Assembly: GCA_010909165.1 (NCBI GenBank)
Contig: VJWM01000019.1
Span: forward strand, 744,001-808,000
Direction of reading: 5' to 3'
Length of the DNA stretch: 64,000 nucleotides
From: Anthoceros angustus
Taxonomy: Eukaryota; Plantae; Anthocerotophyta
The position numbers and the translations under genes are program-made. A model generated the notes under the pieces. The model did not search any database. It saw nothing but the letters and a program-made list of their open reading frames with translations, and was not told the origin of the DNA. Numbering within the stretch: position 1 is the first letter of the stretch; each line of letters begins with the position of its first letter. Of this stretch, positions 1 through 64,000 are shown piece by piece.

Positions 1-2769
1 GAGAGCAGCCCACATTTGTGCCCAATGGTTTGAGATAGGATAATGCGCGTACGGTGTTATGCGATGTGGGCTCCTTAGATATTGGAGGCCCTGATAAACA
101 ACAATTTCCACCGTTTGGTATTTGATGGAGCAGGCGAGTCGCATGGAATTCCCAAGTGGGTGGCAGCACTCTGGTACAGATATGCGGGTGCATGGGAGAC
201 ATGAGAATATTATATTACCGGAGCGCACGTACACATCCCAATGAAGAGTTGTTTTTATGACTATTCCCCAGCAGTGAAGGCGGAGCAAGAATGTCTTCCA
301 GTAGGCATGGCAGACACGGTTGGTTAGCGGCAGCAGCCCGACAACGGCTCCCAACAGTGGGTCGCCTAGGCACGTCGAATGTCGTCGTCTTCTTGCAGAT
401 TCCAGCAGTTATTCAATCAGTTATCACATTGCACAAACGGCTGGCGCAGGTTTCATGAGACACGCACTGGAGTAGGCTGGCTAGCTGGCCGGCTGGCTAT
501 CATGTGCGCTGCGTGCAACACTGCCCTCGGGCTACAGACTCCCGCCTCCGTCCTCAATCCCGAGCTGGCAGATTATACGTACTCCACATCCATATGTACA
601 TTCACCTTAGAGTACAGTGTATGTACATAGCAGAGTCGCGCCCTGGGCCCTGGCGCCAGTGGGAGTTGGAACTTGAAACCGCAAGTAGACATTTATGGAC
701 AGGAATCTGGGAGTACTTCGTCAACCCGCCGGCCATGTGATCGTCGTGCTGGGTACATCCGATAAAGCAAGTTACCGTATGGGAAGGAAGGGCCATGGGA
801 TCATGGGTTTGTTTAGAGTCAGCACTGTTGGATCATCAGGTGCCTTGCACTTCCCTACTTGCCGTGATCAGTCCCTGCCGTGAGGCCCAAGGTATCCCAG
901 CCCAATCTCCAGGAACTTCTTGCATGCACTATCGACAACCTCCACTATGGACTCATCAGAGCCTGGCAGCAGGCAGGGGCAGGCAGGCACGCAGGCAGGC
1001 AGGGAGGCAGGCAGGCAGGCAGGCAAGCCGGCGGGCAATGGGCATCAAGAGAGAGACCCATAGTGTTATCATGGCACACCCAGCACCGTCGATGATGGAA
1101 AGCCAACAACCAACAAGCCGGGGCCGGGGCCGGGCCCGGTACTGTTTTGCCGACAATCAATGTACAGGGCTCGTCCAAGGACCCCAGTTTATGGTATCTA
1201 ATGGAGTGAAGGACGCGGTACGAGCACACGCCCCGGGGAAGTGTGGAGTGTGACCGCATGCGTGCGGCGGGGCCGGCTCGGCTTCCTCCGACTCAGGGAC
1301 GGCAATGACATTCGCAACTGAACAGTTACACAAAGTGCATGCGGCATGCGGCACGCCCAGTTTGGAGGATGCCCAAGGCCCTAGTGCCCGACGCCTGGGG
1401 TGGATGATGGATCAACTGTGGATGCCCCTCCTGGGCCTGGCCTGCCCTGGCCTGTGCAGCTGTGCTCTCTGTCTGTCGGTGCCGCCTGTTCCGTTCCCAC
1501 GTTCGCTTTGGCCGCATTCGGAGACCTCCCCAATACACCGCCTGGAGGCTGGCTGTGGGTGACGACGGAATGCAACAGGCGGTACGACACAAGAGTGCGC
1601 GCGAAAGCGAGGGGCGCGCGCGCCGGGCACGAGCCGGGATACGGATCCCTGATCCTTCCGCCCGCCCGTCGACGTCGCCGCTGCTCCGTCCGCTCCGCTA
1701 CCGGTCCCCGTCCCCGTCCCCGTCCCGCTGTGGGCCAGTCCCCCGCCTCCGCCTCCGCCCACGCCCCCGCCCCCGCCCCCGCCGCGGGGTCGTGGAAGCT
1801 GCCTACCAGTTGCCCGCACCGTGCACCGTGCTCTGGTCGCCATCGCTCCACGGCGACCCACCTGTCCCCGCTGACGCGGAAAAGCTCATTTCCATCTCCT
1901 TCTCTTTTAGCCTCCAACTTGTGTATCATTTTGTCCGAAGCGAAGGTTTTTGTCAATCATTCCTCACGTTTCAGCCGCATTAAGGCTTTCTGTTTTGGGA
2001 CGATAAACCCTCCCGCATTGCCAGCACACGGATAGAGCATACAAATCCAGAGCTTATTATTGGTTCATTTATGGGAGTGGCTAACTCTTTCTGCCTTGCA
2101 CTTGAAAAGCGGAAAAGTATATGTACATACTGTATGTGGAAGTGCCCTACTTTGGCCCGATAACTGCGGACCGGGCCTGGCCCAATTTCTTCCTGCTCGC
2201 GAGGTACATATCTCTGTCCACGGCCATTGCACAAGTAATGGCAAGCTACCTGGGCAGTCAGTGCATGTGTATGTATGTACACAATTTCAGTTGGCCATGT
2301 GATTATTGTAGGAATGTATTCCTTCCTTGGACCATTATTCCGCACTCCTCTTGATTGTCCTTTTGATTTCACATAATGCTTTTATGAAAAATGCTTGTAT
2401 TCTTATTATTATATCAATATGAACAGTTTCACTCTAAAAGTAGATAATTTTAAGAAAAGAAAAAATTAAAATATAAATAATTAAGATATTTAGTATAATT
2501 TTTTAAAACAGTATTAAAATTTTAATTGTAAATAGAATATTTATATATTAAAAACCTCTAAAATGTAAGAATTAAAATCATTCCTGAATATATTGTTTTA
2601 GGGGCCACCTTGCTCTAGGGTTAATCACAAAGGCTAGTGGGTTTGGGCCTAGTATGCAATGTAACACAAGGGTTAGACCTCACACTCTTCTGGAGGGCTA
2701 TAGGTATGACTCAATGCTTCCCACTCGTGTATTCAATGGACACACAGGAGCTGTCAAATACTGCTGACA

Positions 2770-3290
2770 CTCTTTTGGATTGCTGCTCTTGTCGACCAGC
2801 TCAGAGTACCTATCCTAGACGATATTGGGCGAAACTGCGTGTCTCCCAAACATGAGATAATAGGGACTAAAGTTTCCCAAAGCTGCTTGCATGCTGATAT
2901 GATAGCCCAGTATGATGTATGGGAGCAACTCATCCTAGCAACTCATATCCACCTCCATGTAGTACTTGTGAAAGGCATCTTCGAAAGTCTGTACTAACCT
3001 CTCGACCAACCAGCAACCTAAGGGTGGTCATGTGACGTCCTTCAATGATCTGTTAGACTCATGTCCAACAAAGCTAAGCACCTTTGCACAGCTTCCTTAC
3101 TTTGCGCCTCCAAACTGCAAATTTCAAATTGGACCGGCGCTCCACTCAAAACCACAATCTTTCCGGGTAAATGGCCATTGCTGCGAATTTCCCTCTTTGT
3201 CTTCTTGCACAGGCGTCTGCTCGTTCGTTCAACCAGACCTTAGCACTACCATACCGAGTCAGCAGACCTATGCAAATTCTCGGCTCTCCT
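2770..3290 (-). mobile_element. Decayed Ty3/gypsy integrase fragment plus adjacent repeat sequence
   Basis: Minus-strand translation VERLVQTFEDAFHKYYMEVDMSC*DELLPYIILGYHISMQAALGNFSPYYLMFGRHAVSPNIV matches the integrase at 52297-52880 (AERLVQTFKDALRKYCTEVEPNCWDELL...VQAALGNFSPYYIMFGRNAVLPNIV). Contains stops and a deletion. Confidence 0.75.
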
Positions 3291-3669
3291 AAGAAGACTC
3301 ATTGATGTTTGTCGATTGGTTATGTTTGCTAGACTTCCCCACGCATTTGTCAAACGAGACAATATTATTATGGAATGTCTTCCCTTTCACAGCCAAGTCG
3401 ATGTGACATACTACTACCAAGCCACATTCCGTGCACACACTGTCTCCGAATGGTTTAGGATTTTTGTATATGTAGGTCACCTTTTTACAATTTCGACAAT
3501 AGTGTCTATATATGTGTTCTCCGAGTCCTTTTATGTGCCCTTCAGGTCCATCTATGTGTACTGCGGATCCATCTATGTGCTTTTTGAGTCCATCCATGTG
3601 CTCTTCAAGTTCATCTGTGTGCTCTTCGGGAACATTTAAATTTAATGTTGATGACTGCAAGTCGTCCAT
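3289..3669 (-). pseudogene. TFIIB: Truncated TFIIB-like gene: 7-aa repeats, then Zn ribbon and degenerate B-reader, no cyclin folds
   Basis: YCRNCKKVTYIYKNPKPFGDSVCTECGLVVVCHIDLAVKGKTFHNN resembles the plant TFIIB N-terminus (YC..CKK...GD..C.ECGLVLE.H.ID...EWRTF.N). The ORF stops right after this region. Confidence 0.65.
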
Positions 3670-4150
3670 GATTTTATTTTTAGAGATCTAATCTTAGTTA
3701 TTTAAAGCACCTGAATTACTGATGTAAAACAGATAACGTTAGAAACATCAACTTTTTATTGTGTCAATGGTTAATTGAATAAACACAAATTTAAGTATAA
3801 GCTCAAAGCAAGTTACAAATTATACTAGACATGTATAGCATTATAAGTTTAAGATACCTCTTTACTTCACAATAATGTGTTCTTCCACTAGAAGAGGATA
3901 AAGCAAAAAATGCTCTAAAAGCCTTTATACATAGATAACAAGAAGAATAATAAAAATACACATACCACATTCATAAATATAAAAGTTGGCTTATTTTTGT
4001 AGTGGGCAGCTACACCATATTCGAGAAGAATCATAAAACTTACAAGCACATTCATAAATCCAAAAGATCACTCCTTTATAAAGTGAATCGTATGGGTTAT
4101 TTACATTTCTAAGTTGGCTTAGCCCACACTCGTTTGAAGATGGAAATTCT

Positions 4151-4405
4151 TTTATGGTAAATGGTTTGATGGTAAATACTTTGATAGTAAAGGCTTTAAT
4201 GGTAAATGCTTTGATGGTAAATACTTTGATGGTAAATGCTTTGATGGTAAATGCTTTGATGATAAATACTTTGATGGTAAATGCTTTTATGGTAAATGCT
4301 TTTATAGTAAATGCTTTTATGGTAAATATTTTTATGATAAATAATTTTATGGTAAATAATTTTATATAAACTATTTTATGGTAAATTCTTTTATGGTAAA
4401 TGCCT
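4151..4405. repeat. 15-bp tandem array (consensus ATGGTAAATGCTTTG), about 16-17 units
   Basis: Directly visible periodicity; gives the MVNAL/IKAFT repeat ORFs. Confidence 0.92.
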
Positions 4406-4428
4406 TTACAAGAAATTGTGTGAACGCA

Positions 4429-5160
4429 TGTGAGATTGAGCCAGGAGTTTGCTCGCTTACTCGATTTCAAGCACTTTCTGATTATCTATAGGCGAGGTGT
4501 GAGATTGAGCCAGGAGTTTGCTCGCTTACTCGATTTCAAGCACTTTCCGATTATCTATAGGCGAGGTGTGAGATTGAGCCAGAGTTTGCTCGCACTCGAT
4601 TTCAAGCACTTTCGATTATCTATAGGCGAGGTGTGAGATTGAGCCAGGAGTTTGCTCGCTTACTCGATTTCAAGCACTTTTTGATTATCTATAGGCCAGG
4701 TGTGAGATTGAGCCAGGAGTTTGCTCGCTTACTCGATTTCAAGCACTTTCTGATTATCTATAGGCGAGGTGTGAGATTGAGCCAGGAGTTTGCTCGCTTA
4801 CTCGATTTCAAGCACTTTCTGATTATCTATAGGCCGGTGTGAGATTGAGCCAGAGTTTGCTCGCACTCGATTTCAAGCACTTCGATTATCTATAGGCGAG
4901 GTGAGATTGAGCCAGGAGTTTGCTCGCCACTCGATTTCAAGCACTTCGATTATCTATAGGCGAGATTGAGCCGGAGTTTGCTCGCCACTCGATTTCAAGC
5001 ACTTTCGATTATCTATAGGCGAGGTGTGAGATTGAGCCGTGAGTTTGCTCGCCACTCGATTTCAAGCACTCTCTGATTATCTATAGGCGAGGTGTGAGAT
5101 TGAGCCAGGAGTTTGCTCGCTTACTCGATTTCAAGCACTTTCTGACTATCTATAGGCGAG
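4429..5160. repeat. 69-bp tandem array, 11 copies
   Basis: GAGATTGAG recurs at about 4432, 4501, 4570, 4635, 4704, 4773, 4841, 4903, 4962, 5028 and 5096. Unit GTGTGAGATTGAGCCAGGAGTTTGCTCGCTTACTCGATTTCAAGCACTTTCTGATTATCTATAGGCGAG, with small indels. Confidence 0.95.
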
Positions 5161-6479
5161 GAGCGTAGGAATAGGAGGTGATGGGGCCAATTTAAATTTG
5201 TGTGGAGGGCATTGCCCTCATCTAGTTGTGAGGGATAGCCCTTGGTGGTATGATGGATGTATAAATGAGTGAGGTTGTTGAGCCCAAGCTAAGTAGAAGG
5301 CCATACACAAGCCCATCTCTATTCATCTAAACGTTTTTTGTGAGCCAAGGTTGACCCTTCCAGACCAATCCCTTGCTTTACAGTTCAAAGTTATGCATTG
5401 TAAACCGTGATGCTGTAAACCTTGGGGAAGGAAGCTGCACCTACATGTGCAACTCGGAGGGACACTTTTTTTGTTGACGAGGATGACGATGACGAGCGCC
5501 TTGCACGTCGCCAAGCCTTGGGCAACAACAAATGGACAGTACCCGCAAGTTGGGGGCGATGTTTGACAACTCAACCAGAAGGCTATGGGAGTCAACAAGA
5601 CGCAAAGCACATGATGGGCGAAGGGGGGATGGCCTCAGAAGGACAGTAAGAATGCAAGGAATCCGAGAATCACCCGAGGCAAGTGCTGTTCAACCCAGCC
5701 AAACTAGCTGCAAGGACGATGGGGCACCGGTGACGCTAGCTAGGAGCAAACCATAGCCAGCTAGTGGAACAAGTTGAGGAGCCTGCTCTGCAAGGTGACT
5801 TTGCAAACTTAACGGTCAACAAGGCTGACACTAGGGGAGAGGAGCAGCCCATGGTGCTATGAAGGAACTTGATGCTCCAAAACCTACTAAGGGTCTTGAA
5901 GACAATACAGCCGTGAGATACCCAATTGCTATTATGGTTAGTGGTTGCCTGCAAGGAACCCTAGAACATTTGTGCCGCCGGGCCTTAATGATGCAAATGA
6001 CAAATATGCCATGAATTTAAAATAGTTTGACACTTGTATATTACGGTAATATGAAGATATATGTGTCGGTACCCGTACTGCCTCATAGTATATTTTGAAC
6101 TCCTGTATCGAGCCATATGTAATTATGTATAATATGTACGTAGTATTTTGAAGCTGTATGTACTCACGTTATATAGTGGTATTTGTAAAATGCGCAGTAT
6201 AAATTTTGTAAAGCCCGTGAGAATACGTAGTGGTCATGCTTACGATGTAAATGCCACATGGCAAGTTAACACATATCGGGGGAGGGGCGTCACCAAGGGT
6301 AGTGGAAAGCCCGGCAACTCCTAGGGTTCAAAATGAAATGCACATGTATCCAACTCATGCATGCAGACAATGCGACGCATGTGCAAATATAAGGTCAACA
6401 CATGTCCATATCTCTGTCCGAGATTGTCAGTCTCCAAGTCAGAAACCCTAACAAACCCAGGTTACCAAGCCTACTACCT

Positions 6480-6652
6480 GGCTGAGAACCGTAATAAGAT
6501 TTGGTTGTCACATTCTTCATGTTACAGGATTTATTACAATTCTTAGGTCTGGGAGCCTAGATGCCTCTTGTAACAAAGCCATCAATTTCGTTACAAAAAG
6601 GCCCATATTTGTAATACTTCAGCATTACAAACCCACGTTGTTCCTAGTAGTG
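6480..6652 (+). mobile_element. CACTA-type 3' terminus with subterminal TTACAA/TTGTAA repeats
   Basis: TTCCTAGTAGTG at 6641-6652 is the reverse complement of the first 12 nt of the CACTACTAGGAA ends at 41742 and 49321. No paired 5' end found. Confidence 0.45.
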
Positions 6653-7259
6653 TTGGTATGTGTTATATGGGGAGTGGCAGGTTCCCTCCACATGTTTTTG
6701 CTCAAGGAGTGGTTTACCCAATTTCACAAGATGAAGACAGGCAAGCATATTGTGGGATGAACGAGGCAGTTTTACCGCCTCACTAACATGCTTTGTGTGG
6801 AATATGTTCCATGGATCATTGAGTCTACTCAGGCTTTCTACACTTTGCGGGCTGTTGCCTAGGATCACAGATGGGCTGTTGCCATTTATCCGCCTTGCCA
6901 CATTGATGAGGTCATTGTGCATGACAGTGACCCCAGTACAGACATTTATCTTCAATCGGGAGCATCCTTCGAGGTCAAAGCCGGGGCCATGTCTGAAGAC
7001 GAGGAAGATGATCTCCAACCTCCTCCCCCGCCAATTTATGCGACCAGCATTCTTAAGCGATTTATTACTGGTTGGTTCTGTAATTGGTCACTTGGTGCCA
7101 AAGCTGGTTCTCTGTTTGGTTTCGTTCACCAGATTTTGCAGGTGGGCTATTTAAGGGTTTAGGGTTTTACTTAGTTTGCTTTTCTATTTTCCATGGATAT
7201 TAGGATGATAAAGCCATTTTTGGGCTTTTTGACCTGGACGTCTTGGAATGAACCTATCT

Positions 7260-7795
7260 TCCTTCGCTCAAGCTCAACAGCCTCGCTCATTTATACATCC
7301 ATCATATCACCAAGGGCCATCCTTCATGGCTATATGAGGGCAATGCCCTCCATACAAATCTCAATTGGCCCGTATCGCCTGCTATTCCTACACTCCTCGC
7401 CTATAGATAGTGCACAAAGTGCTTGAAATCGAGTAAGCGGGCAAATCCCTAGCTCAATCACACTCGCGTTCACACAATGTATAAAGTTGTACATATACGA
7501 GTTTTCTTCGAAAAGCCAAGAATTCGCATAGGTCTACTGATTATGTATGGTAGTGCTGAGGTCTGGTTGGACGAAAGAGGAGACATCTGTGTAGGAACCC
7601 AGAGAGGCAAATTCGCAGTAGTGGCCATCTACCTGGAAAGATTGCGGCTTTAAGTGGACTTTGCAATTTGGAGATGCAAAGTAAGGAAGCTGTGCAGAGG
7701 TCCTCACGGACCAGGGAAATAAGGTCAGGGGCAATTTCTAGGCTTTGTTGGACAAAAGTCTAATAGATCACAGAAGATCATGCTCCCACTATCAC
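7260..7795 (+). repeat. Inverted-orientation homologue of 3040-3300 and 4405-5290, ending in a gypsy integrase remnant
   Basis: The reverse complement aligns with both left-hand blocks and contains one 69-bp unit. 7686-7795 translates as GSCAEVLTDQGNKVRGNF*ALLDKSLIDHRR, versus GSCAEVLTDQGNEFRGEFQALLDRSLIDHRR at ~52.8 kb. Confidence 0.8.
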
Positions 7796-8130
7796 GGACG
7801 CTCCATCACTCACAAGTTTAAAGCCACGAGTTTTGAAGATGTTGAGGTCAAAATCAATTAATTGCTCTAGCACTGCTTGAAAGATATTACCATCCGCACA
7901 CGCATTAGTCATGTTGGCCAACTTCAAGTTTAGTGTCATGCGCAAGGGGAATGGGATCCATCGGCAAAAAAACCAGTTCAAATTCATTGCACCTTGGTTA
8001 CAACCCTTGTATATGTGTAAGGAGGCTTTGGTTTTTGCATCCACATGGTACTAAGGCGAGGTTACTATGTGGTGGAATGTCATCGCCATTGATCATGACT
8101 TGCGATGCTTGGAGTTGAAAGGGTAGAAGG
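7778..8130 (-). mobile_element. hAT (ZNF862-like) transposase remnant
   Basis: ANMTNACADGNIFQAVLEQLIDFDL...GFKLVSDGASVIVG resembles the hAT catalytic-region motif (a..i...i...L....l.kl.gf.sDGAsvm.G). Fragmentary. Confidence 0.5.
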
Positions 8131-8814
8131 ACATGTGGCATAGTTGAATGTAGGGGAGGAGCTCACTGCAAAACCTTGGCCTTAGTACTACTGTTCCTCT
8201 TGCATGCTAAGCCGGCAATCTAAGATGGCAAGGTCTGCCCGTGCCTTGAACCGGATAGTGTGCAAGTTCAAACATGTATTTCAGTCGTTCCAAGCTATAT
8301 ATGTAATCGGGTGTCCAAAAGCATGCAAAACAAAAGGGATGGGCAAAGCATGCAGACGGGCCTGTAGCCTGTACATGGGGAAAGTAAAGCACAGCGTGTG
8401 CCGAGAGTGGTGAGTGGCGGAGTGGGGGCGCGTTTGGAGTGGATGATAAAATAGGATGAGGATGGGCATTGGCGGGTGGTGACGGCCGCTTGCCATTGGG
8501 TGCAAAATTGGAATGCATGTCTGGCGGTGAAGTCACAAAATCTAGTGCAATCTGTGGTCCGATACGAGCGCGGGCGATAACGTGGCGGAGGCTGTAGGGT
8601 GTGGGCTGTGCAGGGTTGCGACGAGCCAGCCTGCTGCCTGGCGCTGGCGATTCGATTTTGCACAGGTGCCTCCGCACCGCGCACAGTGCACTCCGGATCC
8701 GCAGCCGAGTTTCTATAATTAGGCCTGGGAGGCACGTCGAGGTGTGCGCTGCCAGCATTATGATGGCGGCAACGGCACATGCAAGCCAATGATGGAAGAG
8801 CAGGAGCAGCTCCT

Positions 8815-9830
8815 GCCCTTTCCTTTCCTTTCCTTTCCTTCCCTCGCCATGTACATATGTACATATGTATGGCATGTCCCATAATTGCACCATATGAAGA
8901 TGTGTAGAAACAGGAGGGCAGCGCGGAGCGCTGGCGGTGTGGGCCCTGCTGCCTTTGTGCGTAATGCGCAAAAGAGTGGCGCCTTGGTGCATTGAATGGG
9001 CTGGCCCCGACAGCAACAGGATTGCGGTGTGGCCAGTTGGTGGCCGTCCGATGGGCTCGCCCCGGCGGGCGCGTTGGCCACTTGTGCGCCGTCCGATGCC
9101 CTGGCTGGGGCGGGGCCCTCGGGAATAGCCGCTGTCAGCGAGAGATCCGCGGCCCGCACACGCACGCGCACACGCACACGCCAAGCGGATTATGATATGA
9201 AAGGGGCCCCGGGCCTTTTTACGGTGGACGGGAGATATTTAGGGGGGCCCGGCGTTTGCGTTTGCGTTTGCGTCCGACCTCCGAGGCTCCGACCTCCGGC
9301 CTCCGGCCTCCGGCAACCCGCCTCCGCCTCTTGCCTGTTTGGCCGGAGGGACGTCGTTTGACCGGGAAAGGGAAGGGGAGCCAGCGCGGGGGAGCGGCTG
9401 GAATGCCGGGCGACCGACATGGAGCTCCGCCCGCGGTGCGATGGTCGGGACGCTCCCACGGCGCCGATGTGCGCTACGTCGCCGCCGACGTGGAGCTGTG
9501 CCGCGGCGAGGGCATGGAAGGCGTGGGGCGGGCCCCGCGCGCTCTGCCCGGCCCCGGCCCCGGCCCCCGCCCCGGCCCCGGCTTGAAGATAAGGCAACGG
9601 CCGGGTGAGGGTGGGGGTGCACGTGACGGGAGGCACGTTCACGTGCCCGGCGCTCCCACGTCCACCACGTGACGCCACTGCGGACTGCGGACTGCGGACT
9701 GCAAACTGCAAACTGCGGACTGTCGCCACCACGGCACCCTCGCGCACCGCCACACTCGTCACCGTCGCACTGACCATCTCGCTCCCGCGGCCCCGCCCGC
9801 CCGCGTCCCGTCCGTCTCGTCCCGGCCGTG
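8815..9830. repeat. GC-rich low-complexity region with short 4-7 bp microsatellites (CCTTT, GCGTTT, GGCCTCC, CCCCGG, TGCGGAC)
   Basis: Visible short tandem runs. The long ORFs here are stop-poor artefacts of composition. Confidence 0.8.
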
Positions 9831-10396
9831 TGGCGGGTAGGAAGCGGTAGGTGACATGATTCTATCACACGCTGCGCTGGCACGTGGCCCGTGGGTGGGT
9901 GCTCGAGTGATGGCCTGTTCACATCGGAACCGGACATGCTGCGTAGACTCGCCGTAAAGATCGGGCGAACCCCGTCTTTTTCGGTTTCTTTAACCAAACG
10001 ATAAGGTCGATACTGCGCAGCAAGGCGCAGGACCGGGCCGTGGTCACGCAGGGCTGAGCTGTGGTCCCATGACCCGTGATGTTATGGTACTAATATTATA
10101 TTACAAAAATAGCATCGTGAGGATAAAAGAGGCTCGTCTTCTCATTTTCAACTTCATTGTCTGTTGTGTGGCTTGTTGTGTTTTCGATTCCGCTCCTTGG
10201 TCTTGTGGCCTGGCCTTGTGTGTCTTGTCCTTTGTTTGCTTGGGGTCATGGATCCCATGTTATTTAATATTTTATTTGGTTTTTCATGAAATCTTATGTA
10301 GAATGCACGGATCTACCTATGGTTTTAGCTCACAGTTGGATGATAGTGGGATGAGTAATGATGGATGTTTTGTTATTCCTTTAATACTTTCATTGG

Positions 10397-11360
10397 TTGG
10401 AGCGTACTTCTTTCATTGGGATATTGAGCAGCAGTCTTCAACGAGATTTTGGTGGAAGTTTCGCAAAATACAACTTGGAGTTCTTTACACATGCTTGCTT
10501 GGCACCGATGGGGCAAGAACAGTTGGATGCACAATGGAGGAAGGAGTGCAGGATGGCCTACTCAACTTTCAAGCTTTTGGTGGAAGAATTACGTCCTTAC
10601 ATCCAAAAGAAGTCTATGTGCCACCTTTGCAACTTGAGCTTGGAGTTGCCATGGTCTTGCAGTTAGCTTATGGAGCATCTCCTAAAGTTGTCGCTAACAC
10701 CTATGGAGTTGGACCATCCAGTGTGAGTATACCAAGTTGATTACTAGCATCCTTAGTAATCCAAGGAAGTTGGCTTCAAAGTTCATCAACATGCCAAGTG
10801 GCCAACGACAACTAGCATGTGCGATAAGTTTTTGCACCAGGAGTTCCAAATATGGTGGGCGCAATTGATGGTTCGCACATCAAATTGGCTGCTAAGCCTG
10901 CTAACAAGTATACTCCAGCTGCGTATTGGTCACGTCATGATATGCATAGCGCCATTCTTCAAGGAGTCTATGACTATAATCAAATCTTTTTGGATGTAAG
11001 TTGCATTGCTCCAGGAGGTGTCCATGACTTTGCTCTGTTGCGGAAGAGTAGTGTGTGGGCAAGATTACATCGACATGACATCTTGACGGAGCCAACGATA
11101 TTGGTTGGCAACACTAATGTTCGGCCTTTTATTATTGGTGATAGTGCTTATCCAATCATGCCTTTCCTCATGAAGGCATGTGATACACCATGCGCACCAG
11201 ACAAACGAAGGTTCAATAGGAGTCTGCGCAAAGGAAGGGTGAAAATTGAAAATGCATTTGGGAATTTGAAGAACAGTATGAAAAGACATAAATGTGGCTC
11301 TTCCTTATGTGGGGCAAATCAGTAGCTTGCAGTGTTACATAATTTTGCATCATGCACAAG
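10397..11360 (+). pseudogene. Harbinger transposase (DDE_Tnp_4/HARBI1-like), frameshifted
   Basis: QWRKECRMAYSTFKLLVEELRPYI; VAMVLQLAYG...VANTYGVGPSSVS; VGAIDGSHI; PGGVHD; IIGDSAYP; RVKIENAFGNLK. Spread over several frames. Confidence 0.9.
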
Positions 11361-11661
11361 GAGCGATGTGGCAAATGTCTGGAAAATCCGGACCCTTATC
11401 CCATGCACCATCACCATTTTATTTGGAGAATGCCATGGAGGAGCGGCTTCACGAGTGGGCAACGAACAAAGACAAGCATTGTTGGAGTTTTGGGTGAATA
11501 CAAATTGTTGAGGCAAATTGTGATTGTTATTGTATGTTAGAAAGTATGGGAGGCCATCATGCCCAAAGAAATAATTATCACCTTTAAATCGAAGGTATCA
11601 CAAAACACAAGAAGTCTCATTTACATTAGAAGGGGCCTATGCTGCCCGAATTGAAACGTCG

Positions 11662-12595
11662 CTATTCCTCCCATGCTACATCACCTCTCATCATCGAATG
11701 AGAAGTAGGCTGTTCCGTTTGTTCCAACTTGGGAACGGCAAACAATTCTGCTATCTTCAATCGGATTTCGCTTGCATCTGCGCGTTGTAAATCATGAAGT
11801 ACTCGGGCATGTTCCACACTGCATGAATTCGGTCTTTGTCTCTCCAACTCCGTCGTGAAGCAACTTAGCCTCCTCAATGCACATAACTTTGGGCAAAAGC
11901 TTGCATACCTTCGAAAATCGACTTGCCACGAAGGATAATTTTCTTGTCTTTCTTTTCCCCAGCTCGTTGTGCGGACACCGCAAGCTTTTCGATCCGGGAT
12001 AGAGGGGTATCGTGTCGCTTTCCCATTATCCGGACAAGAATCTGCTGCGAGGACGGAGCGGAGTTGGCATGGTGTCCTTGCCACCAAATTTGGGAGGTTG
12101 CGTATCCTGGTGAAGGTCTTCATCTTCAAGGTTGATAAAATCTGGAGCAATTGGGTCCTCATTCACGGAAGAAGTGCCATCAACCGCAAAGCTCCCAACA
12201 TCAACGGACCCTGGAATGCCACAAAATTTCGGATGTGTGCCCAAGAAGGAGTCCATCTGCTCGAAGAAAGGCCAAGAGCTTGGTGTCCCCCCTGATGTAT
12301 GCTTGACCTTCTCTCTTTCCTGCTTGTATTTCTTCTTCAGTGCCTCTACCTTCTGCTTACATTGCTTCCAACGAACAGTCCAGGTGCAGTACGGAGAAAC
12401 CAAGCTGCAAATTTCATGCCAATGTTTCACCTCTAGATTGCCTTTGTTCACCTGGAAATACTTCTCTTGAAACAAGGCAATCAATCTCTGGGTGCCTTCA
12501 TCTGTCCAAGTCGCCTTTTCCTGACCAACCGGCTGGCTGCAATGTTCAAGGTGCCCGAGAGAAAAATCTGCTATGGAACGCGGCAGGTCTGCCAT
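11662..12595 (-). pseudogene. Harbinger ORF2: Myb/SANT-like trihelix DNA-binding protein with C-terminal coiled coil, split over two frames
   Basis: WTDEGTQRLIALFQEKY...HWHEIC...KQCKQKVEALKKKYKQE...SSWPFFEQMDSFLG. Confidence 0.85.
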
Positions 12596-13954
12596 AGCTT
12601 TCTAGGGCACAAAGCGGCTTGGTACGGCTAGTTGGAAGATCTTGGGTTGTTCAATGCAGCACAAAACATCTCGGGTGCATTTTGATCACCCGGGATGGTG
12701 CACGGTTGACAGCGCGGTGGTATGCAGACACTGCGACTACGGAGTCTGGCCGCAGTCACAGTGACAAGCGCAGAGTGGATCGACGACAGCTTAATTTAGG
12801 TGAGCCCGGTGAGCAAGGAAGCTGCGCAGTTTCCTGGGCAGGACGAACTGCGCTGTGGTTTTCTTTATGTGAACAGGCTATGAGTGCCGTGCTCCTTCTC
12901 TACCACTCTACCCCTCCACGCTGCTTCCTGCCACTTCCCGGGGCCCCTGCCCTGCCCTTCCCACGCCTCTGCTCCCCCTCTCGTGCGTATCATTTTGGGA
13001 AGAAGAAAATCCACTCAAAGGACGATTACATAGAGCAAGCTCGCCACTCGGCATACATTAGTCGCCTCTGGAACCTGGGACGATAAGGATGCGTGTGGAG
13101 GCTTTGTTGTGTCATGACACAGGGGAATCGTTGCAGGTTGCAGTGCTGCATCTTATCCTCTCTCATGAGAGGTGAGCCCGCCCACGTGAGGGTATGACTC
13201 CACTCCAGTACCCCGCCAGTCGGCCCTGGCACCGGCATTGCTCAGGGCTCTGGCCTCAGGGCTCAGGGCTCAGGCCTCATCAGGCCTCAGGCTCCGGCGC
13301 CGCGGCCAGGGCCTGCTGCTTGCTTGTCTTCCCCCTGCTTTCGTTTCGTACCCGAGGACGGTGCAATGCAAATCATGCAAGTGGGTCATGTGTTAACAAC
13401 GACAACATGAGAGGAGGAAGAGCAAGGGCGGCGTCTGGCCACGAGATGCATTTTGGCATTTGCAATTCGTGCAGCCCGCGAGTGGGTGCGCGAAAGCAGG
13501 ACCATGAGCGGACGAAGCTTCGCGCCGTCCGACCTCCGCGCTCCCTTGCGCACCGCGCTCCTTCTTTGGCTCGCTTGCCAATTAATCCTCCGTGTACCGG
13601 CAATCAATCCAGGGACCTGCTTCTCCCTTTATCCCCAGCGGGAGTAAGGAAAGAGCGGCCCGGGGCCCGGGGCCCGGTGTCTTTCCTGCCTTCTGCCTTC
13701 TGCCTTCTGCCTGGCCTGGGCCTGGGCCTGGGCCTGCGCAGATGCAGATTGGAGCCTTCCTGCTCCGCATCCGCATCCGCATCCGCGTCCGCAGGTAGAG
13801 TAGAAACAGCGCTGCCTCTGGAAATAGCGAACAGCAACAGGCAAATCAGTAATCACGTGATGGGAGGATGCGGCAGCCCTAATAAAGCTGGCCCCGCTGG
13901 ATGGCTGGATGCTGGATAGCCCCGCTCCCGCTCTGCCCCAGTAATAATTCCGCT

Positions 13955-14125
13955 TCCCCTTGTCCTTCCCCCCTTCGCCTTGTCCTTCCCCTTCTGCCTT
14001 GCCCTTCCCCTTCCCCCTTCCCCTTCCTTCCGCTTTCCCCTTCCCCCTTCCCCTTCCCTTCCCTTCCCTTCCCTTCCCCTTCTCCTTCCCTTCCCCTTCT
14101 CCTTCCCCTCCCTTCCCCTTCCTTC
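13955..14125. repeat. Polypyrimidine/polypurine tract, (CCCTT/CCCCTT)n
   Basis: About 170 nt almost exclusively C/T on the plus strand. Confidence 0.9.
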
Positions 14126-15401
14126 GGCCCGCTTATCAAGGCGGAGCGTGGCCCACCTGGTACCCGACCCGCGACGTAGCAGAGCTGGTCTCCATACAAC
14201 ACCGCGCCCTGCTGACGTACCCGGAGCCCGGGCCCCAGCACTACGAAAAAACTCTCCTGTACGGCCCCCGCTTTCACTCGCCCGGGCCCTCCTCCCACTC
14301 TCTAGTATCTACATACAAAATTCTTCACTTGCCGTTGGTGACGAGACACTTTTACACCTTACCCGCGGGGAGCCGGGAGCCGGGAGCCGCTGCCGTGTGC
14401 CGTGCCCGTCACTGCTGTCTTTGTGTCACCCCCCGTTCACGTGATGCCACCCCGTCCTTGTCCTATGGGGCGCCCGCCATCATCCCCCATCCTCCCTGCA
14501 CAGGTTTGCACCCTAAACCCTAAACAAGAAGGAGGAACAATATTAGCTACATCTAAGCAGGCCAAAACATAACGGGAACGAGGCTGAAAGGGCCGGCCCG
14601 CGCGCCATGAATGCGGCCTTTATAACCTCACATGGTGCACGCATGAATGCATGGATGGCCACCACTCACGAGAATCGAGATGGAGTCCATGGATGTATGT
14701 ACCGCCAGGCCAGAGGGCGAGGGCCGGGGCCGGGGCCGGGGCCGGGCGTGGGCACGCCGCACTGGGGGGCCTGGGGCCGTGAGCGCCCACACCCCGTTCC
14801 GTGGAGCCCAACGGCCTCGCGTACTCATCCGGGTCCGGTCCGGGTCCGGTGCCCCGTCGCGCGCGCCCGTTCCGTCCACACGGACAGATGGGAACCTGCC
14901 ACTGCCGCTGCCTCTGCCACTGCAGCAGCGCAGTGCCCCTGACCCGTGGTCCCTGCTGCACCTGCGCTCTTTTGCCCTTGGGAACGCCAAAAAAGCAGCT
15001 CTCGCTTGCCCGCTGCTTCTTCCTCTTTCCTGCCTTTCAGACACACAAAGGACAGCCGGAAAAGAGCAGGGCGGCTTTCCCCACGGCAGCAAGCCAGCTA
15101 GCATCGCCCGCGACCCGCGACCCGCGACCCGGGACCCGGGACCCGGACTCTTCTTCCTCGCCTCGCCACCCTCTCCGCGTCCCTTTTCCCTCCACGCATT
15201 CCGATCCCACCTCTTCTTCATTCTGCTGCCTGCTTCTCGAGCCTCCAGCTCCAGCTCCAGCTCCCGCTCCCGCTCCCGCTCCCGCTCCCGCGGCCCCGCC
15301 ATCTCCGCGCTCACCTCGCTCCTGCTGCTCGCCGCTGGCTTGCAATTCGTGTGCCTCCGCTTCTGGATCTAGGCTCGGGAGCGCATGCGGGCGGGAGACT
15401 G

Positions 15402-18400
15402 ATGGAGCTCAGGCTGCCGATTGCCCTGCCGCTTCAGATTGAGCCCTGCCTCAGGAATTGAGACCCTCGCATCCGACGCAATGTGGCAAGCCGCCTGGCT
15501 GGTGCCCCTGGGGCAGGGGCAGGGGCAGGGGGAGGCGGAGGTGGAGGCGGAGGCGGAGGCAAGCCCTCCTCCTGCTCCACGCACGACTTCCTCTCCCGCT
15601 ACGGGGACGGATCCTCGCACCACGCTGACCACGCTTCCGCCCGAGGTCTGTCCGATTTCTCCTCCCTGTCAAATTTGCATCCGCCTCGACTTTGCATCGG
15701 GCTCGGACTGCGGCATGAACCCGGATTCCGATTGCCGTCGCTGCTGCTCGTCTTGCTCTTGCTGCTGCAATTCTGCCGAATGCAGTCACCTTCTTGGCTT
15801 CTTTGCCACCTCCGCTCCGCCTGCACTGCTACCATCTCCCTGTCCCTGTTCCTGTGCCTGATGCATGTGCATGTGCATGTCCTAGCCCCAACTCCCTACT
15901 TAATGGCGCCTGTATCTTGCTCCAGGAGCCTCGTCTCTCACCACGCAAGACTTCCTGCAGCCGCTGGAGAGAAACGGCAACGGCAGCAGCCGCAGCGTCT
16001 TCCGGGACGGCCGGGTGCCTTCCACCTCGGATAAGACAGCCGCCGGGCTTGACACCGGCCGGGACGTTGTCTCCGCTCTGGCTCCGGCCGCTGCCGATCG
16101 ACTCGTGCCTCGCCATAACACCGCCTACCCCAATCCTGCCACCGCCCGCGCCAATGCCGCCATGGACGCTGCTTCGAATTCCATGTCCCGGAAGCTCAGC
16201 GAAGGCGCCACTGTTCCCGACTCCGTCAGACCTGGCCCTTTCACAATTCGCCGGTGCTCGCCAACAGGGACAGCAACAGGGATGAGCATTCCGTTCTGCG
16301 CCATTCCGATGCAGCTACCGCTGCCGCTGCCGCCGCTGCTGCCGCCGCCGCCGCCGCCGCCGCCGCTGCCGATCCCGATTCCGCAGACTTCTTGGCCAGA
16401 GGTGCGCTCACCACCAACTTCCTTCTTCTTCTTCTGCTCGTCGTCTGGAACAGCTACCAAACATGTTCCTTGCGCTTGCAGAACGAGCTGAGAATCTCGC
16501 CTACTGGTCAAGCGCCCGCCTCAAATTCGGCATGACGGACATGGCTTTCGGTGCAAACATGGCGTCATCCCAGACTCCACTTGAACCCTCTCACATACCC
16601 GCCGCTGTCTTCAACAAGTGAGTATTTTTGTGAATCTGGCGGAAGAATGCCTAGATTTCAAATCTAGGTTGTAAGTTTCTCTCTGCCATTTCCGCTCATC
16701 ATCTCAGCCTCGCCTCGCCAGGCAATGGCAGCAACCCGTTCAAGCGTTGAACGATCCTTGTAATCGGAGGCCCATCAAAGTGCCATCAGAAGATGATGAC
16801 GATGAGGAGGATGACTACATCGATGGCAGGTCCAGGGAGGCTCGAAAGGATAGCCTGTTCCACAAAGGTATTGACCTTGCTCACCCCGGCGGGCTTCATG
16901 GAGGTCGTTTTGTTGCATGTGGCTCAAAGATTGGACGTTGGTTGACGAAACTCTGTCCTACTAGCAGAATCGACTCAAAAAGTGGACGGCAAGAGCGATG
17001 TGAGAGGTGGAACTCCACGCTCTAAGCATTCGGCTACCGAACAAAGGAGGCGAAGCAAGATCAATGACAGGCATGTATGGGAAACGTGTGCTTGCTTGGA
17101 AAGAAGCTTGCCACAGTTTTTTGCATGCAGTGGCAGACATGACTGAATCTTCCTGTGCCCTTCCTTATCCCCTGCTTCGGCCAACATCTTACACCTTATC
17201 CGAATGCAGGTTCCAAATGCTGCGTCAGTTGGTGCCCCATAGCGACCAAAAAAGGGACAAGGCGTCGTTCTTGCTGGAGGTAGTGTGTCTGTACTCGCTG
17301 TATGTACGCATTGTCATATGACCCATGAGGTGTATCGTCGACAGTATGCTGTATGTAGATATGGTGGAGATAACTCTTGTCTACCCGGGCCCTGCAGGTC
17401 ATTGAGTATATCCAGATACTCAAGGACAAAGTGAAAAAGTATGAGAACGTGGAGCATGGAAGACATCAAGATAGGCTCAAGTCCATGGTCTGGGACATCT
17501 GCAAGGTATATGCCGCTTGCGTATCTGTATGCCTCGTTTCCCTCAGTTGCTCTGTTTTCTGGATGTGAGCTGACTCGTGTATGCCGTTCTGTCACAGAGG
17601 AGTGGGGGAGCACCGGACTCGTCTCTGGGCCTGGATCCATCCCGTCTTGATTCTCTCGTCTTAGCAAAGGAGTACAGCTCACCGGTTTCAGGGGTACTGG
17701 ACATCAAACAGGTGAGTGAGAGTGTCCCCCGCCCCAGGAAACAGGATCATTGCTGTGTGCCTTGGGACACGCTGTGACAGCTATCTAAGTGTGTTTTTTT
17801 CGTGATGCCAGCAGTCGGTTCAATCACCTTTCGCCAGGACTGTGGGTGGCTATCCGGTGACATCAAAAAACGAGCCTGGTGTGACAAATCCAACGGCCAC
17901 CATATCCAATTCCAGCTATGAAAGAGAAAAGCTTAATAGCGAGGCGTCCGAATCTATGCATTACTCTGGCAGGGGGCGGCCCTATGGCCCAGGAACTGCA
18001 GCAATTGTAGGAGTGGCTGCCCAGGATCCATTGCAGCAACAGCAACAGGTTGAGCAGAGGTACTATGGTGGCCAAGGGGCCAGGGTTGCCCAGTCGGACA
18101 CCGGGCACTCTCAAGTGTTGAATGAGGAAGGTGGTTCGAACTTGAAGGCGTTCCCTCCTAGTTCTGGTGCGGATCAACGACAATATTCGCCACCCGCATC
18201 GTATGGCGGACCGTCCTCAAGGCAACCGTCTCCGCGCGGCGTGCAAGCCACAGCCAACGAGCCTTCCTTGTCGGTGGCTGGGAGGCACCCACCCAGTAAC
18301 ACTTCCCGTGAGCCGTCTCAGCAGGAGGACTCCCGGGCTCCCTCCAGTACAGGACAGGATCCGTTGGCTATCCAGGGAGGCGTCATCAATGTTTCCAGCG

Positions 18401-18862
18401 TCTACTCCCAAGGGTAATTGCCGCCTACCGCCTACAACCCATAGGATTTGAAGGCCTAGCTGGTCAGACGTGGTGTTTGACGCTCACACGTCGTTCCATC
18501 TCAGGTTGTTGGACACGTTGACGAAGGCGTTGCAAAGCTCAGGATTGGACTTGTCTCAAGCCAACATTTCAGTGCAGATCGACCTCGGAAAGACCACAGC
18601 TGCTGTTTCCCCAAAGGTTCGTTTTGGTCTACAGTACCTGAACTCCTGTTTGCTGACGTGCACAGTGCCTTTCCTGCTGGCTTTTCGATTTTTGGAGCTC
18701 GAATCTAATGTGATGCATGTTACGCCGGTCCAGGTTGCTCAAACACCAGAGTCCTCTACACAAAGTCACCAATCCCAAGAACATACCAGACAAACTGTCT
18801 CGTACCCCGACCAGGACTTGCAGACACCTCACAAGAGACCAAAGATTGAGGTGGATGTGTAG
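15402..18862 (+). CDS. BIM1: BIM1/BIM2-like bHLH transcription factor, multi-exon; start codon uncertain (15402-15483)
   Basis: N-terminal KPSSCSTHDFLSRYG. bHLH GTPRSKHSATEQRRRSKINDR|FQMLRQLVPHSDQKRDKASFLLE (17210-17279)|VIEYIQILKDKVKKY (17398-17505). C-terminal GGVINVSSVYSQG|LLDTLTKALQSSGLDLSQANISVQIDLGK. Stop at 18862. Introns about 90-140 nt. Confidence 0.92.
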
Positions 18863-21800
18863 TTTTACGTTTTTGTAGATACTTACCCTTTTTCAGTCGT
18901 CGAGGGCAATTTTTCTGGGTCATCCCGCGGGCTTCCTTCTTGTGACCATAGGCGAGAGTGTCATCCTAACCCCCAAAGCCACTGCTTGTCAACTCCCCTG
19001 GTTGAAAAGAAACCCTGTCTCGAGCCCTGAGTCTCTTTCTTATGTCCGACGTCATGTAGGCAAGGCGTAGAAAGGTCCAGGTACTTTCTGACTACCTGTG
19101 CTCTTTTCTCGAGAGCGGAAGGTGTTTGTCGATGCTGGCCCTATGTGTCTTAGAAGGGGTTATAGCTTCTTTGAGGTTTCAAGGATGAGGTGGACGGGTT
19201 TCTAGCCTATTGAGGTGTTGAAGATAAGGTGGTGCCAAAATTTGCTGTTGCCCAAGGAGTAGTTGGCGAGCCTCCTCTAGGAATGAAGGCCCAACTGGGG
19301 CAAGACCAGGTGATTTCTGCCAGGCCTGATTGCTATAAGTTCAACAGTCGTGCTATTGATGTATAAAATTCTTACACACAGTAGCTTTGTCTGCATCACT
19401 CGCCCTGCGCGTACTATGCAAGGGGATTGTGCACTAGTTTGTAAAGTAAGCGATTCTTTCAAGAAAGCATGTACCTATCTATTGTACCAATTTGACGAAA
19501 AGACTGAAAGCTCCATTGGGGGCCAGTATGGAAGTAAAGCTTGATTGGTTGCGTTTGGTTGGGTCCCTCTACCAGATGCTTTGGTATGCCTTCTTTTCTA
19601 GATCCGGCATTACTGCTCAGAAGGCCCTCGTTTGCAGACCTTTGTATGTGAATGTCTGGAAACGTTTAGAAAACTCCATGACCAATCCCAATGGAAGCAC
19701 TGAGGGTAGGAAGTCAGGCTTATTATTGCTGGTTATGCATAGCTAGAATTCTTTCGCATTATCTGTATAGAGACTGAATATGTTCACCAATTGACTACTC
19801 CCCACGGCAAGCGGCAGGCAGCACAAGAGGGTTAGGTGAAACATATTATTGCTGGTCATGTAATATGTATGTTTAAGATCCCTCCATCTCACACTCGGGA
19901 ATAACAGTGCATACAGTCTCAAGGTTTTCGGTGGTCTTCTACCAGTCACAATGGTCGGTGCTGTTTTGGGTCGTCAGGTGTGTGCCTTCAACCATTTCCC
20001 CTGTGCTCCTGTCGAGACATGGCTTGCTATATTATTGCACTTGTAACTGGCTTCCAGCATGACTTCAAATTCCTACCTCTCTTCCTTGGGCTAAATTTCT
20101 CTAATCTTGTCCTTAGCCTAAGTTCCTCTAAAGCCCTAATGTAGATGCGGCCATGTTGTTGAGAGACAGCTCATGCTCCAAAAAGGTTGAGCAGCAGAGC
20201 CGCTGATCCTGCGCGTCGGTGAGACGTGTTAGTGTGCACAGATGACTGGAGAGCTCCGACGAGTGGCAATTTCCAGCACATGGTCCATTTACTCGAGCCT
20301 GTGGGAGGCAGGACTGCATGCCTTCCCAGCAATTCCGTGTCTCCATCGCCTCATGATCTGCAGCAACCCCTTGAACGTGTGGAGAATGTTCTAGGATGTA
20401 CCTCTCGATGGCGCACTTTCTGCTCCGCAATTGTCGCACAATGAAGGTAAGCACGTTACGATAATGATGGCGTGCGCACTGTGCCGGATCCCATGATTGC
20501 ACGCCACCTAAACGCATAGGGCACCAACTTCTCTGTTCCTGTTTGCTTTCCTCTGTCCGCGATGACTGAGGTTTGAGCACTGCAGCCGGCAGGGGATGAG
20601 CAGTTTTCAGTGGCGAATTGAGAGTCGATTTGGTCTTGGTCTTCACAAGGACGCCCGGGGGCTTGCGAGACGCGAGTTCTTCAAGCGCTCCTCCAGAATG
20701 AAGGCAAAACAGACACCAAGGAAGCGGAAGCGGGATCACGGAACACCAGGGATGCATCCAGTGCCACAACAAGCATCCGCGGCATTTACAGCCGCCTGGC
20801 CATTTGCAGGCAGCGCCAGCAACCTGCAAGGTATGATGTGGCTCACGGGACTAGCCATGGCCAAGAGTCTGGCCACAGCAGCCTCCCTGCTTGCTAACTG
20901 GAAGGTACAAAGCGAGGAGGCGGAGGAGGGGGCGGTGCCGATCGAGATCGAGACGCATCCCAAGTAGAGCACGAGATCGATTCGCGTTTCAAGTTTCAGA
21001 TTTCGGATTTTCGGATTTTCAGATTTCAGCGCGTTTCAGGTTTCAGGTTTCGGTTTTCAGTTGTGTACAGTATACCTACTAGGTGGGTACTCGTGGCCAA
21101 GGGACCAAGTGCCAGGTAGGAAACGAGTGAGGACTGGCTTCAGCGATGGAGCTGCTGGAGCTGCAGCTGGAGCTGGAGCTGGATGTACGCCAGGGACAGG
21201 CCGGGACAGCGATGGAGCTGGACGCTGATTTTGCGATGATCTGACGGAAGTGATCCACCTCTCTCTTCGAGTGTGTGAAGCTTACTCACCTGGCTTTACC
21301 CATCTCACAGGGGGGTTAAATGCCATCAAACTCTACTCCCAAATTTAAGCAGCAGGTGTACGTGAAGAAACACAGGCAGACGCTTCTTAGCACACTCCAA
21401 GCCTGTGGCGGCTGGGCAGATATCGACACGGGTAGGAATGTTCAGGCAGCACATCTAAGGTGTATGGGTACAACCTGACTTGTTTGTGGGCACAATTCTT
21501 TTTGGCATGCATCTAATATGTGGGGCCTTGGTGGACGGGCAGCATCTTTGAACGATTGTCTTGTGGGGACATCGTGTTCTTGGATTGAATGAGTAGGAGA
21601 TATGCTCTTGAAACATGAATCTGTCTGAGAAACTTTTTAGGTACTCAAATCCAGGATTCTGTTGCAAGGCCAAATGACCTTGCATTTGTTGGAGTTGTTA
21701 GAACATGTGGGCCGTCCCTGGTATCCCTGAGAAAGAGACCGTAGGTGGAGGCCAGTCGATGGAAGTGGCCTGGCCAACTTTTACTGTACCCAGAGACTGT

Positions 21801-23391
21801 CCGATGCAGTGGTTTAATCGTTTAGCCTACGCCATGGCTCTGCTTTTGGTACAGGCCTCCACAAAGGATCAGTGGCGATGTTGAAAGCCTCTCTTCCCTC
21901 ATGCTCTCTCGAACAACCCAACTTTGTCCGTTCATTCCAAATGAAGCCTCCCTTCCCTCATGCTCTCTCGAACATTCCAAATGAAGTAATGGAAAAGCTT
22001 CTATACAATTCCAACTGAAGCACATGGAAAAGCTTTGATCGAGTGCACTCCATGAGCACCATAGTAGGTGTTTCCGCATGGACTCTGCTATGCTGGGCAG
22101 TGGGCTTGGCAGTGGTGATTCGTGAATGATTTGTCAACAGTTTGTAACGGATGTTGCATGCGAGAGAATCGTTTGTGGTTTCAGGCTTTGGCCGGGAGAC
22201 CGTGCGATGAAACCCCCTAGCTCGTTCTTGTGTGAGAATTTTTGGCGATGGCCAGCCTGGTGCTGGGCGCGTGGGCTGTCTGCATCAGGGTGGCTCGAGA
22301 GGAGAGCTACGCGACGTTGGAAGTCGAGATGATGTTGGAGTGCGAGGGTGGACGATTGGACATATGGCGATCCGATCGGAACGAGATGCTGAGGAATGCG
22401 GGCATCGAGGGTGGTCGAATCCAGCTTAGGGAGCGCGGCTTGCTGGCTTGCTGCTGCCCAAGTACTCCGATTCCTCTTTGCTCATCTACTGCACCCAAGG
22501 TCCGCACAAGTTGCACAATTACATCAGAGTTGCATTACACTCAAAGCTGCACAGTGCTGTGCAACGTTGTGTGCTTTTGCAATGGAATTGTTCATGAATG
22601 CTGTCTTCGGACTGTTTTTGGTGGTTGCAGGGTCGGCGATGATGGGCATGAACCTGCCCATGAGCGCCAAGCGAAAGTCCCGGGTGATTAGGAGGGGCCA
22701 GGTGGTGGCGGTGCCCCGAGGGGTGAGGGTGGACATGAGCACCACAGCGACTCAGACCGAGAGGGGTGGAGAGGAGTCATCTGGTGCCCATGGCCGACAC
22801 ATCGCTGGCAGCAGTCGAGCGTGGGAGATGCACGGTAGGCCTTATAATCGATTTGAAATCCTTTTTGTTGCCACTTCATGCGATCCCTCACCCAAGATTG
22901 ATACCTATGGATTGAGGCTGATGAGGTGATTGGAATGTGTGTGCTACATTATGCTTGCAGAAGTTCAGATTGGTCTTCACTTGTAAATTTGATTGCTCAT
23001 CCCATTTGTTTGTATCATAAAAAAACAATATTAAAAATTTTGAATCTTAAATCCTAATAGAGATTGGTCTTTACTCGTGAATCCAAATGGCTTGCTATAC
23101 GTATTTGTTTGGACCTGCTTATAATAAAATAAATCTAGTTTCACTAAAAAAATATGTGCATTATATAAAGGATGTATATAATATTGTATCAAATATGATT
23201 TAATATGAATTATAATAAGTTAACCTTATTGTAAGTTCTGGTAGAGGGAAAGAAATAAAGGTTTTACTTCACTTCACTTAAAAGTATGTATCATAAAAGT
23301 TATATGTATATCACTTGAAATATACATCATAAAGTACATAAATGTTGACACTCTTTTATGTCTGCAGTGGTTAACATTTATAATTTGTTCA

Positions 23392-23515
23392 CATTGATTT
23401 CCCAGTCTTACAAGGTTGATCCGCTCACTCCAAATTTTGGCCAGATTGAGCCGTTCATTGATTTCCCAGTCTTACAAGGTTGATCCGCTCACTCCAAATT
23501 TTGGCCAGATTGAGC
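23392..23515. repeat. Two-copy 64-bp direct repeat
   Basis: CATTGATTTCCCAGTCTTACAAGGTTGATCCGCTCACTCCAAATTTTGGCCAGATTGAGC occurs twice in tandem. Confidence 0.9.
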
Positions 23516-23678
23516 AACGGCTGTCAAATGGACCGAAGCAACCATGAGTGGCAATTCGACGAAACCCGTTACCTGGTAGAGAGCCATGCGCATGTAAATT
23601 TGTCATAGACTAGTATGCCTAGCTCAACCAAATCCCTCCGTGAGCAGCACCCACAGATGATCTCTCAATCGCTTGGGG

Positions 23679-24083
23679 TTATGTGCTTAGAAACTTGATC
23701 ACTTGCATGATAAACAAACTTATCAATTGTATGATGAAATAAATTACTCTGCTAAAATCCCGATTCCCCACTGCATGTTGTCCGCCTATCCGTATGAGGC
23801 GTCTCCGCATAAGCTGTGGTATGATAAACAGACTTACGGATTGTGTGATAAAATAAATTATTCCGCCGAGACTCGGATCAAGAGCCAGTGCTGTTAGTAG
23901 AAGTATCAAATGTATGACAAAATTAGTTACTCCATGAACAGGGGCAGCTGGAACCACTATCCCTCGAATTATATAATTTAAGATAAAAAAAATTGCTCCA
24001 TGGAAAGCGGGAACTTGGATCAACAATGCTAGAATAACCCCCATAATGTGGGTAATCAGCATCAGCATCACGTTATCCACCAT
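23679..24083 (-). CDS. Possible small hydrophobic protein with internal repeats, unknown family
   Basis: 134-codon ORF in AT-rich DNA with repeated I(I/F/Y)FI..L segments and an underlying ~114-bp DNA repeat. No homology recognised. Confidence 0.25.
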   Translation of the reverse strand: MVDNVMLMLITHIMGVILALLIQVPAFHGAIFFILNYIIRGIVVPAAPVHGVTNFVIHLILLLTALALDPSLGGIIYFITQSVSLFIIPQLMRRRLIRIGGQHAVGNRDFSRVIYFIIQLISLFIMQVIKFLST

Positions 24084-24702
24084 GTCTTCTGTCGGAGGAC
24101 GCTATAATCAAGACTAGGTATCGGTGTAAACTGCTCACACGAAAGAGATCAAGCGTCACCAAAGTTAGCTACATTGCCTCAAAGTAAGACAAATGTGGTT
24201 GTTGACATCTCCTACGTCGTCCCCACTCTTTCCAAGCACTCCAACATTCAAGAGACCTTCAAATTAAAAATCAGATGCCAAAAGACTAATCAATTCAAAT
24301 ATGATCAGTGTACTCACATTCTCACGCTAACCGACAGGCAGTCCGTATACTTTAACCAGTCGATCTGCTCAAAGGGCACTCACAGTAATAAATCTCGATT
24401 CGGATTCCGGTGCATGCGGAAATGCAAGAGGAGGATCATCTGTGGCTGGTGGATGGATTATCAACCTCGAAGTCCTGCAGACTGCACTAGTACCGGCGTA
24501 CCGGCGGGACTCGGCGAAGGGGCGCGGCGGGCTCGAGGTGCTAACAATTAACGACACGACTAGGCGAGTTCGGAAAATGTATTACCGCGCTCATGTTAAG
24601 CCGCTTTATAGCGTATCCTATATCGCGAGACCTAACAGCCGAATCAAACGTTCCTGTTGAACGTTGAACCCTTGAGTTTCCCTTGTGTTCAAATATTTTA
24701 TT

Positions 24703-24818
24703 GGTCTGGGTCTGGGTCTGGGTCTGGGTCTGGGTCTGGGCCTGGGTCTGGATCTGGGTCTGGGTCTGGGTCTGGGTCTGGATCTGGGTCTGGGTCTGGG
24801 TCTGGGTCTGGGTCTGGG
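24703..24818. repeat. (GGGTCT)n hexamer microsatellite, about 19 units
   Basis: Directly visible. Confidence 0.95.
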
Positions 24819-25331
24819 TACTTGAATACAAAGCATAACACCAGGTGGTTGGGCAAGGACTCCTGGGAGCTGTTCAAGATCCTATCACTCGCTTCTTCTT
24901 GCGGGCATAGACTATTACATGAGTGAAAATAAGGAAACGTGAGAGCAAATCCCCCGATCTCGCACACAAAAAAATCATTCAAGAAAGTTGCTCGCTCGGT
25001 TTCGAGTTTCTCTGCTTATGCTTCTCTCGACCGAAGATCGTGGTTCGCGAAACAAAAAATGAAGATCCTGATTTTTCAACCCTATGAGATCTTGCCAATT
25101 GGATCAGTTGCATCGATGTACAAGCTATGAAGCGGTTCTCCAACCCCGTGGGACCTTGCAAGTTGAAGCAGTTGCATGAAGCGCGTCTCCAGACCATGAG
25201 ATGTCGCCAGATGCGGCACTTGCAGCACCCGAGGGCTTGCTCTGCGGATACGCGCTTGCTCTGAAGTTGAGAGGATACGGCAGCAGCCCTATTCGGGAAC
25301 CCTGAGTCGTCTCGAGTGTCTGGAAAATTTA

Positions 25332-28300
25332 TTATGTGATCTGGATCACTCCCAACATTTGGAGCTCTGCCAACTGCGGTGTCAGTAACTTGGGCCTGTC
25401 TCCCAGGTCCAGCGTTTTGAGGGCCGGCAGCGAGGACAATCGGCTTGGGAGGTGATCCAGTGGCACGTCTTTTAGTTTCAGCTCTTCTAACTTCCTGAAG
25501 CAGGGAAAACTAGTTAGCCGACGAGAGCTGTCTGCTTTCTCTGCCCAACTGTCACCATCCACAGTGCCCGGAATCTGACTCATCCCAGGACAGTCTTCAG
25601 CTGCATCTGTTTTACATGAATCGAAGACCAAGCAAGCGTCAGGAATGCAGTCGTCAAGGCTTTTCATTCCTGTGCACCGACTGAGGTCAAGGTGCCCAAG
25701 GTTGGGGAGGCTGGATAGAGAAGTAGGTAGCCTTCGGAGGCTACTACAGCCAGAGAGTTTTAGTTGCGAGAGCATTTCAAAGGCACCTTTCCCAATCGGA
25801 GGAAACTCCTCCAGCCGATTGCAATCTTCCATCCAGAGTTCCTGCCAAGCGCGGATGTACAGCTTGTCAAGCAGCTCTTCTACTTCAAGTTTTTCTGTTC
25901 CATGTGAAAGTATAGCTTCGAACATTGTGAAGAAGAAATCAAAACCACCCGGCATAGCATCGTACCTGCAACGCTGGAAATGCGCCCTCGCATGCAAATT
26001 TCGACGGAAGCTCTGAAATTCCCTTGCAGTCATTCAGGTACAGTCTCTGAAGGCGTGGAAGCTTGTGGAGATCAGGAAGGGATGTCAAGCCTGAGCACCG
26101 TCTCAGGTCCAGGGTAACAAGTTGTGTGAGGGAAGGCATCCAGCGGGGTAAGGACACAAGTGCCCTACAGAAACTGACATCTAAGATCTGAAGTTGGTGG
26201 ACAATGCTGGTTTCTAGCTCATCAGGTAGAGAAATGAGTGACTCGAAACTGACTTTCAGCACCTGAAGATTATCTAAACATGACATTCTTGCTGGTAAGG
26301 ATTCGTGTCTTGCGCTTTCTATGCGAAGGTCAGTGAGGCGGGACAAAGAGCAAAGACTATCAAGAGCGGCTATACGCTGTCGAGGGATCAAAGGTAACTT
26401 GATTTTACTGCGTGTTCGCCTCAAGACTGGGCCTGTAACTGAAGGAACGAAGTCGGGTTAGCAACTCAAAATTAATAGAATATCACAGAGACTAAGGACT
26501 CGCGAACTTAATAAAACTCAAGCATGGAAAGAAACACAAGACAGAGTACTGTTGTCCATGGCAAGTTCCAAGGAAATCGTACCTTTCTCCTCCCAAAACC
26601 CACGGCAACCTGCTGTGTTAAGGGATCGCAGGCTTTTGAGATAGGAAACCTCGAAAGAAAGAGGTTCCAGGCCTGAGCAGCCCTGTAAACTAAGAAACTT
26701 AAGGTTTCTCAGCTTTTTAAACGAGCTGGGCAGCTTGCGCAAGGAGGTGTTTGCTGACAAATCCAGATGACACAGATTGACAAGATCTCCGATGCTGCTC
26801 GGTAGTGTCTCAAGGTTGGTTCGACTGAGGTCCAGCACCTGCAATTCAGGAAAGCCCTCGAGGAAACCTAAACCACAAAGGACGTACACAAAGACTGTTT
26901 CAGAACAGAGCAACTCCGAGTCAAACGGCAGACACGACTTGAAAAGACGGACGTACTAACTTGGTGGAATTGCCTTTAGTGGCTTATTCTTTCTCAGAAG
27001 CAAAACTTTCAAGTTGGGTGCTCGGAGCCTGGATGGAAGTGCTTTCAAGGAGTTGTCAACAAGCGATATCCGAGTTGCTGCAAGTACCAGCTTTTTGCTG
27101 GAATTCCGGTTTCTGCTGTCCCCTGCTTCCTTGATGTCTGTTGACCATGGAAAACTAGCAAGCCCCTTCCCGGCTTTGAATAGGCATTCCTGTGGGTCAA
27201 CCAAATATACCTTCTTGAGGTCGCCAATCCTCTACCAAGTACGAGGGCAAATCAAAAAGGCGAAAAATTACTCACGTAGGCATAGACGTTGCTTTTCAAC
27301 TGCAGGGTGTAGAGAGCAAAATCACGCAAGACATCGTGTATTTGACACCACTGCATCTTCATATACCTGTTACTTTGGTATGACAGATCTATAAGAGATC
27401 TTCCAATAAGTACTCCCAGAAGAAAATAGGCATCAGGCATGAGGTCATTGTACTCATTCGCCTGCAGTAGACCCTCGCCAGCCCACAGATCGACAAGGTA
27501 CTCCACTTTCACAACTTCATCCTCCGGGAAGGCGGCGAAATACAGGAAACATTTCTGTAACCGGGGATCTATTGGAATCAAGGCGTCATAGCTCAGCTGG
27601 ACTCGCTGATATAGGAGAAGCTCATGATCCTGATTCAGTATCTCTGCCTCCCGAAGTTTGCTCAGGGCTCTTTGCCATTGCTCTTCAGACTTCTGAGAGG
27701 CCAGAGCTCGGGCTACAACTTTCAGAGCCAGTGGCAGTCCTTTGCACTCACTAACCACCTCCTTGACCTGCACAACAAAACACAGTGTGTCAAGTGGCCA
27801 TTCGATAAGACATCCAGACTTACACAAATATAACTATGCTGAGATAATCAAGGTAGAAGTGATTACGAGACTCTGAAACGACTTCGACCCAGCCCGTTTA
27901 TCGGCTCCACCAAATGCATGCTGGCAAAATAGCTTCCAACTATCAACATCACTGAGCTTCTGCATTCTGATAGTTGCCTCGTCAGCTGCGTGGACCCTCT
28001 CTAGGACCTGCCTTAAATACGCACAGAGAAAGTAACACAGTCATGTTTTGTCCATGTATGAGATGTAAAAGCTGACAGAACTTCAGAGAGAAGTGAGACT
28101 CACATCCAGATTGCGAGTAGTCACAAGAATTCGACTCCCCAGTTCTTCCCTTGAAACGACGTCCATCCACTCCAGAATTGGCCTTCCATCATCCTCCCAG
28201 ACATCATCAAGGACCAACAAAAACTTCCTTCCCCTTAACGCATTGCGGAGGTTCTTTTTGTAATCCTCTTTAGTAGAGACCGCAACCTGGATTCCTATCT

Positions 28301-29474
28301 TCTCACAGAGCTTAACCTGTAGTCTTTCAACCGATGGCTCTCTCCCGACCGTCAGCCAGAAAGTCATGCCAGCAAAATAATTGTGAACTCTAGGATTGTT
28401 CTTAACCCTCTGAGCAAGCAACGTCTTCCCAATCCCTCCCTTGCCCCATATGCCCACCCACTGCGACCCATTTTCACCTGACAGCAAGAATCCCAGCAGA
28501 CGCTTCATGGCATCATCTGTTCCGAAGACGAAATCTGGCTCCGGCTCCAGGTCCTGACCAGAAGCAAATGAGTGTCTGCCGGTTTCAAAACTTCTGGCAG
28601 AGCTCTTTCTTACAGAGCCTGCACTCACCCCTTCACTCACGAGACTTAGCTCTTGTATGCCATCATTCCTGCCTGGTGACGGACTAAAGCTCCTTCGTTG
28701 AGAGGAGATGGAATCCCTTGAAAGTTGCCTCCCCGATATCCTCCTACCCTCAACCTGCAAGGCGCTTGTCAGGCTATCCGTTCTGCTTTTGATCTCGTTG
28801 AAAACAGTTTCTTGGTTCATCTGGCCTCCTTGCAAACAGCACTCCCTGGTTATGACGGAAAGCTCCAAACGACTCAGCTGCATCGACAGCTCTTGCATAG
28901 ACACCTCCATTGCCCCCAGCTTCGCCAGGGTTGCCAAGGGAGCGTGTTCTCCAGCTAGCTCCTTTATCCGCATGGTTATATTCAGAATTGACTTCGACAT
29001 CTTGTAGCTGGCCAGCATGTTGAGGTTCCGCGTCTCCTGGTTGCATTCGTGTAGCAGCTCCACGGCTTCCTGCAGCAATTCCTCCAACTGTGCCAGCCAG
29101 TCCATCACAGCCTGGGACGACGCTGCCCATTGGAAGGGAAGCAATGAGGCCAAACGTAGAGTGCAGTCCACGCGTCAGTGCCGACTCTCCCACAATACCA
29201 GTCCACCCCACAGCAGCACAAACTTGAGCACGCACTTCAGAGCAGGGTAGCACATACTGCGGCCATGAAGAGAAGAATCCGAGCCCGATGAATAGCCACG
29301 GGACGAGCCTGCCTCCATGTCCGACACCAGCGGCTTGATGCTCTGTAGCAGCACCTCCAGATTCTTCCGATACTTGGGGCAATTCTTAGCCAGCTTCACG
29401 GTCTTTATTGCCTGATCCAACAGCTTTGCCACTGCATATCCGACCACACCGGCCACAAATCCTGGATCGCCCAT
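25332..29474 (-). CDS. NLR immune receptor: RPW8/CC-like N-terminal domain, NB-ARC and LRR; multi-exon, apparently intact
   Basis: Start MGDPGFVAGVVGYAVAKLL. P-loop GIWGKGGIGKT; kinase-2 FLLVLDDVW; RNBS-B GSRILVTTRN; RNBS-C SWKLFCQHAF; CKGLPLAL; RNBS-D CFLYFAAFPED; MHD-type IHDVLRD. LxxLxLxx repeats run to the stop at 25332. GT-AG junctions join the ORF pieces checked. Confidence 0.93.
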
Positions 29475-29879
29475 CGCCCCCAATGGATGCAAACATCCTT
29501 CAGCATACACCCATCCAGCTCAGGTTGTCCGATCATGGACCTGCACCTCGCATTTGCATCTTATGCTCCTGCTGATCCCCATCCGCAGGCTCCCGTTCGG
29601 AACCAGCGGACGTCCTTTTGGGCCCAGTGCGAGGCCGACAGATTCTGGTTTGTCCCTTCGACCATCCACCCGTCGTCACGCGTGTTCGTCGGAAAGTGTC
29701 GGCATTGGAAGACAGAATCCGTCCGTCGCTGCCCATCTGAACAAACGGGGGACGTTGATTCCCGTACAAGCTCGTTTCGTATTTATCTACGCTATCATCC
29801 GTAATCCCAATGCCACAGCCTGCTACGGCATGCATGAGGTTGGTGGATCGAGTCGAGAATCGCTCCTGTTTACAATCAA
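29475..29879. promoter_or_regulatory. Candidate bidirectional promoter between the NLR and PPR genes
   Basis: Divergent start codons about 400 nt apart. Inferred from geometry only. Confidence 0.45.
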
Positions 29880-32800
29880 ATGCTCAGCGATGGGCTGGGG
29901 GATCTTGCATCCATAGGCTCAGTGCGAGCTCCTGCGATGGCTGTTGTGGGCGTTTCAGTTGTTTTCACGCTTGAAAGAAAGGCAGGCTGTTCAGGAGGAT
30001 ATTCGTCTCAATCTGTCAGTGGAGGTCGTCGGCACAGGCAGTTTCAGGAGGTCCTCTGGTTGAATAACTTCTGCAAGCCAGCTCGGGTTGATGTTCAGCT
30101 TGCTGGGTTGGATGTGGAGATGGGTCATGATCCTGACCCTCTCAGGCCTGCAGGTTACGATAAGGGTGTGACGGCTGAAAGTGTGCAAGAGCTGTGTCAT
30201 GACGGACAGCTGAGGGAGGCTGTTGAGGCTTTGGGAGTTTTGGTGCGGACGGAGTGTTTTGTTTCCAGAGCCTTGTTGTACGCTGTTTTGAAGACTTGTG
30301 TGTTGAAGAAGGATCTTGTTCTGGGTCGGCGCGTGCATGCATTCACGGTGAGGAAGGGGTACCAGTCAGACACGTTCCTGGGCAACCACATCGTGCGGAT
30401 GTATGCTGCCCATGGCAGGTTGCAAGACGCGATGGATGTGTTTCAAAGGGTTGCCAAACCTGATGCATTCACGTGGTCTGCCATTATATCTGCGCATGTT
30501 AAACATGGACAGGAGAAGCAGGCTATAGAATTGTATCGTTGGATGCGGAGGTCGAGTGTGAAGCTAGACGGTCATGTGATAGTGGCAGCTCTGCAGGCTT
30601 GTGCAAAGGCGTCGGACTTGGAAACTGGGCAAGAGGTGCATGCTGATGTGTTGGCCGGCGGGGTTGAGCGTGACTTATTTGTCTGTAATGGCTTGGTGAA
30701 CATGTATGCAAAGTGTGGCAGCTTAGAAGATGCTCAGAGAGTGTTCGATGGACTTGATCACAAAGATGTGGTCACGTGGACTGCTCTAATTGCTGGGTAT
30801 TCCAAGAAGGGCATGGGGCAGGACGCGCTTTGTCTGTACAGTGCTATGCAGGAAGAAGGCATTGCTGTACCCAATTCTGCGACGTTTGCATGTCTCCTGC
30901 AGGCGTGTGCAAGTATGGGCACCCCCGGTTTGGAGATGGGGAAGCAGTTTCATGAGGAAATTAGAGAGCGAGGATATCAAAACGATGTCTTTGTGGCCAG
31001 CAGTTTGGTGAACATGTATGCAAAGTGTGGCAGCCTGGAAGATGCTCAGAGGGTTTTCGATGGACTTGGCCAGAAAGAGGTTGTGACTTGGACTGCTCTG
31101 ATTGCAGGTTATTCTCAGCAGGGCAGGGGACAAGAAGCCATTCATCTTTACAGTGTCATGCAAGAAGAGGGCATGGCTGTACCCAATTCAGTGACATTTG
31201 TGTGTCTACTGCAGGCGTGTGCAACTGTGGGCACCCCAGCATTGGAGATGGGGAAGCAGCTTCATGGGCAAATAAGAGACCAAGGACGTCAAGCAGATGT
31301 GTTTGTGGCTAGTAGTTTGGTGAACATGTATGCAAAATGTGGCAGCTTAGAAGATGCTCAGAAAGTGTTTGATGGACTTGGTCAGAAGGATGATGTGACA
31401 TGGACTGCTCTAATCGCAGGGTATTCCCAGCAGGGCATGGGACAGGAAGCTCTTCGTCTCTACAGTGCTATGCAAGAAGAAAATATCGCTGTACCCAATT
31501 CTGTGACATTTGTGTGCCTCCTGCAGGCATGCGCAAGTGTGGGCACCACAGCGTTGGAGATGGGGAAGCAGCTTCATGCGCAAATTGGAGAACATGGACA
31601 TCAAGCTAATTCGTTTTTGGCCAACAGTTTGGTGAACATGTATGCAAAGTGTGGCAGCTTGGAAGATGCTCAGAGAGTGTTTGATGGACTTGGTAAAAAG
31701 GATGTAGTCACGTGGAATGTCATGATAGCAGGATATTCCCAGCGGGGGATGGGCCTCGAAGCCCTTCATCTCTACAGTGCTATGCAAGAAGAAGGTATAA
31801 CGGTACCTGATTCTGTTTCCTTTGTGTCCTTGCTGCAGGCTTGTGCGAGTGTGGGCAATGCGGCTTTGGAGAAGGGAAAGCAGCTTCATGCGCGAATTAG
31901 AGAACAAGGACACGAAGCTGATGTGTTTGTGGCCAACAGTTTGGTAAACATGTATGCAAAGTGTGGCAGCCTAGAATGTGCTCAGCAAGTGTTTGACAGA
32001 CTTGATGACAAGGATGTGGTTACGTGGACTGCTCTAATTGCAGGGTATTCCCAGCAGAGCATGGGGCAGGAAGCCCTCCGTCTTTACAAGGTTATGCAAG
32101 AAGGTGGGATTACTGTACCCAATTCCATGACATTTTCATGCCTGCTGCAGGCATGTGCAAGTGTGGGCACCACAGCACTGGAGATGGGGAAACAGCTCCA
32201 TGTGCAAATTAGAGAACAAGGACATGAAGCTGATGTGTTTACAGCCAGCAGTTTGGTAAACATGTATGCAAAGTGTGGCAGCTTGGAAGATGCTCAGAGT
32301 GTGTTTGATGGACTTGGTGAAAAAGATCTGGTGCTTTGGACTACTCTAATTGCGGGGTATTCCCAGCAGGGGATGGGCCAGGAAGCCCTTCATCTCCACA
32401 GTCTCATGCAAGATGAGGGCATGGTTGTACCCAATTCTGTGACATTTGTTTGCCTTCTGCAGGCATGTTCAATTGTGGGCACCCGGGCTTTAGAGAAGGG
32501 GAAGCAGCTTCATACAGAGATCAGTGAACGTGGACTTCAAGCTCATGTATTTGTAGCCAGCAGTTTGGTGAACATGTATGCCAAGTGTGGAAGCTTAGAA
32601 GATGCTCGGATTGTGTTTGACGGACTTGATCAAAAGGATGTGGTAACGTGGAATGCCATGATAGCAGGATATTCTCAGCAGGGCATGGGGCAGGAAGCCC
32701 TTGGTCTCTATGCTTCTATGCATGAAGGCGGCATCACTGTACCCGATTCTGTGACTTTTGTGACCCTCCTGCAGGCCTGTGCAAGTGTGGGCCTCCCAGC

Positions 32801-35251
32801 TCTGGAAAATGGAAAGTTCCTTCATTCGCAAATTAGAGAACTAGGATATGAATCTGATGTTTTTGTCAGCAGCAGCTTGGTGAACATGTACGCCAAGTGT
32901 GGCAGCTTAGAAGATGCTCAGAGAGTGTTTGACGGCCTCAGTGAAAAGGGCGTGGTGACATGGAACGCCCTGATAGCAGGGTACTCACATCAGGGCATGG
33001 GCCAGGAAGCCCTTCATCTCTACAGTTCTATGCAAGAAGATGGCATAGCTGTACTCGATTCTGTGACATTTGTGTGCCTCCTGCAGGCGTGTGCAAGTGT
33101 GGCAGCCCAGCTTTGGAGAAGGGAAGCAGCTTCATACAGAGATCAGTGAACGTGGACTTCAAGCTCATGTATTTGTAGCCAGCAGTTTGGTGAACATGTA
33201 TGCCAAGTGTGGAAGCTTAGAAGATGCTCGGATTGTGTTTGACGGACTTGATCAAAAGGATGTGGTAACGTGGAATGCCATGATAGCAGGATATTCTCAG
33301 CAGGGCATGGGGCAGGAAGCCCTTGGTCTCTATGCTTCTATGCATGAAGGCGGCATCACTGTACCCGATTCTGTGACTTTTGTGACCCTCCTGCAGGCCT
33401 GTGCAAGTGTGGGCCTCCCAGCTCTGGAAAATGGAAAGTTCCTTCATTCGCAAATTAGAGAACTAGGATATGAATCTGATGTTTTTGTCAGCAGCAGCTT
33501 GGTGAACATGTACGCCAAGTGTGGCAGCCTTAAAGATGCTCAGAGAGTGTTTGACGGCCTCAGTGAAAAGGGCGTGGTGACATGGAACGCCCTGATAGCA
33601 GGGTACTCACATCAGGGCATGGGCCAGGAAGCCCTTCATCTCTACAGTTCTATGCAAGAAGATGGCATAGCTGTACTCGATTCTGTGACATTTGTGTGCC
33701 TCCTGCAGGCGTGTGCAAGTGTGGGCAGCCCAGCTTTGGAGAAGGGTAAGCAATTTCATGCCCAGATAAGAGAGGAAGGACATGAAGCGGATTCCTTTGT
33801 ATCCTGTAGTTTAGTGAACATGTATGCAAAGTGTGGCAGCTTGGAACATGCCCAGAGACTGTTTGCTGAACTTGGTCAAAAGGATGTGGTGACTATGAAC
33901 GCCATGATAGCAGGATATGCCCAGCAGGGCATGCTGCAAAAAGCCCTTAGTCTTTACAGTGCTATGCAAGACGAGGGCATCGTTGTGCCTGATTCCGTGA
34001 CATTTGTGTGCCTCCTGCAGGCATGTGCAAGTGTGGGCACCCAAGCTTTGGAGAAAGGAAAACAGCTTCACGCACGAATTAGAGAACAAGGACATGAAGC
34101 TGATCTGCTTGTAGGCAGCAGTTTGGTGAACATGTATGCAAAGTGTGGCAGCTTGGAAGACGCACAGAGAGCATTCGACAGACTTGGTGAAAAGAGTGTG
34201 GTAACATGGAACAGCATGATAGCAGGGTATTCTCAGCAGGGCATGGGACAGGAAGCCCTTCGTCTGTACAATTCTATGCAAGAAGAGGGCAGGGCTGTAC
34301 CCGATTCCGTGACATTTTTGTGCCTCCTGCAGGCATGTGCTAATGTGGCAGCTTTGCATCTGGGAAGGCAGCTGCATGTACAGATCGAAGAACTAGGACT
34401 AGAAGCTGATGTATTTCTAGCGCACAGTTTGATAAACATGTATGGGAAGTCAGGAAGCATGGTTGATGCACAGAGGGTGTTTGACGCGTTGTATGAAAGA
34501 GATGTTGTCGCCTGGAATGCCCTCATTGCAGGCTATACCTGTCAAGGAAACAGCGAAGTGGTCTTCGACCTGGTCCACAGAATGGAAGACGACGGCATAC
34601 AGCCAGTCAGTGTCACATTTCTCAGTGTCTTGACAGTATGCAGCCATGCAGGTCTCTTGAATAAGGGGCGTGAATACTTCGATTCTATGAGCAGACAGTA
34701 TGGCATCACTCCCACGGCGCACCACATCACTTGCATGGTGGATCTTCTGGGTCGTGCGGGACAAGTGGAGGAGGCACTAGCTGTGGTAAGGACTATGCCT
34801 GTACTGCCTGACGCCGCTGTTTGGCACACTCTTCTGAGTGCTTGTCGAAAGTGGAGCAATGTGGAGGTGGGACGCCATGCTTTTGACCAAGTAGTGAAGC
34901 TAGACAAGAAAAATGCTGCAGCATATGTGTTGATGGCAAACATTTACACTGGTGCCCAAATGCGAGAGCAGGCACAGACAATACAGGCAAGGAGAGTAAG
35001 ACTCAGGGCATCGAAGCAGCCCGGTCAGAGCTGGTGGACAGACAAGGACGGACTGGTGCATAGTTTTTTGGTTGGTGACGAGGAATATCCCCAGAATCCG
35101 GCAAGGCGGAAACAGGTAAAGCTTAAAACCTAAGACAAAAGGGTATGTACCACATCTGACCTCGCCGCCGGACATAGCTGATGGTAGAAAGGGCGATGGT
35201 TTGTGTGGGCGGAGCGAGAAGCTGGCTATCGGATATCCCTTCAAGCTGTGA
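29880..35251 (+). CDS. Very long intronless PLS-class PPR protein (14 repeat triplets) with E/E+ domain, WW-type box and degenerate DYW; frameshifts near 33110 and 35120
   Basis: Repeating 104-aa triplet (VFVASSLVNMYAKCGSLEDA / VVTW[TN]A[LM]IAGYSQQG / SVTFVCLLQAC); E domain AAVWHTLLSACRKW; KQPGQSWWTDKDGLVHSFLVGD. The N-terminus could be an organellar transit peptide. Confidence 0.95.
32490..33733 (+). repeat. Near-identical 622-bp tandem duplication within the PPR gene
   Basis: Identical antisense ORFs at 32595-32831 and 33217-33453 (offset 622 = 624 - 2). Two single-G losses at the junction (~33110-33122). Confidence 0.92.
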
Positions 35252-35898
35252 TACATTGGTACAATTCCATTGCACTGCATTTCCATATCCCTCCAGGTAT
35301 GCATAAACACCTCACACACAAGTAGTTGCATCATCCAGACTTAGGTGACAAAGCGCATACAAAAAGCAAAGGACGGAAGGTTTTCGTCTTTCCCTTGAGT
35401 TCACGAATGCTAACCTGGCCTAGGTCATCACGTGTCATAACTACAGCACGCCGCAGCCAGAGGAGTCTGAGAGCAACAGTTCCCAACCCAGTTTCAAGAA
35501 TCTTTTCCTAGTACGGTAGCCAATGTCAGGCTCGTTTGTGGCAGGACCAGCCTGGCGGACGGCGGACAGCGCTTCTTCCTTTTATTGCCAACCTTCCATC
35601 ACGACAGCCCTTGGTGCTGGAAAGGTTGGCATGCTCCAGCTTAGGATGTGCAAGTAGAGTGTTCAAGCGCTCCATTTTTGCATGCCCCCATTCCATTCCA
35701 CGGTGCAGCGCCAGCCTGGCCCATGGGCGGTCGCGAGCCCGCGCTTCGGTTTTCCCGTCGCGATAACAGCCCCTGCGTTGTCGGTTTTGTTTGCGAGAAG
35801 GCTATAAACGCAGTGACAGCAGCAGCAATTGCAATTCCAGCTCTGAAGGTTCGCCAAACAAGTGCAGCATTCAGTGCATCGCAATTGCATCGTCGGCG

Positions 35899-36342
35899 AT
35901 GGGCTCCACTCTTCTCGTTGCAGCGGTTCTTTCGCAGCTATGCTTGCACCGGCAATCGCGGACAGTGACCAGCCAGCCGGGTCCTGGTTGTATGCCTGGG
36001 ACGGATGGCAGGAGGAGGGATTCACCATGACCATCGAGAACGTACGCAGACGATTCGTTCTCGCTGCAATTCCAGGCTGACTGCAACCTTGTGCTGAACC
36101 GCAACGACCAAGCGTACTGGGCCAGCGGAACCAACAACTTCGGCCAGTACATATGCTACCTGGTGTTGGGGCGCGACGGGAACCTGGTCATTTACGGAGA
36201 CCGCAGTAGGGTGCTGTGGGAATCCAATTCATCCCAGGTGGACTGGCCGGATTACTATGCCCAGATCGAACTTGACGGCAATCTGGTGATCTACAATGAA
36301 GCCGGCTCCCTCGTCTGGGCCACGCACACCAACTGGTGGTAG
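35899..36342 (+). pseudogene. Secreted bulb-type (GNA/B-type) mannose-binding lectin with two 1-nt frameshifts
   Basis: Correcting -1 in the T-run at ~35930 and +1 at ~36072 gives the signal peptide MGSTLLVAAVLFAAMLAPAIA, then QADCNLVL, GRDGNLVIY, ELDGNLVIY...LVWAT. Confidence 0.85.
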
Positions 36343-36569
36343 TGTTAGCAACCTGGCATCCCCAATCCAATCCCATAAAGAAGCACGGTTGCGTGTTCTG
36401 TCCAGAGTTTAGGCAAGGATTGCTTCACCAAATGTAAGGCACGTACATACACACGTTAAGACGTAGGTATGTACATGCCCCTGCGACGTAGGGATTTCTT
36501 TTTAGTGGATACGAGGTGAAGAAAAAATGGCAGAAGAAGGAGAAGAAGCATATTAAAGTTCACTAAGGA

Positions 36570-36605
36570 CCCTAAACCATAAAATCCTAAACTCTAAACT
36601 CTAAG
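36570..36605. repeat. Degenerate telomere-like (CCCTAAA-related) repeats
   Basis: CCTAAACCATAAAATCCTAAACTCTAAACTCTAAG. Similar short runs at ~14512-14525 and ~63196-63220. Confidence 0.5.
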
Positions 36606-37018
36606 AATTCTCGTCATGGGACTCATATAAGAGAAACACATAAAAGCATTGAAGTTTAGCTGCTATTCTGAACTTGACCTAAATACTAGTGGTGTGAAGT
36701 ATATCAAGTATATGGCAGGTTGAAAAGTTGGACATACTCTATTATGAAAGCCCACATTTATTTCAAGCAAACACCTGTAAGAATAGCGACAGGAAAAGAG
36801 AAGAAACTTTGGAGCAAAGATCGAGCTGCTATGAATAATTTGGCAAAATCATTCCTGATATTTTCATAGATGGGGCAGAAGAAAAGATAGTATTTCTCAG
36901 TATCAACTTCCCTAATGCATAACCTGCATATTATGGTCTCCTTAGGTGGACTTGGGGATAACCATCAGTCTCAATTCTGAGACGATTAGACCCCACACGA
37001 AAATGACTGATAATCATT

Positions 37019-37850
37019 CTAAGGTTGAAGGACACATGGTTGCAAAGATAGAGTGGAAGCAAGGGTCTCCCAAACTTGTAGAGAATACAAAAAAATTGTT
37101 TGTAAGTCTAGCCTCCTCCTTCCAATAGGTCCATTCGCAATGAATTGCAATCCACCTATCTCTCCTAGACCTGGTCTTAGGAAGAGGGGGTGGACCGGAA
37201 GACTTTCGGAATATAAGCCAAGGTTTTCGAGCCAAGCCGAGGACTGGACATACCAGCCAGTCTTACTACCTAAAGAGGCTAACTTCCGAGAGGGTTGGAA
37301 AGCAAGGAGGAGGTATGGGGCAATGGAGGTGGGGTAGGTGGATTGAGCTTCCTCTAAAGAATAGAGCCGGTACAGGAAGTTAGTTAGACGAAACAAACCC
37401 TCAAGTTCAAGCAGGAAAGTGGCAAACTCTGCAAGAAAGGTTGCAAGGAGGACAGACTTCTTACAGACGATATGTGGCCGAAGATTTAGGATGTCTAAAC
37501 TTGTTCCACCTTGCTCCAATCATCTTGTGAATGATATGGGCCCCAAAACTTCGCAGCATACATAACGGAGGGAACAACAACTATGTTGAATAGCCATTGC
37601 TGAGTGGGGATGTCCTTGATGTGCATCGTAGAGCATTGCCTCCGAACCCCACATGCTAATGCCACACCCTTGACAATGCAATTGGTAGCAGATAGTTTCC
37701 ACTGAAATCTCAGGCCATAGAGAGTTGTACCCAGGTAGACATAAGACCTAACAATATCAACGGGCTGGTCATTATAGAAGAATTGCAAATTGTAATCAAT
37801 TGGGTCCAACATGTTGAAGAACATCACCTTGGTCTTCTTCAAGTTCACCT
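37019..37850 (-). mobile_element. 5'-truncated non-LTR (LINE) retrotransposon: C-terminal part of RT/ORF2
   Basis: NLKKTKVMFFN...VDIVRSYVYLG...LFNIVVVPSVMYAAKFWG is the typical end of a LINE RT and thumb. Frameshifted downstream. Confidence 0.8.
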
Positions 37851-38255
37851 CCTAGTCCCTGGCCTCGCAAAAGTGGGACAATACATCAAGTGGTCGTTGA
37901 AGGCCCTTGGGAGATTGAGACATAAGTACAATGTCATCTACATACAAGAGTATAGCGATATATACCAAGGAGAGAAGGCAACTAGGATCATGAGCCTGTG
38001 CAATCCAAGATTCCAGCTCATCAATATATAGGCCAAATAATTAAAGATTTATAGGACTATATAGATCAATTAAACATATTAAATGTATAATTACATACTC
38101 ACAACAATCAAGAAAAGACTTAGTTGATAAAACATGAAAAAGCAACTTAAGCAAAACAAAAAGCTATGCCTATTCACCTAAGGTCGTAACCCTAACGAAT
38201 AGGTGTGACTATTGACTAATCAACCCTATGTATTACCCTAGGTTACTTATTACTT

Positions 38256-39850
38256 ATGGATAAGACTAAACCCTTCCTGGCTGTCTTGGAAGCGGCAGCG
38301 GAGGAGAGGAGAAGTAGAGAAGCTAAACGGAAGGAGCATAAGAAGGCAGCACAGGCGGTTACAACCAGGCCCGAGCTCACGTGTGTGCCGTCTGTGAAAG
38401 AAGTTGATGAGGAGGATGAGAGTGCGGTCGCCGTGGTCATAGGCCCGAGTCTACTAACAAATTCTGAGCAAAGAAAAGAGTAGGAAGAAGAACCTGCAAC
38501 CCTGCAAATTGCTGGCTCCGATCAGCGAGATGGGAAAAGGGGAGTGGATGGTGGCACAGAAGAAGCAACGAGGCCTTCTAAGAAGAGCAGATTAGACGCT
38601 ACCGTGTTGGGAGCGGAAGACGGTGGAGAAGACTCTGCTATTTGACGTATTTTTCGAAGGCAATCGACAGTGCGGATGCTCCCGCAGGGACTCTGCTACA
38701 AGCATAACCAATGCCATTTTACTATTATATTCAACACGTCTATTACTTCACTCCCACTTGTTGATTATGTGTAGGACTGTCCTTCGCAACGCGAGCTCCT
38801 TGTGAAGAAGACTGTGGTTCAGCTGATCCATCTCGAAGTGCTTTCTAAAGTTTACGCTCCGGGACTTGCCGAAACGGCAAACATGACTTGCGCTAACAAG
38901 ACTTTTGGAGATAAGGTGCGCTCTTGTTATACATAGTTCTTCTTCACACTCTCGCGCTCATTTGTACTGAACGCCTGGAGAAGAGGATCGGGTATCTCAC
39001 CATGTCCACTTCTTCTGGTTCCGAGGTTTCTGACCCTCGATGCACACAGCAGGCACGGGACTGCCTAGGGAGGCATCTACTAGAACAGCTGCCTCTGCTA
39101 GTGAGGTGACTAAGAGAGCGGCACAGACGAGTGTGAAGCAGGAAGCTAGCCCTAGCCGCGAGAGACGCCCTAGAGGACGGCCTCCAGGCACTACAAAAGT
39201 TGTCCTTGAGCAGAGGAGAGCAGCTGCTACTGCTACTAAACCATCCAGTGACGCGGCACCCAGCATGGGCACTCCTTGTAGGCTTGCTAAAGAGAGCGAG
39301 AAGCAGTTTTCCAAGGCTGCTTGTGCTAAACGCAGGTTCACAGATGGTGAGTACTTCTACTCAGATTCTGATTCCCGGCCCCTGTTCCATGGAAGTTCCC
39401 TCACGGGGACTATGAGAAAGAGACCAAGATTGTGAGCCTGGGGCCCTGCAACCAGCCATGCTCACCTCTGTGGTACAAGTGCATGTACACCCACATTAGA
39501 GTGGTCAGGGTCAGAGCGTGCAACTACCGCGAGTCCCTTGGCCACGTTATGAGCTTTTACAGTAAGCTTCTTCTCTGCATCTATGAGTTGTTCCTGCTAC
39601 TTTCCTTGCTACAACTGTCCACAGGGTCTGAGAACCGGATCAACGAGGAGAAGGACCTGGAGTCCGAAGAAAGGCTTTCCTACTAGGAGCATAGGAAGCG
39701 TAACTCTCCTAGGTCTGATGAGAGCTTCTCCTCTCCTTCAAAGCGTGACTCTTATGAAAAGCCTGAGGAGACTAGTGAAGAGTCCATCTCCCCTTGGTGG
39801 GGAGACGAACGTTGTGTGTCTGACACAGACCATAGCTTCTAAGCTTTTGT
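38256..39850 (+). pseudogene. Decayed low-complexity ORF with an AT-hook, antisense to and 3' of the Copia RNase H
   Basis: Charged, Ser-rich ORF pieces (38256-38483, 39040-39435) including RRPRGRPPG at ~39160-39190. Several stops. Confidence 0.35.
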
Positions 39851-39860
39851 AGCTCATAGT

Positions 39861-41700
39861 TTATTGTGTGTCAGTTAGGAAAGCAGCAGACTCTCCTAAT
39901 CCCAGACTCTTTACATGTTTCTCATGCAGCTCTTTCGAAAGAGCTTTGGTTAATATATCCGCAGGGTTGTCCTTTGTAGGCACATATTCTAGACGCACTG
40001 TTCCTACTACCACCAGGCCACGGATGTAGTGGTACTCTACACCGACGTGCTTGGTGCGAGCGTGGAACATTGGGTTTTTAGCCAGCACCATTGAACCCTG
40101 ATTGTTTGTTCGTATTGTTGTGCAGGTTGGTAACTGAGTCCCGAGCTCTTGGAAGAGTAATCTGCACTAGACTACCTCTTTGGCTGCTAAGGTAAGTACT
40201 CGATACTCGGCTTCAGTACTTGATGGCGCTACCGTCGGCTGTTTCTTACTAGACCAACAGATACGGCCACCTGCAATACTAACAACATAACCAGACACTG
40301 ACTTCCTTGTGTCTATGTCTCCTGCATAGTCAGAGTCGGTATAAACATCCAAGTCAAGAGTTTGGCCTTTCTGGTGACAATACTGGATACCCATGTTCGG
40401 AGTTCCCTTTAAGATATATGAATACTCGCTTCACACAAGTCCAATGATGCTCTTGTCCTGGATTTTCGAGGTACTGTGAGAGAACACTAGTTGCATAAGC
40501 TATCTCAGGTCGTGTTGTATTAGCTGCATAGATGAGCTTTCCTACACCCTTTGCTGCTTCTCTGTTTTTGTCACTGGAGATATAGAGGTCCTAAGCTTCA
40601 ATCCACTTGGCAGGGGTGTTGCTCCTGGTTTGGCGTCCTTCAGCCCTAACTGCTCAACACTTTCAAGTAAGTACCGAGGTTGTGTGAGGGTTATAACTCT
40701 CTTACTTCTTTTGCGCTGAATATGTATTCCTAGATAGCTGCTTAAAGGTCCGAGATTGGACGTCTTGAATTGTGTAGCCAGCATTTTAGTTATCACCTGT
40801 TGTTACTGGACAGGATCAAGTCATCGACATATACTGCCAGGTAACACACAACATCTTCCTTAATGTAAACGTACAAGCTGCCATCAGCTGGACTCTTCAC
40901 AAAGCCTAATGCATGCAGTTCCTCATCAAGGACTGCATTCCATTCCATGGCTGATTGTTTTAGCCCATAGAGTGTCTTGATTAGCTTACAGACATGGTCC
41001 TCCTTTCCTTTGACCTCATAGCCCGAAGGCTGTTGCATATAGATTTCAGTATCAAGCTTTCCATGCAGAAAAGCTGTCTTTACATCGAACATCTGTAGTT
41101 CGTAGTCATTATATGCTGATATTGCACACAGCGTGCGCAGGATTGCAAGCTTCACGACAGGAGCAAAGGTCTCCAGATAATCCAGACCTTGAACCTGAGA
41201 GAACCCTCTTGCTACGAGTCGAGCTTTGTATCTGTCGAAAGTTCCATCAGCTTTAACATTCTTTCAACTTGAAGACCCACTTACACGAGACCATCTTCCA
41301 TCCTAGAGGTAACTTAGTAGTTCCCATGTGCCATTCTCTATGAGAGAATCATATTCAAACTGAATAGCTTTCTCCCATTCTTTGTGGTCAGGTCTACGCA
41401 AGGCTTCATCATAGGACTGAGGTTCAATCAGGTTCAACAAAGTAGTTGCATAGGCATGAACAGAGGATGACGAGACACAGAAGTCTAGAGCACGGTAATA
41501 GTCAAGTGGTCTCCGGTCACGAGTAGAATACCGACGAACTGGTTCAGGCTCGACAACAATGGGATCTGCAACAAGGCCATCAACATCAGCACCAACAACA
41601 AACACGGTATCTTTTGAAGGGGGTGAATATCCGAACCCCCTTCTGTGATATGAAAACCCTCTTAGCACATTCCACACAGTCCCGAAATATGCGTTTTACC
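39861..41700 (-). mobile_element. Ty1/copia pol remnant (integrase C-term linker, RT, RNase H)
   Basis: EPQSYDEAL...WEKAIQFEYDSLIENGTW; RYKARLVARGFSQ; FDVKTAFLHG; LYGLKQS; YLAVYVDDLI; YTDSDYAG; ARTKHVGVEYHYIR; NPADILTKAL. Confidence 0.95.
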
Positions 41701-41741
41701 TCGTTTTCAAGAAAGGTCGACCGTTTTCCAACGAGTAGTTA

Positions 41742-42340
41742 CACTACTAGGAAAAGTGTACTTTTACCACGGACATTACTACGGACTTTACAACGGGTTT
41801 TACTACTCCCGTAGTAAAATGGCAGTAGTAATCACATGGCGTTAGTATCCGTGGTAAAGTCCAGTACAATGGCGATACTCCGTATTCTATACGGAGTATG
41901 TACGGAGTATGTTATTGAAGTCTACCGTATACTAGTTACTCTATAAATTACCAAACCTTTTACCACGGTATTTACTACATCGAACAACCACGGACTTTAC
42001 TATTGGCCTAATCGTGGTTAAAAATAATGGTTAGTTAATCGAGATTAGCTAACTACAGTATATTAACTGCAGTTAAATGAGTGGGTTTGGTTAATCATAT
42101 GTTGACTATAGTTAATTTATCACGGTTAAGTAATTAGACAGCTCCGTTGTAAATTCTGGGTTCCGTTGTAAATCTATCCGTTGTAGAAAAAGACCCTGTA
42201 GTAATATTTTATAGTAAATATTCGTAGTAAAATTTTGTAGTAAACATCGTAGTTAACATACGTAGTAAAATTCTATAGTAATAATACGTAGTAAAATTCT
42301 GTAGTAAAAGTATGTTGTAAAATTCTATGTAAAATTCATG
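41742..42340 (+). mobile_element. CACTA (En/Spm) 5' terminus with subterminal TTACTAC/GTAGTAAA repeats
   Basis: CACTACTAGGAAAAG starts at 41742, close to where Copia homology ends, and is followed by dense direct and inverted 7-8 bp repeats. Confidence 0.7.
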
Positions 42341-44189
42341 ATTGTGGCCAGAGACATCATTGACGCAGTAGCTACAAAGCGTTCCTGAAACTTGAAACTT
42401 TTACAGTCAGACGTGCTCACTAAACTTGGAAAACTCTTGTTTGTTCACAATGAAGAGGCCACTTGCCTTAAGGCCATAGAGGTTGCCCGCAGACATCATT
42501 ATTGTCGGACCTAGCTTTCCACATGATGCAAATGATATCTCCGAACCGATGGAAGGACACGGAAGCGGCTTTTACTTGAGGAACCTTTGCTTGTTGCTCG
42601 TCCGGACCTTGCAAGATTCTTGATAACGTCGTCCTAAGACGAGCTGTTATTCTGGAAAGATTAATGCCAAAGCGATGTGAAGGGGATCGGGATATACACA
42701 TGCAATTCGCTGTCAATAATGTAGTGGGGCATAAGCGAACCTCCTTCAAGTAAATGCACCACTTGGACACTTACCAGGTACTAACACTCAAGCGGCCTTG
42801 AGCGGTGAGAACATCTTGCTGGCGAAAAGCTTGAAGATAGTTAAGAAGTACAGCTCAAATCATTGGCACAAGCCCTGAGACACAAAAGTAATTGTCCAAG
42901 ATCATTTTGATTACTCTTGTTGGATACTAGAGTGTCTGAGAGCATGCTTCACTAGTGGCCATACCTTGAACACTTGATTGATATTGGTTGCAAGATATGC
43001 ATCAACTTCACATACATCAATGTACTGGAGGAGACTAAGTTAGAACCACCTTGTAAGTATTTTTCTCACAAAATCCAGCTTGACTTTAAGTACTCACGAC
43101 GCCAATGCCCTTAGAAAACTTGAGGCTACTTTGTCGGTAAATGACTCATAAGCCCGTGGTCCTGCCTTTACAAGTGTCGAGCGAGGAAGTCCGTCTACGC
43201 TCCTAAGATACATGGCTAGGCGACTTTCCTCGTCGATAAAATTTGCAAGAAGATCCTCATCGTCCTCATCATCCTCCCCGCCCCACGTCTCCCTTTGGTG
43301 CGCCATTTGAGAGGTGTGTGTCGTGAGACACATTTCGAACGAAATTTTAGAGCAGACCTTGTTCGATTGCTTCTACACAAGACCGCTAAGGGGACAAGGA
43401 AATACACGTGACATCTAACACACAAAGATCCCACCCTCTTATTCAAGCGACTGGTTTAGCAAATCCACGACCAAAGAATATGTCTCGACACAATAATCGC
43501 CCAAACAGATTTTGAATTTTGTCGCTAAACTAGCAACATCGTCCATAATGTAGTAGGCATCAAGAACCGCCAGCCAAGCGAACATGTCTCGGTCCCAAAA
43601 TCCATTCACGAACCCCTATGTTGTAACCACGAACAAACGAGGCAATACAATAAAGATCAAGTACTTCACTATTCATAATCCCACCTCAGACAAAGAAGAG
43701 ATAACTTCTCGTTTGACTGGTAGATAACTCACAGTGGCAAAATGTTCCTCCTGAAAGTTGTGGCAAACACCATGGAGCATGCTGTCAACCTTGTCCAGTG
43801 TACTTTGGAGCCACACCTAGAATATCAGAACATCACAAAAGATATGTTTACAACTTGTACGTGTTCCTACATCACTTTCCCATCACAGATACCAAATGCG
43901 GTAAAACTTCAGGCTCTGACATGTAGTTCTCACGACGCCAATGCCCTTAGAAAAATCTAGAGTTTATGTCCCTCTATCCTTGCCGGACCTAGTACCCACC
44001 TCAATACTGTGGTTAACCTCCTTGATTGAGGTAAGCTGTGAGCAACTATCAAAAAGAAGCATGCACTCGAGCACATCTGCAGCCTGTGAACAAAGCATAC
44101 ACAGTGTTTTCGTAACAAGCGGTGATACTTGAGTACATGCGGCTCACGACAAACTTGAGCACCCAATGTGACCGGGCATTGGGTGTTGG

Positions 44190-44480
44190 GTAACATTCGC
44201 TAACGTGACCTTGCTTGAAAGGCCCCACATCACGGTCTTCGAGCTTCAACCTCCAGATCAAGCAGCCGCACGTGGCCATGGTGGGGCAGAGCGGGTCGTG
44301 GAAATCCACCATCGTAAGCCTCATCGAGGTACTACGACCCCTTGGCTGGCACGATCCTGATCGACGGCAAAGACATCACGCTGTACAACCTCTGAGCCCT
44401 CCGTGCGCACATAGGACCTGTAGGACAGGAGCCCACCCTCTTTGCCGCCTCCATCCGCGACAACATCGCCTACAGCAAGC
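44190..44480 (+). pseudogene. ABCB: ABCB (MDR/PGP) transporter nucleotide-binding-domain fragment, first half
   Basis: FNLQIK...VAMVGQSGSWKSTIVSLIE (Walker A); [44 protein letters not shown]. Confidence 0.88.
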
Positions 44481-44567
44481 CAACCTGCACAGAACCACGG
44501 CCTCTCTAATCATACAAGAGCACACGGCTGCCTCATGACAAACTAGCCATGGACCATGCACCTCACC

Positions 44568-45400
44568 TCAATGGCCTTGCTAGGAGCCACTCGGATGACA
44601 TTGATTGCATTGCCTCGGAACAGTCCTGTCTAGCCTTCATGGGCCATGATCCATTGGAAAACCTCCTTCACAGACCTACCATGGCTTCCCACCATCAAAT
44701 GTGTCTGATTGTCTCCAATGGTGCAAGCTGCGGTGGGAGACACAGCTCCTGCAATTGCCCCACTCAACAATCTTTTACCGGACCGTCCTAGTTTCAACTT
44801 AGACGTGGCCCTCCCCATAGGTGCGGCAACCTCGCTCGCTTTCTCCTTGTCACTTCCTCCTCGTCGCGACATGGAGTTGGCCTTGAACTTGAGCTCTAGC
44901 AACGCATAGTAATCCAGCCAACTGGGATTGAGGTCCTTCCCAGCAACATCCAGCGAGCTAAAGCGTCAAGGTTAGATTTTGGCCTCACCGCTCCAACGCT
45001 CGACTTACTAACCAACTCGTCGATCGCACCATCGGTGCCCGGACTCAATAACCAGTTCCGGACCTTGAGCTCGAACACGGAATTGAAGTCAACGGTGAGC
45101 ATCCGCGAAATCGTTATGCGAGAAGAATCAGCCCCGACAAGGCCTCTATCCGCCACACGAGATCTTGCAGCAGGCTGCGGCTTCCATCCCTTCTCACCCA
45201 CCGCGACCACAGGTTCCAAATCCTTCCGTTGCAGAAACAATCTAAGCCTAGAGAAAAGGGGGACAGGAGAGAAATCGGATGCATCGGAGTCGTAGTTGGA
45301 GTCAGGGGGATGTGGGGAGTACTCCACATGGGTACCGGGAAAGAGCTGATCCACGGCATCCAAAACCTCATCTTCACGTCTACACACTCGCAAAGGCCCT
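44568..45400 (-). pseudogene. BT1: 5' fragment of a BT1/Brittle1-like mitochondrial-carrier-family adenine nucleotide transporter
   Basis: KRLLSGAIAGAVS...THLMVGSHGRSVKEVFQWIMAHEG*TGLFRGNAINVIRVAPSKAIE ends at a GTGAG donor. Contains a stop and frameshifts. Confidence 0.82.
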
Positions 45401-45719
45401 TCTTCACGCGCCTTCCGAGAACGTGATGGTGCTCTTCACCGGCTTGATACAAGGAGAAAGATTTAGCGAACCCACAGCGGCGTCGGCATCCACAAGAACT
45501 CCGCACGGCGAACACGCCCGAAAAGGAATCCTTCTCCTTCCTCTCCCGATGGCTGCGGAAGATTGGGATCCGCCCAAAGTGCCACTTCCACAATCCCGCC
45601 TCGGCTCGCCCGGTTTCCGAACACGGAAGCCCGCAAATCGCCTTCCTAACTCCACCGGGTGGCGCAAATCTAACCCTAATTTCAGTCCACGTTGGTCAAT
45701 GTGCGATGAGCGGTGAATT

Positions 45720-46091
45720 GCGGCTTCTGCCGGACGGATATGACACCTTCGGCGCCGGGCTGCGGTTGTCGGGAGGCGAGCGGCGGATAGCCATAGCTGT
45801 GGCGGTGAAGAACCCAGCCATCCTGCCATCGGGCGAGGCCACCAGCGCCCGGACGCAGTAATCCGAGGCCGTGGTGCGAATGCCTTGGATAAAATCATGG
45901 TGGGCGAGCAGCGGTGGTGGTGGCTCAGGCATCACAATCCGGCAGCCAACACCATCGCTGTCCTTCAGGAGGGCCGCATTCTTGAGCAAGGCACGCACCA
46001 GGAGCTCATTGCTAAGGGCGACAGCGGTGCGTACTTCGCTTTAGTACAAATGCAAACCAAGCACCAAACGCAGCCAACTGGTATATCATGA
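45720..46091 (+). pseudogene. ABCB: ABCB nucleotide-binding-domain fragment, second half to the C-terminus
   Basis: LPDGYDT...LSGGE.RIAIA.VKNPAIL..EATSA (signature and Walker B region); LDKIMVG...ANTIAVLQEGRILEQGTHQELIAKGDSGAYFALVQMQ. Confidence 0.88.
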
Positions 46092-46659
46092 ATGTTGAGG
46101 AAACGAAACGCTTACGGAGTTGGTCTCCCCTCCCCATGTGGCTTCACCGGGCTCCATGGATGTATGAAAGGAGGGCCATGTTACCCTTAAATCCTACTTG
46201 AGTTTGTTAGCTTGTGAAAGGATTTGGAAAGTTTGTTTCCCATTGACTTACCATGTACCTTACAATTGAAATTGTGTGAAATTAAAAAATTGTTTTGCTC
46301 ATACTTGTTGTAAAAATAATACATCCTGTCTCTAACCACTCGAGAGCAAGATCAGCCGGGCACTTTCATCAGATCCAAGTTCGGGCAAGCACGCTCAGAC
46401 CTAGGTTGTGGCTTCCTTGACTGGATTGCAGCACAACGACACTTTTTAGAAGTCTACTACAGAGCTGCCCAACGGCGATGTAGAGATTATCCGTAGGAGG
46501 ATTTTTCAGCATGTCCCCGCCTGTCGCAGGCCCCCTTTTGTTCTCGTTTTACATGTCGGCCTAGCCCAAGCCTTAACTGATGTACACCCCGGTTACCTCT
46601 ACTATTATTCTTTTTAGGGTAATAAGATGTGGTTTATCATCAAAACCCATTCTAAATTA

Positions 46660-46980
46660 GTGTTGTTGTAAACGACCGGTGTCTCGTCGTAAAGGGTCTT
46701 GTTGTAAACCCTACAGGGGTGTAGTAAACTATTGGATGTTGTAAACTACCATTGGCATGTTGTAAAAGAATCCGTTGTAATGGAGAAAGTCCTGTAGTAA
46801 ATTGTAGGTCTGTAGTAAACAAACATGCCATCGTTGTAACGTCCATAAGCTCTGTTGTAAATAACAAGTGCCCCGTAGTAAAATCCATTTTGTTTTGCCA
46901 CGTCAGCTATTGCGCCTTTGGCAAAACAAGCCCTGTAGTAAAGTTGGAATGAGTGTTAGTAAATTCAGGGCTATACTTGA
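46660..46980. repeat. Cluster of TGTAGTAAA/TGTTGTAAA repeats like the CACTA subterminal repeats at 42170-42340
   Basis: Same short motif repeated more than 10 times. No TIR found adjacent. Confidence 0.6.
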
Positions 46981-48194
46981 AAATAAACTTGAAAATAATA
47001 CATGGACTTGCATGACGGATGCGGGCAAATCTTCTCCCTCTCTTGTGAGTACCTGCAGGCATTGAAGCTGCTTCCTACGACCAGATGGGGCGTGCACGCC
47101 TTGTGATCACACCATGGGCTGATGGCGCGCTGCATTCCTGAGTACCTGCACCGATCTTACAAGCGCTTGAGTCCTTATGAGGATTTTGATGGGCTGTGGC
47201 TATGGGGAGGCCAGTGGCTTCATCCTTCTCTTTCTTCCAGGTTGTTCGCATGCACAAGGGCACACGATGAAGGATTTCAGAAGTTGCAGGATGGCTGCCA
47301 AGCATCTGTATGGCCTCCGGACTTCTCCCTTGAACATCAGCCGTTGCAGGAGCTATGTGAGCAAAGCGCCCGCGTGCATCGCGTTTCTGGGTTCGTGAGG
47401 AATGGAGCCGGCGCGGCGGTGATGGCCAACCTGCGACAGAGTGCACAGATTCCGAAGAAGATGCCCCCGATGCCATCTCCGTCGCCAACCTGCAGCACCA
47501 ACCGGAAATCGTGAGCGGGACAACGTCAGCCAACCAACAAATATCCGTCTTTAGGCTTCATGATAAATGCCTATTTTCTATTTTCTATTTTCTTATTTTA
47601 TGTCCTTATTTTGGGCTATTTATTAATAATGATAAATGCCTGTTTATTAATGGTTTAAGTTGGAGTTTCTTTTGGCTGCTTAACTTGTTAGACTTAAGAA
47701 CTTTTAAGCCACCTAAGGTCATTTTCCTAGCTTAATCTCACCCTCATCTCATAGTGAGTGGGAGTGATAAAATATATATAGGTGCCCTAGCAAATATAGC
47801 GCACTATTCGCTAGAGCACCTATAAATCCCTAGAATTAATTATTAATTAATTGCTAGGGCTAGAAGTAGTTTCTTAGGAAGTTAAATAAGTAGTTAGTTG
47901 TTATATTGGTTATATTGGTTACAACCACCTATAACCGTTTGTACTATATAAACACTTGCTCCAAGTAACATAATCAATGCTAAGCGCATTTTAGAGCAAG
48001 CTATGATTCTCATCAGGGACCCGTCTTGCCAAGCTGCAAAATACCAAGTTGTCCAGCAAATTCAAACGCACGACACCCGTAAATAAGTACATGTTTTCAC
48101 TACTAGACCATACAAAACTCATTAATTATTTATTACTAATTTATATACATATATACTAACTTTTACTGTACATTTCAAAATAAATTCCAAAACT

Positions 48195-48275
48195 TAGCCT
48201 TGGGGATTCGAACCCAAGAATTGCTGCTGGCATAACAAAACAATGCTTAACTACTAAACCCCAATTCTTGGGTCC
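48195..48275 (-). other. tRNA-like or SINE-head-like sequence with pol III A- and B-box-like motifs
   Basis: Minus strand GGGGTTTAGTAGTTAAGC...CTTGGGTTCGAATCCCCAAGG has a B-box/T-arm hairpin. No convincing anticodon arm. Confidence 0.3.
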
Positions 48276-48830
48276 CAAGAAACGAACCCTGCAACGTAAA
48301 GTAGTAGGTAGAGTATATCACCTCCTGATATAAGAATGTACATACTAGCGTCGGCTTTGCTTCTTCTAAAGCCTCGTTTTACTAGCTTAACATGTATGGT
48401 TACATTCCATTCCTTTCCAGATTGTTTCAAACCATAAATACATTTAATAAGTTTGCATACCCAGTCTTCCTTGCCTTGAACCTTATAACCCTCGAGCTGT
48501 CTCATATAGATTTCTTCTTTCAGACGGCCATATAGATAAGCTGTCTTTGCGTCCATCATATGGAGGTGGAAATCATGTTGTGCAGTTAAAGCGAAAATCA
48601 TTCGAAGGGAAGCAAACTTGGCTACTAGAGCATATGTGGCATAAGGTAAATAATCTAGTCCTGGAATCTGAGTAAATCCTCTCGGCACTAGTCGCGCTTT
48701 ATAGCGTTCAATAGAGCCATCTCCCTTGTGTTTAATTTTGAAAACCCATTTGCTGGTGACAATTTTTCTCTTTTTGGGTGGCCTAACTGTTTCCCATTTA
48801 GAATTCTTAACCTCATGGACTGCCATTAAT
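48254..48830 (-). mobile_element. Second Ty1/copia RT fragment, truncated at the YV(DD) motif
   Basis: IVTSKWVFKIKHKGDGSIERYKARLVPRGFTQIPGLDY; MDAKTAYLYG; IYGLKQSGKEWN; YLLLYV, then loss of homology. Confidence 0.93.
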
Positions 48831-49320
48831 AAAATAAATAATTAGTACTTCCTATACATCTTAGCCTGGGATAGTTACTCAAGTGGTTTGGAAACAGTCG
48901 AAGGAGGTGTGTATCAACGAGAAGGACTCTTTGAAAGCGCAGGTGGTTTCTTTGAATGCTCGTCGGCTGAAGACCAAAACTGAGGAGGACTGAACGAAGA
49001 CTCAAGGGCTTTGGGCGAGAACGATAGCTTCGATAAACAGGAACTGGAGCGAATTCAAAATTTGGTCATCGTGATGGATTCGGAGTCCGCTCTAGCACCC
49101 GATAAGTCACAAGTTAGCCATAGAGAGTAGGTTTACAGGATTGTAGGCACCTAGATGTGCTTCTTCTCTGTGTTCGTAATAACTTTTGGACCCGTTGCAG
49201 TGAGGCAATTGATGATTTCATTTTCCCCTCTTCCTCAAAAACGAAGCGAAGGGGCTGGCTGGCCGGCGCCTTCGCTTGGATTTGTTGTCGTTGTGTGTTG
49301 GAAACGGGTTTTCATGATAA

Positions 49321-49413
49321 CACTACTAGGAAAAGTATACTTTTACTAATTGCAGTTTTACAACAGGGGTGCATTTTACCACGACTGCCTATTTTAAAGG
49401 AGGAAAGAGCGCG
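49321..49413 (+). mobile_element. CACTA 5' terminus of the same family as 41742, interrupted by the gypsy insertion
   Basis: CACTACTAGGAAAAGT.TACTTTTAC is shared with 41742. Similarity stops before TGTCGCG at 49414. Confidence 0.7.
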
Positions 49414-50179
49414 TGTCGCGCCAAAGCCGCATAGCAGGCATGGACGCACACGCTATGCCATCAAGGTGATTGTCAAAAGTTTTCAACCACTTTTTGCGGA
49501 CTCCTTGACCCACACCCTTGACTACATGAATTGTCACTACATCCGCACCGTAATGCTTGCAAATTGCAAAAATCCACTCTATTTGGAATGGTTCTCCTCT
49601 TATGCACACACCACTACTTGAATCACACACAAGATACATGAAAACCGCTTGGGATCTCTATGGCTGTTCTCTTGAATCAGACATCAACAATCCGCGCTCA
49701 ATGACGGATTGTTGGATTTTTGTAGCCTACACCGCCGCCGATCTTAATCACCGGCCCGAATTCCGAAGAGTCGTGAGCACGCCCGCACACGCCGGAAGAT
49801 CTTCGCCGCTGAGCCTTAATTACGCTTGTCCGTATTCTGAGCATATGGCTCATGCAGCCATGATACCATCCTATCTCTACACACATGCTATGCATCATGC
49901 CATCACATTCCCAGTATACGCATGCAGTCATGGTTCATGCATCACCTCTCCTCACAAACTTATACTGGACACACACATGTCATCACACCCCAGACCCTAC
50001 CTGCCTATCTCTACCTCTATATGCCATGACAGCTGTCGCGCCACAACCGCATGGACGCACACGCTATGCCATCAAGGTGATTGTCAAAAGTTTTCAACCA
50101 CTTGTGTGCGGACTCCGTGACCCACACCCTTGACTACATGAATTGTCACTACAGCCGCACCGTAACGCTTGCAAATGGC
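49414..50179 (-). repeat. 3' LTR-like block of copy 1 with ~150-bp direct repeats at both ends (49414-49568, 50034-50179)
   Basis: Both repeats start TGTCGCGCCA and end in AA(T)TGC/AATGGC. The adjacent CCCCCCTGCC reads as a G-rich PPT-like tract on the minus strand. Confidence 0.7.
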
Positions 50180-50246
50180 CCCCCTGCCAAAGTTGGGCTG
50201 CGTCGGAAAGAAACCGGTCACGTATCTGGAAGCACCACTTTGGCAT

Positions 50247-51317
50247 TTATATGCTGTAGAGTCGTCGGTAGAACCTCCGGAACATGCCGTCTCTGAGCTG
50301 TGGTTCGGACAGTTTGTCATGCTCCATTCTTCCTGTGGCTAACAACGCGGCCACACGCCGATCTTCTGGGTCAAAATACTCATCCACCTGCGCTTTGCCC
50401 AACCGTGCGCACTCCTTTGCTCGATGGCGGGCCATGAGCTCCTCTTCTTCATCACTGTCCAGTTCAGTCTTCACTCTGGGAAGCTGTGGACCGTTCAAAC
50501 CATTCACATAATACTGTTTTTCGACGCACTGAGCCCTGAGAAAATCCCCCACATTGTCACTGAGCAGATACCAAGACTCCAAAGTGGCCTCATCCCATTC
50601 CAACACACTTGTGCGTAGGCAAGCAAACACCCTATAAAAAGCTCGTGGATAACCAATGGCAAAACGCCCCGCTTTCTCTCTATGCAAATGACTGAGCCAC
50701 ACTTTCAAACTTCGCAAGTCAGCTGGCTTCTCCTTGTGTCTATACATCAGGAATCCTTCTTTAGGCCAATGATCAAACACCTGATGCATAAACAGATGAT
50801 GTTCCAACTTTCGGAATGCCCCCTCACAGTAACTAATCCATACGAAGCTTTGTCTGTTCATGCCCCTGCCTGCCAACTCAAAAAGATCCCGATGATCATA
50901 AGGAAAACTTTCGATGTTGCAGGTCTCATGATGTGATTCTACATACAGCAAAAATGCTTGTAACTCCAGAAATGTCTCGGGTCGTTCGGGCTTGCCCGGC
51001 TGATATTTCCTCACCAAAGGCGTCTTCCATTTGTCTTCCCATGGTCTATCTGGAAACTGTGGAATACTAGTGTTCATCCGGCAAAAACACGATTCGCAAG
51101 TGTGGTCCGCTTCCATATCCATGTTAGCAATCTGTGTTAGGCCCACGGTTAACCCCCCACTTGATGCCCACACAATTGGAGGACGGGTGCCTTCAGTATT
51201 TGTCGAACCACCAAATGAACTGATCTGATTCTCTGGAGATGACCTGTGCCCTGTTGCTGACTTTGCCAGGCAAGTGTCAAGCTTGCCAATCAACACATGC
51301 TGTCCTGATTTTACCAA
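50247..51317 (-). CDS. ORF-X: 356-aa accessory protein of unknown family, 3' of pol
   Basis: Uninterrupted ORF. A clearly homologous ORF sits at the same position in copy 2 (e.g. EKQYYVNGLNGPQ..RVKTELDSDEEEELMARHRA). Confidence 0.75.
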   Translation of the reverse strand: MVKSGQHVLIGKLDTCLAKSATGHRSSPENQISSFGGSTNTEGTRPPIVWASSGGLTVGLTQIANMDMEADHTCESCFCRMNTSIPQFPDRPWEDKWKTPLVRKYQPGKPERPETFLELQAFLLYVESHHETCNIESFPYDHRDLFELAGRGMNRQSFVWISYCEGAFRKLEHHLFMHQVFDHWPKEGFLMYRHKEKPADLRSLKVWLSHLHREKAGRFAIGYPRAFYRVFACLRTSVLEWDEATLESWYLLSDNVGDFLRAQCVEKQYYVNGLNGPQLPRVKTELDSDEEEELMARHRAKECARLGKAQVDEYFDPEDRRVAALLATGRMEHDKLSEPQLRDGMFRRFYRRLYSI

Positions 51318-51909
51318 TCTTGAAACGATTTAATCCCAATTTCGTCTCACCTGCACGCCGTTCAGTCAGAGTGACTTGCCGCTTATGCGGCAGACAGATC
51401 ATGCACGCTCCACTCCCTGCACTCGTGCCCAGATGCCTGGCGCCGCAACCACCCTGGCAATTGCTCTTCACATCCCAACCCCTCTGCTGCAATCCTCCTT
51501 CTCATTGTTTGTTGCTTGGGCTGCCTAGGGTCTCCACCTACAACCTACATGCACTGGCGGCAATCTGGATGAACGCTCCACCGTGCGTTCAGGCTCCAGT
51601 ATGCTCCACGCTTTATTGCCCTTCCTCGTCTGCAGCTGCAACAAATCACTTCCATGCACCGCCACCTAATGACTGATGCACTCAACGCTGACTACCTGAA
51701 TTTCTCCAACAAATCGCCGAGCTTTCTCCAGCACATCGCTGAATCCTCCAGCAAATCGCTGAATCCTCCAGCAAATCACTGAATCCTCTCGTCCCCGCTA
51801 GTTCCTTCGCCTACACTTTACTCCTCTCGCACTTGCCGGCCATACTGTACGCCTCACACAACCCGTGTACTGACAAAAGCAAATAACGGGCTTTATGGGC
51901 CTACCCTTC

Positions 51910-52296
51910 TTATTGAAGTTCTTTCTGCACACCCACACCGTGAGTGTGCATTTCACTTAGCCCCCCAGCTTCCTTTCGCCCTAGCCTTTCCGTCGTACAC
52001 TTGTGACAAAACCACTCCCCTTCTGGAATTGCCTTCAGTGGTGGCCAAAGACAAAACACATGATGCCCTTGGTTGCATTGATCACATAATAACATCAGTT
52101 CAGGATCAGTGATTTGACCACAGTGTTCGCAGGGCAGGTCAATAGGTGGCTTCCATGCCTGGGGTTGTGTGCGCGTGTCAAGATTCGGCAAGTGGCATGG
52201 GGCCAGATGTCGCATGTGCCCCTTGCATCGGCGCCCGTCTTGCCCTTCCAACTCAATGACCCCTTGCTCACCAACGTTCACTACTCGCAAAATCAA
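51910..52296 (-). CDS. Integrase C-terminal extension with PHD finger
   Basis: CEHCGQITDPELMLLCDQCNQGHHVFCLWPPLKAIPEGEWFCHKC fits the C4HC3 PHD pattern. Confidence 0.92.
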   Translation of the reverse strand: MILRVVNVGEQGVIELEGQDGRRCKGHMRHLAPCHLPNLDTRTQPQAWKPPIDLPCEHCGQITDPELMLLCDQCNQGHHVFCLWPPLKAIPEGEWFCHKCTTERLGRKEAGGLSEMHTHGVGVQKELQ

Positions 52297-53300
52297 TCAT
52301 CCCGTGCTCACGTCCAAAGTGCCAGAAGGACAATGTTGAAGATATACGAAGTCAACTACTTCGAATTTCCTAGCCTTTGGCTTCCATGATCCTCCTTGCG
52401 TGAATGCGTACCTCAGCTGGTCTCGGTGTTGTGCGATAGCCAGATTATCCATTGCCATGGGTATCACTCGTTGTAACAACTTGGCCCTGTTTCGTAACTC
52501 TGAGAAGCATTCATTCACATTTTGTGTCCAATTCACTGGTTTGGAATACGTATCCGCTACTATGTTGGGCAGCACAGCATTCCTGCCAAACATGATATAA
52601 TAAGGACTGAAGTTGCCTAGGGCTGCCTGTACACTGATTATGTAGCCCAAGGCAACATTAGCAACTCATCCCAACAATTAGGCTCGACCTCCGTGCAGTA
52701 CTTGCGAAGGGCATCCTTGAAAGTTTGCACCAGCCTTTCGGCTAAACCATCCGCCTGAGGATGGTCCCGTGATGTGCGTCTGTGATCTATCAAACTCCGA
52801 TCTAACAACGCTTGGAACTCACCTCTGAATTCGTTTCCTTGATCTGTCAGCACCTCTGCACAGCTTCCATACCTGCTCAAAACACTACTGTAGGAAAGCC
52901 CGGGCCATGAATTGTGATGTCCTGACTAGAAGGAATGCCAATTCCACCCACTTGGAGAAATGTTCTATCATAAGCATACAATGCTTGTTGCCTTGCTTGG
53001 TCAATGGTAGCTCGGCATGAGGTCAACGGACCATCGAAAGAACAATCCCCGAATGGGCAGCGAATGCAGCACCACATCCTGGCTGTTGAACCTTGCCTTA
53101 ACTACATCACAAGCAGCACACTTCGCCACCACTCGCTCGACATTGGCATACATTCCAGACCAAAAATATGCATTCTTCAGCATGTGATGTGTCCTTTTCA
53201 CACCGAAATGCCCAAGTGTCATGTGCACCTTACTCACTATCTGTTCTCATTCCTCTATGGGAGGCACCTCTTTACTCATTCCATGATCTGTCACAAATAA
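52297..53300 (-). pseudogene. Gypsy integrase (HHCC zinc finger and catalytic core), frameshifted
   Basis: HMTLGHFGVKRT...YFWSGMYANVERVVAKCAAC; WSVDL; VLTDQGNEF; HPQADGLAERLVQTFK. Confidence 0.93.
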
Positions 53301-54850
53301 CTTACCATCCCTCCATGTGTAGCGCATGACTTTCCGTCGTAGTTTCTGAATTGCTGCAGCATCCAGTCCAGCTACCTGTCCCTCCTTCAATAGCTGCATA
53401 GCATGTTCATATTTCCATATGTCTCGTCCTCCCTCATTGAGTTGTTTTCCTCCTTCCTGCTGTGTGGCCATGAGTGCCATATACATGCTCCGCATGTAAC
53501 GAGCATGCCCGAAATCCTGTCGCGCACCAGTCGTATCCCTGTCATCAGATATCGGGTTTCTGCTAAGTCCATCAGCATTGTGGTGCACTTTGCCTGCCCG
53601 ATGCACTATATGCATATCGTACTCTGACAGCAGCAACGCCCACCTCGCAAGCTTGCCATCAACTTCATATTCGTCATTAGCCAGTGCAACGGCTGGTGGT
53701 CAGTCACGAGCTGAAAGCTCCTGCCAAACAAATAAATTCTGAAGTGTATGACCGCCCACACAGCAGCTAGTACGATGAGTAGGTTAGATTCCGTGGAGTT
53801 GTTCGACCTACTTGCATACGCAATCACTCTTTCTCTTCCTTCCCCATCTACCTGTGCAAGGACGGCCCCGATTCCAGTTGCACTCCAGTCGGTATACAGG
53901 ATGAACGGTTTGTCAAAATCAGGCCGCTTAAGCATAGGCCTTTCTGACAATTGGGCCTTTAATTCCTGCCAAGCGTGTTCATGTTTCTGCTCCCACTGCC
54001 ACTGTACTCCCTTCTTCAACAAGTCATACAATACCTTGCAAGTGCTGCTCATGTCTCTTATGAACCGGCGATAGTAGTTGATGAGTCCTAAGAATGCCCT
54101 CAACGCAGCGACATCCCGTGGTCTAGCGTAAGATTGACAGCCTGCACCTTTGCTAGTTGTGGCAACACACCTCCTAGGACAAGATATTCTATCTCTTTGT
54201 AGGCAAACTTGCACTTCTTTGGATGTGCCTTCAGTCCCGAACTGGACAATCTTTGCAGTAATGTTTCGAGGTGTTGAATGTGCTCCTCCAAACTGTCGCT
54301 GAACACCAAAATATCATCAATGTAACACCTTACGAATGGCAGCCCTTGCAACTCCAAGTCCGCCACTCGCTGGAAATAAATGGAAGCGTTTTTCAACCCG
54401 AATGGCATCATCTCCCATTCCCACAACTGCTCTTTGCCCCAGAAGGCCGTCTTGCACTTATCTTCTTCCTCGATGATGATTTGATTGAAACCAGAGCGAA
54501 AATCCAACGTCGTGAAATATTTGGCTTTGCCAATCGCATCAAAGATTTCATCTGGGGTAGGCATGGGATATCGTTCCATAGACATTACCTCATTCAGTGC
54601 TCGATAATCTCCACATATCCGTCTGTCCTTCCATTCGCCATTTTCATCTTTCTTTAGTGGGAGGACCGTGGCCGCAACATATTGCGAGCTTGATTTCCGA
54701 ATTAGTCCAGCTGCAAGTTCCTTGCACCATTTATCCACAATGTCCCATTCTGTTGGGCTCAACTTGTGCCGTCTTCGGAAGATCGGCTCGTTGGTGGTGG
54801 TAACAATTTTGAACTTGATGCGTTCATAACGTCCCAGCTCTTGCTAGCTG
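53300..54850 (-). pseudogene. Gypsy reverse transcriptase and RNase H
   Basis: RICGDYRALN; YFTTLDFRSGFNQI; KTAF; MPFGLKNA; [10 protein letters not shown]; [16 protein letters not shown]; VIAYASR; LVTDHQPL. Confidence 0.95.
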
Positions 54851-55099
54851 AATGCAAAGGTACCCCGATTCCTTTCCAGCATATCCCGGATCCTTCGCTG
54901 ATCCTCATTGTCCAGATCTTCACATATCTGCCATGTGTGAGTCGATTGCTCATTCGTGCTTTCCGTCGGTGGTGAAACCTGTTCTGCACTATTTGCAGCA
55001 TTAGTGTACTTGTCCTGACGGCTTGGAAACTCTTCTCCTTCATCCATCATCTGTATGTGGCCTTCCTTTCCTTTCTGACTTGCAGCCAGCTGTATGGCC

Positions 55100-56050
55100 A
55101 TTCCCACACTCACCAACCATTGTAAACAGGTCAGGTCAAACGCTTGTCCCAGAAGTTTGCATCTGTAAGCTTCCGACACACCTCGCGTGTAGGCTAGGTG
55201 CTGCTGTCGTCAAAGTCCATCGCTCGCTCCCGCTCTGCTATCGTGGGCTCCCCCACTTCCTCACCATTCATGTTCAACACCATGCCTGCACCACCTCGGC
55301 GAAAGGCATATGACTGTGCCGTACTGACCATTGTGGGCCATGCTCTTCTGGGCTCTCCCACAACATTGACAGGATAGTGCGGCAACTTATCCATCTTGTT
55401 CACCTGTTGCGATCGCCTGGCCTCATCAAGGATCTCATCCAAGCTCCGCTTGCTTGGTGTGGTCAAACTTGATCTGCCTGAGCATTTCCACACTTGCAAT
55501 GTTCGTCCAAAAACTGCGGACATGGTGAGTGTGTGATTGTGTTTGTACCGCGTCAATGATGAACTCATCTCCCAGCCAGCTTCTGAGCTTTTCATAGCTT
55601 TTTCTCACATGATCCCTTTTGTCAAAAGCTCCGCAAACATTCTCCAATAAGTACCAACATGCCGGATTGCACTGCTGCACTTCTCTCAGAATCCGTATTA
55701 CCTCCTCCGCCAGCTGCACACCGTTGCCTCGACCACGTCCAGCCTTGGAGAAGGTCTTGCACTCCCATCCTGCAATCATCATGTCAGCGGGCATCTTCGC
55801 CTCTGGTGTGACTTTCCACATCACATCGTGGCAGAGTCTGCAGTGCACAACCTTTCATGGCTTCCATGCTTAACAGTCTCGGATACATTTTTTGTAACTT
55901 GAGAATCCTAGATCTGGCCACCGCCCGAGTTTTTTCATTGATCTCTACACACGTATACTTCCGTATCCGAATCCCACATCGTAAGACGCACTCCAATCCG
56001 CTACTAATCCTTGAACACAATTCCATGAGATGAATTCCCTGTTCATGGGC
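55100..56050 (-). pseudogene. DNMT3-like C5 cytosine DNA methyltransferase domain within pol, between protease and RT; frameshifted
   Basis: Motifs in canonical order: I/II IHLMELCSRISSGLECVLRCGIRIRKYTCVEIN; IV DMMIAGWECKTFSKAG; VI WYLLENV; VIII FIIDAVQTQSHTHHVRSFWTNI; IX ERERAMDF; X RCKLLGQAFDLTCLQWL. Confidence 0.85.
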
Positions 56051-56345
56051 TCGCCATTGAATCACTTGGTTGTTGATCCGTAGATTCAGATCTCCTATGA
56101 CTGCTCGCTTGGGCAAGCTTCTTTCCGGACAGTTGCTGGTGACTCGCCACACCTGCATCTATTGCTGTCGAATACGCTCTCTCTCCAAAGCTTCCTTCAC
56201 GAGTGGTGTATAGATTACACGCATATCATTCGATGTTGTGCCTTCTTCCGACACCTCATTACGCGCCAGGTCCTGTGTCTCTTCCCACACCTCCTCTCTG
56301 TGAACACTTCCGGCCACGCAAGGCGTGAATGCCCAACATGCTTCT

Positions 56346-57115
56346 TCACCTTTCACCATGTCTTCTCATATCCAGAGGAATTCTGGCAACATGTGTGAAG
56401 TCTCCATCCCGCCACCTCGGCCTATAGAACGCCATAGAGTGCAGCGGATCCACCCCCATTGCTGGTCCATGTGTGGCATCTGCACCCAGCAACACATCGT
56501 AATTCCGTGCATCTGAAACTAAACAGTGTACTTCCACCACACATGCATCTGCTGTCCCCGGCTTATACTCTATTCGAATCGGATCACGAGTCATCCCCAT
56601 CACCTGTTCTTTGGTACCTGCAGATGTGGTAATCCGTACCTCACACGGCTTAAGCTTGTCTCCATATAGCTGGAGTGCCTCTTGCACTCGTGCCCCAAGC
56701 AGCACGGGATTTGCACCAGTGTCTACTAGCACACACTCCGGTGCAAAACCATTGACAGTGACCTCCCGTTCTTGATTCTTCGCTAAAGCTATGCCACCTT
56801 TCCCCCTGGCTGCTGGTTTTAAATGATCACCACGTAGGCAGACAAGCCCGGACACCATGTCCAATTCAGTGGCTTCCTTCTTAATCCAAGCCCGCATTGC
56901 TTGCTTGAATGGTTGTGCCCGAATTCCCAGGTCACGCAAACTTACCATGGGTGTATCCATGGCCTTTTCTAACAGGATCTCTGCATTTGGAGCCACCTTA
57001 TCCTAATGTGCTGTGACGTCCTCGTCCTGGATCTGTCTAAAGGACTTGGGCAATTTCAACTGATTCCTATCCTCACCCGTCTTCACTTTCACACCTTCGC
57101 CGAAATCAATGCCTC
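56346..57115 (-). pseudogene. Retroviral-type aspartic protease and upstream pol sequence
   Basis: CVLVDTGANPVLLG (DTG catalytic motif) and YDVLLGAD. Coding-like sequence continues up to the copy-2 junction at 57116. Confidence 0.9.
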
Positions 57116-57806
57116 TGTCACGCTACTGGCTGCATAGCGTTCAAGACACACGGAAAAATTATGTGGAGAGCGTTCACAATAACCCGCACCCAAACAAACC
57201 AACACACGCAATGCTCATCTTAAAATTTATTCAAAGCGCCAATGGCAAAATTTCATTTCGGCTTGGATGTAGGATCCAACTCGCTCACCCACACTTCAGC
57301 TAAGAGTGCAAGGAAACTTCGTTGCTACCGGGGATCCGTATGGCTGCTCCTAGAACAAACATCGCAATCCGCGCTCCGGCTTGCCATCTTATCACCTAAG
57401 TGCTTGGCGCGCCTTCATGAACCACGGGTGCCCTCGGCGGCCTTGACACCCTCCCACGAAAAGGCGGGCGATGCCTCCGTGGGCAATAATTACGCGCAAT
57501 TACGGGTGATCATGATTTTGACACCCGCTACCCACCGCGATTTGTGGCCATCCTCACAACCTCGACGCATGTCATTGCATGCACATCCAACATGCATGCC
57601 CACCATGCATGCCCATAAGCGAACATACATACCACATTCATGCACATACATGCACCCATACCCTTCATACCATTTCATCGGTGGCATGGCGGTCGCTTCT
57701 GTACATAGCGTTCAAGACACGGAAAATTATGTGGAGGCGTTCACAATAACCCGCAAACAAACCAACACCGCAATGCTCATCTTAAGGCATTCAAAGCGCC
57801 AATGGC
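57116..57806 (-). repeat. 3' LTR-like block of copy 2 with terminal direct repeats (57116-57247, ~57691-57806)
   Basis: CATAGCGTTCAAGACAC...CAAAGCGCCAATGGC occurs twice. The spacer is homologous to the copy-1 spacer (GGGATC..TATGGCTG..C...ACATC.CAATCCGCGCTC). Confidence 0.7.
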
Positions 57807-57854
57807 CCCCAAAGTAGCGGCTGCCATTGCTGTTGAAGTAACTTGGGCATCATA

Positions 57855-58800
57855 TCCCATAAAACCTTCTATAAACGGAAACATACTATCACGAAGTTGG
57901 GAGAAGGGCATTCTACTCTGCGTCACAGCCAGCGCCACCCGCCTCTCTTGAGTTAGTATTCGTCCACTTGTGCCTTCCCCAGCCTCTGCCGTTCTCTGGC
58001 TCGATGGCGAGCCATAAGTTCTTCTTCCTCATCACTGTCAAGCTCCGTCTTGACTCTGGCCATCTGTGGCCCATTCAAGCCATTCACGTAGTACTGCTTT
58101 TCGATGCACTGGGTGCGTAAATAATCACCGACGTTGTGGTTGAGCAAGTACCAGCACTCGGTGGTAGGCTCATCCCATTCTAGAATTCCTGTCTGCAAGC
58201 AAGCAAACAGGCGGTAAAAAGCTCTGGGGTAGCCTATGGCGTCGTCCTGCTTTCTCCCGATGTAAATGACTAAGCCACACTTTCAAAGCTGCGCCGTCTG
58301 CGGGTTTCTCCTGCTTATACACGAAACCCTTCCTTGGGCGTGATCAAACACGATGCATAAAGAGGTGATGCTCCAATTTGCGAAATGCCCTTCACGAGCT
58401 AGTCCACACGAGCGTTTGCCTATTCATTCCCTCCACGCAAGTTCAAACAAATCCTTGTGGTCATATGGAAAATTTTGACCTTGCAAGTCTCATGATGAGA
58501 CTCCACATACAAAATGCCTGTAATTCGGGAATGTCTCGGCCGTTACGGTTTGCCGGTGATATTTGCGAACGAGTCGCCACTTATCTTCCCATGGCGCTCG
58601 AAATTGGGGCACACTATGATGCATCCTGCGGAAGCAGGTCTTACATGTGTGATCTGCTTCCAGATCCATTGTCACAGCTCTACACCACACCACAGTCTCC
58701 TGCCGTTAGTCGCGCTGTCACAATTCCCACCCGCTCTGCCAGCATGCAGGTGAAGACTTCGTCAGTGGCTTTTTCTACGGCATCGCCAACCGTTGGTGTC
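57855..58800 (-). pseudogene. ORF-X homologue in copy 2, frameshifted
   Basis: MDLEADHTCKTCFRRMHHSVPQF..PWEDKW..VRKY; LEWDEPTTECWYLLNHNVGDYLRTQCIEKQYYVNGLNGPQ. Confidence 0.8.
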
Positions 58801-61800
58801 GGCCAACCTACAGTCACCCGGGAACAACCGTGCTCACAAGGGCGCGGTTGTCGTGTAGCAGAGGCTCTCAATTCCACCAGGGTTGTGAGCTTGTCTTCCC
58901 CTCCGAATCAGAAGCGCGACCTCAATCCACAGATGACCAACAAATCACCTTGATGCAGGGATGCCACGCTTGCGATCCGTTCCTCATGATGCCAGATGCT
59001 TCAGTCGCGAGCTGTTGTTGTGCCCACGGGCGTCCTGATGACCTCCTATCGCCAACGCCGCCCACCTTGTGCTGTTGGCCCAATTCGCCGCGATGCTTAG
59101 TTTGCGCCCCCTGTCCATCACGTGTGCCTCACCAGTGCCTTAGTGCGGAACCTCTCGTGGCTATTTCTACACTGATAACCTAACCCTTTGCCTGAACAAG
59201 TATGACCCCGTTTCTGCGGTAGGGCTTCAAACACTCATATCTGTTGTATTGCCATCATCCAAAAACATCTTTGTTACTACCCACTCATGCTCCTTGCGCT
59301 GGCTTGAGCGGGCTCTTTGCGAATAGACCCTATTGGGTCGTGGTTGGCGAACTTGCAACATTCATGAGGCACACGGCCCCTGACCACTTGATTTGCTTGT
59401 GGATGAGCACACGATCCATTCCATTCACCGGAATGGTTACGAGTGGCGGTCGCAAGCAAAAAACGTGATACCCTCCGTTGCATTTGTCACAAAGCAACAT
59501 CAGATCGATGCGTGACCGCAGAACTCACAAGGCAGATCAATCGGTGGTTTCCATGCCTGCGGTTGCGTTCTTGTGTCGAGATTGGGCAAGTGGCACGGTG
59601 CCAGGTGTCGCATGTGCTCCTTGCACCGACGCCCATCTTGCCCTTCCAACTCAATCACCCCTTGCTCACCGACGTGGACTACTCGCAGATCAAGCGTCCG
59701 GTGCTCACATCTAAAGTAGTTGAGGGTCGATCTGCGAGTAAAGCAATCGCGCCTCAAACTTCCTTGCTTTGGGTTTCCGATCCTCCACGGTGAATGCATA
59801 TCGAAGTTGGTCCCGATGTTGGGCTATAGCAAGATTATCCATGGCCATTGGCATCACTTAAACGACTTTGCTCTTGCTTGCAATTCGACAAACATCCCAT
59901 AGGATCCTGTCCACGGGCTTGGAGTAAGTGCTACTATGTTTGGCATGATTGCATTTCGCCAAACATGATGTAGTAGGGGTTACAAGTAGCTTGCTTGATT
60001 CGGTATCCTAGAGCTACATAAGGCAATAGCTCGTCCCGGCAGCGGGCTCTATCTCCATACAATATTGCGAGAGTCCTTGAAGGTGGACTAACGCTCCGCC
60101 AACCCATCGACTGGGTGATCCGGGAGGTTAAATGCGATCTATCGGACTTGATCCAGTGCTTGAAACTCTCCTCGAAACTCATTGCCTTGGTCGTCCTCGG
60201 CAAGTATCTGCGAGAACACATTGCAAAACGCCTGCGGTATATTGCGAACCGATTGGCGGAAGGCCAACTCCACCCACCAAATGTTCGATCATCAACATAC
60301 AATGTCATTGCCTGCACGGTATGGTAGTTCGGCATTAGATCAAGACCATCGAAGAAAAGTCCCGATGGGTAGCGAATGCAACACCATATCTTGGTGGAGA
60401 ATCGGCCTTCTTTGCATCACAGCGGCACATTTGGCCACCACCTTTTCAACGCTCGCATACATGCGACCAAAAGTACGCATTTTCAACATATGATGAGTCC
60501 GCTTCACTCCAAAGTGGCCAAGCGTGACATGTACCTTAGTCACCAATTGCCTCCTCTCTCCTATGGGTGGTACTTCCTTGAGCACTCCACGATCCGTGAC
60601 CCACACCTTCGTTTTCATAAGTGTGTGACGATTTTCCGTTGTAGTTTTGCTGAGGCATCCATACCGGGGACTGTCCATCCGTAGCGGTATGTAAGCTTGC
60701 TCATTCTTCCATATGTCTCTTCCTCCCTCGGTTGCCTTCCATCTTCACATTACCTGTGACATGAGGCCATGTAATAGCGGGCATGCTTTGAATGAGTTTA
60801 AAGTCTGCCTTGCTCCGATCACATCTCCTTTGTCGCACATTGGGTTTCTCGAGACCGTCGGCATTGAGATGCACTTTACCGCTCGGTGCACTGTCGCATG
60901 TCATATTCGGCGATAAAAGCGCCCATCGGGCAAGTTTTCCACTCGTTTTCATATTTGTCATCAGCCGGTGAAGGGCGATGATGCATGTTTCAAGTTAAGC
61001 TCCAAACAAATACACTCGAAATGTAAAACCGCCAAGCGCGCGGGCATTCCCTTCATACGATGAGTAGTTTGCTTCGCAGCATTGTTGGACCTACTTGCAT
61101 GTCGACAACTCGCTCCTTTCCTTCTTCATGCATGCCAAGACTCCAAGACCGCACTCGGTCAGTATATAAGACAAATGGCTTATCAAAATCGAGCCTTTTG
61201 AGCATTGGCCTTCCGCTATTGGTTCTTCAACTCCACCTGCTTTGTTCATGCTTGTCCCCATCGCCAAGGCACTCCCTTCTTGAGCAATTCATACAGTACC
61301 TTGCATATGCTGCTCATGTTTCGGACAAACCGGCGGTAGTAATTGACAAGTCCCAGAAATGCCCTTAAGGCGGCAATGTCTCTAGGCCGGGGCATGAGAT
61401 CAATTGCCCGCACCTTGGCCAGCTGAGGCAACACCCCACCTGGAACTATCTTATGCCCCAGGTACTCTATCTCCTTGTAAGCAAACTTGCATTTCTTTGG
61501 GTGTGCCTTCAATCCTGATTTGGCCAATCTTTGCAGCAAAATCTCAAGGTGTTGGAGATGTTCTTCCAGGCTGTCACTGAACACTAAGATGTCGTCGACG
61601 TAACATCTTACAAGCAGCGATCCACAGAACTCCAAATCGACCACCGCTGAAAATAAATGGATGCTTTTCAAACCAAATGGCATTGTTTCCCACTCCACAG
61701 TGGTCCTTACCCCAAAGCGGTCTTGCACTTGTCTCTTTCTTGATGACTATTTGATTGAATCGACGGAAATCCAATGTAGTGAAATACTTGGCACCAATGG

Positions 61801-62324
61801 CATCAAAGATTTCATCCGGCGTTGGCATGGGATATCGCTCCATGGGTGTCACCTCATTCAAAGCACGATAGTCTCCACACATCCTTCTGTCGTTCCATTC
61901 GCCATTCTCATCCTTTTTTAACGGCAACCACGGTTGCGCGATATGCGGTGGACTTCGATTAGTCCAGCGCCGACTCCTTGCATCTCCTATCCACAATGTC
62001 CCTCCATGGGACTCACTGCCTCGAATCTTGGTTCATTGGTGGTAGTGGTGATCTTGAATTTGATCACGATCCTTGCATTGACTGTGCGAAGGTGTGCGGT
62101 TCTGCGGCATATCCGAATCTTACATTGATCGACTTCTTCTAACTCTTCGCATATCTGCCACTCATGCGTTGAGTTTACGCTGTGGGTGTTCTCTCTTGTC
62201 GTCACAGTCCCTGCAGTGTTCGCCGTATTATCTCCTTTGTGTCGCTGTATTGGAAACTCGCCTTCTTCAAGCACTGATAGACGCATATCACCTCCCGCCT
62301 TGCACATATCTATTTGTGTGGCCA

Positions 62325-63165
62325 GACCCACGTTCAACAGCCATTGCAGGCAGGTCAGATCAAACGCTTGACCCAGCAGCTTGCATCGATATGTTTCAGA
62401 AATGCCCCGCGTGATGGTCCCGTCCGCATCAAACCCCATGGCCCTTTCGCGCTCCATCACTGTGGGCTCACCTACCTCATTTCCAAGCGAGATCCACCAC
62501 GGTGCCGTCCCCGCCTCTCCGAAAGGCATAAGATTGGGCAGTCCTTACGAGTGTGGGCCAGGCCCTTCTCGGCTTCCCAACCTTATTTACGGGAAATCGT
62601 GGAGGTTTGTCCATCTTCCGCACCGGCTGTGAGCGTCTGCCCTTTTCTAAGATGTCATCCACATATCGTTTCTCTGGTTTGGTCAACTCACGGTGTTGCC
62701 TGAGAACCTCTACACCGGTCACGTTTGTCCAAAAACTTCGCACCCGGTGGGCGTATGAGCCCGTTTGCGCAGCATCAATAATGAATTCCTCTCCTATCCA
62801 ACTTCTGAGCTGCTCGTAGCCTCCTCACATGTTCACGCTTATCGAATGCTCCGCACATTCTCCGTACGTACGGCAAGTGGGATTGATTGTACTTCCTTGA
62901 ATCCGATTATATGACCACTTCCACCGTCACCTTTCCACAACCGGCCGAAGCGTCACGCATTCCCATCCTGGCGGCATATCGACCGGGCACGCGCTTCGGT
63001 GTCGTTTCCCTACCAATCTGACGTCGTGGGGTAACCTGCTCTGACATCCCTTCACTGCCTCCATGCTTAGTAGTCCGGGATACGCCCTTTGCATCCTGAT
63101 AATCCTGGATTTGGCTACTGCACGTGTCTTCTCGTCCACTTCAACACACGTGTATTGTTGAATAA
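62325..63165 (-). pseudogene. DNMT3-like methyltransferase domain of copy 2, lacking motif I (truncated at ~63165)
   Basis: YTCVEVDEKTRAVAKSRI; GWEC; EEFIIDAAQTGSYAHRVRSFWTNV; ERERAMGF; RCKLLGQAFDLTCLQWLL. Confidence 0.85.
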
Positions 63166-64000
63166 CGAAGGGTTATTTAATGTTTATAACCTACATTAGG
63201 GTTAAGTGTTTTAGGGTTACGAAAACACATTGTATATAAGACGCTTTGATTGCGATTAAATGTAGTAGTTGTTGTGTTCTTGCTTTCGTGTATTGTTTTA
63301 GTGTCTTGCACACATGCTCGTAAATTAGCATGGTATCGAGTGTCTGTAGTCACATGGCGATTGTAGTCTAGATTCAATGCAATTGGCATTGTCTCACGCA
63401 TCCTAGCACAAGTACACTACAAGAAGGGCCGCACACCGATCATCTTTGGTGTAAGAACCGGGATGACACGGAGGAGGAGGTCTTTGGGTCCTCACGGCTT
63501 TAGGAGGAACAACAATCCTGCCCAAAGCCAAAGATCAGAAACGGGACATCAAGCTTCTTCAAGTGTCTTCCCACCACTTCGATGCACGGATGTTGAGTAC
63601 CATCGTGCTGAAGGGGCCAACCTCCCAACTCCTCGCGTGAATCCTGCACAAGAATTCAGAGAACGGGATGCAGCAATCAGATCTCGTGCTGATAGTGGCG
63701 AACTTCATCGGCAACTAATCTACATTAGAATTGCAGTATTGGAAGAACGCTGAGTCGATCAATTCTTCAGAAATCTTATACGAGTGACCGGGATGAATGT
63801 TGCTCGGCACCATTTACGATTTGCTCCAAGCCGACCAGCGTTCTAGCATCCCTGATGCCCACACTTGAGAGTTTGGGCTCCCTACCTTGCTGATGTTACC
63901 AGATCTGAAACGTCACAATCTTCAGAGGAAGGTGGTAACGAAAGGGCGCAGCTTTGCTTCCTGCCTGTTTTCTTCTTGACACGGAGGATGGTTGCAGCCC

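Follow-up and report, generated by a model that had tools for sequence, protein, structure and literature searches.

Why a retrotransposon in what appears to be land-plant DNA should carry a cytosine methyltransferase inside pol, how the domain came to be there and what it would have done are the questions that this locus raises. In the window, by which we mean the whole stretch of 64,000 nucleotides that was analysed, two nested Ty3/gypsy-type copies lie on the minus strand, each with a DNMT3-like C5 methyltransferase (DNMT) domain in pol; the pol order is protease (PR)-DNMT-RT-RNase H-integrase-PHD. With moderate confidence, we read the locus as two nested, dead copies in a land plant, probably a hornwort, with the DNMT3-like domain between protease and RT; in their active ancestors, this domain likely methylated freshly made cDNA of the element ahead of its integration.

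Two broken copies of the element are nested in the window

The positions of the element copies and of the main neighboring gene are collected in Table 1. Between the protease and the RT of copy 1 there is a gap of about 1.6 kb, and it is in this gap that the C5 methyltransferase motifs are found, in unpermuted order. Copy 1 pol is interrupted by several in-frame stops and frameshifts, with the DNMT domain split into four pieces over three frames. Copy 2 spans approximately 63180-57116, shares 68% DNA identity with copy 1 over 3965 columns and shows 61 one-base and 28 two-base gaps. It is truncated near 63200, inside the DNMT domain and upstream of motif II, by unrelated sequence (63200-64000). 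Both copies are dead, and neither carries out any methylation at present.

The 3' end of copy 2, a GACA at 57116, lies directly against the upstream region of copy 1, suggesting a nested insertion of copy 2 into copy 1. The same 3' end cuts off the copy 1 remnant at 56766..57115; as the gag of relatives gave no match to this remnant, we label it from its position as probably the end of gag. Small integrase fragments related to the same element family were also observed at 2800-3100 and 7680-7830; next to them are long inverted repeats and a tandem array with a 69-nt unit (3077-7704).

Table 1. Features of the two element copies and of the PPR gene in the window.
Feature	Position	Strand	Evidence
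PLS-class PPR gene, long, intron-free	29838..35250	+	PPR families; E_motif 48.1 bits; PGQSWWTD box; short DYW-like tail
Copy 1, remnant upstream of protease	56766..57115	-	Frame continuous with protease except one stop
Copy 1, aspartyl protease	56478..56765	-	DTG 56723-56715; PF13650 28.1 bits, PF13975 27.6 bits
Copy 1, DNMT piece 1, motifs I-II, glycine loop degraded	55850..56077	-	34% to P0001; 55 bits, independent profile
Copy 1, DNMT piece 2, motifs IV (GWEC), VI (ENV), VIII	55477..55836	-	PF00145 25.2 bits; 40% to P0001
Copy 1, DNMT piece 3, target-recognition region and motif IX	55197..55493	-	40% to P0001; 75 bits
Copy 1, DNMT piece 4, motif X	55081..55182	-	In frame with linker and RT except one stop
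Copy 1, RT and RNase H	53648..54843	-	YIDD 54324-54313; PF00078 104.9 bits, PF17919 97.1 bits
Copy 1, integrase, with stops and frameshifts	52297..53423	-	tblastn to P0001, P0004, P0006
Copy 1, PHD finger, end of pol	51997..52131	-	PF00628 40 bits
Copy 1, ORF2, 288 aa, open	50247..51113	-	Open frame; conserved with copy 2
Copy 1, 3' terminal block	49414..50184	-	Purine tract 50184-50179, B1 to 50034, A2 from 50031, B2 49567-49414
Copy 2, DNMT domain, motif I missing	62332..63178	-	GWEC 62968-62957
Copy 2, RT (YVDD 61602-61591), RNase H, integrase, PHD; many small deletions	59430..62331	-	
Copy 2, broken ORF2 homologue	57957..58669	-	72% DNA identity to 50377-51122
Copy 2, 3' terminal block	57116..57810	-	B1 57806-57694, B2 57246-57116

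The domain between protease and RT is a C5 methyltransferase closest to DNMT3

An earlier, sequence-only reading had reported C5 methyltransferase motifs, spread across frameshifts, between a DTG protease and a YIDD RT, and had proposed a PF00145 search as a check. This search bore the report out, as one of the four copy 1 pieces scored above the curated cut-off (25.2 bits against 22, E 1.4e-5). An independent DNMT profile, built from five relatives and holding no window sequence, gave 55, 93 and 75 bits for copy 1 pieces and 37-99 bits for copy 2 pieces; its best score elsewhere in the window was 1.4 bits and its best in 30 trinucleotide shuffles 5.7 bits. The NCBIfam dcm model reached only 20.5 bits, far under its full-length cut-off of 100.65.

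The motifs of copy 1 are IAGWEC (55776-55759, with the Cys at 55761-55759), LLENV (55650-55636), VRSFWTN (55521-55501), ERERAM (55235-55218) and LLGQAF (55155-55138), all on the minus strand. The catalytic Cys of motif IV and the ENV are retained where they had been placed before (about 55759-55761 and 55636-55644), but the motif set as a whole is less intact than the sequence-only reading had it: motif I of copy 1 is degraded to ELCSRISSG, in place of the LFGG, PFGG or LCGG of most relatives, and its motif VIII reads H-x-R, with one Arg missing. Copy 2 keeps the Cys and the R-x-R of motif VIII, and its motif I is missing.

A profile of the family matched 455 clusters at E up to 1e-30. Of the best 150 representatives, 148 have the Cys of motif IV (the other 2 being gaps), 140 have EN and 147 have R-x-R, counts that are biased by the query itself having carried those motifs. 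The residue preceding the Cys is Glu in 86 of these representatives, Pro in 52 and another residue in 10, hence other than Pro in 96 of 148. Both window copies had been noted to have EC in place of the usual PC, and this is correct (GWEC in copy 1 and at 62968-62957 in copy 2); since 86 of the 150 relatives share it, EC is the commonest form in the family and not damage.

To which class of DNMT the domain belongs was approached by sequence profile and by fold. Searched against solved structures, a family profile made of five relatives plus the window pieces found DNMT3A best (E 1.1e-21), before DRM-type enzymes (3e-9 to 2e-7) and HhaI (1.5e-7), and the order of motifs I-X is unpermuted, unlike that of DRM. 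An AlphaFold model (pLDDT 96.8) of the domain of P0001, an intact GWEC relative and the closest by RT, aligned best with DNMT3B (Z 28.7, rmsd 2.7, 278 residues aligned), in agreement with Foldseek; DNMT3A (Z 27.4), M.MpeI (25.7, just 3 Z units below DNMT3B) and HhaI (22.8) came next. This fold evidence comes from the domain of a relative and concerns the family, not the broken window protein. Together, profile and predicted fold support the earlier DNMT3-like call, in the sense that, among DNMT classes, the domain appears closest to DNMT3. No PWWP or ADD domain was seen with the window-type DNMT, longer proteins searched for homologues of the motif IV-VIII piece yielded 0 of 55 candidates, and a viral-contig scan with the DNMT piece found nothing.

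The termini are split direct repeats with integrase-type ends

The previous assignment to Ty3/gypsy stands for the order of PR, RT, RNase H and integrase, but not for ordinary LTRs. Both 3' ends in the window have the arrangement B-A-B, and only the GACA right end of each copy is visible, the 5' ends lying outside the window data. B1 and B2 are 95% identical over 131 nt in copy 1 and 85% identical over 126 columns in copy 2. Copy 1 has the junction GACA-GC-TGTCATG at 50037-50025, the same as in the related locus L001, and a GACA end at 49414; the copy 2 junction is degenerate, with the B pair and the end motif present.

Split direct repeats (A...B-A-B) were clear in 6 of 26 related loci examined (L026, L033, L036, L040, L068 and L075), while L077 resembled them in layout but had no end motifs, and in several of the 26 one pair alone was visible. 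A junction pattern of GACA, two bases and TGTCAT, chosen after junctions had been inspected, occurred together with a partner repeat at 11 of the 80 loci. The termini of relatives are TGTC...GACA, and a script detected a 4-bp target duplication in five of the seven loci with both ends located; L040 apparently has one too, by eye. The element at L036:5633-14957 appears to be complete, as all four repeats are there along with a target duplication of 4 bp. An ordinary two-LTR structure was rejected on the basis of the split repeats in relatives and at the window 3' ends. The combination of split repeats and integrase-type ends raises the question of how such elements rebuild their termini.

Two further classes were considered and rejected. 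DIRS/PAT tyrosine-recombinase elements do not agree with the presence of a protease and a DDE-type integrase, and ORF2 has no recombinase match. Troyka elements, described from animals only in the accessible text of their report, have CG...CG LTR ends and 3-bp duplications (PMC12440569), in contrast to the plant host here and to the TGTC...GACA ends and 4-bp duplications of relatives.

Unbroken relatives share the domain order of the window

An RT search returned 38 proteins, five of them with PF00145, including the top match P0001 and two Closterium proteins. The DNMT profile search returned 51, among them Closterium and Pyramimonas proteins and P0089 from Calypogeia fissa, which joins a protease to the DNMT on a 67-Mb contig. 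A second protein of this liverwort, P0266, is unbroken and shows PR-DNMT-RT in the order of the window, as do the unbroken Closterium protein P0011 and P0170. None of the matches that carry names bears the name Klebsormidium.

The position of the domain varies. In the best 150 representatives, the DNMT follows RT or RNase H in 69 and precedes RT in 8; of the rest, 33 have other element domains only and 40 the DNMT alone. In P0156, a protein named Scenedesmus pol, the DNMT follows RNase H. This protein belongs to a sister group, with P0088, P0064, P0020 and other Scenedesmus- and Pyramimonas-named proteins, in which the domain lies between RNase H and integrase with its catalytic residues kept. 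In three close RT relatives (P0004, P0040 and P0022) with an integrase and mostly a PHD, the DNMT was undetected in the protein, which may possibly reflect losses or truncated gene calls.

In a scan of metagenomes, 263 of 600 candidates held up under a tighter alignment, and 80 loci were kept. Matches to window domains were present for the protease in 55 of these, for RT in 66 and for PHD in 27, in the window's order as far as each contig reaches. A PPR-E-DYW gene adjoins the L036 element, and that locus is therefore from a land plant.

The DNMT and RT trees are congruent

We compared DNMT and RT trees for 32 elements with both domains, counting splits with FastTree support of at least 0.95 as strong. 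The RT tree recovered all 11 strong DNMT splits, the DNMT tree recovered 14 of the 15 strong RT splits, and no strong splits conflicted. For 20 of the 32 elements, 14 with the domain before RT were separated from 6 with it after RNase H with a support of 100/100. Within the before-RT group, which also holds Closterium and Calypogeia elements, the window copies make up a separate long branch. In the best tree this branch is placed with a Calypogeia/L036 clade (support 72/90), and a grouping with Closterium was not rejected (p-AU 0.27), whereas a grouping with two after-RNase H elements was (p-AU 1.5e-9).

The congruence indicates a single gain of the domain, which was then passed on together with RT, and speaks against a capture in this host, which the sequence-only reading had offered as one of two origins. 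The gain would have occurred in an old green-plant element, with the window family as one deep branch of the before-RT clade, as judged from trees that hold neither a cellular DNMT3 outgroup nor a Klebsormidium sequence. The presence of Calypogeia members in two different lineages suits an old diversification. The other proposed origin, survival from streptophyte algae, is compatible with these results but is not established by them, because deep branches are unsettled (31-75% support in the first RT and DNMT trees) and horizontal transfer is open. Entry into land plants may have been vertical or horizontal.

A broader scenario can be formulated, which we put forward tentatively and regard as somewhat doubtful. 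It would involve a green-plant-wide clade of elements with split repeats and integrase-type ends, comprising hundreds of protein clusters, in which a DNMT3-like enzyme was already functional before the origin of land plants and has been carried since. The domain would have moved between two pol positions (after RNase H in chlorophyte-named and before RT in streptophyte-named members), the elements would have passed vertically into hornworts, liverworts and mosses with copies inserting pre-methylated, and the window lineage would have added ORF2.

The DNMT domain evolved under purifying selection

For the one pair of sequences available, copy 1 against copy 2, we counted synonymous (pS) and nonsynonymous (pN) differences in windows of at least 40% identity. 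The values were pS 0.82 and pN 0.16 for DNMT (197 codons), 0.80 and 0.13 for RT plus RNase H (275 codons), 0.79 and 0.16 for integrase plus PHD (255 codons), and 0.94 and 0.16 for ORF2 (149 codons). Synonymous sites are thus saturated while nonsynonymous differences are low; because columns were pre-filtered for similarity, pN is biased low, equally for all domains. While the two subfamilies diverged, the DNMT was under purifying selection, with a constraint about equal to that on the core enzymes.

Depletion of CpG had been suggested as a mark of self-methylation, and no extra depletion was seen in either copy: the observed/expected ratio of CpG was 0.65 for copy 1 and 0.91 for copy 2, while the window as a whole gave 0.71 and the PPR gene 0.44. 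In six related loci the ratio ranges from 0.33 to 0.58, without a matched DNMT-free control.

An additional ORF is conserved between the two copies

Both copies have an extra ORF, ORF2, between PHD and B1. ORF2 had no match in the 80 related loci, of which 27 reach PHD, and a single weak match (36 bits) in a set of 262 proteins. Searches of Pfam, NCBIfam and PDB gave no convincing match, a viral-contig scan found nothing, and a single-sequence model had a pLDDT of 44. Leads from the ESM Atlas to DUF5066 and to SMI1/KNR4 (SUKH-type) were weak (scores 0.89-0.91, 128-141 shared features) and were not accepted. The protein sequence is conserved between the copies, and what is new here is a separate deep lineage that carries this extra ORF.

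The element resembles described DNMT-bearing retrotransposons

The sequence-only reading had linked the locus to the elements of de Mendoza et al. 2018, and this link is sound for KnitGypsy-Dnmt3 of Klebsormidium nitens, a Gypsy element with a Dnmt3-related domain, whose figure legend gives DIRS-like repeats with Gypsy domains (PMC5890265). Both elements have an intron-free Dnmt3-related domain in Gypsy Pol, purifying selection, DIRS-like repeats and a streptophyte host; the window element differs by its land-plant host and by a PHD finger and a 288-aa ORF, neither of which is mentioned for KnitGypsy in the accessible text (PMC5890265). The window element therefore fits the KnitGypsy-Dnmt3 type, a likeness drawn from description and not from sequence comparison, as no named match was a Klebsormidium sequence.

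Other systems are more distant. SymbioDIRS-Dnmt3 and SymbioLINE-Dnmt of Symbiodinium share with the window a retrotransposon-encoded C5 methyltransferase, but are dinoflagellate tyrosine-recombinase or LINE elements, in contrast to its protease and DDE integrase (PMC5890265). EpiLTRs of Cymbomonas and Euglena are, like the window element, LTR-type with a cytosine methyltransferase and a chromatin-reader domain; their DNMT is however sister to DNMT4 and is accompanied by a chromodomain and an adenine methylase, and its authors consider it distinct from streptophyte Gypsy-DNMT3 (bioRxiv 10.64898/2026.05.21.726589). Cellular DNMT3A/3B and moss DNMT3 (PMC10952607) have the same unpermuted motif order and the closest solved fold; unlike them, the window-family domain is seen without PWWP or ADD, has GWEC or GWPC at motif IV and sits in a polyprotein.

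In its accessible text, the 2018 paper describes DNMT-bearing Gypsy elements from one charophyte alga, as a lineage-specific acquisition (PMC5890265), and a 2026 preprint from the same group mentions "streptophytes (Gypsy-DNMT3)" with land plants not named in the part available (bioRxiv 10.64898/2026.05.21.726589). In the literature that we searched, with subscription journals thinly covered, no report of a DNMT-bearing retrotransposon from a land plant was found. The locus is thus a range extension of a described element type to land plants, with the extra conserved ORF as a new feature. The family is large and old, and occurs in chlorophytes, a zygnematophyte, a liverwort and this land plant. 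Should the enzyme prove active, bryophytes that can be transformed would harbor transposons that methylate themselves, so that the proposal of self-methylation by de Mendoza et al. could be tested in a plant, and transposon copies could inflate the number of DNMT3 genes counted in bryophyte genomes.

Methylation of new cDNA is the likeliest role of the domain

We infer that the likeliest role of the domain is methylation of the element's own cDNA, because of its position in pol, its conserved catalytic residues and the de novo CG methylation shown by SymbioDIRS-Dnmt3 in yeast (PMC5890265). Gag-Pol would be packaged and then processed by the protease; inside the particle, the methyltransferase would act on the cDNA once double-stranded, probably at CG in the manner of the dinoflagellate retro-Dnmt3; insertion of the methylated cDNA would fall to the integrase, while the PHD finger would read histone tails at the target site, and the new copy would arrive resembling methylated host DNA. 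Pre-methylation, which the sequence-only reading had proposed for the element, can be maintained for active ancestors but not for these two dead copies. Counting against this explanation are the KnitGypsy-Dnmt3 domain, which gave no methylation in yeast (PMC5890265), the lack of extra CpG depletion and the frequency of residues other than Pro before the Cys.

The same conserved catalytic residues would serve an active methyltransferase whose target is the new insertion and the flanking host chromatin, reached after integration through an integrase-PHD complex, and not free cDNA. The PHD after the integrase, in the window and in 27 of 80 loci, and the DNMT after RT or RNase H, next to the integrase, in 69 of the best 150 representatives agree with such a target. 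In the window clade, however, the DNMT is joined to RT and not to the integrase, and the accessible text of the 2018 paper presents the Klebsormidium methylome as plant-like despite such elements (PMC5890265), so that we hold this possibility to be unlikely. It is less probable still that the domain was kept for a non-methylating or RNA-directed role, binding or shielding cDNA or RNA, and not for DNA 5mC. The usual WEC at motif IV and the lack of extra CpG depletion would be consistent with this, as would the KnitGypsy-Dnmt3 domain, for which no methylation was seen in yeast; yet the authors call that result inconclusive, and human DNMT3B was inactive there too (PMC5890265). At least 140 of the 150 representatives moreover keep the Cys, the Glu of motif VI and both Arg of motif VIII, residues for which a module that only binds would have no use.

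That the domain was captured independently in this host lineage, or that the join of DNMT to pol or the plant context is an assembly chimera, is very improbable and already largely refuted: the two copies share the DNMT-RT join at only 68% identity, the same join occurs in unbroken proteins on Calypogeia contigs of 15 and 67 Mb, and both the congruent trees and the rejected grouping with the two after-RNase H elements argue against it. The long separate branch of the window copies and the richness of copy 2 in small gaps, which could be sequencing error, are what can be said for it.

A PPR gene points to a land plant as the host

Whether the contig is from a land plant or an alga had been raised as a point that could decide the novelty of the locus, and a PLS-class PPR gene with an E motif in the window makes a land plant very probable; a hornwort is likely. 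The PGQSWWTD box and short DYW-like tail of the gene are probably of the hornwort WW type, although no statement tying this type of box to hornworts was found in the literature searched. The gene is built of 312-nt repeat units, and its tail is frame-shifted. According to the accessible text of a published survey, the PLS subfamily is confined to land plants and rare in liverworts, with the E+ subgroup enriched in hornworts (PMC13386178). Two of the PPR units (32499-32798 and 33121-33420), 622 nt apart and 100% identical, flank the single internal frameshift of the gene, and a recent duplication or an assembly error is therefore possible at this point.

Other genes were observed nearby. An NB-ARC gene (25332-29174, minus strand; PF00931 90.9 bits) has LRR-like exons and an N-terminal helical region, and a PIF/Harbinger-like pair at 9994-12601 consists of a DDE_Tnp_4 transposase on the plus strand facing a Myb/SANT-like gene on the minus strand. 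Two RT fragments on the minus strand (40793-41695 and 48254-48841) are 65% alike and, by eye, of Copia type.
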